A stretch of 34,649 nucleotides of DNA from an uncultured Dehalococcoidales bacterium. Lineage in GTDB: Bacteria > Chloroflexota > Dehalococcoidia > E44-bin15. Position numbers and translations under genes: made by a program. The stretch spans positions 1 to 34,649 of the forward strand of contig CAYTKL010000002.1 in NCBI GenBank assembly GCA_964438305.1, in the 5' to 3' direction. The notes under the pieces are model-generated. The model had not been told where the DNA came from, did no database searches, and worked only from the letters and a program-made list of their open reading frames with translations. Of this stretch, positions 1-34,649 are shown in pieces; positions within the stretch are counted from its first letter, which is position 1, and each line of letters opens with the position of its first letter.

Positions 1-575
1 AACGTCAGCAGGTAGTCGATCCACAACACGCCAGCCAGGACCACCAGGGCCGCCAACTGGTCCATGTCGGCAAGAAAGACGACCACCTCGGGCCTCTCTT
101 TCTCAGGGTCCACGTCCTTCAGCGGCTTGAAGACCACGTACTCGTACGGCACGTCGGTTATGGGCAGGCAATCGATGAACTTCAGCACCAGCTCAGGCGT
201 CTTCAAGTATCTCTCGCCGTGGACCATGTCGTCGTACATCTCCTCGGTCATGAACGGCCTTGCCATCTCGGCGAACCTCATGCCTTCCTCACTTCCCTCG
301 TAGCCCGTCGACAGGAAGTGGCTGAAGGCCTCCTCTCCACCGGGCATGTTCTTGTACTGGTTGCCGAAGCCGAGGCCGGTCCCTCCGCCGGGGCAGCCGA
401 AGGTCTTGCGGTCGAACACCACTGTCTGGCCGCGGACGGCCGCCGCCAGCAGGAACATGACGCAACTGAACTTGCCTTCCTTGAACTGCCTGGCCCCTTT
501 CGGCTTTTCGTTGGTGAGGACTATCGCTATCGGCTCGTATTTGAGGCCCATTGCCTCCGCAATCACACTCTCCAT
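1..575 (-). CDS. DUF169 (COG2043) family protein, 3' end cut by window edge
   Basis: Open minus-strand frame runs from ATG at 575 to base 1, with AAGGAG 7 nt upstream. It is absent from the ORF track because no stop lies in the window. My translation is MESVIAEAMGLKYEPIAIVLTNEKPKGARQFKEGKFSCVMFLLAAAVRGQTVVFDRKTFGCPGGGTGLGFGNQY..., which resembles DUF169 proteins. Confidence 0.75.
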   Translation of the reverse strand, partial: MESVIAEAMGLKYEPIAIVLTNEKPKGARQFKEGKFSCVMFLLAAAVRGQTVVFDRKTFGCPGGGTGLGFGNQYKNMPGGEEAFSHFLSTGYEGSEEGMRFAEMARPFMTEEMYDDMVHGERYLKTPELVLKFIDCLPITDVPYEYVVFKPLKDVDPEKERPEVVVFLADMDQLAALVVLAGVLWIDYLLT

Positions 576-770
576 GCCTTCGCTCCTTGACCTGCGTTGC
601 CCCGTCGTGGCTTTGCGTGCGGTGTTGAGTGGCTACTATATCACATTGCTCTACGGCGAGCGACCCTCTTCGCATGACCGGATTGCCCCTGGCGATGGCC
701 GTCTGGCGGGAGCGGGAGCGCCATTGACGGTGCGAGCGCTGGCTGCCATAATCAGAGCGGAGGAGGGCCT

Positions 771-1763
771 ATGAACTGGAAGAACCGGGTTACCGACATA
801 CTGGGCAGCGACTATCCTATTATTCAGGGCGCTTTCGGCGGTTTCGGCACGGCCGCCCTGGCGGCTCCTGTTTCCGATGCCGGGGCCTTTGGCATCATCA
901 CCGCTGGAGCCCTGCGCACGCCGGAGAAGCTGAGGGATGATATCAAGAAGGCACGCTCCATGACCGACAGGCCCTTTGGCATCAACCTGTCGGTTGGCCT
1001 GTGCCCCCAAATCGACGAGATGCGGGAAGTGGCCATCGAGGAGCGCGTGCCGGTCATCTTCACCGCTGTCTACCGCGCCGAAGACCACGGGCGGAGGATA
1101 CACGAGGCTGGCTTGAAATGGGTGCACAAGGTGGCGACGATACACCACGCGCTCGCCGCTGAGCGTCAGGGCGCCGACGCCGTGGTGCTTGTTGGCCTGG
1201 AGGGGGCTGGTTTCAAGAGCGTCCACCAGCTTCCCACCCTGGTTGCCATATCCACCGCCGTGAAGATGATGAAGGTGCCTCTCATCGCTGCCGGCGGTAT
1301 TGGCGACGCCCACGGTCTGGTGGCCGCGCTGGGGATGGGCGCCGAGGGCGTCTACATGGGAACGCGCTTCATGGCCGTTGCCGAGTGCCCTATCTCCGAT
1401 CGCTACAAGCAGGGGCTGGTGGAGGCCAAGCCGTGGGATGCCGAGTACCGCGACCGTGCCCTGGCCCCCCCGAAGCGGGAGGAGTTCGAAAGGGTGATGA
1501 AGGACAGGGGCGAACAGGTAACCGGTGACTGGCTGATGCGGCTGGAGAGGGTGCTCCTCAAGCAGTCTGCAGATGTCCCGCGGGACTGGCAGAGCGGCCT
1601 TCAGGATGACGACCCCGAGGTGGCGGTGAGGATTGCCGGCGGCTCGCTAGCCGTGGGGGTGATCGACAGGGTGGTGAGCGCCAGGGAGCTCATCGACACC
1701 ATGATTCGTGAGGCTGAGCAGATACTGGGTCAACAGGGGACGGTTGGCAGCGTGCTGGCGTAG
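771..1763 (+). CDS. NAD(P)H-dependent flavin oxidoreductase, nitronate monooxygenase (2-nitropropane dioxygenase / FabK-like) family
   Basis: 330-aa ORF with GGAGGAGG RBS. N-terminus ...YPIIQGAFGGFGTAALAAPVSDAGAFGIITAG..., plus IAAGGIGDAHG and GAEGVYMGTRF motifs typical of the NMO/NPD TIM-barrel family. Confidence 0.85.
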   Translation: MNWKNRVTDILGSDYPIIQGAFGGFGTAALAAPVSDAGAFGIITAGALRTPEKLRDDIKKARSMTDRPFGINLSVGLCPQIDEMREVAIEERVPVIFTAVYRAEDHGRRIHEAGLKWVHKVATIHHALAAERQGADAVVLVGLEGAGFKSVHQLPTLVAISTAVKMMKVPLIAAGGIGDAHGLVAALGMGAEGVYMGTRFMAVAECPISDRYKQGLVEAKPWDAEYRDRALAPPKREEFERVMKDRGEQVTGDWLMRLERVLLKQSADVPRDWQSGLQDDDPEVAVRIAGGSLAVGVIDRVVSARELIDTMIREAEQILGQQGTVGSVLA

Positions 1764-1775
1764 GACTGTAGCTGT

Positions 1776-1982
1776 CTACGCGCCTTCGCCGTCGGCGGCC
1801 TGAGGATCGAGGTACTCCTTGAGCTCCTTGCGCAAGGCCTCGAGTTCCTTCCTCGGCAGGTTCTTGGTCAGGGAGCCGAAGTCCTCCGGGATCCACAGGA
1901 TGAGCCGGCCCTCGCTGTAGACACCGGTTCCGGGCGTTCCGTACAGTATCTCGTGCCGCCGTTCCAGTCCGTTCGATTGCAT
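1776..1982 (-). CDS. small hypothetical protein (68 aa)
   Basis: ORF with protein-like charged composition, convergent with the upstream gene. No recognisable family. Confidence 0.45.
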   Translation of the reverse strand: MQSNGLERRHEILYGTPGTGVYSEGRLILWIPEDFGSLTKNLPRKELEALRKELKEYLDPQAADGEGA

Positions 1983-2043
1983 CGCCGGCCTCCTGCGCTC
2001 TGCGCCATCGCCGATGGGACCTCGGCTGGCATAGCGAGGCGTC

Positions 2044-2319
2044 CTAGTCTGACTTCTTCTGTCTCACCCAGATGCGGTACAGCTTCTCGCCGCCCTCTTC
2101 GAAGCACTGGAAGCCGCGGGAATCGACCTCTTCTGTCGCCACGTTCTCCTCCCCGCGCAGCTCCCGTACCTGGTCGAGCCAGTTCTGAAAATGCGCGCCG
2201 CCGCCGAAGTAGACCTTGCGCCACCTGTTGCCTTCGGCGTCCACCCTCTCCTGGACCTCGTTCTCCATGGCCATTCGTTCGGAGGCCGCCTCTTCGTACC
2301 CCGTATCACCCTGGCTCAT
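2044..2319 (-). CDS. hypothetical acidic protein (91 aa)
   Basis: ORF with plausible composition (MSQGDTGYEEAASERMAMENEVQERV...), co-directional with neighbours. No recognisable family. Confidence 0.5.
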   Translation of the reverse strand: MSQGDTGYEEAASERMAMENEVQERVDAEGNRWRKVYFGGGAHFQNWLDQVRELRGEENVATEEVDSRGFQCFEEGGEKLYRIWVRQKKSD

Positions 2320-2555
2320 TGCTTCTTCTCCCTGTCGGCAACGGCGTCAAGCTCTCCCTGAGGGTCTCATCGTGGCCCATTTCCCTTCGTTTGTCAAACG
2401 TGGCGGGTGGGGAATTGGCAGCGGATGAAGATGCAGTTTGAGGCTTGGGGAAACGAAGCTGCTGGTCGAGGCGGTCAGGCGGAAGCTCGTGCCCTAGTGG
2501 GTTTGTCCGCGGCTCTTGAGGCGGCACGCTGAGTAGCCGAGGCCGCCTGACTACT

Positions 2556-3008
2556 TCACGCGGGACTGTCCGGAAGTGGCGGCTCTCGAGCGATGAGCAC
2601 CGGGCAGGGCGCGTGCTTCAAGACGTACGGTACCACCTCTCCCAGCGTGAAATCTCCAAACCGTTTCTTGTAGCGCATCCCCATCAGAATCAGACTGGCC
2701 TCTCTCTCCACAGCCTCCTCCACGATGGCGGGCCCTGCCTCCCGAGCCTGCAGTATGCTGGTCTCAACCACGCAGTCCCCCTCGGCAGCGGTATCTCTGA
2801 CTTGTTCCAGCACCTGCTCCGCTTTTCTGATCTTGGACTCGATCTCGGCGTCAAGGGATGTGCTGCGCTCCAACTCGATAACGTAGAGTACATGGATTGT
2901 GGACTCAGGCCCCTTCCCCAGAGTGCAGGCGAGCGTGATTGCGGATTCCCAACCGCCCTGTCCGCTGACAGGGACCAGCATTCTATCGACGTCCAAGCTG
3001 AATTTCAC
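2556..3008 (-). CDS. universal stress protein (UspA family)
   Basis: The C-terminal 140 aa of track ORF 2556..3191 show the Usp pattern: MLVPVSG..., ...LILMGMRYKKRFGDFTLGEVVPYVLKHAPCPVLI. The N-terminal 60 aa of the long ORF look non-coding. Start is ambiguous between GTG 3008 and ATG 2981. Confidence 0.8.
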   Translation of the reverse strand: MKFSLDVDRMLVPVSGQGGWESAITLACTLGKGPESTIHVLYVIELERSTSLDAEIESKIRKAEQVLEQVRDTAAEGDCVVETSILQAREAGPAIVEEAVEREASLILMGMRYKKRFGDFTLGEVVPYVLKHAPCPVLIAREPPLPDSPA

Positions 3009-3280
3009 CCATTCCCATATCAGCGAGATTTTAGTCCAGCCAACCCTTCGATGCAACCCCCCCAGCGACAGGTCGTGTGTTCCGGCGTCTTGAGGGCATG
3101 GCGCGAATGAGCCGGTGCGGCCCAGAAAGAACCAGTCGTGCACTGTCTCGGGGTTGCCACCCCTGGTCGGCCGGCAGGAAAAGATGTGCAACGGCTGCGG
3201 AAGTTTTCAAAGCGTTGGGACAGTGGTATTATTGGGTGCTGAAGGAGCGCTTGCCTGGAGACGTCGGAGCCTGACATACC

Positions 3281-4645
3281 GTGTACATCGTTGTCGTCGG
3301 CGCTGGGGTAGGAGGATACAGCATCGCGTCCATGCTTTCGAGAGGAGGGCATGGCGTGGTGGTAATTGACCAATCCGAGGCGGCGCTGGACAGCGTCCGC
3401 CGCTACCTCGACGTGAAGACTATCCTCGGCAGCGGTTCGAACCCCAGGGTATTGCGAGAGGCCGAGGCGCCGTCCGCCGACCTCCTCATCGCCTTTACCG
3501 TGAGCGACGAAGTCAATATGGTCGCATGCCTGCTGGCCAAGGCGCTGGGGACCAAGAGGACGGTAGCCAGGGTGCGCAATCCCGAGTATACCGGCTATCT
3601 GGTAACCGATGCCAAGTCCCCGGTGGGGCGGCGGCGGGTGGTCACGCCGCAGACCCTGGGGATAAGCCTCTTCGTCAACCCCGACGTAATGGCCGCGGAA
3701 GAAATCGTCGATATCCTGTCCAGCCTGTACACAACGTCGATGGAGGAGTTCGCCGACGGCCGTGTACAGGTAAGGGAGTTCATTGTCCAGGGCGAGGCAG
3801 TTGTGGACAAACCACTCAGTGCCGTCGTCTTTCCGCGGCCCTGCGTCGTTGCCGCCATCTTGCGTTCCAGTGAAGTGCTGATGCCGCCCGGCGATGAGGT
3901 TCTGCAGGAAGACGACCGCCTTCTGGTGGTCTCGTCAAAAGAGGCTGCGGACGAGATGGAGGCTGCCTTCGGCCAGACAAAGGCGAAGGCGAAGAGGGTT
4001 ATGATCCTTGGTGGGGAGCATGTGGGGTTCCGCCTTGCCCAGTTGCTGGAGAAACGTGCCATCGCGGTCAAGCTCGTTGAGCCGGACCCGGCACGCTCCC
4101 ACGAGGTGGCCGGGTTGCTGACGCGAACCGAGGTGGTGCAGGGTGAGGGCACCGACAGCGAGTTTCTCCTCGATGAGGGAGTGACCTCGGCCGACGCCTT
4201 CATAGCAGCGACAACGGATGACGAGTTCAACATACTCATCGCTCTACTGGCCAAGAACCTTGGAGCCGGTCGCAGCCTGGCGGTGGTGGAGAGGGCACAG
4301 TACGTCGCGCTGGCCCAGGCCATTGGCCTGGACGTGGTCGTCTCTCCTCTGTCGCTGGCAGCCGCTCGGGTAGTCCGCCTCGTCCGCTCTCCTGCGGTGG
4401 TCACCCTTGCCTTCCTCGCGGGTTCGCGAGTGGAGGCTATCGAGTTCTCAGCGGGCGAGAACGCACGCATCGCCAATCGACGGCTTGAGGAGGTGGAGAT
4501 GCCTCAGGGGGCTGTGGTTGGCGCCATCGTACACGGCGCCCAAACTGTGATTCCCCAGGGTGACAGTGTTGTGCAGCCCGGGGACCAGGTGGTCGTTCTG
4601 TGTCTTCCGTCCGCTGTTCCCGATGTCGAAAGACTGTTTGAGTAA
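3281..4645 (+). CDS. trkA: Trk system K+ uptake protein TrkA (tandem RCK/NAD-binding domains)
   Basis: 454 aa with GTG start. Two Rossmann motifs (VVVGAGVGG and MILGGEHVG), each followed by an RCK_C-like segment. Sits immediately upstream of trkH. Confidence 0.9.
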   Translation: MYIVVVGAGVGGYSIASMLSRGGHGVVVIDQSEAALDSVRRYLDVKTILGSGSNPRVLREAEAPSADLLIAFTVSDEVNMVACLLAKALGTKRTVARVRNPEYTGYLVTDAKSPVGRRRVVTPQTLGISLFVNPDVMAAEEIVDILSSLYTTSMEEFADGRVQVREFIVQGEAVVDKPLSAVVFPRPCVVAAILRSSEVLMPPGDEVLQEDDRLLVVSSKEAADEMEAAFGQTKAKAKRVMILGGEHVGFRLAQLLEKRAIAVKLVEPDPARSHEVAGLLTRTEVVQGEGTDSEFLLDEGVTSADAFIAATTDDEFNILIALLAKNLGAGRSLAVVERAQYVALAQAIGLDVVVSPLSLAAARVVRLVRSPAVVTLAFLAGSRVEAIEFSAGENARIANRRLEEVEMPQGAVVGAIVHGAQTVIPQGDSVVQPGDQVVVLCLPSAVPDVERLFE

Positions 4646-4648
4646 GCC

Positions 4649-6103
4649 ATGAGGGTCGGGGTTGTTCTGCATTACCTGGCGCCATTCCTTGCGGGCCTCG
4701 GTGTTCTCATGGTCGTCCCCCTGGTAGCCAGCCTCATCTACCAGGAGCCTGACAGGGTCCCCTTCGCCATATCAATGGCCGTCACGGTCGCTACGGGTCT
4801 ACTGCTGTGGCTGCTCACGCGACCGCACCGTGGCGGCAGACTCAGCCGCCGCGAAGCCCTGGTCCTCGTTGTCGGTGTCTGGCTGGCGGCGGCGCTTTTT
4901 GGCGCGCTGCCCTACAAGCTGAGCGGCACCTTCCCCGGCTATCTCGATGCCTACTTCGAGGCCATGTCCGGCTTCACTACCACCGGTGCCTCGGTGCTCA
5001 CGTCCATCGAAAGCCAGCCGCACGGGATTCTCCTTTGGCGGGACCTGACTCAGTGGTTGGGTGGCATGGGGATTGTCGTGCTCTTCGTGGCGGTATTCCC
5101 GCTCATTGGGGTGGGAGCGTCGCACCTTGTGGAAGGCGAGCTGCCCGGGCCCAAAGGGCAGCGGTTGACAGCACGTATACGCGACACGGCGAGAATCCTG
5201 TGGACGCTCTACCTTGGGCTGTCCGCGCTGGAGGTCGTGGCGCTGCTGGCGGCGGGCCTGCCGTTCTTCGATGCCCTGGTGAATACTCTTGGCACCATGC
5301 CCACCGGCGGGTTCTGTCTCAAGGACCTGAGTATCGGCGCCTATGGTAGTGTCCCTGTCGAGGTCATTGTCCTCTTCTTCATGCTGCTCGCCGGTACGAA
5401 TTTCCAGCTGTTCTACTTTCTGTTGTGGAAGCGCCGCTTCAGCGTCCTCCTCGCCGACCGTGAGGTGCGCTGGTACCTGGGCATCGTGGCTGCGGCCACC
5501 GTCTTCATCGTGCTGGACCTCGCACTCAATGCGAACTCATCAGTGGGCAATGCCTTCAGGTACGCCACGTTTCAGGCGGTGGCTATCCAGACGACGACCG
5601 GCTTCGCCACCGCCGATTTTGGCGGCTGGCCTCCCTTCTCGCAGTCGGTCCTGCTTGTCCTGATGATAGTCGGCGCATCCGCGTGTTCCACCGGCGGGGC
5701 GCTGAAGGTCATCAGGATCGCGGTGCTGGCGAAGTACGCCTATCGGCAGATACTCCTTATCTTCAGCCCGCGCTCTGTCCGCCCCCTGAAGCTGGCCGGC
5801 AGGGTACTGCCTGAGAGGATGGTATCGGAGATCGTTGGTCTCTCCATCCTGTACTTCGCGGCTTTGGTCCTTGGCTCCATATTCATGAGTGCCGTTGGCC
5901 TGGACTCGATCTCCGCCCTCTCCTCTGTTGCCGCCACACTGGGCAACGTTGGCCCGGGCCTGGGCATGGTCGGCCCGGGGGCGAACTACGCATTTGTCCC
6001 CGACATTGGAAAGGTCGCGCTGACGTTCTTCATGCTCATAGGCCGGCTCGAAATCTGGACGGTGCTGGTGCTTGTGACTCCGGCATTCTGGAGAGCACGA
6101 TAG
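4649..6103 (+). CDS. trkH: TrkH/KtrB family K+ transporter membrane subunit
   Basis: 484-aa polytopic membrane protein with repeated selectivity-filter-like MSGFTTTGAS / TGG / TTTGFAT / NVGPGLG motifs. Lies 3 nt after trkA. Confidence 0.9.
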   Translation: MRVGVVLHYLAPFLAGLGVLMVVPLVASLIYQEPDRVPFAISMAVTVATGLLLWLLTRPHRGGRLSRREALVLVVGVWLAAALFGALPYKLSGTFPGYLDAYFEAMSGFTTTGASVLTSIESQPHGILLWRDLTQWLGGMGIVVLFVAVFPLIGVGASHLVEGELPGPKGQRLTARIRDTARILWTLYLGLSALEVVALLAAGLPFFDALVNTLGTMPTGGFCLKDLSIGAYGSVPVEVIVLFFMLLAGTNFQLFYFLLWKRRFSVLLADREVRWYLGIVAAATVFIVLDLALNANSSVGNAFRYATFQAVAIQTTTGFATADFGGWPPFSQSVLLVLMIVGASACSTGGALKVIRIAVLAKYAYRQILLIFSPRSVRPLKLAGRVLPERMVSEIVGLSILYFAALVLGSIFMSAVGLDSISALSSVAATLGNVGPGLGMVGPGANYAFVPDIGKVALTFFMLIGRLEIWTVLVLVTPAFWRAR

Positions 6104-6216
6104 GGTGACCATGGCCCGCAGGTTCCAGTCAAGGCATGGGAACCGCTGGCCCCCTGCAAGACTCGCCATGAGCCGCATCAGGCGATGCACCAGTATGGGA
6201 TTTGGCGGGGTGTGCG

Positions 6217-6819
6217 ATGGAAGCCGGTAGGCCCGCTTCGGGATGGGTCCTGTACCGCAGGATAGCCGGACTGTGCGGCGTGCTCTCTCCGTTCGTCGGA
6301 CTTGCGCTGGTTGGCGTCGCCATCTACTATCACCCCACCTTCTCGTGGACCGAGAACTACCTGAGCCTTCTCGGGGTCGAGGGTCCGGCCCGCGCCTCGT
6401 TCAACGCCAGTCTGATAGTCGACGCCGTCCTCGCCATTGCCTTCGCCGTCGGCTTCGCCCCGACCCTGTCTTCGCGGCGGCGACTGGGCCGCCTGGGAAT
6501 CGCGGTCCTTATCCTTGGCGCGTGCGCCATGAGCTTCATCGGCATCTTCCCCAGGACCTGCGGCGCCCCGCACACCTATGCTTCGGTGTTCTTCTTCGCG
6601 CTGGTGCCGCTCGGCCTGTTCATCATCGGGGCGGCGCAGTTGGCTTCGTCGAGAGTGGCGTCCGGGCTCTTCACCTTCGCCTGCGGCATTCTCATGGTTG
6701 TCCTCCAGCTCATCCCCTGGCCGTGGGGAGACAGGGCCATAACCCAGCTCCTTGCCGGCATGCCCTGGTCGCTGTGGATGTTCGTCTTCGGCCTCAGACT
6801 GCTGAGGGCGACTGCGTGA
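6217..6819 (+). CDS. DUF998-like integral membrane protein
   Basis: About 6 predicted TM helices and an FSWTENYLSLLG motif resembling the DUF998 signature. ATG 6217 preferred over TTG 6202. Confidence 0.55.
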   Translation: MEAGRPASGWVLYRRIAGLCGVLSPFVGLALVGVAIYYHPTFSWTENYLSLLGVEGPARASFNASLIVDAVLAIAFAVGFAPTLSSRRRLGRLGIAVLILGACAMSFIGIFPRTCGAPHTYASVFFFALVPLGLFIIGAAQLASSRVASGLFTFACGILMVVLQLIPWPWGDRAITQLLAGMPWSLWMFVFGLRLLRATA

Positions 6820-7020
6820 CGAAGACGCGCCGGCGGTACCTCCACAGGGGCCGCTGTGCCGACAATGCCATGCCCCGGCCCGTCTGAGGCGGGATGGTTG
6901 ATAGCCGTTGCCAAAAGTGGTAGCCTATGGCGGCAAAGCGTCCCTGGGCAGGAATCAGTAGCGGTCCAGGCAAACGCTCGCTTTCCTGGCGTAGCGCATT
7001 CCCTGGGGTGAGGGGGGACG

Positions 7021-8451
7021 ATGGCCGTAGAGACCTTTCTGTGGAAGAGACGAGAGAGACCCTCTGAGTTCATCGAAACGGCGAAGCGCATCGTGGGGGA
7101 TGACAATGTCTCCGAGAGGGAATGCGACCTCATTTCCTACAGCACGGACTACTGGCTCTACGCGATATTCCTTTCCCAGCAAGGCAAGTTGCCATCGCTC
7201 CCCTGTGCGGTGATCTCTCCCAGGAACAGTGAGGAAATACAGGCTGTCCTGAAGTGTGCCAACGAGTACAGGGTCGAGGTCACGCCTTTCGGTGCCGGTT
7301 CGGGCGTGCTGGGTGGCGCTATCCCCGGGGGTGGCAGCGCCGTCTTGAACCTGCAGAGAATGAGCAGCTTCATCTCGCTGGACGAGACGTCACTCGTTGC
7401 CCGGTTCGAGGCGGGGATTATCGGCGCGAATCTGGAGCGGGAGCTCAATCACCGCGGCTACTCAATGGGGAACATCCCCCAGTCCCTCTACTGCTCCACG
7501 CTCGGAGGATGGATCGCAACACGTGCGGTGGGGCAGTTCTCCACGAAGTACGGGAAGACCGAAGACATGGTTATGGGAATGGAAGTGGTGCTTCCCGACG
7601 GGAGTCTTCTCAGTATCAAGCCGGTACCGAGGCGCTCCACCGGGCCGGCGCTGAAAGAGCTGTTCCTGGGCAGTGAAGGCACTCTCGGCGTTGTCACCAG
7701 GGCGACGGTATCGGTGCATCCCCTGCCCAAGGCGACGGACAAGCAATCATGGGTCTGCGAGTCCATCGAGACGGCGCTGGACGTGGTGCGAAGGGTTCTG
7801 AGGACTGACGTGAAGCCGGCGGTGGTGCGCATATTCGATGAGGCCGAGAGTGAGCGGTATTTCGACGAAATAGGGAGCAAGGTCACCGTCATCTTCATCT
7901 GTGAGGGTGAGCCGGACCTTGTCGCGCTCGAGAAGAGCGTGGTCAAGAGAATCGCCGAGGAGAGCGGCGGGCAGCCTGCGGGAGAGAACCCGGTTGACAT
8001 ATGGCTTGAGAAGCGCTTCGACATAGGTCTGGGCCCTGTCCTGATGCAGCATGGGGGCATTGTAGACACGATTGAGGTTGTCTCCCTGTTCAAGGACGCC
8101 GCGAAGCTCTACGACGACATGGTCGCGTCGATGAAGGCGGTGGAGGGTGCGGTGGCGATTTCGGGGCACTACTCGCACTTCTACCGGGAGGCGGCTTGCC
8201 TGTACATAACCTTCGCCGGCTTTCCCAAAGACCCCTTGCAGTACTACCAGGACACGTGGACTGCGGCCATGGAAGCGACGCTGCGAAACAACGGTTCCAT
8301 CAGCCATCACCACGGCATTGGCTACTGGCGAAGGCAGTACATGGAGCAGGAGCATGGCGCCAGCGGAGTGGACGTGCTGCGCAGAATCAAGCGTGCTCTC
8401 GACCCAAACGGCATTATGAACAGGGGTAAGCTCATCGAAGATGGAGGATAA
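7021..8451 (+). CDS. FAD-binding oxidoreductase (PCMH-type FAD domain; alkylglycerone-phosphate-synthase / GlcD-like, COG0277)
   Basis: 476 aa. Has FGAGSGVLGGAIP in the FAD-binding domain and a C-terminal SHHHGIGYWRRQYM, which is AGPS-like rather than GlcD-like GEHGIG. GAGGGGGG RBS. Confidence 0.85.
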   Translation: MAVETFLWKRRERPSEFIETAKRIVGDDNVSERECDLISYSTDYWLYAIFLSQQGKLPSLPCAVISPRNSEEIQAVLKCANEYRVEVTPFGAGSGVLGGAIPGGGSAVLNLQRMSSFISLDETSLVARFEAGIIGANLERELNHRGYSMGNIPQSLYCSTLGGWIATRAVGQFSTKYGKTEDMVMGMEVVLPDGSLLSIKPVPRRSTGPALKELFLGSEGTLGVVTRATVSVHPLPKATDKQSWVCESIETALDVVRRVLRTDVKPAVVRIFDEAESERYFDEIGSKVTVIFICEGEPDLVALEKSVVKRIAEESGGQPAGENPVDIWLEKRFDIGLGPVLMQHGGIVDTIEVVSLFKDAAKLYDDMVASMKAVEGAVAISGHYSHFYREAACLYITFAGFPKDPLQYYQDTWTAAMEATLRNNGSISHHHGIGYWRRQYMEQEHGASGVDVLRRIKRALDPNGIMNRGKLIEDGG

Positions 8452-9520
8452 GAAGGAGCTCGGCCTGGAACAGATTACGAACTGTGCCATGTGCGCCGAT
8501 ATGTGCAAGCACAGTTGCCCTACCTATCTGGCCACGGGGAGGGAGACCAGCAGCCCCCAGAAGCTGGCGCGTCTCATTGTCTACGAGGAGAAGGGGTTTC
8601 TCGAGGACAGGCAGGGCTTCTTCGATGTGGTGTTCCAGAGCGCCATGTGCGGGGCATGCAAAGCACACTGCATCTATGGCAACCATGACCTGCGAGACTA
8701 CATTCACCGCGCGCGGAGCAAGGCTTTCAGAGAGGGCATGCTTCCCGAAGAGATGAGGAAGCGGGTCGAGACGTTCATGATGTTCGGCAACCCCAACGGC
8801 GAGCGGCCGCTTGTGGAGAAGGGAACGGGAGCCGTCGGCTACTTCGTTTCCTGCTCCGCCTACTCGGATGAGCAGGTCCCCAGGGCGATGGACAGGATCA
8901 TATCCGCGAGCAAGGAGCAGGTCCAGCAGTTCGGCGGGGCGGATATCTGCTGTGGTGCGCCGCTCTACTATGCCGGAGACGTGGAGGGGTTCGCCAAAGC
9001 GGCGGAGAAGATGAAGGGGGAGTTCGAGAAGAGGGGGCTGCGCAGGGTCATCGCCGACTGTCCCAATTGTGTGAAGATGATGACGCAGGCGTACCGGACG
9101 GTGGGAGTTGACATCGATGTCGAGTTCATCCACACCACCCAGTTCCTCCAGGCTCTGCTGGGCGAAGGGAAGATGCGGGTAAGCAAGGCCGATGTTTCGG
9201 CGACCTACCATGACCCGTGTATCCTGGTGAACGACCTGGGTATCTCCACTGCCCCCAGGGAGATCCTTGGGGCGCTGGGTTTCGTGGTGAGGGAGCCGGT
9301 CTACTCCCGGGGGGATACCCACTGCTGCGGCGCCCTCCCTGGAGCGCGGATTGGAGACGCCGACGTCACGCACAAGGTGAATCTGATGCGCCTCAACGAG
9401 CTCAAAGAGACCGCTGCCGAAATGTACGTTTCTGCGTGCCCCACCTGCAAGGCGGTGTTATCGGGTGTGGATACCAGGGACATAACCGAGGTTGTCGCGG
9501 AACGGATTGTCGATGGCTGA
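8441..9520 (+). CDS. (Fe-S)-binding protein with two CCG cysteine-rich domains (GlcF/GlpC/HdrD-like, COG0247)
   Basis: CAMCADMCKHSCP and MCGACKAHC ferredoxin-like motifs, followed by DICCGAPLY and THCCGALPG CCG motifs. Overlaps the upstream gene by 11 nt. Confidence 0.85.
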   Translation: MEDKKELGLEQITNCAMCADMCKHSCPTYLATGRETSSPQKLARLIVYEEKGFLEDRQGFFDVVFQSAMCGACKAHCIYGNHDLRDYIHRARSKAFREGMLPEEMRKRVETFMMFGNPNGERPLVEKGTGAVGYFVSCSAYSDEQVPRAMDRIISASKEQVQQFGGADICCGAPLYYAGDVEGFAKAAEKMKGEFEKRGLRRVIADCPNCVKMMTQAYRTVGVDIDVEFIHTTQFLQALLGEGKMRVSKADVSATYHDPCILVNDLGISTAPREILGALGFVVREPVYSRGDTHCCGALPGARIGDADVTHKVNLMRLNELKETAAEMYVSACPTCKAVLSGVDTRDITEVVAERIVDG

Positions 9521-11240
9521 AGAGAAGCTGGCACGGACGATACAGGGTGAGATAGAGAAGGCGACCGGGGAGAAGGCGACGGTCTCGGTCCAGGACGGCA
9601 TCGCCACGCTGAGCGGGCGATTTCCCTCCAATCAGAGTGCGGTGGATGCCGGGCACACTGCCGCCGGCTTCGAGGAAGTCAGGGAGGTTGTCAGCGATAT
9701 CGACTATCCGGGCAAGGTGCCCTTCGTTCCACCTCCGAAGGTGTCGGACGAGCTCACGGGGAAGGAGTTCGACGTTGTCATCGTGGGTGGTGGAGTCATC
9801 GGGGTGGCGATCGCCAGGGAGCTCTCGCGGTTCAACCTGAGCATAGCGGTCATCGAAAGGCACGACGACCTGGGGATGGACCAGACCTTCCACAGCAACG
9901 CGACGGTACATCCCGCCGTCGTCACCGACTACGGGACGCTCAAATGGGAGATGAACTACCGGGGAAACCCCATGTGGGACCAGGTCGCCAGCGAGCTCGA
10001 CGTCGATTTCAAGCGCATCGGGACACTCGTTCTGGCGGAGAACCCCGAGGGGGAGCAGATGCTTCCCTTCGGAGTAGAGATGGCGACCAAGCATAAGGAC
10101 CCATCTCCGAGGTTGCTGGATAGGGACGAGTTGGACGAGATCGAGCCGGGGCTGGCGCCGCACATCAGGAAGGGCCTTTACATATGGAACACGGGCATCA
10201 TTAACCCGTTCGAGCTGGTGCTGGCGTATGCCGAGAATGCCTTGACCAACGGAGTACAGTTCTCTCTCGATACCTGCGTCACCGGGGTACAAACCGAGGA
10301 CGGAGGAGTCAGGGCGGTAGACACGACGAGAGGAACGGTGAAGACGCCCATCCTGGTGAACGCCGCGGGGCTGTATTCCGACAGAATCGCCGAGTTTGCC
10401 GGCGACAGGTTCTTCACCATTCATCCCAGGAAGGGTGAGACCATCATCTTCGACGCGTCCTATCAGCCAACGCGGACCATCGTGGCTACGCTTGGCATGA
10501 TGACGCGGAGAAGCAAGCATTCGAAGGGGGGTGGCATCATCCCCACCACCGACGGCAATCTTCAGTTCGGCCCGACGGCGGACGAGGTGTGCGATAGGGA
10601 GGACGTTTCCACCACATCCGCCGCGCTCGAGACGCTATTCAACAGGTTCGCGCCGGTGCTGGAGCAGCTCAAGCTGGACTATGAGAAACCGGACAAGGGC
10701 AAGATAATCGCTCATTTCGCCGGGTGCAGGGCGCCGACGTACAAGGAGGACTTCATCATCGAGCCTTCCCGAAGGGTGAAGGGGTTGATTCACGCCGCCG
10801 GCATTCAGTCTCCGGGGCTGGCTTCCGCCCCGGCCGTTGCCCAGAGGGTGGTGGAGATACTGGTCGCGGAAACCCACCCTGCCGAGAAGGCGGAGTTCGT
10901 GCCGACGAGAAAGGCGACCAAGCACTTCTGGAGGCTGGACGACAGGGAGCGGCAGGAGCTCATCCGGACGAACCCACTGTACGGTCACATCGTCTGCCGC
11001 TGTGAGCACGTGAGCGAGGGCGAGATCGTTGATGTCCTCCACCGTGGCATCCCGGCGAACAGCGTCGACGCCGTCAAGAGGAGGACCAGGGCCGGCCTGG
11101 GGAGATGCCAGGGCGGTTTCTGCATGCCGCGGGTTATGGATATCATCAGCAGGGAGGCCAACATACAGAAGGACTTGATCACCAAGAGAGGAGGCAAGTC
11201 CTTCATCCTGAGCGGAAGAACCAAGCGGGGAGAGCGATGA
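9513..11240 (+). CDS. FAD-dependent oxidoreductase, GlpA-like (anaerobic glycerol-3-phosphate dehydrogenase type) with C-terminal BFD-like [2Fe-2S] domain and N-terminal BON-like domain
   Basis: DVVIVGGGVIGVAIARELS dinucleotide fold and a C-terminal CRCEHVSEGEIVD...RRTRAGLGRCQGGFC. ATG 9513 overlaps the upstream TGA (9518-9520) and is preferred over 9492. Confidence 0.8.
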   Translation: MAEEKLARTIQGEIEKATGEKATVSVQDGIATLSGRFPSNQSAVDAGHTAAGFEEVREVVSDIDYPGKVPFVPPPKVSDELTGKEFDVVIVGGGVIGVAIARELSRFNLSIAVIERHDDLGMDQTFHSNATVHPAVVTDYGTLKWEMNYRGNPMWDQVASELDVDFKRIGTLVLAENPEGEQMLPFGVEMATKHKDPSPRLLDRDELDEIEPGLAPHIRKGLYIWNTGIINPFELVLAYAENALTNGVQFSLDTCVTGVQTEDGGVRAVDTTRGTVKTPILVNAAGLYSDRIAEFAGDRFFTIHPRKGETIIFDASYQPTRTIVATLGMMTRRSKHSKGGGIIPTTDGNLQFGPTADEVCDREDVSTTSAALETLFNRFAPVLEQLKLDYEKPDKGKIIAHFAGCRAPTYKEDFIIEPSRRVKGLIHAAGIQSPGLASAPAVAQRVVEILVAETHPAEKAEFVPTRKATKHFWRLDDRERQELIRTNPLYGHIVCRCEHVSEGEIVDVLHRGIPANSVDAVKRRTRAGLGRCQGGFCMPRVMDIISREANIQKDLITKRGGKSFILSGRTKRGER

Positions 11241-12793
11241 AGTACTTCGTTGTCATCGACGGGGGAACGCAGAACGTCAAGGCATTCATCTTCGACGAGA
11301 AGGGGAATGAGGTCTACGGCGAGGCACATCCTGTCACTCCCTATTTCGCCACGCAACCCGACTTTGCTGAGCAGGATGCGGAGGAGTATCTCAGAATCAC
11401 GCAGAGCCTGACGAAGAGCGTGGTGGAGAAGTGCGGCGTCCCGAGAGATGAGCTTGCCGCCGTGGCCATCACAACTCATAGAAGCACCATTGTGCCCGTT
11501 GCCGAGGATGGCAGACCGGTGCGTCCCGCCATCACCTGGCTTGACGAACGCAAGACCGAGGGCCTCAAGCTGCCCGGCGGTCCGCTCATGGCAGTGGCGT
11601 TCAGATTGCAGAGAATGACCTTCAAGCTCACCGAGTACCAGAGGAGGTCCAAGTTCAACTGGCTCAGGGAGCACGAACGGGACAGCTACGACCGGACGCA
11701 TATGTTCCTCACCATCTCGTCGTACATCTTCCACGGGCTGACAGGACAGTTCAAAGACTGTTCCTCCATGATAGTCGGGCTGTTCCCCATAGACCTGAAA
11801 GGGCTGCGGTGGCACCCCATGGGGGTGGTCTTCGAGGTCTTCGGGGTCGACCGGGAGAAGCTGCCCCCTCTTGTCACGCCAACGGACATCGCCGGAACGG
11901 TCTCGGACGAGGGGGCGCGGGACTTCGGCATACCGCCGGGTCTGCCGGTCATCATCGGGGCGGGGGACAAGCAATCGGAGCTGCTGGGCGCCGGCGCTAT
12001 AACCAGCGATGTGGCTGAGATCAGCTACGGGACCGCCGCCGTCATTGAAGTGTCCTCCGCCAAGTACGTCACTCAGCGCAGCATGGATTTCTTCACCTGG
12101 GGCGCGGCGATCCCCAACCAGTGGGCGCTCGAAGGCTTCCTGCCCAAGGGATACTGGATGGTCTCGTGGTTCAAGCAGGAGTTCTGCAAACACCAGCAGG
12201 AGGAGGCCGACAGGCTCATGATGGAACCCGAGGAGCTGCTGGACCGGGAGATGGACCAGGTCCCACCCGGTTCGATGGGACTCATGCTTCAGCCTCACTG
12301 GCACCCGCTGGAGAATGACCCCCTGTCCAAAGGGGCCATAATAGGCTTTGCCGGGCACCACACCAGAACACATATCTACAGGGCGATTGTGGAGGGCGTG
12401 GCCTACGAGTTGCGCCGAATGAAAGAGATAATCGAGAGGCACTCGGGCTACACGATAAGGGAGCTGCGCGTGGGTGGCGGAGGTTCGAGAAGCGATGAGG
12501 TCATGCAAGTCACCGCCGACATCTTCGGCCTCCCCGCAGTCAGACTGCATACGAGCAATCTCTCGGCCCTGGGGGCCGCCATCGACGCTGCCGTCGCTCT
12601 GAAGGTCTACCAGGGGTTCCCCGATGCCGTGGCCGGTATGGTGAGAGTGAAGGATACCTTCACCCCCCGCGAGGAGAATGCCAGGCTGTACGACAGGCTG
12701 TTCAATGAGGTGTACGAGAAGGTCTACCCCACGCTCTCCCCGTTGCATAACCGAATCGCCGAAATCACGGGCTACCCGCAGGTGAGGAAATGA
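11237..12793 (+). CDS. FGGY-family carbohydrate kinase (glycerol/xylulose-kinase superfamily; substrate unclear)
   Basis: MKYFVVIDGGTQNVKAFIFD... N-terminus, plus GAGDKQSELLGAG and LRVGGGGSRSDEVMQVTADIFGLP motifs. ATGA overlap with the upstream stop; the track start 11105 is rejected. Confidence 0.85.
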   Translation: MKYFVVIDGGTQNVKAFIFDEKGNEVYGEAHPVTPYFATQPDFAEQDAEEYLRITQSLTKSVVEKCGVPRDELAAVAITTHRSTIVPVAEDGRPVRPAITWLDERKTEGLKLPGGPLMAVAFRLQRMTFKLTEYQRRSKFNWLREHERDSYDRTHMFLTISSYIFHGLTGQFKDCSSMIVGLFPIDLKGLRWHPMGVVFEVFGVDREKLPPLVTPTDIAGTVSDEGARDFGIPPGLPVIIGAGDKQSELLGAGAITSDVAEISYGTAAVIEVSSAKYVTQRSMDFFTWGAAIPNQWALEGFLPKGYWMVSWFKQEFCKHQQEEADRLMMEPEELLDREMDQVPPGSMGLMLQPHWHPLENDPLSKGAIIGFAGHHTRTHIYRAIVEGVAYELRRMKEIIERHSGYTIRELRVGGGGSRSDEVMQVTADIFGLPAVRLHTSNLSALGAAIDAAVALKVYQGFPDAVAGMVRVKDTFTPREENARLYDRLFNEVYEKVYPTLSPLHNRIAEITGYPQVRK

Positions 12794-12829
12794 AGCGGAC
12801 AGGCTTTCCTGTGGCCTGGCCGGTGAGAG

Positions 12830-14074
12830 ATGCCGATGGAAGCTGACGTAACCGTGGTGGGCAGTGGGCCCGCCGGGCTTGTCGCCGCCCTTCACGCCCG
12901 TGAGAACGGGGCGAAGGATGTCCTTCTTCTTGAGAGAGAGGAGGAGCTGGGCGGCATCCTCAAGCAATGCATACACAACGGCTTCGGCCTGGAGCAGTTC
13001 AAGAAGGACTACACCGGACCCGAGTATGCGGAGCGCCTCATCGAGGAGATTGAGAAGACGGACGTGCGCTGCTTCCTGAACACGATGGTGACTGCGGTCT
13101 CGCCGGACAGGACGGTTACCGCGGTCAATCCGGAGAGCGGCGTGTTCGAGGTGGAATCGAAGAGCGTGGTGCTGGCCATGGGGTGCCGCGAGCGTCCTCG
13201 CAGCAGCATCAATATCCCCGGCTCTCGCCCCGCCGGAATCTACACCGCAGGGGTGGCTCAGAGGTTCGTCAACATCGATGGGTACCTTCCCGGCAAAGAG
13301 GTCGTCATTCTGGGGTCGGGAGACATCGGGCTCATCATGGCGCGCCGGCTTACCCTTGAGGGCGCTCGGGTGAAAGGCGTCTACGAGATCATGGACTACC
13401 CCGGCGGACTCAAGAGGAATATCGTGCAGTGCCTCAATGACTTCGATATCCCGCTTCACCTGTCCCACACGGTTACCGAGGTGCGCGGCCTCGAGCGCGT
13501 CGAAGGCGTGGTGGTATCTCGGGTGGACGAGGAAATGCAGCCTGTCCCGGGCAGCGAGCAGTCAATACCCTGCGATACCCTGCTTCTCTCCGTCGGCCTC
13601 ATCCCGGAGAACGAGCTATCGAAGGGAGCGGGAGTAGAGCTGAGTCCGGTCACAACGGGCCCGGTTACCACGGAGACAATGGAGACGGGAGTGCCCGGGA
13701 TATTCACCTGCGGCAACGTATCCACCGTGTTCGACCTGGTGGACTATGTTGCCGAGACGGGCATGACCGCCGGCAGGAACGCGGCACGCTTCGCCACGGG
13801 CGATTGGAGCACGCAGGGGGATGCCTTGGAGATAGTCCGGGGAGAGAATGTGAGAACGCTGTTCCCGCAGCGCTACTCCTTCCAGGATGACCTCGTTCTC
13901 TTCATCAGGGCGGCGAAGCCGGTCGAGAAACCGGTCCGAATAAACGTCTCGCCTCTGGACCTGCACTTCAAGAAGCTGTACGCCCGGCCAAACGAGATGA
14001 TCAGGGTCAAGGTGCCCCGGAGCAGGCTGAAGGAGACCAGGGAGTCGATACAGGTCAGCATAACGGAGAGATAG
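12830..14074 (+). CDS. NAD(P)/FAD-dependent pyridine-nucleotide-disulfide-type oxidoreductase (GlpB-like partner of GlpA-like/DUF1667 sets)
   Basis: VTVVGSGPAGLVAALHA and VVILGSGDIGLIMARRL double Rossmann motifs, followed directly by a DUF1667 gene. Confidence 0.8.
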   Translation: MPMEADVTVVGSGPAGLVAALHARENGAKDVLLLEREEELGGILKQCIHNGFGLEQFKKDYTGPEYAERLIEEIEKTDVRCFLNTMVTAVSPDRTVTAVNPESGVFEVESKSVVLAMGCRERPRSSINIPGSRPAGIYTAGVAQRFVNIDGYLPGKEVVILGSGDIGLIMARRLTLEGARVKGVYEIMDYPGGLKRNIVQCLNDFDIPLHLSHTVTEVRGLERVEGVVVSRVDEEMQPVPGSEQSIPCDTLLLSVGLIPENELSKGAGVELSPVTTGPVTTETMETGVPGIFTCGNVSTVFDLVDYVAETGMTAGRNAARFATGDWSTQGDALEIVRGENVRTLFPQRYSFQDDLVLFIRAAKPVEKPVRINVSPLDLHFKKLYARPNEMIRVKVPRSRLKETRESIQVSITER

Positions 14075-14076
14075 GC

Positions 14077-14457
14077 ATGGACGTGGAGAAGAGGCATTTC
14101 ACCTGTGTCACATGTCCCGTCGGCTGCGAGATCGATGTCGAGCTTCGCGACGGCGAGGTGCTCTCCTTGACGGGCAACAGGTGCGCGAAGGGGAAGGACT
14201 TCGTCCTGCAGGAGCTGGAGGAGCCGATGCGTGTGCTCACTACAACGGTCCCCATAGAGGGGGCGAAGTGGGCAATGCTCCCGGTCCGCACCGACAGGTC
14301 AATCCCAAGGCGGTTGTTCTTCGAGGTGATGGGGGAGGTCGGGGGTGTACAGCTTCAGGCGCCGGTCCAGGTCTCCGACGTGATTCTCGAAGATGTTGCC
14401 GGCACCGGTGCGAATATCATAGCCACCAGGAACATGAAACGCGTGGACGGGGGCTAG
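14077..14457 (+). CDS. DUF1667 domain protein
   Basis: 126 aa. FTCVTCPVGCEIDVEL...GNRCAKGKDF Cys motif and the rest of the sequence are typical of DUF1667. Lies 2 nt after the upstream gene. Confidence 0.85.
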   Translation: MDVEKRHFTCVTCPVGCEIDVELRDGEVLSLTGNRCAKGKDFVLQELEEPMRVLTTTVPIEGAKWAMLPVRTDRSIPRRLFFEVMGEVGGVQLQAPVQVSDVILEDVAGTGANIIATRNMKRVDGG

Positions 14458-14672
14458 CGGGCCTGCAGGGGCAGGTGCCGGCGCGCGGGGACCGCTCCGC
14501 GCTTCAGTTTGTCTGGCTCAGTGTCCGGTCGGGCTGTTGCAGGGGGGACTCTCGCTGCCCCCTGGCGGCTCTTCTGCGTTACCATCGGAGTGGGGGTAAT
14601 ACGGGGGCTGGATAGCCGGTGCAACCCCCGGGTCAGCGTGAACGAGGAGACGGGTGAAAGGAGGCTGATTGA

Positions 14673-15881
14673 ATGGAGGATGCAGTAATAGTCGACTATC
14701 TCAGGTCGGGCTTTTCCAGGTCGAGGCCCAGGGACCCGGAGAGGGATGTGTTCAACAAGCTGAGAATGGACGACGTTGCCGGCATGCTGGTCAACGAGAT
14801 TCTGCGCAGGACCGGCATCAACCCTGAGGAGATCGACGACGTGCTGACCGGAACGGCGATGCCACTGCGCGAGCAGTGGCTGTACGGAGGGAGGATGATC
14901 AACTTCCTCGCCAAGCTGCCGTTCAACGTCCCGGCTCAAGGAGTCGACCGCCAGTGTGCCTCGTCGATGTCCACCATCCACCAGGGCGCCATGGAGATAA
15001 TTCTGGGGTACTCCGACATCGTTATCTCCTGCGGAATCGAGCACATGACCCACATCCCGGCGCTGGGTGCTGGGGGCGGCCCCGGCCAGGAAGTGCCGGT
15101 GGAGCCCAACCCCAGGTTCTTCACCGCGGAGTACAAGGAATACGACTTCATGACTGCGGCCAACATGGGCCTCACCGCGGAGAAGCTCTTCTCGCAGACC
15201 ACCTTCACCAGGGAGGACATGGACAAATGGTCGCTGAGGAGCCATAAGATGGCGGCGAAAGCGCTCGAAGAGGGATACTTCGCAGGGGAGATAATGCCCG
15301 TCGAAGCGCAGCAGGCGGACGGCACCAAGAGGGTCATTGACCGTGATGCAAGCATCAGAGGGGATACGACTATGGAGGACCTTGCCGACCTGAAGCCGCC
15401 CTTCAAGCCCGACGGGCAGATAACGGCGGGCAATTCCTCTCCGCTCAATGCCGGTGCGACGGCGATGGTGTTGATGTCGAAGAAGAAGGCGCAGGAGTGC
15501 AAATTGAAGCCGCTGGCCAGGATCGTATCCATGGGATGGGCCGGCGTTGACCCCACGGTCATGGGGGAAGGCCCCGTTCCGGCAACCCGCAAGGCTTTGC
15601 AGCACGCCGGTCTTGAAGTGAAGGACATCGATTTCTGGGAGATCAACGAGGCCTTTGCCATCGTGACGCTCAATGCCATCAAAGAGCTGGGTATCGACCC
15701 TGACAAGGTCAACGTCAAGGGCGGCGCGGTTGCCATCGGGCATCCCCTGGGGGCGACCGGGACCAGGCTTGTCGGTACACTCGCCAGGATACTCAACGTC
15801 GAGGGTGGGAGGTACGGCGTGGCCACCGCCTGCGTCGGCGGCGGGCAGGGCGCTACCACCATACTGGAGCGGGAGGGGTAG
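14673..15881 (+). CDS. acetyl-CoA C-acyltransferase (thiolase)
   Basis: VDRQCASSM active-site Cys, plus GNSSPLNAGA, NEAFA, GGAVAIGHPLGATG and CVGGGQG motifs. AAGGAGG RBS. Confidence 0.9.
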   Translation: MEDAVIVDYLRSGFSRSRPRDPERDVFNKLRMDDVAGMLVNEILRRTGINPEEIDDVLTGTAMPLREQWLYGGRMINFLAKLPFNVPAQGVDRQCASSMSTIHQGAMEIILGYSDIVISCGIEHMTHIPALGAGGGPGQEVPVEPNPRFFTAEYKEYDFMTAANMGLTAEKLFSQTTFTREDMDKWSLRSHKMAAKALEEGYFAGEIMPVEAQQADGTKRVIDRDASIRGDTTMEDLADLKPPFKPDGQITAGNSSPLNAGATAMVLMSKKKAQECKLKPLARIVSMGWAGVDPTVMGEGPVPATRKALQHAGLEVKDIDFWEINEAFAIVTLNAIKELGIDPDKVNVKGGAVAIGHPLGATGTRLVGTLARILNVEGGRYGVATACVGGGQGATTILEREG

Positions 15882-16031
15882 CGTAACGCCCCGGTGGCGC
15901 TGCTATCGCCGCCACGCTGGCTGTGAGCTACAGCGGTTGCAGGCTGACGAGCCACGCCGGTAGCCCGCGGTGTGGGGTCGTTTCGATTGCGGTTGATAGT
16001 AGGACGTCGCGCGATTGCGTCAGTGATGAGA

Positions 16032-16061
16032 AACACCTGGCTATTGCAGTAGCCAGGTGTT
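16032..16061. terminator. 12-bp perfect stem-loop at the left border of the low-GC insertion
   Basis: AACACCTGGCTA-ttgcag-TAGCCAGGTGTT. No clear U-tract on the plus strand, so its role as a terminator is uncertain. Confidence 0.3.
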
Positions 16062-16147
16062 CATGATAGCATCAGGAGAGCTAGAGTAGGCGTCTCACAC
16101 TGTGCCGGTCCTCGAAGCTAGTGCCAGTAGCTTTGAGAACTTTCCGA

Positions 16148-16172
16148 CATAGACAGTATAGCATTGTCTATG
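16148..16172. promoter_or_regulatory. inverted repeat, candidate autoregulatory operator of the DUF433/DUF5615 pair
   Basis: CATAGACA-N9-TGTCTATG, ending 16 nt upstream of the ATG at 16189 and just before the GGGAGG RBS. Confidence 0.4.
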
Positions 16173-16188
16173 AAGGGAGGTCAAGATT

Positions 16189-16878
16189 ATGACTGCCGAA
16201 TCTGCCACTCAACCTCGCAAGATTCAACCACTCGGCTTCTACACTCCGAGTGAAGCCGCTCGTATCTGTAGGGTTCCCCAATGGACAATGAATTCCTGGC
16301 GAAGACAGGGAGTCATTGTCCCATCTGTCCGGTGGGTAGATGAAGAGCATAAACCGCATATCGGCTACACATTCGAGACTGCAGTGTTCTTGCGCCTCGT
16401 GAGGATGCTACGCGAGAAACGTGTCACGCTTCTTGATGCCGTGACTGCGATGCAACGATTGCGCCAACGCTTTGGGCCGCCAAGCACCGATTGGGCGGGT
16501 ATTAGCATCTTCGTCTATGGCGTAGGCGATGTCTACGTGCATCGAGAGCAGGATGAATGGGGGACGACTTCACTTACTAGACAGCACCAAAGGGTCGCGG
16601 AACTGCTGTTTGGAGAGGAGTTCCAGCGCCTGAAAGAAAGGGCGGACGCTCTTCTAGTACCCAATGAGTTTCTAGATAACGTAGAGATTGACCCCTCAAT
16701 ACAGAACGGCCTTCCAATCATATTGGGTACTGCCGTGCTGACGAGCGTCGTTCACAAGCTGAGGATTCGAGGATACGAATACGGCGAGATTCAGAACATG
16801 TACCCATTCATAAGCGATGCAAGAATCGCGGGTGCTGAGGCATACGAGTCATTCCTAGACAAGGCCGCTTTGAGCTAG
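16189..16878 (+). CDS. DUF433 domain protein (antitoxin-like) with long N-terminal HTH-like extension
   Basis: The C-terminal VEIDPSIQNGLPIILGTAVLTSVVHKLRIRGYEYGEIQNMYPFISDARIAGAEAY matches the DUF433 pattern. The N-terminal YTPSEAARICRVPQWTMNSWRRQGVIVP looks like a MerR-type HTH. Local GC is visibly lower. Confidence 0.75.
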   Translation: MTAESATQPRKIQPLGFYTPSEAARICRVPQWTMNSWRRQGVIVPSVRWVDEEHKPHIGYTFETAVFLRLVRMLREKRVTLLDAVTAMQRLRQRFGPPSTDWAGISIFVYGVGDVYVHREQDEWGTTSLTRQHQRVAELLFGEEFQRLKERADALLVPNEFLDNVEIDPSIQNGLPIILGTAVLTSVVHKLRIRGYEYGEIQNMYPFISDARIAGAEAYESFLDKAALS

Positions 16879-16892
16879 AGGAAACCCCGCGC

Positions 16893-17444
16893 GTGTACAC
16901 AGATGCTAGTGCAAACGCGCGCGTGATAGACCTCCTATTGCAGCTGGGATGGGATGTCGAGACTGCACAGCAAGCAGGGTTAACAGGCAAGATAGACGAT
17001 GTGGTCTGGATTCGATACGCGAAGAAGCACGGACGTATAGCCATCACCTTTGATGAATTGAAAGGACAGCAAGGTGAGAAGGTTTCACGTGAACTACGAC
17101 AGCGGGGCGGCAATGTTCTGCGGGTACAAGGTGGGCCAGAGCAGAACAAATACCGCGCAGTCGGCAAACTACTGTTCCATTACCCAGAGTGGTATCCTTT
17201 CCTGTCTGCAAGCGACGGTGTCTCGGTGATCTCTGACGTCAGGAGACAAAGCTGCAGGAGCTATACCCCAGAGCAGTATCATCAGCACTGCCATCCAGTC
17301 GATGCGGAGCAATTCACCGAATACCTCAAGAGTCGTCGTCAACGAAAACCCTATCGCCCGAGAAAACGCAAGACGAAGCCGCCTGACGCTGCCCAGGAAC
17401 CCCTCCCCCAGCCTCCAAGTGTCCCACCAACCACAAGCGAATAG
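16893..17444 (+). CDS. DUF5615 (PIN-like / Mut7-C-like) putative toxin with basic Pro-rich C-terminal tail
   Basis: ...DASANARVIDLLLQLGWDVETAQQAGLTGKIDDVVWIRYAKKHGRIAITFDEL fits the DUF5615 pattern usually paired with DUF433. GTG start lies 14 nt after the partner gene. Tail is KSRRQRKPYRPRKRKTKPP.... Confidence 0.65.
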   Translation: MYTDASANARVIDLLLQLGWDVETAQQAGLTGKIDDVVWIRYAKKHGRIAITFDELKGQQGEKVSRELRQRGGNVLRVQGGPEQNKYRAVGKLLFHYPEWYPFLSASDGVSVISDVRRQSCRSYTPEQYHQHCHPVDAEQFTEYLKSRRQRKPYRPRKRKTKPPDAAQEPLPQPPSVPPTTSE

Positions 17445-17519
17445 AACCCGGTGCGGCGAGGCATTCCCTTTGCTGGCGGGCAAGGGCTGACACAACAATC
17501 CTTTGATTAGGGGTGCGTC

Positions 17520-19184
17520 ATGTTTGACCAGAAGGCATTGCAGCGGATAGATGAGCGCGGCGCGAAGTGGGCCGCCAGGGCCTCTCAGGCGGAGGAGCGG
17601 CGCGACCGCTTCGCTACCAGTTCCGGAATACCGGTCAACAGGCTCTATACGCCGGCGGATATAGCTGGAATGGACTACCTGGCCGACGTCGCCTTTCCTG
17701 GCGAGTACCCCTTCCTTCGCGGCATTCACCCCACCGGACACCGAGGACGGCTGTGGACCATGCGCATGTTCGCCGGTTTCGGCACCGCCGAGGAGACCAA
17801 TCAGCGCTTCAAGTACCTTCTGGAGCACGGCGAGACCGGACTGAGCGTGGCCTTCGACATGCCCACCCTGATGGGCTACGACACCGATGCCCCCGAGGCG
17901 AGCGGCGAGTTCGGCAAGTGTGGGGTGGCGGTCTCTTCACTGGCCGACATGGAGATTCTGTTCGATGGCATCCCCATCGACCAGGTGACGACATCGATGA
18001 CCATCAACAGCCCGGCGGCGGTGGTCTGGGCGATGTACGTCGTCGCCGCCGAGAAGCGCGGCATACCCATGGAGCGCCTCGGAGGGACCATCCAGAACGA
18101 CATCCTCAAGGAGTATATCGCTCAGAACGAGTATCTGTTTCCGCCACGGCCCTCGATGCGCCTCATTGTCGATACCTTCGAGTTCGGCACCAGGCATCTG
18201 CCGCGGTGGAATACCATCAGCATCAGCGGCTACCACATCCGTGAGGCGGGGGCCACCGCTGCCCAGGAGCTGGCTTTCACCCTCGCCGACGGCCTGACCT
18301 ACGTGGAATGGGGCGTGGAGCGCGGTCTGAAGATAGACGATTTCGCTCCCCGGCTCAGCTTCTTCTTCAACGCGCATAACGATTTCTTCGAAGAGGTCGC
18401 CAAGTTCCGTGCGGCGCGGCGCATCTGGGCGCGGGAGATAAAGGCCCGCTACCACCCGCAGGACGAGCGTTCTCTGTGGCTGCGCTTTCACACCCAGACG
18501 GCCGGCTGCACCCTGACGGCACAGCAGCCGGAGGTCAACAGCGTCCGCGTTGCCTTTCAGGCGCTGGCGGCGGTGTTGGGCGGTACGCAGTCGCTCCACA
18601 CCAATGCCCTGGACGAGGCCTGGGCTCTGCCGTCCGACAAGGCGGTGCTCATCGCCCTGAGGACGCAGCAGATTATTGCCCACGAGACCGGCGCGGCGAG
18701 CACGGTGGACCCCCTTGGGGGCAGCTTCGTGGTGGAGGCCCTGACCAATGAGCTCGAAGAGGCGTGCCACGACTACTTTCGCAAGATTGACTCCCTGGGC
18801 GGCGTTATCCCCGCCATAGAACGGGGCTTCTTCCAGCGCGAAATCGCCGAGGCCGCCTATCACTACCAGCATGAGATCGAGGAGCGGGAGCGCATTGTGG
18901 TCGGGGTGAACGACTACATCGTCGACGAGCCCCTCACCATCCCTATCCTGGAGCTGGACGCCGAGGGCGAGAGAAGGCATATCGAGCGGCTCAACCGCGT
19001 TCGCCGTGAGCGAGACGACCGCGAAGTGACGCGGCGGCTCACGGAGCTTCGCCGGGCCGCCGCGGGAACGGACAACCTCATGCCGCCCATCATCGAGGCG
19101 GTGCGGGCCTATGCCACGCTGGGCGAGATATGCGACGTGTTCCGCGAGGTGTTCGGCGTCTACAGCCCGGCGGAGGTCCTGTAG
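17520..19184 (+). CDS. acyl-CoA (methylmalonyl/isobutyryl-type) mutase large catalytic subunit, no B12-binding domain
   Basis: 554 aa. [45 protein letters not shown] and [10 protein letters not shown] are hallmark MCM TIM-barrel motifs. The protein ends before any B12-binding module. Confidence 0.9.
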
Positions 19185-19203
19185 CCGCGGCGCAGCGCGG
19201 TGA

Positions 19204-19233
19204 TTGACAGGTGGCGCAGTTTCCTGTTACAAT
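19204..19233 (+). promoter_or_regulatory. sigma70-type promoter (TTGACA-N18-TGtTACAAT)
   Basis: Consensus -35 at 19204-19209 and an extended -10 TGTTACAAT ending at 19233, about 40 nt upstream of the first aptamer. Confidence 0.6.
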
Positions 19234-19276
19234 GTAAGCTCAATCGCACACTTGGTTTTGAGGCAAAACTGAATAC

Positions 19277-19401
19277 GGCTCCCTCTCCGAGTTGTCCGGC
19301 CTAAACCCCGCCGTGGTGGGGCAGGGGCGGCAACCGGCAGGCGAAAGCCTCGAGGGTGCGGCGAGAAATGGCCACACCTCCCGTGTTTGGAAAGGAGAGA
19401 C
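19277..19401 (+). promoter_or_regulatory. Moco/Tuco (molybdenum/tungsten cofactor) riboswitch-like aptamer, copy 1
   Basis: 5' CCCTCTCCGAG can pair with 3' GGAAAGGAGAG as P1. Internal GGC-GAAA-GCC tetraloop hairpin, CCTCCC and GGAAAGGAG elements match my recollection of the Moco RNA motif. A WtpA gene lies in the downstream operon. Confidence 0.7.
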
Positions 19402-19423
19402 ACTTGTCGTCAACAGGTCAATC

Positions 19424-19461
19424 AATAGCACCCTACCTTGTGATGGGGTGCTATTCTTTTT
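19424..19461 (+). terminator. intrinsic terminator, expression platform of aptamer copy 1
   Basis: AATAGCACCC-loop-GGGTGCTATT followed by CTTTTT. Confidence 0.7.
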
Positions 19462-19528
19462 GCCTCAAGTCTGCCTCAGGACGTCAGGGTCCGGGGGCCG
19501 CGTAGCGGAAGAAAGGACAGAACACAAA

Positions 19529-19649
19529 GGCTCTCCGAGCTGTCCGGCCTAAACCCCGTTCATTCGGGGCAGGGCCGGCAGCCGGCAGGCGAAAGCCTCG
19601 AGGGTGCGGCGAGAAATCGCCACGCCTCCCGTGTTTGGAAAGGAGAGAC
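19529..19649 (+). promoter_or_regulatory. Moco/Tuco riboswitch-like aptamer, copy 2 (SD-sequestering type)
   Basis: Near-identical repeat of copy 1. Its helices are CTCTCC/GGAGAG (P1), CCGGCC/GGCCGG enclosing CCCCG/CGGGG, AGGC-GAAA-GCCT, and GCGGCGA-gaaa-TCGCC. The P1 3' strand is an AGGAG SD located 5 nt before ATG 19651. Confidence 0.7.
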
Positions 19650-19815
19650 GATGGGTGACATCGATTCGGCCGGCAGAGCCTTGCTCATCGAGGCGCTGTT
19701 GCCTCGCTCACGACCGGCCACGGTTGACGCCTTCTATCATGTGGTGCGCCCCCCCTGAGCCTGCCGCTTCCCTAAATGAGAGCGCATGCAAACACCTGTA
19801 ACAAAGGAGCGCAAG

Positions 19816-21261
19816 ATGAAAAGATGGGATCTGGTTGCAGTGGTGTGCGTTCTCGCCCTGCTGGTCGCGGTCATTCCCGGCACCATGCCGGTGGCTGCCG
19901 ACCCGGGCGGGACGACATCGCTCACCATCACAAGATACGACTTCGACGGCACCACGGTGCTGGGTACGGTGACAATGAACGTCACCGAGTTGCAGACTCT
20001 CCCGGTCCAGGGCGATGGCTCAACGCACTACTACCTGCAGGGGCCGACCATGGACCCGCTGAACCTGTGGGACCCCGACGAGACGCTGAACCTGAAGGAC
20101 AAGGGTGCCCTCAAAGGCACCGACGTCGCCGACCTGTGCGACGAGGTGGGCATGTACCCCACCGACGAGGTCGAGGTACTGGCTGAGGACGACTTCGGCC
20201 AGACCTTCCAGTACGTCGACGTGTACGACCCCGAGCCGGAGCAGGGCAAGATGGTGGTGTGCTGGTGGAAGGACGGGGACCTGGTGCCCACCTACGACGA
20301 TGGCATGCAGCTCGTTTTCTTCGCCGAGACCACCAACGGCTCGGGCCAGTACGTGTTCGGCAACTGGGACATGAACCAGACGCTGCCCGAGGACAACCAT
20401 CACTACTGGGGCGACTACCCTTCGTCAAACGGACTGTCGGTGAAGTACATCGACCGCATCAATGTGTACAGCCATGAGTGGGAGTTGACGCTGGACGGCG
20501 ACAGCACCTACGTCATGGACCAGCCGGAGTTCGAGGAAGGGGTAGGATGCCACGAGGTGACATGGGATGACGGCGGCGACATCTGGAGCGGCATACCGCT
20601 GTGGCGGCTGGTCGGCTATGTCGACGATGACAACGTGCACGACTTCAACGACGACCTGGCGGCGGAGGGGTATGAGGTCAAGGTCACAGCCGTGGACGAC
20701 TACAGCAAGACCTTCGCCAGCGCGGACGTGGCACGCAACGACGACATGATCATCGCCAACACCCTCAACGGCGAGCCGCTCGCGGCGAACAAGTTCCCGC
20801 TGCGACTGGTCGGCCCGGACCTGACCGGGGGACAGAAGGTAGGGCAGATTGCCACCATAGAGCTGGTTGGGCTGCCCGAGGGGGACGCCAGCGCGTCGCT
20901 CGGGGCCACCGCCAACGTGGTGCTTCCGACTGTGGGAATCGGCCTGGACCGCGATTCCATAGACTACGGGGACGTTGGCCCGGGTGAAAGCTCCGATGAA
21001 GAGACGGTGAACGTCACCAACGTCGGCACTACCGACGTGGACGTGACCCTTCAGGTCATCGGGGGCAACGGAGTGGCCCAGGACTTCTACGAGCTCTCGC
21101 TTCACCTTGACGGCCTTCTCTTCGACCCTCTGGCGGTCATCGCACACATTCTGGTGGGCAATACCGAAGATGTGGTCACGCAATTGCACGTGCCGTCCAA
21201 CTGGAGCCATGGCGGCGCTCAGGAGGCGGAGTTCATCTTCTGGGCTGAAGCATCACCCTAG
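19816..21261 (+). CDS. secreted three-domain protein: novel SUOX-fold-like N-domain, Oxidored_molyb (YedY/sulfite-oxidase-fold)-like domain, C-terminal Ig-like beta-sandwich
   Basis: AAGGAG lies 7 nt before ATG 19816. Signal peptide MKRWDLVAVVCVLALLVAVIPGTMPVAA. Domain 2 has GCHEVTW...WSGIPLWRLVGYV and KFPLRLVGPDLTGGQKVGQIATIELV. The N-domain is paralogous to the 21915..22772 product. Confidence 0.8.
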   Translation: MKRWDLVAVVCVLALLVAVIPGTMPVAADPGGTTSLTITRYDFDGTTVLGTVTMNVTELQTLPVQGDGSTHYYLQGPTMDPLNLWDPDETLNLKDKGALKGTDVADLCDEVGMYPTDEVEVLAEDDFGQTFQYVDVYDPEPEQGKMVVCWWKDGDLVPTYDDGMQLVFFAETTNGSGQYVFGNWDMNQTLPEDNHHYWGDYPSSNGLSVKYIDRINVYSHEWELTLDGDSTYVMDQPEFEEGVGCHEVTWDDGGDIWSGIPLWRLVGYVDDDNVHDFNDDLAAEGYEVKVTAVDDYSKTFASADVARNDDMIIANTLNGEPLAANKFPLRLVGPDLTGGQKVGQIATIELVGLPEGDASASLGATANVVLPTVGIGLDRDSIDYGDVGPGESSDEETVNVTNVGTTDVDVTLQVIGGNGVAQDFYELSLHLDGLLFDPLAVIAHILVGNTEDVVTQLHVPSNWSHGGAQEAEFIFWAEASP

Positions 21262-21273
21262 TTGGGATTGTGA

Positions 21274-21304
21274 CATGGGCGGAGGCCAGCGGCCTCCGCC
21301 CATG
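21274..21304 (+). other. intercistronic 14-bp GC-rich stem-loop
   Basis: CATGGGCGGAGGCC-agc-GGCCTCCGCCCATG, 12 nt after the stop at 21261. No U-tract. Confidence 0.6.
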
Positions 21305-21361
21305 CGCGGAGCGTGCACCTCGTGGCAACGCTCCGCGCTGTCAAACTGATTGGAGGACTGG

Positions 21362-21952
21362 ATGAGAATCGCAAGGTGGACCGCTCCATTGCTGCTGGCC
21401 GTTCTTCTGGCGCTTCTGCTCTCCAGTACAGCAGACGCTGGCGCCTTCGCCATCGGGCCACCCTCACTGGAGGTCACCGTGCCTTCGGACGGTGAGGCTG
21501 ACGTTTCGGTCTACATCACCTCCGACTTCGATGGCGAGCTGCTCGTCGATACCGAGGGCGTTCCATTCGACGTGGAACCGAAGGTGATAGAGATCGAGGA
21601 TTCATACGTCCAGCAACACGTGGACCTGACCTTCGTCGGGAAGCCCTCAGCCTCCGCCGGCACATATGACGGCAAGGTGACATTCCTCGGCTACATGGGG
21701 GGCAACGTCGCTGGCGGAGTCAAGCTGGAGCTGACGGCGACCGTGACCGGGACGGGGGGCGTTGCCAGTATCGACGAGACTGGCGGCTGGCTGGAGGAGA
21801 ACTACCTCATAGTGGTGCTGGGGGGTCTGGCCGTGGTGGCGCTGGTATTCGGCATCCTGATTGGGAGACGGGGGAGACCCAGGCCGCAGCCGGCACTGGC
21901 AAGGAAGAGAAGACGTGAGTACCCGCAAAGCAAGAGCCGCACTACTCGCTAG
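21362..21952 (+). CDS. signal-peptide, Ig-like beta-sandwich protein with C-terminal TM anchor and basic tail
   Basis: GGAGGA RBS then ATG 21362. MRIARWTAPLLLAVLLALLLSSTADA signal, beta-rich middle, LIVVLGGLAVVALVFGILIG TM segment, then RRGRPRP... tail. No family recognised. Confidence 0.7.
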   Translation: MRIARWTAPLLLAVLLALLLSSTADAGAFAIGPPSLEVTVPSDGEADVSVYITSDFDGELLVDTEGVPFDVEPKVIEIEDSYVQQHVDLTFVGKPSASAGTYDGKVTFLGYMGGNVAGGVKLELTATVTGTGGVASIDETGGWLEENYLIVVLGGLAVVALVFGILIGRRGRPRPQPALARKRRREYPQSKSRTTR

Positions 21953-22772
21953 CATCGTCCTGCTCACGCTCGTTCTGTGGACCGCGCCGGCACTGGCGGC
22001 CGAGCCGACCACATCCGTGCACGTGGTGAAGTACGCCGCGGATGGGACTACCGTTGTGGCCGAGGAGTCGGTGGACTACGAGTGGATGGAGGCCAACCTG
22101 CCGGTGCAGGGCGACGGGGTGACCCACTACTTCCATCAGGGGCCGGTGTTTGAGGGGGACAAGTGGGACCCCGACGAGACGGCGAACCTCAAGGACAAGG
22201 GCGCCCTCATGGGCACGGATATCAGGGACCTGTGTGACCTGGTGGGCGGCATGGCGGATGACGACACGGTCGTCATCTGCGCCGCTGATGGCTACTGTGT
22301 CGACTTCGGCTACAGCACGGTGTACGAGCCTGCGGAGAGGCAGGGGCCGATTGTCCTCTGCTGGTACAACGGCGAAGGTGCCGGTGGTGCGGAGGCACAG
22401 GGTGAAGGGTATGCACCCAGCTACTACGACGCAATGCAACTGGTCTTCATGGCTGAGACCACTAACGAGGACGGCAAGTACGTATTCGGCAACTGGGATA
22501 TGCACCAGTGCCTGCCGGAGGAGGCGCAGCACTTCTACGGCGAGCTCTATCCCTCCACCAACGGACTGTCGGTGAAGTGGATCAGCGAGATACTGGTACA
22601 TTCCAGCGAGACAGCCGTTGCTTCACTGACGGACCCGGCGGACAGTGGCGATACGGACGGACGCTCGACAAACACGTCAAGCCCGATGTGGTGGATCATA
22701 GCCGCATCGGCGCTGGGCGTTGCGGCGCTGTTTCTTGTCGGAGTCGTCATGGGGAAGCTGGTGAGAAGGTGA
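21915..22772 (+). CDS. exported, C-terminally membrane-anchored single-domain paralog of the N-domain of the 19816..21261 protein
   Basis: LPVQGDGVTHYFHQGP...WDPDETANLKDKGALMGTDIRDLCDLVG...MQLVFMAETTNEDGKYVFGNWDM...STNGLSVKWISEILV aligns closely with the first gene. Has a signal peptide and a C-terminal TM (WWIIAASALGVAALFLVGVVMG). GTG 21915 start is tentative and overlaps the upstream gene by 38 nt. Confidence 0.75.
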   Translation: MSTRKARAALLASIVLLTLVLWTAPALAAEPTTSVHVVKYAADGTTVVAEESVDYEWMEANLPVQGDGVTHYFHQGPVFEGDKWDPDETANLKDKGALMGTDIRDLCDLVGGMADDDTVVICAADGYCVDFGYSTVYEPAERQGPIVLCWYNGEGAGGAEAQGEGYAPSYYDAMQLVFMAETTNEDGKYVFGNWDMHQCLPEEAQHFYGELYPSTNGLSVKWISEILVHSSETAVASLTDPADSGDTDGRSTNTSSPMWWIIAASALGVAALFLVGVVMGKLVRR

Positions 22773-23359
22773 TGGCGGGGGCAGACCGAGGCAACCGACG
22801 GCGCGCGCTGGCTCTCATCCTGGCTGTCGTGTGTGGCGTCCTGGCCGTGCTCGCCTGCACCGCCTGCGGAGCGGGAAACACCGCTCACCAGGCCGTCGAG
22901 TGGGACGTCACCCTGGTCGGCGAGGGGGACACGGTCCTCAGCTATGACGACGTGACAGCGATGACGGCCTGTGAGGGCTATGGCGGGTTCTTCACCACGG
23001 TCGGCGTCGTCAACGGCCCCTACCATGCCACGGGCGTTCCATTGCAGGACCTGTGCGAGCTGGCTGGCGGGATTGACCCTTCGCAGGTGGTCCGCGTGTC
23101 GGCTCCCGACGGCTACTCCATGGTATTCAGCTACGCGCAGCTCAACGGCGATTTCGTGACCTACGAGCCGTCCACGATGAATGAAGTCCCGCACGGCGAA
23201 CTCGAGGTAATACTGATGTACCAGCAGGACGGCAAGTATCTGTCGGAGGATTATGGCAGTCCGCTTCGGGTCGCCATAGTCGGCTCGGAGCCACTGCTCA
23301 CCGAGGGGCACTACTGGGTCAAATGGGTGAACAAGGTCGAGGTGTTGAGCTTCGATTGA
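22772..23359 (+). CDS. exported (possibly Tat/lipoprotein) single Oxidored_molyb (YedY/SUOX-fold)-like domain protein
   Basis: TGATG overlap with the upstream stop. N-terminus is MAGADRGNRRRALALILAVVCGVLAVLACTAC (RRR plus a Cys lipobox-like site). Also ACEGYGG...ATGVPLQDLCELAGG and GSPLRVAIVGSEPLLTEGHYWVKWVNKVEV. The track start 22508 is rejected. Confidence 0.75.
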   Translation: MAGADRGNRRRALALILAVVCGVLAVLACTACGAGNTAHQAVEWDVTLVGEGDTVLSYDDVTAMTACEGYGGFFTTVGVVNGPYHATGVPLQDLCELAGGIDPSQVVRVSAPDGYSMVFSYAQLNGDFVTYEPSTMNEVPHGELEVILMYQQDGKYLSEDYGSPLRVAIVGSEPLLTEGHYWVKWVNKVEVLSFD

Positions 23360-23375
23360 GCGCAGGGTCTGGTCA

Positions 23376-24452
23376 ATGAGACGGTTCATGAAGGCGCCAT
23401 ACTGGGTGGCATTGGCGCTCCTGCTGGCTCTGATAATAGTCCCCAGCGTGTACTTCAGCCTCGACAACGACAGGACACTGGTCAGGGTCCTCAGCGCCGG
23501 CAGCCTCATCGTGCCCTTCACCGAGATGGAGGCTGAGTTCGAGAAACTGCATCCCGACGTCGACGTGTTCATCGACGGCCACGGCAGCATCCAGGTGATC
23601 AGGCACGTGACCGAGCTGTACCAGGAGGCGGATGTGATGGCGGTCGCCGATTACTCGCTCATTCCGATGTTGATGTACGAGTGCTACATGCCCGATAGCG
23701 GCGAGAGCTATGCCGACTGGTGTGCGCAGTTCGCCACGAACACCCTGGGGATAGCCTACTCTTCGAGCAGCAGGTATGCCGACGAGATCACCGCCGACAA
23801 CTGGTATGAAATCCTCGCCCGGCCCGACGTGACCTTCGGCCTGTCCGACGCACGCTTCGATGCCTGCGGCTACAGGGCGCTGATGGTGTGCCAGCTCGCC
23901 GAGCTGCACTACAGTGACCCCGACATATTCGACACGTTGCTTGGTGAGGCCTTCACCTGGCCCCTGACCGTGGTCGAGGAAGGTGACGTCTACACCATCC
24001 TGGTGCCGGAGATACTGGAGCCGGCGAGCAAGAAGGTCGCTCTCAGGGGTTCCAGCGTCTGGCTGCTGTTCCTGCTGGAGTCCGGCGATGTGGACTACGC
24101 CTTCCAGTACGAGAGCGTGGCGCGGCAGCACGGTCTCGAGTTCCTGCAACTGCCGGTCGAGATTGACCTGAGCTCCTTCGACTACAGCCACGTGTACGAA
24201 CGGGTGAAGGTCAAGCTCGCGTTTCAGCGCTTTCGGTCGGTGGAGCCGGAGTTCGTCGGTCAACCCATCATCTACGGGCTGAGCATACCCAACAACGCGC
24301 CGCATCCGGAACTGGGGGCCGAGTTCATCGAGTTCCTTCTCTCGCCGGCGGGACAGCAGATACTCAGCGAGCAATGGCAGCCATCCATAGACCCGGCTGA
24401 GGTGGACAGGGCTGAGGCTGTGCCTGCCAGCCTTGCGCCGTTGTTCCAGTGA
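23376..24452 (+). CDS. wtpA: tungstate/molybdate ABC-transporter substrate-binding protein, WtpA-like
   Basis: VLSAGSLIVPFTEMEAEFEKLHPDVDV...GSIQVIRHVTELYQEADVMAVADYSLIP...RYADEITADNWYEILARPDVTFGLSD...DACGYRAL...LPVEIDLSS matches the archaeal-type WtpA family as I recall it. N-terminal hydrophobic anchor. Confidence 0.8.
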   Translation: MRRFMKAPYWVALALLLALIIVPSVYFSLDNDRTLVRVLSAGSLIVPFTEMEAEFEKLHPDVDVFIDGHGSIQVIRHVTELYQEADVMAVADYSLIPMLMYECYMPDSGESYADWCAQFATNTLGIAYSSSSRYADEITADNWYEILARPDVTFGLSDARFDACGYRALMVCQLAELHYSDPDIFDTLLGEAFTWPLTVVEEGDVYTILVPEILEPASKKVALRGSSVWLLFLLESGDVDYAFQYESVARQHGLEFLQLPVEIDLSSFDYSHVYERVKVKLAFQRFRSVEPEFVGQPIIYGLSIPNNAPHPELGAEFIEFLLSPAGQQILSEQWQPSIDPAEVDRAEAVPASLAPLFQ

Positions 24453-24467
24453 AGGCGCGCGCCCAGC

Positions 24468-24497
24468 TTGAAATGCCGTGCCCGAGTATGCTAAGAT
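24468..24497 (+). promoter_or_regulatory. candidate sigma70 promoter (TTGAAA-N18-TGcTAAGAT)
   Basis: Same -35 / extended -10 architecture as the promoters at 19204, 29587 and 32459(-). Ends 21 nt before ATG 24519. Confidence 0.45.
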
Positions 24498-24518
24498 GCT
24501 GGCTGTAGACGGCGTGAG

Positions 24519-27500
24519 ATGAAGTACTCCCTCGGCTTAGATATTGGCTCGGTCAACGCGAAACTGGCCCTCATCGACCAAGACTGTAGCACAGTTAAGC
24601 TTGACACCGAGAAGATTACCTCGAGTCCCAATGCTGCGGTCGCTTCGCTTATTTCGAGGCTGGGCGCGGACGTATCGTTGGAGGACATCGCCACGGCGGG
24701 CGTGTGCGGCTCCGGCAAGGGCGTCATACCCAAGGACCTGAAGTGGGCGGTATACAGCAGCTCGCTCGCGATCGCCTCGGGACTTCTTCGTTCTTACCCG
24801 GACGCCAAGACCATCATCCAGATTGGCGGCCAGACGTCGCTGGTCATAGAGCTGGAGGACGGGCTCAAGAAGCCGTGGAAGGTGGCGTCCAACCCTCTCT
24901 GTGCCGCAGGCACCGGCAGGTTCATCGAGCAGCAGGCGTACCGCATCGGCATCAGCATCGACGAGTTCGCCCAGTTGGCCCTGCAATGCGAGGAGAGCCC
25001 GCCCCGAATAGCGGCCAGGTGCAGCGTCTTCGCCAAGACCGACCTCATCCACCTCCAGCAGAAAGGCGTGCCGATGACGGCCATGCTCTATGCCCTGTGC
25101 GAAAGCATCGCCCGTCTGGTCGTCTCGTTGAAGAAGGGGCCTTTCCATGAGCCGGTCTACTGTGTCGGTGGTGTTGCCGCCAACAGCGCTGTCTTGAAGG
25201 CGCTGACCGAGGCGGTGTCCGCGAGAAACGGCTACAAGGTCAACATAACTGTCCCCGAGGACTACGGCCATATAGAAGCACTGGGTGCGGCCCTGCTGGC
25301 GGCGGACAGCGGGAAGACGTCCACCGTCGTCCCTATTGAGGAACCCGATATAAAGCAGCGCTACTTCGAGACGTCGAGCCTGGACAGGGTGACCCAGCAC
25401 GACGGCTGGGAGCCGCCGACAATCGACGCGCCGTTTACCGGCTACCTCGGGATCGACATCGGCTCCACCAGCACCAAGGCGGTCATACTGGACGAGACAG
25501 GCACGAGGGTGCTGGCCAAGAACTACCTTATGACCGCGGGCCGGCCGGTTGATGCCATCAAGCAGGTCTTCCGCAATCTGCTCCCCCTGGTCGGGGACAA
25601 AGCCACGATAGCCGGCGTGGGCATCACCGGCTCGGGCAGGTACCTGGTGGGTAGCTTCGTCGGGGCCGACCTGATAAAGAATGAGATCACAGCGCAGACC
25701 CGGGCCGCGGCGGAGATAGACCCTGACGCCGACATAATCGAGATTGGCGGCCAGGACTCCAAGCTCGTCATCAAGCGAAACGGTGTTGTCGTCGACTATC
25801 AGATGAACAAGGCATGCGCTGCCGGTACGGGCAGCTTCATCGATGAGCTGGCTGAGCAGCTAGGCGTGCATGTGCAGGACGGCGAGTTCGCCAAACTGGC
25901 GTTCGATGCGCCCCATACCATCGACCTGGGGTCCAGGTGCGCCGCCTTCATGGGACAGGCGGTCGCGTCGGCCCAGCAGGAAGGCGTGCCCATTGAGGTG
26001 ATAACCGCCAGCCTGTCCAACTCGATTGCGGCCAACTACCTGTCGAAGGTCCTGGGCAACAGGAAGCTGGGGGACACGGTGATGCTGACGGGGGCGGTCT
26101 TCTACAACGACGCCGTCGTCTCCGCGTTTCAGCGGGCCCTGGAAGGCAAGGATACCATCGTGCCGCAGCACAAAGAGGTGAGCGGCGCAATAGGGGCGGC
26201 GCTCCTGGCGAAGGAGCAGATGGGTGGAGAGGGCTCCAAGTTCAAGGGCTTCCAGAACGTCATCGACAGCAATCCCAAGATAAGCACCTTCACCTGCAAG
26301 ATATGCGATAACAACTGCACCATAAGCCGCATGGAGATACCGGGCGAGAAGCCTACCTTCTACGGCAGCAGGTGCGACCTCTTCGACAGCACCATCAGCC
26401 GGGAGAAGATGGAGACCGCTTTCGACGAGCGGGAAAGGTTGCTGTTCAAGGACTACACGGAACGGGCGGGCAGCGGGCCTACGGTCGGGATTCCCCGCGC
26501 GCTCATAGTGTACGACTATGCCCCGATGCTTATCGCCTTTCTAAACGCGCTGGGGGTCAACGTCGTCCTCTCCAGCAAGACCACCAAGGCTATCATAGAG
26601 CGAGCCGTTGAGCTGAGCTATAACGACAGTTGTTTCCCCGTCAAGCTGCTGCACGGTCATGCCGAAAGCCTCAAGGATGTTGACTATATTCTCTACCCCA
26701 GCGCCATCCGCATGGGGCTGAAGGAGGGGGACGAGAACCAGAAGTACACCTGCCCCCTGGTGCAGGCATCCCCGTATATCATTCGTCAGGCTCTGGACTT
26801 CGGCAAGGAGCTGCTCATACCGACCATAGACTTCAGCCGCGGGGACAAGCTGACCACAGACAGCCTTGCCGATTGCGCCGTGCAGATGGGGTTCAGCCGC
26901 GCGAAGGGCAAGAAGGCTGCCCGTGCCGGCATTGAGGCGCAGCGACAGTTCGAGGCGGCTGAGGTGGAGGCGGGGCAGAAGCTCCTGCAGCGGCTTCACG
27001 ACAACAACGAGTTGGGCGTTGTGCTCCTGGCCCGGGCGTATATGTCGCAGGATGCCGGGGCCAACCTGGGCATAGCGGAGAAGCTCGCTCAGCTCGGCGT
27101 GGTGCCGGTGCCAATGACTTTCCTGCCGCTGAAGTCGGTGAATGTCTACGAGTACTCGGACCGGCCCTACTGGTACTACGAAGGCAAACACATCGCCGCC
27201 AGCGCTCTCACCGAGCGGGACCCGTCGCTCTACGGACTGATACTGACCAACTTCGGATGCGGCCCCAACTCCTTCATAATCAATATCGTTGAGGACATCA
27301 TGGGCGGTCAGCCTCTGGGTCAACTGGAGATCGACGAGCACGCCGCTGAGGCAGGCATCGTGACCCGCCTCGAGGCCTTCGTCGATACGATAAAGGCGTT
27401 CGCTCGCTCCGGGGCGCAGGCCAAGGGGTGGGACGAGAACGCCTACCGCTCGGCCCCGGTAAGCTTGAGTACGGGCAAGACCATCCTGTTGCCACGGATG

Positions 27501-28670
27501 GCGCCTGGTGCGGAGGCTATGGCGGCGGCGATGGAGGCCTTTGGAGTGAAAGCGGCGGTGCTCCCGCCCTCCACTGAGGAGTCCCTTCTCTACAGCAACA
27601 AGGTGACACGGGGCACGGAGTGCCTGCCCTACCGCGTCACCCTCGGCGATTTCCTCAGGTACTTCCATGAGAACGGGGCCGACACCCTGCAGCAGGTCGA
27701 GGGGTTCATGCCCAGCGCCTTCGGGCCCTGCCGCTTCGGCAAGTATGTGGTGGAGGAGACCAGGATTCTCCGGGAAATGGGCTACGACCTTTCCATCCGC
27801 ACCACCGTGTCCAACAACGCCTATCGTGACATGGGCCTCGGGCGTGCCTTCGAGCGCCTGGCATGGCGCGGCCTCGTCTCCTTCGATTACCTGCAGCGCC
27901 TTCTGTGGCGTACTCGCCCCTACGAGAAGTCCCCCGGCACGGCGGACGCGTTGTTCGACGACTACACCGCCCGCGTTGCCGACCGCATCAGGAAACGGGA
28001 GGACTTCGGCGACGTGCTGCGCGACGCCGTTTCCGCCTTCGGCTCAGCCATCGACCCGGAGAAGCCGAAGCGACCGCTGGTGGCCATCAACGGCGAGATC
28101 TTCCTGCGCTCCAACGAGTTCAGCAACAGCTACTTGGTGAGGGAATGTGAGAAGGCGGGTCTCGAGGTTATCGTCTCGTCCGTCGGGGAATGGGTGAAAT
28201 ACATCCAGCACCGCAATATCGAGGACGGCGTGTGGGACAGGGATGTGAAGAAGGTCCTGTCCGGCGTCATCAGGAGGCGCATACTGAGGACCGATGAGGA
28301 AATGGTGGCCGCCGCCTTCGAGGGCCTGCCTCATATGGGAGAGCCTTCCACTAAGGAGCTGCTGTCCTGCTCCGCCGACCACATCTCTTCAGACTGCGGT
28401 AGCGAGGCCGTCCTCAGCATAGGGTCCGGCGTTGAATGGCTGGAGAATCCCCGCTTCGCCGGGGTCATATCGGTGATGCCGCACGGCTGCATGCCCGGGG
28501 GTATTGTCGCCGCCATGTCAGAGAAGCTCGCCGCCACCCACGGCAAGCCGTGGATCAACCTCACCTATGATGGCTTCATCGAGACGACCAACCTGGAGAG
28601 AATCAACAACTTCGCGGAGATAATACGCTTCTGCAGCGCCGGCGGTGAACTCGCCCTCGCCGCTGTCTAG
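24519..28670 (+). CDS. fused double BcrAD/BadFG-type ATPase (CoA-substrate-specific enzyme activase) plus 2-hydroxyacyl-CoA-dehydratase-like (DUF2229) domains
   Basis: 1383 aa. Two ASKHA ATPase modules (LGLDIGSVNAK..., LGIDIGSTSTK...), each with cluster-Cys motifs (NPLCAAGTGRFIE/ARCSVFA and NKACAAGTGSFID/SRCAAFM). Then a CKICDNNC Cys motif and two dehydratase-like halves (GIPRALIVYDYAP..., CFPVKLLHGH...). Confidence 0.85.
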   Translation: MKYSLGLDIGSVNAKLALIDQDCSTVKLDTEKITSSPNAAVASLISRLGADVSLEDIATAGVCGSGKGVIPKDLKWAVYSSSLAIASGLLRSYPDAKTIIQIGGQTSLVIELEDGLKKPWKVASNPLCAAGTGRFIEQQAYRIGISIDEFAQLALQCEESPPRIAARCSVFAKTDLIHLQQKGVPMTAMLYALCESIARLVVSLKKGPFHEPVYCVGGVAANSAVLKALTEAVSARNGYKVNITVPEDYGHIEALGAALLAADSGKTSTVVPIEEPDIKQRYFETSSLDRVTQHDGWEPPTIDAPFTGYLGIDIGSTSTKAVILDETGTRVLAKNYLMTAGRPVDAIKQVFRNLLPLVGDKATIAGVGITGSGRYLVGSFVGADLIKNEITAQTRAAAEIDPDADIIEIGGQDSKLVIKRNGVVVDYQMNKACAAGTGSFIDELAEQLGVHVQDGEFAKLAFDAPHTIDLGSRCAAFMGQAVASAQQEGVPIEVITASLSNSIAANYLSKVLGNRKLGDTVMLTGAVFYNDAVVSAFQRALEGKDTIVPQHKEVSGAIGAALLAKEQMGGEGSKFKGFQNVIDSNPKISTFTCKICDNNCTISRMEIPGEKPTFYGSRCDLFDSTISREKMETAFDERERLLFKDYTERAGSGPTVGIPRALIVYDYAPMLIAFLNALGVNVVLSSKTTKAIIERAVELSYNDSCFPVKLLHGHAESLKDVDYILYPSAIRMGLKEGDENQKYTCPLVQASPYIIRQALDFGKELLIPTIDFSRGDKLTTDSLADCAVQMGFSRAKGKKAARAGIEAQRQFEAAEVEAGQKLLQRLHDNNELGVVLLARAYMSQDAGANLGIAEKLAQLGVVPVPMTFLPLKSVNVYEYSDRPYWYYEGKHIAASALTERDPSLYGLILTNFGCGPNSFIINIVEDIMGGQPLGQLEIDEHAAEAGIVTRLEAFVDTIKAFARSGAQAKGWDENAYRSAPVSLSTGKTILLPRMAPGAEAMAAAMEAFGVKAAVLPPSTEESLLYSNKVTRGTECLPYRVTLGDFLRYFHENGADTLQQVEGFMPSAFGPCRFGKYVVEETRILREMGYDLSIRTTVSNNAYRDMGLGRAFERLAWRGLVSFDYLQRLLWRTRPYEKSPGTADALFDDYTARVADRIRKREDFGDVLRDAVSAFGSAIDPEKPKRPLVAINGEIFLRSNEFSNSYLVRECEKAGLEVIVSSVGEWVKYIQHRNIEDGVWDRDVKKVLSGVIRRRILRTDEEMVAAAFEGLPHMGEPSTKELLSCSADHISSDCGSEAVLSIGSGVEWLENPRFAGVISVMPHGCMPGGIVAAMSEKLAATHGKPWINLTYDGFIETTNLERINNFAEIIRFCSAGGELALAAV

Positions 28671-28673
28671 GCT

Positions 28674-29420
28674 CTAGTACTCCCGCGACACTCCCTGGGC
28701 CGGGTGGCCCACCACGCTCATGTAGACCACGCTTTCCTCGACCCCATCCACGCCCAGTATCCGGTTCACTTCATCATCGAACAGGGCCCCGACCTGGCAA
28801 CTGCCCAGCCCTATGCTGACCGCGGAGAGCGCCAGGCCGTGTCCCACGTGGCCGGCGTCGAGGTACACGTAGCGGTACGCCCGCTGGCTGTACTTCCATT
28901 TGGAGCGGTTGAAGATGGCCGTCCACACGAACACCACCGCGGCGTCGGCGCATATCCGCTGCCCCAGCGCCGCCCGGGTGATATCCTGCCCCAGGTCCCC
29001 CGTGCGCAGCTCCTCCAGGGCGTGCTCTCGAATGGCGTAGTGATAGGCGCCGGGCGGCACCCCCTCCACGTCATGGACAATCACGTAGGTCTCCACCGGA
29101 TAGAGGGCGCCCGCCGACGGGACGGTGCGGAACTCATGCCCGCGCTCCATGCTCCGGATGCCGTTTGACGCCCACAGCAGGTACGACAACTGCTCCAGGC
29201 TGATGGGCTTTCCGGCGAAAGAGCGAACGCTCCTGCGCCGCCGTATGGCCTCGTCCAGACTCATGTGTGAGCCCTCCGGAGGGGTGGGCAGCTCTATCCT
29301 GTTGCCGCCGGGGTACTCCTTGTACGGTTCGGGAAGCGCCATCCGCTCGCTTCCCGCCACCGCCCTGTCGCGATAGTACTTGGTGTCCTGCTGAAATGCG
29401 TCGCCCACTCCGTTGGCCAT
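28674..29420 (-). CDS. SagB/ThcOx-family nitroreductase-fold dehydrogenase
   Basis: RRRRSVRSFAGKPISLEQLSYLLWASNG...VPSAGALYPVETYV...AYRYVYLDAGHVGHGLALSA is the SagB-type pattern. GGAGGAGG RBS precedes ATG 29420; the track start 29498 is rejected. Confidence 0.8.
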   Translation of the reverse strand: MANGVGDAFQQDTKYYRDRAVAGSERMALPEPYKEYPGGNRIELPTPPEGSHMSLDEAIRRRRSVRSFAGKPISLEQLSYLLWASNGIRSMERGHEFRTVPSAGALYPVETYVIVHDVEGVPPGAYHYAIREHALEELRTGDLGQDITRAALGQRICADAAVVFVWTAIFNRSKWKYSQRAYRYVYLDAGHVGHGLALSAVSIGLGSCQVGALFDDEVNRILGVDGVEESVVYMSVVGHPAQGVSREY

Positions 29421-29518
29421 GTGCAACCTCCTCCGACCGCTGGCCAATTGTACCCCAATCGGGCACGGGAGTGATACCGAGTGCCGTTTGGCGCGCACGC
29501 ACGGCTGCCACCGCTTCG

Positions 29519-29543
29519 GTAGGGGCGTTCAATTGAACGCCCC
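29519..29543. repeat. perfect 22-bp palindrome GGGGCGTTCAATTGAACGCCCC (plus GTA flank), left copy
   Basis: Identical palindrome at 31271-31292. The flanking GTA/TAC extends the pair into a 25-bp inverted repeat. Confidence 0.9.
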
Positions 29544-29586
29544 CGCAAACGCTGGTGCTGCGGTGCCGCAGCAATGTGTATGGCCG

Positions 29587-29615
29587 TTGACAGGGTCGGC
29601 CATTCCTGCTACAAT
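29587..29615 (+). promoter_or_regulatory. sigma70 promoter (TTGACA-N17-TGcTACAAT) of the arsR-family gene
   Basis: Consensus -35 and extended -10, 44 nt upstream of ATG 29659. Confidence 0.65.
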
Positions 29616-29625
29616 GATGATAGAT

Positions 29626-29639
29626 TTAGCGATTACGCA
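29626..29639 (+). promoter_or_regulatory. 14-nt motif TTAGCGATTACGCA, copy 1 (candidate operator at about +5 of the promoter)
   Basis: Exact second copy at 30048-30061, upstream of the permease. Confidence 0.4.
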
Positions 29640-29658
29640 ACTATTAAATGATGGTGCC

Positions 29659-30018
29659 ATGGCAAGCGAACAGGACAGGTGTGAGGTACACGTGATACAC
29701 CCGGAGAAGGTGGCCGAGGCAAGGCGACGCCTGCTCGACGACAGGGCCTATGCCAGCCTGGCGGAGACCTTCGGTGCGCTGGCGGACTCCAACCGCGCCA
29801 AGATCGTCTACAGCCTTCTGGAGCAGGAGCTTTGCGTGTGCGATATCGCCGCTGTTGTCGGCATATCCGAGTCGGCGGTCTCCCAGCACCTGCGAATCCT
29901 GCGCAACCTGAGACTGGTGAAGCAGCGCAAGGAAGGCCGCATGATGTACTACTCGCTCGACGACGACCACATCCACAAGCTCCTCGACGTGTGCCTGGAG
30001 CACGTCGGCCACGACTAG
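29659..30018 (+). CDS. ArsR/SmtB-family metal-sensing transcriptional repressor
   Basis: ELCVCDIAAVVGISESAVSQHLRILR wHTH with the alpha3 C-V-C site. C-terminal DDH-x10-H-x2-H is an alpha5-like site. ATG 29659 lies downstream of the mapped promoter, so the track start 29413 is rejected. Confidence 0.88.
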   Translation: MASEQDRCEVHVIHPEKVAEARRRLLDDRAYASLAETFGALADSNRAKIVYSLLEQELCVCDIAAVVGISESAVSQHLRILRNLRLVKQRKEGRMMYYSLDDDHIHKLLDVCLEHVGHD

Positions 30019-30047
30019 GGGGCCTCTTTTCTTGTTGCCACAATACC

Positions 30048-30061
30048 TTAGCGATTACGCA
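30048..30061 (+). promoter_or_regulatory. 14-nt motif TTAGCGATTACGCA, copy 2
   Basis: Exact repeat of 29626-29639, immediately followed by AGGAG. Confidence 0.4.
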
Positions 30062-30191
30062 GGAGATGAATCATGTTCACGACAGGCGGTGAGATGAGTC
30101 ACACCGTCGTGCGCGGGGGATTGCCGCTCGAGCAGGCCAGAGCGCGCCGTGGCCCCTTCACCTTCCGCACCCGTGAGCAGGCACCGGGACA

Positions 30192-31139
30192 ATGCTGATT
30201 GCGATACTTGAGAGCTTCTGGCGGTTCCTACTGGAGGCGGCGCCATGGCTGCTGCTGGGCTTCCTCTTCGCCGGCCTGATGAGCACCTTCATCCCGTCAC
30301 AGGTCATACTCCGCTACGTGGGGAGGGGCAACGTCAGGTCCATACTCGCTGCGACCTTGATAGGCATCCCCCTGCCCCTGTGCTCCTGCGGCGTCATCCC
30401 GACGGGCATAGCCCTGCACCGGCAGGGGGCGTCTCGGGCCGCCACCATAGCCTTTCTCGTCGCCACGCCGGCGACCACTATTACCGCCATCATCATCACC
30501 GTGGCCATGCTCGGCTGGCGCTTCACCGTCCTCTACGTTGCCGCTGCAGTGGCGGTGGCCATCATCACCGGGCTGGCGGCCCTTGTCCTTCTACGGGAGG
30601 GGCCGCGGCAGGCCGTTGCGAACACGGCTGCGTGCGGGTGTGTGGAGGGGAGCGATTGCTGTGAGTCGGCGGCGCCCGGCTGCACCTGCGGCAGCCAGTG
30701 GGCCTGTGGGGTGCACGGGTTCTGGGAGCGCGTGAGGGCGACCTTCCGCTACGGCTTCGTTGACATGGTGGGGGACATCGGTCACTGGATCGTCATCGGT
30801 CTGGCGGCGGCGGCCGTGCTGACCGCCCTCATTCCGCAGCACGTCATCGGCGAGTACCTCGGCGGTGGCCTGCTGTCACTGGTGATAGTGGCGCTGGTGG
30901 CCGCGCCCTCGTATGTCTGTTCCACCGCCACGGTCCCCTTCGTCGCCGCCATGGTGGCCGGCGGGATGGATCCCAGCGCCGGCCTGGTCTTCCTCATCCT
31001 GGGACCGGCGACGAACCTGTCCACTATTCTCGTCGTTGGCAGGTCCATGGGCAAAGGGGCCGTTGCCCTCTACCTCGGCTGCGTACTGGTGCTGTCCGTC
31101 GGCGTGGCGTACGTCTTCGATGCGGGGGGTCTGCTATGA
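30192..31139 (+). CDS. DUF318/COG0701 permease (ArsP / SO_0444-type metal(loid) efflux permease) with Cys-rich loop
   Basis: GIPLPLCSCGVIPTG signature, about 8 TM helices, and a central loop CGCVEGSDCCESAAPGCTCGSQWACGVHG. Downstream of the arsR-family gene. Confidence 0.8.
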   Translation: MLIAILESFWRFLLEAAPWLLLGFLFAGLMSTFIPSQVILRYVGRGNVRSILAATLIGIPLPLCSCGVIPTGIALHRQGASRAATIAFLVATPATTITAIIITVAMLGWRFTVLYVAAAVAVAIITGLAALVLLREGPRQAVANTAACGCVEGSDCCESAAPGCTCGSQWACGVHGFWERVRATFRYGFVDMVGDIGHWIVIGLAAAAVLTALIPQHVIGEYLGGGLLSLVIVALVAAPSYVCSTATVPFVAAMVAGGMDPSAGLVFLILGPATNLSTILVVGRSMGKGAVALYLGCVLVLSVGVAYVFDAGGLL

Positions 31140-31228
31140 TACAGACGATATGTGCTGTCATCCTGCTTGCGCTGATCGCGTATGCGCAGGGAAGGAAGCT
31201 GAGGGACAGGTGGAGGGCGAGGCGCTGA
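31136..31228 (+). CDS. 30-codon small membrane peptide ORF, ATGA-coupled to the permease
   Basis: My translation is MIQTICAVILLALIAYAQGRKLRDRWRARR, one TM helix plus a basic tail. Its start overlaps the permease stop. Below the ORF-track length cutoff. Confidence 0.35.
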   Translation: MIQTICAVILLALIAYAQGRKLRDRWRARR

Positions 31229-31270
31229 CCGTCGCGGCATGTCCCCAGTGAGAACGATGGATATCACGAA

Positions 31271-31295
31271 GGGGCGTTCAATTGAACGCCCCTAC
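31271..31295. repeat. perfect 22-bp palindrome GGGGCGTTCAATTGAACGCCCC (plus TAC flank), right copy
   Basis: Identical to 29522-29543. Lies between the convergent permease operon and the DAHP synthase, so it may also act as a bidirectional terminator hairpin. Confidence 0.9.
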
Positions 31296-31324
31296 AGTGT
31301 CAGGACGATGACCGCGGACTTGCT

Positions 31325-32233
31325 TCATACTGGCGATGGCGAACAGGTGGTGCGGCCCAGGGCGTGGGCCACCGCGGCGAGCTGCTGCATCAGTTGCGCG
31401 AACTCGGCGGTGGATATGGTCTGGGCGGCATCGCTGATCGAGTCCTGCGGTGAGTAGTGCGTCTCTACCATGAGGCCGTCGGCGCCGCAGGCGATTGCCG
31501 CCAGGCTCATAGCCGGCACCAGACGCGCGTTGCCGGTGCCGTGGCTCGGGTCGACGATGACCGGCAGGTGGGTCTTGGTCTTCAGATAGGGGACGGCGTT
31601 GAGGTCCAGAGTGAAGCGCAGCTCGTTGGTCGGGCCGCGGATACCGCGCTCGCACAGAATGACCTGCTCGTTGCCCTGGGCCATGATGTACTCCGCCGCC
31701 ATGAGGAACTCCTTGTAGCTCGCCGCCAGACCGCGCTTGAGCAGCACCGGCCTGGACGACCTCCCAACCTCGTTGAGCAGGGGGTAGTTCTGCATGTTTC
31801 GCGACCCTATCTGCAGGCAATCGGCGTACTCGGCCACCAGCTCGGCGTCTCGGGGGTCGAGGACCTCGGTGACCACCTTGAGGCCGGTCTCACGCGAAGC
31901 GGCGCGAAGGTGCTCCAGCCCGGCCTTGCCCAGCCCCTGGAAATCGTAGGGAGACGTTCTCGGCTTGAAGGCGCCGCCGCGAAGCAGTGCAGCCCCCGCC
32001 GCCTTGACTTCCCAGGCGATGCGCAGCATCTGCTCGGCGCTCTCAACTGAGCACGGTCCGGCCATCACCACCACCTCGGTGTGGCCCACCTCGATCCCGT
32101 CTATGTCGACCACTGTGCCCTGCGGCCTGTAGTCGCGGCCTGTCAGGTGGCATGGCGGTGCCTGATTGGTGGCGGCGAGCGTGGTGGTTGCCGCCCTTTC
32201 GCTACTGGTGCTTTGGCCTGTGTCGGTCTTCAT
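31325..32233 (-). CDS. aroF: 3-deoxy-7-phosphoheptulonate (DAHP) synthase, type I-beta
   Basis: [11 protein letters not shown]...[20 protein letters not shown]...[10 protein letters not shown]...[11 protein letters not shown]...GLMVETH motifs of the KDO8PS-like DAHP synthase family. Confidence 0.9.
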
Positions 32234-32264
32234 GATTCTAACCCCCCGAGATGTACATATACAG

Positions 32265-32291
32265 AAAGCCCTCCCGGCCTGGGAGGGCTTT
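32265..32291 (-). terminator. attenuator terminator in the aroF leader
   Basis: The minus strand reads AAAGCCCTCCC-aggcc-GGGAGGGCTTTCTGT, 31 nt upstream of the aroF ATG. Confidence 0.65.
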
Positions 32292-32327
32292 GTCCGTTGC
32301 CCGAAACACTGTGAATGCTGACTGTCT

Positions 32328-32411
32328 TTAGGTCAATACCCTCCCGGGCCCGCGCGTCGGCGTGCTAAACCAGAACCAGTAATAGTAGCGGGCAACCGTT
32401 TGGGTACTCAT
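32328..32411 (-). CDS. aromatic-amino-acid leader peptide (27 aa) [27 protein letters not shown]
   Basis: My translation of the minus strand, with ATG at 32411 and TAA at 32330-32328. Seven consecutive aromatic codons (Tyr3, Trp2, Phe2) at 32387-32367. Sits between a consensus promoter and a terminator, upstream of DAHP synthase. Confidence 0.7.
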
Positions 32412-32429
32412 TGCAACTCTCAGCCTGGA

Positions 32430-32459
32430 ATCATACCACGGATAGCACCGGGGTGTCAA
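32430..32459 (-). promoter_or_regulatory. sigma70 promoter (TTGACA-N18-TGgTATGAT) for the aroF leader
   Basis: On the minus strand the -35 is at 32459-32454 and the extended -10 ends at 32430, about 18 nt before the leader ATG. Confidence 0.6.
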
Positions 32460-32837
32460 CACCCCTTCCCTACCTGTCTACGGTCGGCCATCCGCCGCGC
32501 TGAGTCGAGCCTTGTGAAGGGCCATGCGCACCCCCTGCTACGGGCGCCACTGCGAGTAGCCCTGGAGTGACTGTTTCCGCAGCGAGCCTTCTTCCTCAGC
32601 GCTGTTGCCCCTCTCCGCTGGTAGACGCGTGGCGGTCGGGGTTTTTCCGGCGTGGTGCGCCAAATCGCCGTAATCCGCTTCTCAAATGAGGAATTCGCGG
32701 CCCAACGACCCCGGGTCAGGGAATCCCGTATGCCGGGGCCTGACCTTCAGCCAAACGCAGCATACCGCGCGCTTCCTTCCGCCCGTCCCTGCCGCAGGGT
32801 GGTTGGGGTGTGTATGTGGCCCACCCACCCGCCCTGA

Positions 32838-32890
32838 GGCGTAGTTCTGGGGGGCACCCCCAGAACTACGCCAGAGGGGGACACCCCTCT
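32838..32890. other. two adjacent perfect hairpins (16-bp and 7-bp stems) in a ~550-nt non-coding region
   Basis: GGCGTAGTTCTGGGGG-gca-CCCCCAGAACTACGCC, immediately followed by AGAGGGG-gaca-CCCCTCT. Confidence 0.6.
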
Positions 32891-33014
32891 GGACTCCCCT
32901 GTGGCGTGAAGGGGTGGAGGCGGGCCTGATGAATCAGGCAACTGCAGTGGTGCGGTGGTCGGCCTGCAGTTGCGCTGTCGCTCCTCGCTTGCTATCATTC
33001 TCTGTGATTTCGAG

Positions 33015-34073
33015 ATGGCACTGGAGGCCAGGTGCAGGACCACAGCCATGGGCATCATGCCTCACACCAATGTTGAGGTGGCGCTGCAGCTTGCCCTGAG
33101 TCTGGACATCCCTTTCTGGCCGCAGCTTCCCCGGGTGAGCTTCTACGAAGACATGTACGCCCAGGCATCGGAGAACTTCCCCGGAATACGGGTCGATGTC
33201 GAGAAGGACAAGCTCGGATTCGACACGGACAGGTTTCAGCAAGAGCTGGAACGCTACTCCGAAAGGATCGGCGATGCTGAGACCTTCACCATGAGCCGCG
33301 ACTACTCAGCGGTCTATCACCGATTCCTGGAAGAGGACCTTCAGGGCTATCACGCTATCAGGGGGCAGGTCACCGGCCCGATAAGCCTTGGCTTCAACGT
33401 GCTCGATGAGGACCGCAAGCCCATCCTGTACAACGACGACGTGAGAACCCTGCTGTTCGACTTCATACAGAAGAAGGTGAACGTCCAGTACCACCAGCTC
33501 AGAGAGAAGAACCCCAATGCCTTTGTGTGGGTGGACGAGCCGGGACTGAACTTCGTCTTCAGCGGCCTGTCCGGTTACAATGACCTCCAGGCCAAGGAGG
33601 ACTATCGGGGCTTCCTGAGCGGCTTCGATGGCCCCAGAGCGCTGCACCTGTGCCCCAACGTGAACCTGCCCTACCTGCTCGAGTTGGGGGTGGACATTCT
33701 GTCCTTTGATGCCTATCAGATAGAGTTCATGCCCCGGGAGTATGCCGCCTCGGTGGCGGGTTTCATTGAAAGCGGCAGGGTTATCTCGTGGGGAATCGTT
33801 CCCACCAGTTCGGCAACGCTTTCCGAGGAGACGGCCGAGACGCTGGCGGAGCGGCTCAGCGGCTACTGGGAGGTGGTATCGCGGAACGCTGGCATGCCGG
33901 TGAGACGGGTGGCCGAGCAGGCGCTGGTGGCGCCGGCACGATGCTGCGTCAAGGACCTGGAGGCACAGGGGCAGGCCTGTGCGTTGACCAGCGTGGAGGA
34001 GGAGAATGTCAGCACGGCATTCGCCATGCTGCGCGACGTCTCCCGAATCCTGAAGCACGAGTTCGAGCTGTAG
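33015..34073 (+). CDS. MetE C-terminal / uroporphyrinogen-decarboxylase-like (cobalamin-independent methyltransferase superfamily) protein
   Basis: TTAMGIMPHT N-terminal motif and LHLCPNVNLPYLLELGVDILSFDAY resemble short MetE-like/URO-D-fold proteins. Start is uncertain (33015 vs 33048), and the track start 32955 lies in structured non-coding sequence. Confidence 0.55.
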   Translation: MALEARCRTTAMGIMPHTNVEVALQLALSLDIPFWPQLPRVSFYEDMYAQASENFPGIRVDVEKDKLGFDTDRFQQELERYSERIGDAETFTMSRDYSAVYHRFLEEDLQGYHAIRGQVTGPISLGFNVLDEDRKPILYNDDVRTLLFDFIQKKVNVQYHQLREKNPNAFVWVDEPGLNFVFSGLSGYNDLQAKEDYRGFLSGFDGPRALHLCPNVNLPYLLELGVDILSFDAYQIEFMPREYAASVAGFIESGRVISWGIVPTSSATLSEETAETLAERLSGYWEVVSRNAGMPVRRVAEQALVAPARCCVKDLEAQGQACALTSVEEENVSTAFAMLRDVSRILKHEFEL

Positions 34074-34159
34074 AGGGACAGGTCGGGAAGTGACGTGCGC
34101 AGGACTGCTGGTTTCGGCTATAATCGGGTAAGCCCCTACTGCAACCATGGAGGTAGCCT

Positions 34160-34649
34160 TTGGATGTAGACAAGTTGAAGGTGACGGTCGCTGACGCGGT
34201 GGACGCTCAGAGTTCGGGCCTGATCGAGCTTAGCCTGATGATTCATGACAACCCTGAGGTGGCCTATGAGGAGGTGAAGGCTTCCGCCTGGCTGAGCGAG
34301 TATCTGGAAGAGCATGGTTTTGAGGTTGAGAGGGGGGTCTGCCAGTTGCCGACCGCTTTCATGGCGCGCTACGGTTCGGGCAAGCCGAGGATTGCTCTTC
34401 TAGCCGAGTACGACGCCCTGCCCGGGATAGGGCACGGCTGCGGTCACAACATAATCGGCACTGCCGCCGCCGGCGCGGGGGTCGCGGCTCGAAAGGCCGT
34501 TGACGCGGTGGGCGGGAGCGTTATGGTCATTGGCACTCCGGCCGAGGAGTCGTATGGCGGCAAGGTCGCGATGGCGGAAGGGGGCGCCTTTGAGGATGTC
34601 GATGCCGCCATGCTGGTGCATCCCCACGGGGTGGACATGGCCAGCATGC
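34160..34649 (+). CDS. M20-family metallopeptidase/amidohydrolase (AbgB-like), 3' end cut by window edge
   Basis: Open frame to the window end, with GGAGGT RBS then TTG 34160. My translation is ...LIELSLMIHDNPEVAYEEVKASAWLSEYLEEHGFEVE...LAEYDALPGIGHGCGHNIIGTAAAGA...VIGTPAEESYGGK. Not in the ORF track because no stop lies in the window. Confidence 0.8.
   Translation, partial: MDVDKLKVTVADAVDAQSSGLIELSLMIHDNPEVAYEEVKASAWLSEYLEEHGFEVERGVCQLPTAFMARYGSGKPRIALLAEYDALPGIGHGCGHNIIGTAAAGAGVAARKAVDAVGGSVMVIGTPAEESYGGKVAMAEGGAFEDVDAAMLVHPHGVDMASM

Follow-up and report, generated by a model that had tools for sequence, protein, structure and literature searches.

Two Moco-class riboswitches in series upstream of a WtpA-ending cassette, with a candidate leader peptide under the second aptamer

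How do two nearly identical aptamers, standing in series behind one promoter, act on a single operon, and do both act by the same means? We investigated this question in a window of 34,649 nt (the whole stretch of DNA that was analysed) from an uncultured Dehalococcoidales bacterium; all coordinates refer to this window, and all features described lie on its + strand. Two complete Moco-class riboswitches stand in series before a tungstate/molybdate-related operon. We consider it likely that they form a bi-mechanism tandem of OFF riboswitches, the first acting on transcription and the second on translation of a leader ORF, which controls a five-gene cassette ending in WtpA.

Tandem aptamers and the cassette below them

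Scanning the whole window with cmscan returned RF01055 twice and no other match: aptamer 1 at 19273-19413 (74.3 bits, E = 2.4e-16) and aptamer 2 at 19521-19661 (83.1 bits, E = 6.2e-19). Both copies cover positions 1-135 of the 135 in the model, and both exceed its gathering score of 36 bits. The sequence-only reading had seen a unit of ~121-125 nt occurring twice and had expected two such independent matches; the unit is a real direct repeat with a spacing of 248 nt, and its identity is 96% for 19283-19310 vs. 19531-19558 and 95% for 19318-19401 vs. 19566-19649. Aptamer 1 is a four-way junction closed by P1 strands 19283-19288 and 19394-19399; the P1 strands of aptamer 2 are 19531-19536 and 19642-19647, and the gap from the P1 end of the first to the P1 start of the second is 131 nt. 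The minimum free energy (MFE) structure of each copy alone has the consensus P1/P2/P3/P4/P5 architecture (-57.2 and -66.1 kcal/mol). Both copies have the GAAA tetraloop, the receptor-like CCUAA element, and the junctions CUCCGAG, AGGG, CCUCCC, and GGAAAGGAG; their half of the receptor reads CCUAAA...CAGGG in the window vs. the canonical CCUAAG...UAUGG in P3-lacking relatives. Differences between the copies are restricted to P2 (one compensatory U-A to C-G change, an unlike distal loop and, in copy 1, a single G-G mismatch) and P4 (two differing positions), and all junction nucleotides are identical. The helices are backed by covariation among 48 related aptamers: a standard pair occupies 92.3% of cells vs. 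39-50% when the partners are slid, and compensatory changes occur at 15 of the 23 pairs (0 of 500 shuffles attained the observed values). Another covariation alignment gave 13 of 23 compensatory pairs.

The sequence-only reading could not decide between the Moco and tungsten-cofactor subclasses and pointed to the P3 stem, whose presence has been proposed to mark the Moco type and whose absence the W-cofactor type (Regulski et al. 2008, PMC2408646). P3 (GGCAGGCGAAAGCCUC) is found in both copies, at 19335-19352 and 19583-19600. By the published rule both are of the Moco type, the ligand itself, which is labile, being presumed. The two copies most likely sense the same cofactor, because both carry P3 and identical junction cores. 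A two-input gate, in which one aptamer senses Moco and the other the tungsten cofactor, would suit the operon-terminal WtpA, a protein for tungstate and molybdate alike, and mixed tandems do exist among relatives (P3-/P3-/P3+ in locus L052, P3+/P3- in L123). We regard it as extremely improbable, since the window copies both have P3 and no unpaired or junction position distinguishes them, the only differences being at helix positions and in one loop. The orthologous cassette lies under P3-lacking tandems in relatives (L005, L006, L007, L020, L082, L107, L108, L113, and L167), and P3 class therefore follows lineage, not operon. A single cassette under P3-containing or P3-lacking aptamers, according to Chloroflexota lineage, offers a natural setting in which to test the P3 rule, which is still unproven as a separator of Moco from tungsten-cofactor sensing.

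Gene 1 (19816-21261) encodes an exported 481-aa protein with a SUOX/PruR-like domain (partial match to PF00174); its AF2 model (pLDDT 76) retrieved sulfite oxidases and PruR pterin-binding proteins with Foldseek (TM 0.6-0.69, normalised to target). The SD AAAGGAG and the ATG at 19816 of this gene span 19802-19818, and its homologues begin at the corresponding M(K/R)R... site. Genes 2-4 (21350-23359, start codons uncertain) encode a 200-aa protein (gene 2, 21350-21952), a paralogue of the gene-1 N-domain (gene 3, 21861-22772), and a small PF00174-like protein (gene 4, 22772-23359). WtpA was said earlier to end the operon, and a WtpA-type tungstate/molybdate substrate-binding protein (SBP_bac_11) is indeed encoded at the end of the conserved cassette (23376-24452; TIGR03730, 328 bits with the cut-off at 243; NF003196, 343 bits). 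The order g1-g2-g3-g4-wtpA is common to L159, L001, L161, L164, L167, and L168. Gene 1 is 69% identical to that of L001, the closest named relative among Chloroflexota MAGs, and 83% identical to those of the syntenic metagenomic loci L159/L160. The cassette was also found in methanogens and ANME archaea, and no Moco aptamers stand beside it in the archaeal loci among L001-L078. The riboswitches link this widespread, uncharacterised SUOX/PruR-like and WtpA cassette to Mo/W-cofactor homeostasis.

Promoter and platform of the first riboswitch

Both copies lie behind a sigma-70-type promoter, TTGACA-18-TG-TACAAT at 19204-19233 (11 of 12 matches). No other promoter-like site occurs in 18900-20100 (expectation from shuffles, 0.2), in agreement with the earlier claim of one promoter for both copies, and transcription should begin near 19240. 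TTGACA promoters are equivalently placed upstream of aptamer 1 in L159, L001, L162, and L172. The intrinsic terminator proposed after copy 1 was called by the terminator scan at 19424-19461, with a 12-bp stem (19424-19455), an 8-nt loop, and CTTTTT (dG -17.6). A hairpin with a T-run follows 19-32 nt past the GGAG of aptamer 1 in all 13 doublets scanned; inspection found the same in L167, L170, and L172, and in the triplet L052 it follows both aptamers 1 and 2.

In the MFE structure of the transcript ending before the terminator 3' arm (19241-19443), AGGGUGC in the P4 5' strand of aptamer 1 (19353-19359) pairs with GCACCCU at 19428-19434, which makes it a predicted antiterminator strand. Sequence inspection found this pairing only in part among relatives (7 bp with wobble in L170, 5 bp in L159), and for this reason we treat the antiterminator as a prediction. 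Binding of the cofactor would lock P1 and P4 and leave the terminator 5' arm free, so that the hairpin at 19424-19461 forms and transcription stops; with no ligand, the P4 5' strand would pair with the terminator 5' arm, and RNA polymerase would read through. The OFF logic is proposed by analogy with the Moco RNA of E. coli moaA, which has OFF logic and an RBS inside the platform (PMC2408646). An 11-nt perfect complementarity between 19258-19268 and 19458-19468 was also considered; we take it to be incidental because it is absent from L159, L001, L162, and L172.

A 33-codon TTG ORF (19404-19505) follows aptamer 1 and crosses the terminator, and its length is kept in L159 and L170. We rejected it as a second leader peptide on its codon-position counts ([7,8,11]), which have no third-position bias; it is probably a relic of the duplicated unit. 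Such a trailing ORF with no coding signal would fit a copy 1 that is a decaying duplicate, with copy 2 the sole working riboswitch, as would the lower score of copy 1 (74 vs. 83 bits) and its extra non-canonical pairs in P2 and P4. However, the score is still twice the gathering score and all junction nucleotides are intact, the orthologues at this position in L159 and L170 retain the fold and have P4 changed on both strands, every tandem examined contains the aptamer-1-plus-terminator unit, and the copy-1 sequences of P3-lacking lineages form an old clade of their own. We therefore find decay of copy 1 very unlikely.

The second riboswitch and its leader ORF

The 3' strand of aptamer 2 P1 is itself a Shine-Dalgarno sequence, GGAGAG (19642-19647), 3 nt from the ATG at 19651, or 5 nt if counted from the GGAG core. 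The computed probability that this SD is unpaired is 0.37, or 0.54 with the P1 5' strand blocked, and falls to 0 when aptamer 2 P1 is enforced. The terminator scan called no terminator after copy 2 in the window. The same arrangement holds in relatives, in which a start codon stands 5-7 nt past the aptamer 2 GGAG in all 13 doublets scanned and a terminator-like hairpin is missing after aptamer 2 in 12 of the 13, the exception being a weak one in L082 (dG -9.9). The translational control suggested for copy 2 thus stands as far as the SD inside P1 and the missing terminator are concerned, but the ATG at 19651 opens a leader ORF and not the first gene (19816). For copy 2 to control the operon through translation, a further step would have to couple the leader ORF to gene 1.

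The leader ORF (19651-19758) has 35 codons, encodes MGDIDSAGRALLIEALLPRSRPATVDAFYHVVRPP-stop, and ends in RPP-stop (Pro-Pro-stop at 19750-19758); its stop lies 57 nt from gene 1, and 15 of 18 loci have a corresponding distance of 54-64 nt. It is conserved. Exactly 35 codons with a CCN-CCN-TGA end are found in eight diverged loci, and the layout of aptamer, terminator, aptamer, short ORF with Pro-Pro-stop, ~55-64 nt, and gene is repeated in a further 16 loci of Chloroflexota type, whether their aptamers contain P3 or lack it. Over the C-terminal 21 codons, the differences between the window and L159 are [3,1,10] by codon position (third-position excess, P = 0.004), corresponding to eight synonymous and three non-synonymous codon changes; the excess is also seen between L001 and L161 (P = 0.03). 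This bias is significant in close pairs only and is gone in distant pairs. The conserved feature of the peptide is [Y/H]-x4-Pro-Pro-stop, the N-terminal half not being conserved, and the constant length could partly come from RNA-level spacing constraints. PP-stop or PP-x-stop also closes unalignable leader ORFs of 9, 9, 10, 20, 23, and 36 codons, the chance of such an ending being 0.001-0.014 per locus, and in at least seven otherwise unalignable leader families Pro-Pro-stop is in frame with the SD-proximal start codon. The Pro codons vary at third positions only, with all four bases occurring at both; L007 and L082 are exceptions in that Pro-Pro is kept and the ORF continues beyond. The conserved frame, the SD/ATG spacing, and the codon bias in close pairs make the leader ORF a candidate for translation.

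In the bi-mechanism reading that we prefer, read-through transcripts would meet the second riboswitch, whose ligand-stabilised P1 would hide the GGAGAG SD of the leader ORF, and expression of gene 1 would depend on translation of that ORF. Termination at Pro-Pro-stop is slow in E. coli. Two coupling routes look likeliest: a ribosome lingering there may open a helix between the leader 3' end and the gene-1 ribosome-binding region or, alternatively, may shield the short spacer from Rho. In 10 of 16 loci, the segment predicted to pair with the ribosome-binding region of gene 1 falls in the final ~30 nt of the leader ORF. With a ribosome modelled at the leader stop codon, accessibility of the gene-1 SD did not rise consistently, and the unmasking step is therefore without thermodynamic support. 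The Pro-Pro codons themselves were rejected as an anti-Shine-Dalgarno of gene 1, there being no covariation (CCACC opposite GGAGG in L162, CCUCC opposite GGUGG in L164 and L172); moreover, L006 and L162 have their predicted SD partner beyond the leader stop.

The result of the footprint model would be expected if the leader ORF had no role and the locus were a plain pseudo-cooperative tandem, with aptamer 2 acting directly through long-range refolding or Rho-dependent termination and the ATG and Pro-Pro-stop arising as by-products of RNA-level constraints. Such constraints would also account for a fixed ORF length over an unconserved N-terminal half and for the conservation, at the RNA level, of a hairpin within the ORF. 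This explanation nevertheless seems unlikely to us. Enforcing or blocking aptamer 2 P1 left the predicted accessibility of the gene-1 SD unaffected in all four loci computed, so that no direct long-range action of this stem on the SD is predicted; moreover, an ORF with no role does not explain a Pro-Pro-stop kept in frame across those leader families, Pro codons that change only at third positions with no SD covariation, or the synonymous excess between the window and L159.

The hairpin within the leader ORF (19668-19703; dG -17.9) has the tail TCGCTCAC and no U-tract. It is conserved, with compensatory changes in 6 of 14 pairs, and is homologous to a hairpin of relatives with the tails ATTTTGCC (L164) and TTTTGCCC (L172). 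The terminator scan did not call the latter two because their stems are trailed by just four U's, and we read them as terminator-like. This homology bears on a bolder proposal, which we put forward tentatively and think rather less probable than its opposite: aptamer 2 would gate a conserved nascent peptide that acts as a programmed pause or arrest element, not the operon directly, and the single aptamer-plus-ORF switch would be ancestral. The ribosome step could then be unmasking of the gene-1 RBS, shielding from Rho, or sensing of a second signal (e.g., free oxyanion). The ancestral switch would have been dual-acting, an aptamer with a leader ORF across a terminator-like hairpin as in L164 and L172, and tandem duplication would have split its functions, copy 1 keeping the terminator and copy 2 the peptide. 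The relatives offer a natural series for tandem evolution, comprising single aptamers with an in-ORF hairpin, split-function tandems, and mixed P3+/P3- tandems.

Comparison with known riboswitches and leader peptides

Both aptamers resemble the known Moco RNA motif in their full-length model match, in the P1-P5 fold with GAAA tetraloop and CCUAA receptor-like element, and in their association with Mo/W genes; an RBS embedded in the P1 3' strand is shared with the E. coli moaA riboswitch. They differ in that the cassette encodes exported SUOX/PruR-like proteins and WtpA, not moa/mod genes, and in that the start codon under the second aptamer belongs to a leader ORF instead of the regulated gene. 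The hosts here are Chloroflexota-type, whereas the motif-bearing groups named in the 2008 abstract do not include Chloroflexota (PMC2408646). Same-class tandems had been called uncommon in the sequence-only reading, an argument with less force than it was given: tandem Moco RNAs have been known since 2008 (S. wolfei, G. metallireducens; Regulski et al., PMC2408646), and 13 doublets and two triplets were counted in 2022, placed upstream of cofactor biosynthesis genes and listed as pseudo-cooperative only (PMC9481103).

A bi-mechanism tandem has been defined as two complete same-ligand riboswitches <300 nt apart with no intervening gene, a terminator in the first and RBS control in the second (PMC9481103). 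Examples cited there include SAM-II followed by SAM-V and some SAM-II doublets (Poiata et al. 2009, cited in PMC9481103). The window corresponds to this definition in its one promoter, 131-nt gap, terminator after copy 1, and SD in copy-2 P1, and, to judge from the identical cores, in a shared ligand. It is like the SAM-II/SAM-V tandems in having the terminator riboswitch first and the RBS-access riboswitch second, presumably for one ligand, and unlike them in that both aptamers belong to a single class. It also differs from bi-mechanism tandems in the leader peptide between the second riboswitch and the gene. Our literature search found no Moco riboswitch structure and no leader peptide tied to a Moco riboswitch. 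Tandem Moco and bi-mechanism tandems are thus already published, and the new part, of which we found no description, is the riboswitch-gated Pro-Pro-stop leader peptide.

Leader peptides that use proline codons or termination pausing include mgtL (in the Mg2+-sensing mgtA leader), TnaC (Pro-stop, which blocks Rho), and SecM/secA. The window peptide is like them in being a short ORF of the 5' leader with C-terminal conservation, proline(s) beside the stop, and a fixed short distance to the gene. Unlike them, it has no sequence similarity to any of the three, is only a candidate for stalling, and is predicted to have its own initiation gated by a cofactor aptamer. The expression platforms of riboswitches are usually taken to work through RNA alone; if the proposal is true, a cofactor aptamer that switches a Pro-Pro-stop leader peptide adds a distinct coupling mechanism.

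Two Moco-class aptamers and the platform of the first

We scanned the entire window with cmscan (Rfam 15) and obtained only two matches, both to the Moco RNA motif (RF01055), full length and on the + strand: copy 1 at 19273-19413 (74.3 bits) and copy 2 at 19521-19661 (83.1 bits; gathering score = 36). The repeated units described in the sequence-only reading are in direct orientation, spaced by 248 nt, and 95-96% identical over stretches of 28 and 84 nt. The copies differ only in P2 and P4 of the five aptamer helices (P1-P5), and all junction nucleotides are identical. Two positions differ in P4; in P2, the distal loops are not alike, one U-A to C-G change is compensatory, and copy 1 contains a G-G mismatch. 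The MFE structure of each copy, folded singly, is the P1-P5 architecture of the family. In an alignment of 48 related aptamers, standard pairs occupied 92.3% of cells (39-50% with partners slid 1-3 columns), and compensatory changes occurred at 15 of 23 pairs, the observed values being reached by 0/500 shuffles. Family match and covariation, the absence of either of which had been named as grounds against the aptamer assignment, are thus both present. An (A/C)(C/T)TGAATA motif lies immediately 5′ of many aptamers (window, 19264-19273; L005, L007, L020, L164, L167, and L172 among related loci) and probably belongs to the outer P1 extension of the Rfam model.

The tandem follows a methylmalonyl-CoA mutase gene ending at 19184. 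No gene overlaps the tandem region on either strand, the ORFs listed there being mechanical. The only promoter-like site in the surrounding 1.2 kb is TTGACA-18-TG-TACAAT (19204-19233, + strand), consistent with both copies lying behind one promoter. The intrinsic terminator proposed after copy 1 was recovered by a terminator scan as a hairpin at 19424-19455 (+ strand), followed by CTTTTT. When the transcript is folded without the terminator 3′ arm, AGGGUGC (19353-19359, in P4) and GCACCCU (19428-19434, in the terminator 5′ arm) form a helix, which makes this pairing a plausible antiterminator of riboswitch 1; a ligand-locked aptamer 1 would forbid it. The pairing is only partly retained in relatives L170 and L159, and in loci with P3-lacking aptamers the terminator 5′ arm instead contains CUCCUU, a complement of the P1 3′ strand. 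We therefore infer the antiterminator detail, and the termination logic of the aptamer-1 platform is general. The 5′-leader segment TTGAGGCAAAA (19258-19268) is perfectly complementary to TTTTGCCTCAA (19458-19468), which directly follows the U-run of the terminator, and the two pair in the full-length MFE structure; this complementarity is not conserved in L159, L001 (the closest named relative), L162, and L172. A 33-codon TTG/GTG ORF (19404-19505, + strand) behind aptamer 1 crosses the terminator and has equal length in L159 and L170. It lacks third-position bias and is probably left over from the duplicated aptamer-plus-leader unit.

Aptamer 2 and the Pro-Pro-stop leader ORF

Enforcing P1 of aptamer 2 in the window reduced the unpaired probability of GGAG from about 0.4-0.5 to 0, with no predicted effect on accessibility of the gene-1 Shine-Dalgarno (SD), 160 nt downstream. 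Translational control by copy 2 is predicted in that P1 would occlude GGAG; the start codon it serves opens a leader ORF, not gene 1. This 35-codon ORF (ATG at 19651; 19651-19758, + strand) encodes MGDIDSAGRALLIEALLPRSRPATVDAFYHVVRPP-stop, and gene 1, preceded by a separate AAAGGAG, starts 57 nt past the leader stop. The two-aptamer observation is confirmed. Its interpretation is also supported, except that what copy 2 gates is probably a leader peptide.

Exactly 35 codons and a CCN-CCN-TGA end recur in eight diverged loci (the window, L170, L159, L001, L161, L162, L164, and L172). Other lineages carry, at the equivalent position, ORFs that cannot be aligned with the 35-codon leader. These end in (Y/H)PP-stop (23 aa; L020, L107, L108, and L113), CPP-stop (9 aa; L006), QPP-stop (10 aa; L167), RPP-stop (9 aa; L168), DPPS-stop (20 aa; L005), or SPPR-stop (36 aa; L163), and the reading frame continues beyond Pro-Pro only in L007 and L082. 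The probability of a Pro-Pro ending by chance is 0.001-0.014 per locus (mononucleotide shuffles of each leader). In 15 of 18 loci, 54-64 nt separate the leader stop from gene 1, and most leader families have an aromatic residue or His five positions ahead of the first Pro. Each of the two Pro codons is found with all four bases in third position, and no covariation between these codons and the gene-1 SD was observed, which argues against the Pro codons acting as an anti-SD of gene 1 and favors a constraint at the level of the peptide or of termination. The closest pair, window and L159, shows differences at codon positions [3,1,10] within the C-terminal 21 codons (P = 0.004), with eight synonymous and three nonsynonymous codon changes; L001 and L161 differ at [3,3,9] (P = 0.03), and more distant pairs are saturated. 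On this evidence as a whole, we consider translation of the leader ORF probable and its C-terminus under selection.

Slow termination at Pro-Pro-stop is established in E. coli. A ribosome lingering at the Pro-Pro-stop of the leader could hold open the helix over the gene-1 ribosome-binding region. In 10 of 16 loci, that region is predicted to pair with the final ~30 nt of the leader ORF, a position that fits unmasking by a translating ribosome. Modeling a ribosome on the leader stop codon did not consistently raise gene-1 SD accessibility. Alternatively, the lingering ribosome might shield the short spacer from Rho, a feature of TnaC. What the tandem binds, that it is an OFF device, and how it is coupled to gene 1 are inferred here.

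Recurrence and proposed origin of the layout

Among 173 fetched loci with gene-1 relatives, scanned with Rfam and a covariance model built from 21 aptamers, doublets precede the cassette (genes 1-4 and wtpA) in 16 other distinct loci (doublet loci: L159/L160, L170, L001, L162, L172/L173, L005/L083, L006, L007, L020, L107, L108, L113, L082, L123, and L167). L052 has an aptamer triplet, L161 and L168 end at contig ends, and no aptamers were found in archaeal loci of the named genome set L001-L078. All 13 doublets scanned have a hairpin and T-run 19-32 nt past the P1 GGAG of aptamer 1 (ΔG -11 to -20 kcal/mol) and an aptamer-2 start codon 5-7 nt past GGAG; a terminator-like hairpin after aptamer 2 is absent from 12 of the 13 and weak in L082 (ΔG -9.9). 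By inspection, L167, L170, and L172 also have the aptamer-1 terminator. L172 departs from the layout in having a terminator-like hairpin behind aptamer 2 as well.

A conserved hairpin lies within the 35-codon ORF (window 19668-19703, ΔG -17.9), with compensatory changes at 6 of 14 pairs. Its homologues in L164, which has a single aptamer, and behind aptamer 2 of L172 are stable hairpins with UUUU on their 3′ side. They are terminator-like but are passed over by the terminator scan, which requires five U's, and the leader ORF spans them (L164:1090-1197, L172:509-616), so that one aptamer could act on termination as well as on leader translation. Substitutions have replaced this U-tract in the window lineage (CTA TTA TTT TGC to CTG TTG CCT CGC). 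Together these observations suggest that an ancestral dual-acting unit of aptamer, leader ORF, and embedded terminator was duplicated and its functions then split. In the P3-containing clade, copies of one genome are alike (93% identity between the two of L001; window copy 1 is 85% identical to window copy 2 vs. 81% to its positional orthologue in L159), a likeness suggestive of gene conversion or repeated duplication. In P3-lacking clades, aptamers mostly group by position, with copy 1 and copy 2 in separate old groups; L006 and L167 are exceptions.

The cassette, its putative cofactor, and known tandems

Gene 1 (19816-21261, + strand) encodes 481 aa with a signal peptide and a partial PF00174 match. 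Its AlphaFold model (pLDDT 76) matches sulfite-oxidase-family Moco domains and, compactly, PruR (TM 0.6-0.69 normalised to target), a periplasmic pterin-binding protein (PMC11194511). The signal is Sec-type with no clear Tat-type character, unusual in a Moco enzyme. On the same strand follow gene 2 (21350-21952; no family match), gene 3 (21861-22772), which is paralogous to the N-terminal domain of gene 1 (48% identity) and has a C-terminal hydrophobic stretch seen by inspection that suggests a membrane anchor, gene 4 (22772-23359), a small PF00174-like protein, and wtpA (23376-24452; TIGR03730, 328 bits), with which the operon ends as originally read. No wtpB or wtpC adjoins the cassette in the window. 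The order of the five genes is conserved in close Chloroflexota-type loci, and homologues of genes 1, 3, and 4 are again found with a wtpA homologue in Methanomicrobiales, ANME, and related archaeal loci (L003, L004, L022, L044, L057, and others). Exported SUOX/PruR-like proteins (genes 1, 3, and 4, with or without gene 2) accompany WtpA from Chloroflexota to Methanomicrobiales, ANME, and Bathyarchaeota. Extracellular capture of pterin or Mo/W is our guess at the cassette's function. Starting 66 nt past wtpA, 24519-28670 encodes a 1383-aa protein of CoA-enzyme activase type in which DUF2229 is fused to two BcrAD/BadFG ATPase modules. It is syntenic in L159; no homologue lies in the fetched stretch of L001, so it is probably outside the cassette. 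Beyond it are a SagB-type nitroreductase-fold dehydrogenase (28674-29498, - strand), an ArsR-family regulator (29413-30018), and an SO_0444-family Cu/Zn efflux permease (30192-31139).

WtpA reportedly binds both oxyanions (Bevers et al. 2006, as cited in PMC2408646) and is thus no guide to Moco vs. tungsten cofactor. The P3 stem, singled out for inspection in the sequence-only reading, is present in both window aptamers, which by the sole published criterion (P3 present = Moco type; PMC2408646) are of Moco type. P3-lacking tandems control the same cassette in nine other loci, and two tandems are mixed: L052:62-688 has two P3-lacking aptamers, then one P3-containing, and L123:1938-2210 has a P3-containing aptamer, then a P3-lacking one. 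Both would be two-cofactor gates if the P3 rule holds. Either the effector follows each host's cofactor or P3 is an unreliable discriminator. L052 also has a promoter-like TTGACA...TAGAAT ahead of its second aptamer.

In the literature searched, we found no description of a bi-mechanism tandem of two Moco-class aptamers, of a Moco tandem with this cassette in Chloroflexota, or of a riboswitch-gated Pro-Pro-stop leader ORF. Tandem Moco RNAs were already noted in 2008 (PMC2408646), and a 2022 count gave 13 doublets and two triplets, classed there as pseudo-cooperative and as preceding biosynthesis genes (PMC9481103). Bi-mechanism tandems are known from SAM-II/SAM-V and some SAM-II doublets (PMC9481103). 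Since both have been published, the window tandem belongs to known kinds, and it resembles the SAM-II/SAM-V tandems in order, terminator first and RBS control second.

Follow-up and report, generated by a model that had tools for sequence, protein, structure and literature searches.

A Moco riboswitch-linked set of SUOX-like envelope proteins encoded upstream of wtpA: a probable accessory system for acquiring tungsten/molybdenum

Introduction

Molybdoenzymes of the SUOX fold include sulfite oxidase (SO), SorA/SorT, SoxC and YedY/MsrP, and known periplasmic members are exported folded with their cofactor loaded. Class III WtpABC/ModABC importers include P. furiosus PF0080, A. fulgidus AF0094 and M. 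acetivorans MA0280; to our knowledge, no upstream accessory surface proteins have been described for the characterised systems. The Isd NEAT haem relay, streptococcal Pht with AdcAII, and ZinT with ZnuA are scarcity-induced, display repeated modules with wall or membrane anchors, and are encoded beside a binding-protein gene.

PruR, a secreted pterin-binding protein, has a Cys-less SUOX fold and acts through contact with a membrane partner encoded directly downstream (PMC11194511). Regulski et al. (2008) reported, as an unexplained exception, Moco/Tuco RNAs located 5' of Syntrophomonas wolfei genes annotated as 'putative sulphite oxidase'; these genes were assumed to encode enzymes, and the study assigned them no function and presented neither a synteny survey nor a structural analysis (PMC2408646). 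The same study noted a multi-riboswitch operon that combines genes for Mo/W transport with others of unknown function (PMC2408646).

Here, we describe a five-gene locus in a 34,649-nucleotide stretch of DNA (the window) from an uncultured Dehalococcoidales bacterium. A literature search found no paper describing this gene system, which an earlier note on the DNA had likewise not recognised as characterised. The gene set immediately precedes wtpA in roughly 50 species of anaerobic bacteria and archaea, which makes it a probable and so far undescribed accessory system for tungsten/molybdenum acquisition.

Results

Five co-directional, tightly packed ORFs (g1, g2, g3, g4 and wtpA, in that order) lie on the forward strand, as do the other features given coordinates below, and are predicted to be co-transcribed as an operon. 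The junctions recorded in the earlier note were reproduced: g2 and g3 overlap by 38 nt, g3 and g4 overlap at TGATG, and a 16-nt gap precedes wtpA. All five products have a hydrophobic, Sec-type N-terminal segment, in agreement with the signal or anchor sequences noted previously, and the two products ending in a transmembrane helix are g2 and g3, with a basic tail after the helix. The view that export is of Sec rather than Tat type also held, with the strict Tat motif absent from 205 homologues (0 of 106 g1-family and 0 of 99 g4-family proteins). No haem, Fe-S or YedZ-type partner was found in the window cluster or among the genes called in those clusters of relatives that were examined. The promoter-like element ascribed to the next gene is present after wtpA, but is weak (9 of 12 matches).

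A sigma-70-type promoter-like site close to consensus (19204–19233; TTGACA-18-TACAAT, with TG before the -10 hexamer; 11 of 12 matches) is situated 40 nt 5' of the first of two Moco riboswitch aptamers. The tandem aptamers seen earlier in front of the genes proved to be full RF01055 matches of the P3-containing type, both exceeding the gathering score of 36: aptamer 1 at 19273–19413 (74.3 bits, E 2.4e-16, full model 1–135; P3 hairpin AGGC-GAAA-GCCU) and aptamer 2 at 19521–19661 (83.1 bits, E 6.2e-19). The expression platform of aptamer 1 contains an intrinsic-terminator-like hairpin and T-run (19424–19462; hairpin 19424–19455) consisting of a 12-bp stem, then CTTTTTGCC, and this hairpin dominates the computed fold of its region. 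The Shine-Dalgarno sequence of a 35-codon upstream ORF (19651–19758; peptide C-terminus R-P-P-stop) sits within the 3' strand of aptamer 2. Relatives L001 and L016 keep the start, length, stop position and C-terminal YH..RPP* of this ORF, and elsewhere among relatives its location is where the first structural gene begins. Because OFF switching is the usual behaviour of the Moco riboswitch class, each aptamer is presumed to be an OFF switch, with aptamer 1 predicted to act through the intrinsic terminator and aptamer 2 by occluding the Shine-Dalgarno sequence of the short leader ORF.

g1 (19816–21261) encodes a secreted protein of 481 aa comprising a signal peptide, a SUOX-related domA of the same type as g3 (residues ~31–220, nt 19906–20475), a PF00174-type SUOX-like domB (residues ~221–352, nt 20476–20871) and a C-terminal beta-sandwich, domC (nt 20872–21258). 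More than 250 homologues were detected. PF00174 matched residues 256–351 with 31.8 bits (Pfam threshold 24), domB together with the C-terminal beta-domain aligned with sulfite oxidases over ~300 columns, and the g1 structure model matched SO and PruR (PruR rmsd ~3.2 Å). Profile comparison revealed a domB hairpin that is truncated relative to SUOX molybdoenzymes. Since H246 of domB is well conserved (86%) and often immediately preceded by Cys, a metal or cofactor site is possible at this position.

The g2 product (21362–21952), in which a beta-rich domain lies between a signal peptide and a C-terminal transmembrane anchor with basic tail, had no domain match in Pfam. Rather than simply the Ig-like anchor proposed before, it is homologous to the C-terminal beta-domain and anchor of purple-acid-phosphatase-like (PAP-like) proteins in sister clusters (L015, L048 and L082), and represents what is left of the anchor part of the metallophosphoesterase protein of the cluster. 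A Metallophos/PAP-like gene, fused to the same anchor domain, occurs in 25 of 68 clusters. The product of g3 (21915–22772) has a SUOX-related domain of domA type between its signal peptide and a C-terminal transmembrane anchor, and is 48% identical to the N-terminal domain of g1 (E 1e-63). By hhalign, the domA profile matched the g4 profile with a probability of 96.5% (E 8.6e-10).

The 195-aa product of g4 (22772–23359) is a minimal SUOX-like domain behind an N-terminal helix or lipid anchor. PF00174 matched residues 87–193 with 36.1 bits against the threshold of 24, with only profile positions ~70–162 of 169 covered. The proposal of four SUOX-like domains is therefore upheld, as two of the four pass PF00174, g3 resembles domA, and the domA profile matches that of g4. 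PF00174 scores above the Pfam threshold count against a non-enzymatic reading of the modules. The AlphaFold model of g4 (pLDDT 88.8) confirmed the SUOX fold, with PruR (7kom) as the top Foldseek match (E 4.9e-6, TM 0.73 normalised to target) and SO, SorA, SoxC and YedY ranking after it. The window domains share with SUOX molybdoenzymes the C-terminal signature motifs G-[IV]-P-L, D-G-Y, P-L-R and V-K-W. Unlike those enzymes, the g4 family, which is 46–80% identical across bacteria and archaea, has no Mo-ligating Cys: plant SO Cys98 maps to a hairpin with the invariant sequence GGFFTTVG. Cys67 of g4, highlighted in the earlier note, is not conserved in the family, and the Cys of the note's SUOX-like motif is not the conserved Mo ligand; the RRR motif that the note had paired with a Cys lipobox-like site is not conserved either. 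By partial alignments and SO residue numbering, the window domains also appear to lack the R-N-H segment at the N-terminus and, at the C-terminus, the region of the active-site Tyr. In g4-type domains, the D-G-Y Tyr equivalent to the pterin-stacking Tyr is 96–100% conserved and a C-terminal Trp 92%. The conserved positions are chiefly occupied by Gly and by aromatic and acidic residues, a pattern unlike a classical oxyanion site that counts against a capture role, and no metal-binding motif was recognised in the surface proteins. Across relatives, SUOX-like modules number from one to about nine per protein in shuffled architectures. The g4 family appears distinct from mainstream SUOX proteins because its profile matched only 849 library clusters at E ≤ 1e-3, the best 150 of these at E ≤ 6e-29 and commonly with several repeats.

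PruR of Agrobacterium, Vibrio and Klebsiella (7kos, 7kom, 7kp2, 7rkb) resembles g4 in being a small, Sec-exported, minimal SUOX fold that is missing the Mo-ligating cysteine, conserves the stacking Tyr of D-G-Y, and is encoded directly 5' of its working partner. The two proteins differ in that they have no detectable sequence similarity, the PW motif is absent from g4, and the partner of PruR is a GGDEF-EAL enzyme whereas the putative partner of g4 is an ABC binding protein. Repeated modules and anchors, Moco riboswitch control, and residence in strict anaerobes including Archaea further set the window system apart from PruR.

wtpA (23376–24452) encodes the N-terminally anchored substrate-binding protein of a tungstate/molybdate ABC transporter (TIGR03730, PF13531). 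A TIGR03730 score of 328 bits (cutoff 243) and matches to the solved archaeal WtpA/ModA structures 3k6u and 2onk (E ~2e-79) identify this previously 'WtpA-like' product as a bona fide WtpA. The window resembles class III importers in its clear WtpA but differs in having no wtpB or wtpC next to it, and neither a permease nor an ATPase gene was found anywhere in the window. The earlier description of an orphan WtpA accordingly holds for the window but not for relatives, where wtpB and wtpC, a permease then a TOBE-domain ATPase, directly follow in 27 of 42 cases. Absence of permease and ATPase genes near the window wtpA counts against an importer module.

In a co-occurrence search of GTDB genomes, 57 loci were informative. 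In 52 of them g4 is followed directly by wtpA in the same orientation, frequently with a 4-nt overlap or a gap of 1–20 nt, and in 46 of 52 a g3-type gene lies directly 5' of g4. A few archaeal loci (5 of 57) have a g4-type gene without adjacent wtpA, and these exceptions count against the coupling. Carriers include ANME, Methanosarcinales, Bathyarchaeia, Dehalococcoidia, Syntrophomonadaceae and Moorellaceae, and the g3-g4-wtpA order is kept across Archaea and two bacterial phyla at 45–60% protein identity. RF01055 precedes the cluster in both phyla: in Chloroflexota always in tandem (the window, L001, L012, L016, L051 and L065), and in Bacillota at L057, L060, L061 and L066. Both P3 types are represented among these Moco/Tuco riboswitches, which have been recruited independently by the clusters. 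Several g1 homologues contain dockerin PF00404, and an SLH module is present in a Moorellaceae g1-type homologue. The synteny is the strongest evidence for a surface module tied to WtpA.

Discussion

With somewhat better than even confidence, we propose that the operon is a cell-envelope accessory module of the WtpABC importer that is turned on at cofactor shortage and relays Mo/W species. The anatomy, folds, export type, synteny and riboswitch linkage are observed features of the locus, to which we add an inferred binding role, relay and ligand. Expression would begin once molybdenum or tungsten cofactor runs short, and all proteins would be exported unfolded via Sec to sit at successive envelope depths. 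g1, with its two SUOX-derived modules, would be secreted and, in relatives, retained through SLH or dockerin modules; C-terminal helices would anchor g2 and g3; and g4 would be membrane-anchored beside the anchored binding protein WtpA. Since their Mo-ligating cysteine and further catalytic segments have been lost, the modules may serve as ligand-binding domains like PruR rather than enzymes, capturing scarce Mo/W species at the surface as oxyanion, thio-anion or pterin-bound form and handing them inward to WtpA for import. Such a relay would be analogous to Isd/NEAT for haem or Pht/ZinT for zinc. We propose this likeness for mechanism only: the SUOX-derived fold is unrelated, the target is an oxyanion-forming metal, and control is by riboswitch instead of Fur, Zur or AdcR. 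Of the two options in the earlier note, g4-wtpA adjacency and riboswitches in two phyla speak strongly for surface W/Mo capture that feeds WtpA.

The other option, a new SUOX subfamily of genuine extracytoplasmic Mo/W-cofactor oxidoreductases co-expressed with the importer supplying their metal, is unlikely, although it survives best among the alternatives. It would account for the PF00174 matches of domB and g4, the structurally confirmed fold, the conserved (C)H pair of domB, and the ~300-column alignment in the SO order of Moco domain then dimerisation domain; moreover, Moco riboswitches are known 5' of cofactor-using enzymes (PMC2408646). That the SUOX-like domains are classical enzymes is nevertheless unlikely because PruR is the best structural match, GGFFTTVG replaces the Mo-ligating cysteine of g4, and there is neither a strict Tat motif nor a redox partner in the cluster. 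The partial PF00174 coverage, the truncated PruR-like fold and the apparently missing R-N-H and Tyr segments further disfavour enzymes, tandem repeats of up to nine modules are atypical for catalytic domains, and an OFF switch would silence an enzyme just when its cofactor became available.

Somewhat less probable still, and to an equal degree, are two readings in which the ligand is a pterin or intact cofactor. PruR-like sensors could bind excreted pterin and gate or modulate WtpA/WtpBC, a regulatory role rather than metal capture. Both g4 and g1 have PruR at or near the top of their structural matches, g4 too is encoded directly 5' of its putative partner, and the Tyr and Trp conservation would suit pterin; yet PruR was not listed by a PDB profile search even at E 10, the PW motif and a DcpA-type partner are absent, carriers are strict anaerobes and not Proteobacteria, and a sensor needs neither up to nine repeats nor a secreted, wall-anchored giant protein. 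Alternatively, the modules could salvage extracellular Moco/Wco from other cells, with a metallophosphoesterase (lost here, leaving g2) processing it and freed metal passing to WtpA. The SUOX fold is a natural binder of the mononucleotide form of Moco, a cofactor-sensing RNA controls the cluster, the architecture is layered like Isd haem relays, and over a third of clusters encode the phosphoesterase. This scheme is entirely inferential, however; Moco in free form is highly labile and unlikely to be common in the environment, and the window cluster works without a phosphoesterase. Purple-acid-type phosphatases also bind tungstate/molybdate as inhibitors, such that plain oxyanion capture fits equally well. 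The binding cleft, moreover, appears truncated as in PruR, whose cleft is considered unable to accommodate Moco (PMC11194511, PMC13259868).

It is most improbable that these are generic envelope, S-layer or adhesion proteins that play no part in metal metabolism and whose link to wtpA is historical. Ig-like, SLH and dockerin modules, variable repeats and the lack of a recognised metal-binding motif are typical of or compatible with such proteins, but chance or hitch-hiking does not explain the retained gene order, the overlapping start/stop codons and the repeated riboswitch recruitment.

Syntrophomonas MAGs encode the g4 family in the same gene arrangement, and the riboswitch-linked 'sulphite oxidase' genes of S. 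wolfei noted by Regulski et al. may belong to the same family as the window genes.

Predicted operon organization and riboswitch control

The five genes of the surface-protein operon, g1 (19816–21261), g2 (21362–21952), g3 (21915–22772), g4 (22772–23359) and wtpA (23376–24452), are co-directional. Their coordinates bear out the junctions described in an earlier note on this DNA: a 38-nt overlap of g2 and g3, a TGATG overlap of g3 and g4, and a 16-nt gap before wtpA. The layout proposed there, five genes fronted by riboswitches and encoding products that each carry a hydrophobic signal or anchor, was likewise recovered. The g2 and g3 products also have a C-terminal TM helix with basic residues after it. 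An RRR motif and a lipobox-like Cys in g4 might suggest Tat export or lipidation, a reading we rejected: the RR is not conserved and the lipobox-like Cys occurs in about half of homologues (46/99), the remainder having an uncleaved anchor. The cluster genes are predicted to be co-transcribed. Within the 100-nt gap between g1 and g2 lies a perfect GC-rich hairpin lacking a T-run (21277–21301, GGGCGGAGGCC-AGC-GGCCTCCGCCC), which could act in mRNA processing or stability and so let g1 and the genes after it be expressed at different levels. A terminator-like hairpin at 22708–22730 falls inside the TM-coding region of g3 and was taken as chance.

Upstream of g1, a near-consensus sigma-70 promoter-like site (19204–19233, TTGACA-18-TACAAT, 11/12 matches) is followed by two Moco riboswitch aptamers at 19273–19413 (74.3 bits) and 19521–19661 (83.1 bits). 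Both belong to Rfam family RF01055 by full-length covariance-model matches (model positions 1–135) above the gathering score of 36. A terminator-like hairpin of 12 bp with a T-run lies 3' of aptamer 1 (19424–19455). No terminator is claimed after aptamer 2, because the downstream sequence folds no better than shuffled sequence (z = 0.0). The 3' strand of aptamer 2 holds the SD of a conserved leader ORF of 35 codons that starts directly 3' of the aptamer (19651–19758). Start, length, stop position and a C-terminal Y-H-x-x-R-P-P-stop are kept in the window and in two related loci, L001 (~9836–9943) and L016 (~6676–6783), with DNA identity among the three loci of just ~64%. Elsewhere among relatives, exactly this position is the start of the first structural gene. 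The ending of the ORF resembles that of stalling leader peptides such as TnaC, and the ORF may encode a riboswitch-controlled leader peptide.

RF01055 elements precede the cluster in six Chloroflexota loci, in tandem in all, and in four Bacillota loci. Aptamers of the window and L016 contain P3 (141 nt), as probably do those of L001, judged by their length of 141 nt, whereas those of the other relatives compared (L009, L012, L057, L060, L065 and L066) lack P3 and are ~20 nt shorter (119–123 nt). P3-containing and P3-lacking forms have been tied in the literature to Moco and the tungsten cofactor, respectively, the latter by Regulski et al. (PMC2408646). The mixture of P3 types across orthologous clusters means either that the cluster serves both metals or that the P3 rule is not strict. 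Some Dehalococcoidia have a single extra RF01055 aptamer between wtpA and wtpB (L005 13746–13865; L012 18033–18152, equivalent to L028 11727–11846). This aptamer runs at its 3' end into the start of wtpB, which would place permease and ATPase under regulation apart from that of the surface module. In Syntrophomonas wolfei, genes called 'putative sulphite oxidase' are preceded by P3-less RNAs, reported as an unexplained exception in a study that also describes an operon with three riboswitches, which combines Mo/W transport genes with others of unknown function (PMC2408646). The S. wolfei genes may belong to the same family as those of the window; if they are orthologous, the 2008 puzzle of Moco/Tuco riboswitches preceding 'sulfite oxidase' genes would be solved.

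SUOX-fold modules of g1, g3 and g4

Four domains with likeness to the sulfite oxidase (SUOX) fold had been recognized by eye in the products, and profile searches agree. PF00174 scored above its gathering score of 24 in the middle domain of g1 (domB, residues ~221–352; 31.8 bits) and in g4 (36.1 bits), although the matches cover just profile positions ~70–162 of 169. The N-terminal domain of g1 (domA) and g3 are paralogues (48% identity, E 1e-63) without a Pfam hit. They join the fold through the g4 profile, which the domA profile matches in hhalign with a probability of 96.5% (E 8.6e-10); domB aligns with the g4 profile over its whole length (79.5%, E 1.5e-5). Structure models were built for g4 and g1, and in Foldseek both have the SUOX Moco-domain fold (sulfite oxidases, SorA, SoxC and YedY at E 1e-5 to 1e-7, probability 1.00). 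The first PDB match of the g4 AlphaFold model (pLDDT 88.8) was PruR, a secreted Cys-less pterin-binding protein (7kom; E 4.9e-6, TM 0.73 normalised to PruR), followed by sulfite oxidases, SorA, SoxC and YedY. The g1 model (pLDDT 75.6) matched sulfite oxidases at E ~2e-7 and PruR with an rmsd of ~3.2 Å.

Among 1.84 billion cluster representatives, the g4 profile had just 849 matches at E ≤ 1e-3, of which 125 reach E ≤ 1e-30. Several repeats are often present in the best of them, so that the g4 family appears to be separate from mainstream SUOX proteins. In the related loci retrieved, a protein has between one and eight modules, in shuffled arrangements, and a library protein of 1556 aa (P0241) has nine stretches matched by the g4 profile. 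Such shuffling and repetition are typical of binding modules. The extreme is seen in some archaeal relatives, whose giant proteins string together eight or nine SUOX-like modules in tandem; in a Thermoplasmata MAG (L083 4343–7897), four g4-type modules are followed by four of domB type.

Homologues appear in databases under the names 'hypothetical protein', 'molybdopterin-dependent oxidoreductase' and 'YedY catalytic subunit'. The fold would suit true Moco- or Wco-dependent enzymes. SUOX enzymes, however, have a Mo-ligating Cys that g4 and domA lack. By sequence and profile alignments, as opposed to structural superposition, Cys98 of plant sulfite oxidase (SO) maps onto a Cys-free hairpin of g4, G71-G-F-F-T-T-V-G78, which is invariant in 40 g4-family sequences of 46–80% identity from bacteria and archaea. 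Cys67 of g4, picked out in the earlier note, is not conserved in the family. There is no Cys in the Mo-ligand region of domA. The hairpin of domB is shortened, as is that of PruR, and a C245-H246 pair frequent at its base is not equivalent by alignment to the Mo-ligand Cys. Segments that we take to be the N-terminal R-N-H and C-terminal active-site Tyr regions of SO, based on partial alignments and assumed SO residue numbers, are also missing in g4.

Export and redox partners separate the two groups further. The known exported SUOX enzymes fold around their cofactor in the cytoplasm and hence travel through Tat, whereas none of 106 g1-family and none of 99 g4-family proteins with complete N-termini has a strict twin-arginine motif; a loose RR motif occurs in 7/106 and 3/99, respectively. 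SUOX enzymes have a redox partner or domain, in contrast to the window cluster: no Pfam domain of an electron-transfer partner (haem b or c, Fe-S, YedZ/MsrQ, SorB or SoxD) was detected in the five genes, nor any haem, Fe-S or YedZ-like partner among called genes of the relatives' clusters examined. The domains lie within the SUOX fold superfamily but without the features that define SUOX enzymes, the Cys being clearly absent from g4 and domA, with domB a possible exception. Thus, the four are probably not classical molybdoenzymes, and we consider it unlikely that they are true Moco/Wco enzymes. For hundreds of proteins, the name 'molybdopterin-dependent oxidoreductase' or 'YedY catalytic subunit' is probably wrong.

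A second possibility is a PruR-like pterin sensor that gates uptake. The PruR family is defined as a small, secreted, Cys-less SUOX fold, and PruR binds a non-molybdenum pterin and acts through a membrane protein encoded beside it (PMC11194511). The g4 product is likewise a small, secreted, Cys-less SUOX fold. PruR family membership by sequence was rejected because a PDB profile search with the g4 alignment did not return PruR, even at E 10; the sulfite oxidases that it did return matched just weakly, in their C-terminal part. A PW motif is missing from g4, and of the N-x-Y ... W triad of PruR the g4 family keeps just the Tyr (D-G-Y) and a C-terminal Trp. While PruR shares an operon with a DcpA-type diguanylate cyclase-phosphodiesterase, g4 has wtpA downstream. 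The cluster therefore falls outside the PruR family in sequence homology, PW motif and DcpA partner, and a sensor of this kind seems to us quite doubtful.

g2 and a recurrent metallophosphoesterase

No Pfam domain was found in g2. Iterative searches and comparison of related loci revealed g2 to correspond to the C-terminal beta-domain and TM anchor of a metallophosphoesterase (Pur_ac_phosph_N plus Metallophos) found at the equivalent position of sister clusters. Since g2 matches the anchor part of this protein, the window gene is a remnant without the phosphatase. One Moorellaceae version retains just a stub of the phosphatase N-domain; that copy and the window g2 are both degenerate and have no catalytic domain. 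By hhalign, g2 is unrelated to the C-terminal beta-domain of g1 (domC). The metallophosphoesterase is present in 25/68 clusters (e.g., L015 204–2231; L048 5281–7326; L082 3404–5173; L014 6331–7104), in a fusion protein that also includes domains of the domC and g2 types and a TM anchor. It has the motifs GD / GDxx / GNHE / HHP / HxH and no purple-phosphatase Tyr.

Purple-acid-type phosphatases are inhibited by tungstate and molybdate. The recurrent phosphoesterase could be an oxyanion binder or a processor of phosphorylated cofactor. The second role would agree with salvage of cofactor as the task of the cluster, which we regard as a distinctly improbable explanation.

Distribution and linkage to wtpA

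The last gene unambiguously encodes a predicted WtpA, as the earlier note had it. Its product scored 328.4 against TIGR03730 (cutoff 242.75) and 343.5 against NF003196, just under the cutoff of 355, and matched solved archaeal WtpA/ModA structures (3k6u and 2onk) with E ~2e-79. In related contigs, we observed a recurring order of a large SUOX-module surface protein, small anchored proteins, g3-type, g4-type and wtpA genes, usually followed by wtpB and a TOBE-domain wtpC. This order was seen in Chloroflexota MAGs, an ANME-2c Methanosarcinales MAG, Moorellaceae AZ2, whose large surface protein has SLH domains, and one unassigned metagenome contig. The promoter type, together with the riboswitches, points to a bacterial source, and the closest relatives are uncultured Chloroflexota. 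A Bathyarchaeota contig has g1-like, phosphoesterase, g3-like and g4-like genes with no wtpA beside them.

A survey of GTDB with one genome per species, scanned with the g4 profile, yielded 70 loci, and the confident matches were all from anaerobic lineages. Archaeal carriers comprise ANME-1, ANME-2, Methanosarcinales, Argoarchaeum, Methanothrix, Methanomethylicus, Bathyarchaeia and Thermoplasmata; bacterial carriers are Dehalococcoidia, Syntrophomonadaceae, Peptococcaceae and Moorellaceae. The pattern-based genome scan finds just those relatives that keep the three seed motifs. As counted from tblastn hits on MAG contigs, many of them short, wtpA lies directly 3' of g4 on the same strand in 52/57 loci whose sequence extends far enough, the gene immediately 5' of g4 is of the g3/domA type in 46/52, and wtpB follows wtpA in 27/42. 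Gene calls place a 4-nt overlap or a 1–20-nt gap at the g4/wtpA junction, suggesting translational coupling. The cluster is evolutionarily locked to wtpA. That these are surface proteins unrelated to Mo/W is very improbable.

The wtpA of the window had been described as an orphan. Indeed, wtpB and wtpC are absent from the 34.6-kb window (Pfam, including 20 further ORFs), but wtpB adjoins wtpA in 27 of the 42 related loci, and the orphan state is accordingly a common variant of the cluster. The nearest GTDB relative of the window, L016, also has an orphan wtpA.

Proposed function

On the evidence of sequence and models, the genes are under cofactor-sensing RNA control, their products are predicted to be Sec-exported to different envelope depths, and their modules derive from the SUOX fold, the Mo ligand being absent from g4 and domA. 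We are confident of a role for the cluster in Mo/W acquisition or homeostasis, and lean, with modest assurance, toward an accessory-capture module for these metals. The polarity of the switches would be such that scarcity of Moco/Tuco opens both, with expression of the operon. The SUOX-derived modules would then serve as ligand-binding domains, capturing Mo/W species at the surface and passing them from g1 to g3 to g4 to WtpA, which would dock on a WtpBC encoded elsewhere in this organism. Candidate ligands are the oxyanion, thiometalates, which are prevalent forms in sulfidic habitats, and a pterin-bound form. Mechanistically, such a relay would most resemble the Isd/NEAT haem relay and the Pht/ZinT zinc accessories. 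We see in the cluster a variation on themes already known: SUOX binding modules that lack the Cys, and capture proteins that are accessory to ABC importers.

Methanogens, methane and alkane oxidisers, syntrophs and organohalide respirers cannot do without W and Mo, which their formate dehydrogenase, formylmethanofuran dehydrogenase and aldehyde oxidoreductases require. To our knowledge, acquisition of these metals by such organisms in sulfidic, metal-scavenging habitats is poorly understood, and we know of no accessory factors described for ModABC, TupABC or WtpABC. A surface module wired to WtpA and a cofactor-sensing riboswitch is a concrete, testable candidate for one. It would also extend the PruR precedent of the SUOX fold as a non-catalytic ligand-binding module into Archaea and multi-repeat surface proteins. 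More tentatively, and with doubt outweighing belief, the cluster might represent a new class of metal-mobilising envelope machinery found in strict anaerobes of both Archaea and Bacteria: an Isd-like relay of catalytically dead SUOX-fold modules, with an optional metallophosphoesterase, that mobilises W/Mo forms WtpA cannot bind alone. Among these forms would be thiometalates, metal bound to minerals or organic matter, and cofactor of the molybdopterin type released by other cells. If true, such machinery would explain the W/Mo supply of methanogens, ANME, syntrophs and Dehalococcoidia in sulfidic sediments. We found no account of the cluster in literature on Moco riboswitches, WtpA, S. wolfei or ANME, including PMC13390414.

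Genomic neighborhood

Directly downstream of the operon is an ORF of 1383 aa (24519–28670), with a weak promoter-like site upstream (24468–24497). Its sequence reads as an apparent fusion of two BcrAD/HgdC-type ATPase (activator) repeats with a 2-hydroxyacyl-CoA-dehydratase-like region. The close relative L001 has a long ORF in the corresponding place, which suggests conservation in that locus. Upstream, a methylmalonyl-CoA mutase gene (17520–19184) lies just downstream of a dip in GC content (0.52 vs ~0.62; 16001–17444) that contains genes for a MerR-family regulator and a DUF5615 protein and may be a small acquired insert. The same neighborhood also has a metal/metalloid homeostasis pair, an ArsR-family regulator (HTH_5) followed by an ArsP_1-type permease (29413–31139).

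Follow-up and report, generated by a model that had tools for sequence, protein, structure and literature searches.

The minus strand of the 34,649-nt stretch of uncultured Dehalococcoidales DNA analysed here (hereafter, the window) very probably carries a ribosome-mediated leader-peptide transcription attenuator upstream of a monocistronic gene for a class I-beta DAHP synthase. Control of DAHP synthase by a combined Tyr/Trp/Phe attenuator had been proposed in an earlier note on this DNA, and this core proposal is strongly supported by conservation, covariation, geometry and constrained folding. The attenuator reading as a whole builds on sequence elements, conservation, covariation, geometry and energetics, whereas the position of the transcription start, the extent of the ribosome footprints, termination itself and a response to the supply of amino acids are predicted parts of the model. 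We regard the locus as a new case, with good support, of a mechanism known from textbooks. Most Dehalococcoidia have not been cultured and, to our knowledge, only a few mechanisms of their gene regulation are understood in depth.

Every element described in the earlier note (promoter, leader ORF, aromatic codons, hairpin and aroF ATG) is present on the minus strand, to which all features below belong. The sigma-70-type promoter (32430–32459) consists of a -35 hexamer TTGACA (32459–32454), an 18-nt spacer and an extended -10 element TGgTATGAT (32438–32430). It matches 11 of the 12 hexamer positions in addition to the TG extension, and in a scan of 2.2 kb (31000–33200) it was the one such site, against 0.3 expected. 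Transcription would start near 32423, approximately 12 nt 5' of the leader ORF; the very short 5' UTR that this implies was counted against the attenuator reading. An SD-like GAGAG, as read from the sequence, is located at 32417–32421, 5 nt 5' of the leader ATG, and in most relatives the same position is occupied by GAGGG or GAAGG. The leader ORF (32328–32411) opens with the ATG at 32411 and extends over 27 codons to a TAA stop (32328–32330). It therefore has the promoter, start codon, SD-like sequence and same-strand biosynthetic gene that go with the short ORF of leader-peptide attenuators.

Three parts of this ORF are of particular relevance. Leader codons 2–8 (32388–32408) form segment A, which can pair with segment B and would be the equivalent of the 1:2 helix of trpL; they are followed by the putative regulatory codons TAC TAT TAC TGG TTC TGG TTT (32367–32387), which specify YYYWFWF. 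Segment B (32334–32355), the predicted 5' strand of the antiterminator, has its core GGGCCCGGGAGGG within leader codons 19–25, and the stop codon lies 8 nt past this core. The antiterminator strand had been recognized previously, but with coordinates off by one: the core spans 32351–32339 and not 32352–32340. Downstream of the ORF, the putative intrinsic terminator (32261–32290), a GC-rich hairpin that would be the attenuator proper, reads (AA)GCCCTCCC-AGGCC-GGGAGGGC(TT) from 32290 to 32266, with AAGCCCTCCC as its 5' arm (32290–32281; segment D), AGGCC as the loop (32280–32276) and GGGAGGGCTT as its 3' arm (32275–32266; segment E). A U-rich tail, TTTCTGT, ending at 32261, follows the hairpin. 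The aroF gene (31325–32233) begins with an ATG at 32233 and is preceded by an SD-like GGGGGG (32247–32242). The distance of 31 nt given earlier between hairpin and aroF ATG needs correction, as the stem ends 34 nt and the T-run 27 nt before the start codon. A mini-ORF encoding MYISGG 3' of the hairpin was treated as a chance occurrence; in one relative (L001) there is no ATG at that place.

The aroF product is a class I-beta 3-deoxy-7-phosphoheptulonate (DAHP) synthase of 302 aa (NCBIfam NF006421, 420 bits; TIGR01361, 368 bits). DAHP synthase catalyses the committed step on the way to Tyr, Trp and Phe alike. A Pfam scan of the product returned PF00793 only, and the N-terminal regulatory domain PF18152 was not found; the best PDB matches were to the enzymes of A. 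pernix (1vs1) and P. furiosus (1zco), and the protein aligns to residues 67–334 of the T. maritima enzyme (1rzm). DAHP synthases without the regulatory domain are expected to be insensitive to Tyr, Phe and Trp. Since the DAHP synthase of the clade is without the known allosteric domain, feedback on the pathway in this Dehalococcoidia clade may come mainly from attenuation. The idea that aromatic leaders replace allosteric control as a general rule was refuted: all seven tested leader-bearing enzymes from other phyla carry PF18152, and the pattern of a leader without a regulatory domain holds for the Dehalococcoidia clade only.

The seven-codon F/W/Y run is the only one longer than four across the six frames of the window, and it places a cluster of end-product codons (Tyr, Trp and Phe) 5' of DAHP synthase, as is characteristic of the attenuator class. 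None of 200 first-order Markov simulations produced an F/W/Y run of more than five codons, so that 0/200 reached six. A chance ORF, that is, an ordinary 5' UTR containing a hairpin and a fortuitous aromatic frame, is effectively refuted, as no simulation produced a seven-codon run, the ORF is kept in every clade relative examined, comparable ORFs are enriched on the sense strand (16 loci versus 0, see below) and two of the helices covary. What might speak for chance is that the leader as a whole folds no more stably than its shuffled versions (z = -0.8), as is commonly the case for switches whose structures compete, and that a simple, strict terminator scanner did not include the hairpin, with its moderate U-tail (UUUCUGU), in its list for the window.

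In order to follow the leader through the clade, 16 relatives were picked by the enzyme alone (66–89% identity), five of them from collection scans (L001, L002, L003, L081 and L082) and eleven from protein look-ups (L161–L171). An aromatic leader and a hairpin were found in all 16 relatives with upstream DNA read, albeit in L161, a truncated locus, the leader ORF is visible as its 3' part only. Conserved aromatic leader ORFs upstream of aroF orthologs, which the earlier note had suggested looking for, are thus present throughout these relatives, and the comparison did not reveal what that note had named as evidence against its proposal, namely close relatives in which the terminator is kept but the aromatic run is lost. 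Wherever the contig of a relative extends far enough, the promoter is seen as well, as TTGACA and a TGnTAnnAT-like -10 element at the same distance to the leader ATG. Homologous leader ORFs are intact in the 14 aligned relatives (with the window, 15/15 are in frame), and indels in the leader alignment are multiples of three. The aromatic stretch takes the form of runs or near-runs that vary in residue order, synonymous codons and length. GGGAGG of segment B, by contrast, is invariant in all 15 sequences at all codon positions, indicating constraint at the RNA level. The C-terminus of the leader peptide (G-P-G-R) also looks conserved; it coincides with the nucleotide-invariant B strand.

Tyr, Trp and Phe all occur inside the aromatic run in ten of the 15 clade leaders. 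As for the others, Tyr is absent from L164, L166 and L167, leaving Trp and Phe, the sole Tyr of L165 is at codon 3, outside its WFSFWF run, and L169 is without Trp. This drift in composition bears on the possibility that the attenuator is real but responds to one or two amino acids (e.g., Trp or Phe), the mixed run reflecting drift among similar codons. We consider such restricted sensing unlikely, though deserving of attention: two thirds of the clade leaders retain all three residue types within the run, most of the aromatic leaders in other phyla do likewise, and DAHP synthase serves all three aromatic pathways. The aroR leader of Corynebacterium glutamicum nevertheless contains Phe-Tyr-Phe, yet Phe limitation affected this attenuator and Tyr limitation was reported to be without effect on transcription (PMC11802643, PMC7356990). 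The type of codon present in a leader does not, therefore, prove which amino acid is sensed.

The terminator hairpin has a predicted energy of about -19 to -21 kcal/mol and is recovered by RNAalifold. Across the 15 sequences, 97.2% of its cells are paired and 7 of the 12 pairs have changed on both sides; the covariation score (0.417, compared to 0.211 in shuffles) was reached in none of 500 shuffles, and pairing fell to 43–71% in slid controls. In combination with its moderate U-tail the hairpin has the form of an intrinsic terminator of the attenuator class, and it would presumably act as one. The U-tails of two relatives, L162 and L163, are poor.

The antiterminator predicted from B and D involves the 5' arm of the terminator, and the two structures are therefore mutually exclusive. 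In the window, the B:D duplex is the more stable of the two (-26.1 kcal/mol versus -20.9 for the terminator hairpin). Over the 15 sequences 94.5% of its cells are paired and three pairs have changed on both sides. All three are situated at terminator-loop positions and, consequently, cannot be explained by the terminator stem. The B:D covariation score was reached by 4 of 500 shuffles, and slid controls dropped to 34–66% pairing. The number of underlying events is small: three cells in 15 related sequences. Taken together, covariation argues for the terminator and, more modestly, also for the antiterminator.

The third predicted helix brings in a conserved upstream partner of B, drawn from leader codons 2–6, which was missing from the earlier note and which completes the classical 1:2/2:3/3:4 scheme. 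The A:B duplex amounts to -26.7 kcal/mol in the window and to between -17 and -28 kcal/mol over the clade sequences, and in 12 of the 15 its stability exceeds that of controls with a shuffled A. At fixed coordinates the helix displays one G-C to C-G swap, and in L002 it is kept in a shifted register. A:B can thus take the part of the upstream sequestering (1:2) helix, albeit it is the weakest of the three. A further 8-nt complementarity had been pointed out between GTTGCCCG (32396–32389, leader codons 6–8) and CGGGCAAC (32296–32303). It does exist in the window (A:C, -16.5 kcal/mol), but relatives do not conserve it: the energy is -10.3 kcal/mol in L081 and, for L001, L002 and L003, a weak -3.4 to -7.1 kcal/mol, compensatory changes being absent. 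We rejected it as a conserved feature; the pairing is probably lineage-specific and incidental.

In the mechanism that we propose, four RNA segments would compete: A (codons 2–8), B (GGGCCCGGGAGGG), D (CCCUCCC and the loop AGGCC) and E (GGGAGGGC and the U-rich tail). With plentiful Tyr-, Trp- and Phe-tRNA, the ribosome would proceed as far as the UAA, which lies 8 nt beyond B, and thereby cover B; after its release A would re-pair with B, D would pair with E, and transcription would halt before aroF. Should any of the three charged tRNAs be scarce, the ribosome would stall on YYYWFWF and keep A apart from B. B would then be exposed, since it starts about 17 nt past the last aromatic codon, and could pair with D once D emerges, blocking the terminator and allowing RNA polymerase to read into aroF. 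If the leader is not translated at all, A:B would form and the terminator would act, which amounts to a default-off state.

The spacing of the elements agrees with this scheme. In 13 of the 15 sequences the stop codon is 9 nt from the end of the GGGAGG core, a distance at which the usual footprint size would have a ribosome at the stop codon cover the B core. Counted from the start of the final aromatic codon, B begins 17 nt further on in five sequences, and in 10 of the 15 that codon, for which the script takes whichever aromatic residue comes last in the whole peptide, begins 24 nt before the B core. With footprint sizes assumed, a stalled ribosome would thus free segment 2, which would be masked once the ribosome stands at the stop codon. 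Folding of the alternative structures, also suggested in the earlier note, gave the expected result for every state of the ribosome when it was constrained, with folds of nascent RNA ending before segment E in place of full-length equilibrium folds: B:D formed in 15/15 sequences in the stalled-ribosome state, the terminator in 15/15 with the ribosome at the stop codon, and in free RNA the terminator in 14/15 and A:B in 13/15. Equilibrium folds of the full-length leader with a stalled ribosome were set aside; these often still contained the terminator, in some sequences even with B free. As equilibrium favours the terminator in some sequences, the model depends on co-transcriptional kinetics.

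Two other readings accept the conserved ORF or the conserved hairpin and differ in how they are connected. In one, the ORF is a gene for a functional small hydrophobic/aromatic or trans-acting peptide, similar to peTrpL of Sinorhizobium, the hairpin ends that gene and aroF has a promoter of its own. Trans-acting leader peptides do exist (PMC7298713, PMC7968998), and the apparent conservation of the G-P-G-R terminus could be seen in this light. We nevertheless find the reading very improbable: the conserved C-terminus overlies the invariant B strand, so that selection at the RNA rather than the protein level is indicated, aromatic residues swap freely and the run varies in length, the stop codon is at a fixed distance from B, and B:D covaries. 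Moreover, the promoter scan found no site in the ~30 nt between the hairpin and aroF, its one site being 5' of the leader. The peptide of the attenuator could, in addition to its role in attenuation, have a function in trans.

In the other reading, the terminator/antiterminator switch is set without a ribosome by a trans factor, such as uncharged tRNA (T-box), a TRAP-like protein or a metabolite. Alternative pairings alone do not name the sensor, and the T-box (RF00230) is likewise a terminator/antiterminator switch reporting aminoacyl-tRNA status; T-boxes bind uncharged tRNA directly and have no leader ORF. The same clade uses a T-box for trpE, which the Rfam scan detected upstream of that gene in L168 (RF00230, 111 bits). 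At the aroF leader, the same scan gave no match to RF00230, whether judged by the gathering threshold or with E-values allowed up to 10, nor to any other Rfam family beyond a sub-threshold hit to Phe_leader, and neither inspection by eye nor Rfam recognized a specifier-loop, a T-box sequence or (G/U)AG repeats. Given also that a trans factor leaves the conserved SD, ATG, frame, stop position and aromatic run unexplained, we hold this possibility to be highly improbable, and ribosome-mediated attenuation remains the preferred reading.

Similar aromatic leaders upstream of the DAHP synthase gene occur in several other phyla. In the upstream regions of class I-beta DAHP synthases, 16 of 152 loci had a sense-strand mini-ORF with a 7-residue stretch containing at least 6 aromatics; the same threshold gave 0 on the antisense strand and in shuffles. 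Only scores of at least 6 were taken as evidence, ORFs with a score of 5 being without enrichment upstream of these genes (10 sense versus 8 antisense). Many of the aromatic mini-ORFs are followed by terminators, and most of the leaders in other phyla hold Tyr, Trp and Phe; in the Verrucomicrobiota loci the location of the FL domain confirmed the gene start. In the Rfam scan, no family matched the leader of the window at the gathering threshold. Phe_leader (RF01859) reached 22.4 bits (gathering threshold 55; E = 0.22) and covered the terminator region only, Trp_leader (RF00513) gave no match at E-values up to 10, and the leaders from other phyla were not covered by Rfam at all. Because aromatic leaders are absent from Rfam, annotation pipelines currently miss them.

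We tentatively entertain a wider reading, one that we would not yet bet on, in which a large, as yet uncatalogued, multi-phylum set of pan-aromatic leader-peptide attenuators guards class I-beta DAHP synthases, acts as the sole end-product control in Dehalococcoidia and has its codon mix retuned in sub-clades. The phyla in which such leaders were seen include Chloroflexota, a Gemmatimonadota-like group, Planctomycetota and Verrucomicrobiota, together with Desulfurella. On this reading the ferredoxin-like allosteric domain would either have been lost from the Dehalococcoidia enzyme or never have been part of it, leaving the attenuator as the only control on carbon entering the shikimate pathway. 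Retuned sub-clades would be represented by L164–L167, with runs of Trp and Phe only, and by the Trp-free L169.

Leader-peptide attenuation of the committed shikimate step would, then, be no oddity of Corynebacterium but a solution recurring across several phyla. The leader described here is a clean regulatory element with comparative support that can be annotated in Dehalococcoidia genomes, and the ratio of leader to aroF coverage in metatranscriptomes would report aromatic amino-acid limitation in situ. The attenuator family appears to be undescribed in Chloroflexota: a literature search returned nothing relevant for such a leader in this phylum, which is a weak absence given that most subscription journals were outside its coverage.

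The notion that control of this kind is undescribed for GC-rich genomes was too strong, as high-GC C. glutamicum has a studied aroR leader upstream of aroF. We take the AroF of that species not to be of class I-beta, and the regulated genes are therefore probably not orthologous. The aroR-aroF attenuator is described as experimentally characterized (Neshat et al. 2014) in PMC11802643 and PMC7356990, and the two systems share an aromatic leader peptide 5' of a DAHP synthase gene and a high-GC host, with ribosome stalling raising expression in C. glutamicum. They differ in that aroR has three regulatory residues (Phe-Tyr-Phe), with no Trp reported, whereas the window leader has seven codons for Tyr, Trp and Phe, and in the host phylum (Actinomycetota for aroR, Chloroflexota for the window leader). 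What this comparison shows is a functional analogy. In Acholeplasma, uORFC-13-1 is a predicted uORF with a promoter, an RBS and a Phe-coding U-run that lies immediately 5' of an intrinsic terminator, exclusively upstream of aroF (PMC8632094). This computational prediction comes only from Acholeplasma and from environmental sequences without assignment, and codes for at least one Phe rather than for a long mixed aromatic run like that of the window (PMC8632094).

With trpL and pheL of E. coli the window leader shares a promoter, a short ORF with tandem regulatory codons, the 1:2/2:3/3:4 helices, an intrinsic terminator, a biosynthetic gene and a stop codon placed for a terminating ribosome to mask segment 2. 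It differs from them in regulating the DAHP synthase of the common pathway rather than a terminal-branch operon, in mixing regulatory codons for three amino acids, and in that segment 1 (codons 2–8) precedes the regulatory codons instead of containing them. By this analogy, the leader would work like Phe_leader and Trp_leader while standing outside both Rfam families. The sampling of several amino acids by one peptide is known from the E. coli thr and ilvGMEDA leaders, in which shortage of any of them relieves termination; these proteobacterial leaders respond to Thr and Ile, or to Ile, Leu and Val, and control terminal-pathway operons. The leader of the window would likewise sample several amino acids at once, these being the three aromatics instead.

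The gene aroF (ATG at 32233, end at 31325, minus strand) encodes a 302-aa class I-beta DAHP synthase (DAHPS), which matches the NCBIfam models NF006421 (420 bits) and TIGR01361 (368 bits) and contains PF00793 and no other Pfam domain. Its best solved relatives are the enzymes of A. pernix and P. furiosus, and its alignment with the T. maritima DAHPS begins at residue 67 of the latter, past the N-terminal ferredoxin-like regulatory domain. Upstream of aroF, the minus strand carries a promoter with the -35 hexamer TTGACA (32459-32454), an 18-nt spacer and the extended -10 element TGgTATGAT (32438-32430); 11 of its 12 hexamer positions match, and no other such site occurs in 2.2 kb (0.3 expected). 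Further elements read from the sequence of this strand are the Shine-Dalgarno-like GAGAG (32421-32417), a leader ORF of 27 codons (ATG at 32411, TAA at 32330-32328), the hairpin AAGCCCTCCC-AGGCC-GGGAGGGCTT (32290-32266, tail to 32261) and GGGGGG (32247-32242) ahead of the aroF ATG. The promoter, leader ORF, hairpin and aroF listed in the earlier note are thus all present, although some of its coordinates were off by one (GGGCCCGGGAGGG actually occupies 32351-32339) and the distance from stem end to ATG is 34 nt, not 31 nt. Across all six frames of the 34.6-kb window, no aromatic run exceeds four codons except the seven-codon one of the leader, and a run of six appeared in none of 200 Markov simulations.

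Homologous DAHPS loci were collected together with their upstream DNA. Within the genome collection, the nearest genes are those of three Dehalococcoidia MAGs (L001, L002 and L003, with 77, 78 and 87% identity, respectively), and a metagenome scan added L081 (89%) and L082 (78%). A protein search retrieved ∼90 clade members at 66% identity or more, all of ∼300 aa and without PF18152, the ferredoxin-like regulatory domain; proteins of the next tier (at most 63% identity) have ∼337 aa and in most cases contain it. Upstream DNA was obtained for eleven clade members (L161–L171), which were selected solely on the protein and the length of the contig, without regard to the leader. Every clade relative examined has a homologous sense-strand mini-ORF directly upstream of the DAHPS gene, as exemplified by the peptides of L003 (MNTRTGNRYDFYFWYWFSTRSRAPGRVLS), L002 (MSNQVNNRYYFFSYYWFSSPRGGPGRT), L162 (MHHQAHSYYFYFWFSTLLRGPGRALT), L164 (MHDQVQVWFSFWFSPPFPGLGRASA), L168 (MANTSQTYFAYYFWWYTFTDVSGRVLPKTAD) and L171 (MHNQAINYFYFYFWYSKLCGSGRALT) and by that of L081, likewise on the sense strand; in L161 the contig end leaves just the 3' part. 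The TTGACA/TGnTAnnAT promoter lies at a constant distance in all relatives whose contig extends to it.

Across an alignment of 15 clade leaders the ORF is intact, the length of every indel in the aromatic region is divisible by three, synonymous codons vary and aromatic residues swap with one another; GGGAGG of the segment predicted to form the 5' strand of the antiterminator (segment B) shows no variation at any of the three codon positions. This pattern is typical of selection for aromatic codons at this place combined with an RNA-level constraint, not of selection for a particular peptide. Loss of the aromatic run from relatives that keep the terminator, which the earlier note had named as contrary evidence, was not seen in the clade. 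The codon mix does shift: the aromatic codons of L164 (1045-1122) and of L166 and L167 (both 1035-1121) are limited to Trp and Phe (WFSFWF or WFGFWF), L165 (1047-1118) has a single Tyr outside the run, and L169 (1059-1142) has Tyr and Phe without Trp. Such shifts may reflect retuned amino-acid sensing. Separately, L002 (2700-2905) and L082 carry ∼200 nt between terminator and aroF start that are absent from the window and the other relatives. In L003 (1992-2890) the tblastn match to DAHPS is split, residues 77-299 forming one piece, which suggests a frameshift due to assembly error or a pseudogene; its leader is intact.

The terminator, formed by its 5' and 3' arms (segments D and E), was recovered from the clade alignment by RNAalifold. 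Pairing of D with E holds in 97.2% of cells, 7 of the 12 pairs have changed on both sides among the 15 sequences, and the apical pair is C-G in seven sequences and U-A in seven. The covariation score (0.417 versus 0.211 in shuffles) was reached by none of 500 shuffles, and sliding the partner columns reduced pairing to 43–71%. In the window, the alternative helix B:D, the predicted antiterminator (5'-GGCC-C-GGGAGGG with CCCUCCC-A-GGCC), has a predicted energy of -26.1 kcal/mol, versus approximately -19 to -21 kcal/mol for the terminator hairpin. B:D is paired in 94.5% of cells (34–66% in slid controls), and three pairs have changed on both sides: C-G to U-A in L164 and again in L168, and a pair for which most sequences have U-A but L170 has G-C. 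All three involve nucleotides of the terminator loop, so that the terminator stem cannot account for them. Its covariation score was reached by only 4 of 500 shuffles; this support for B:D is real, though the events are few. A third helix, the predicted anti-antiterminator, in which leader codons 2-8 (segment A) pair with B, reaches -26.7 kcal/mol in the window and is stabler than duplexes with shuffled A in 12 of the 15 sequences (p≤0.05); one of its pairs changes from G-C to C-G between sub-clades, and L002 keeps the helix in a shifted register with other bases (AUGUCC with GGACAU). The pairing of GTTGCCCG with CGGGCAAC pointed out in the earlier note is unconserved, falling from -16.5 kcal/mol in the window to between -3.4 and -7.1 kcal/mol in L001, L002 and L003.

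The geometry is likewise conserved: 9 nt separate the end of the B core from the leader stop in 13 of 15 sequences, and in most the B core follows the start of the run's final codon by 24 nt, so that B itself begins ∼17 nt downstream. Folding was performed for three states, in which a ribosome was assumed to cover positions from about -15 to +12 nt relative to the A-site codon. B:D formed in 15/15 folds with the ribosome stalled in the aromatic run and the nascent RNA ending before E, and the terminator in 15/15 with the ribosome at the stop codon; free RNA gave the terminator in 14/15, with A:B alongside in 13/15. When the entire RNA is folded to equilibrium, the terminator is often favoured even with B free; the switch would therefore have to be kinetic, B:D forming before E is transcribed, as in classical systems. 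With ample Tyr-, Trp- and Phe-tRNA, the ribosome would proceed to the UAA and mask B, D:E would form and transcription would end ahead of aroF. If one or more of these charged tRNAs ran short, the ribosome would stall at codons 9-15, holding A off B; B would then pair with D and RNA polymerase would continue into aroF. If the leader were untranslated, A:B would pair and the terminator would act. Conservation, covariation, geometry and the three-state folds all support the Tyr/Trp/Phe attenuator first proposed from the sequence, and we consider it highly probable that the leader mediates standard multivalent leader-peptide attenuation; the moderate U-tail is among the grounds for the doubt left.

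We surveyed 152 class I-beta DAHPS loci whose upstream DNA was long enough, looking for mini-ORFs with at least six aromatics per seven-residue window. Sense-strand ORFs of this kind were present at 16 loci, with none on the antisense strand and none in shuffles (20 per locus); ORFs scoring five were not enriched (10 sense versus 8 antisense), and certain Gemmatimonas loci of this score resemble aromatic leaders. Apart from those of Dehalococcoidia, the 16 are loci from Desulfurella, Phycisphaeraceae, Verrucomicrobiota, Chthoniobacterales and unassigned metagenome contigs. Most leaders outside Dehalococcoidia are followed by a GC-rich hairpin and a U-run, the hairpin's complementary strand lying in most cases within the 3' part of the ORF; leader and terminator occur together at L025, L048, L061, L132, L133, L134, L151 and L160 (example peptides MVVNIINNSVSYWWYYFYSWRE, MDTQAFFFGYFWFDPAPAAMGLTL and MTRSATYFYYYYVATRTTGRGWSSTR). 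Verrucomicrobiota-type leaders (L049 2529-2624, L063 2531-2626, L065 2539-2634, L067 529-624 and L122 1029-1124), whose peptides end in ...FFYYWRFFFGF, are situated ∼280 nt upstream of the DAHPS start and are followed by no more than a weak hairpin with a U-run; they may work by another or a longer-range mechanism. No Rfam 15 family covers any of the leaders from other phyla. All seven leader-bearing DAHPS tested from these phyla carry the ferredoxin-like domain, which rules out replacement of allostery by attenuation as a general rule. For the Dehalococcoidia clade alone such replacement is possible, since their DAHPS lack this domain.

Several other elements were encountered. In L168 a genuine T-box (RF00230, 111 bits; 2123-2385) separates aroF from an anthranilate-synthase-like gene (Chorismate_bind) further downstream, so that one lineage would combine leader-peptide attenuation for aroF with a T-box for trpE. 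In the window, a divergent 372-aa ORF (32955-34073, plus strand) without Pfam or NCBIfam match adjoins the attenuator promoter. Tandem Moco/tungsten-cofactor riboswitch aptamers (RF01055; 19273-19413 and 19521-19661, plus strand; 74 and 83 bits) lie directly upstream of a 491-aa ORF (19786-21261) with a weak molybdopterin-oxidoreductase domain match, and may provide a sharper or two-input response. The 22-nt perfect palindrome GGGGCGTTCAATTGAACGCCCC occurs twice (29522-29543 and 31271-31292; 0 expected), flanking genes for an ArsR-family regulator (29413-30018) and an SO_0444-family Cu/Zn efflux protein (30192-31139). The second copy is placed between convergent genes, 33 nt past the stop codon of aroF. 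Sequences flanking one copy are unrelated to those flanking the other, and the palindrome may act as a bidirectional terminator or represent a REP-like element.

The proposed aroF attenuator should be of use in annotation and for reporting limitation of aromatic amino acids in situ, and is unlikely to surprise specialists. Multivalent leader-peptide attenuators are known for thr and ilv. The window leader shares the architecture of trpL and pheL but falls outside their Rfam families by covariance-model score: the Rfam scan gave 22 bits for Phe_leader (RF01859), whose gathering score is 55, and no other match. In the literature searched, which covered few subscription journals, no description of such an aroF leader from Chloroflexota was found. 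For E. coli aroF, attenuation was put forward as a hypothesis in 1980, and a uORF motif upstream of aroF in Acholeplasma (uORFC-13-1) has been predicted in one study (PMC8632094). In C. glutamicum, aroR upstream of aroF is reported to encode a Phe-Tyr-Phe leader peptide, and stalling on it to lift aroF expression under Phe, not Tyr, limitation (PMC11802643, PMC7356990). Given this system, the suggestion that such control is undescribed for GC-rich genomes was overstated; by analogy, aroR-aroF of C. glutamicum is the nearest functional precedent for the window leader.
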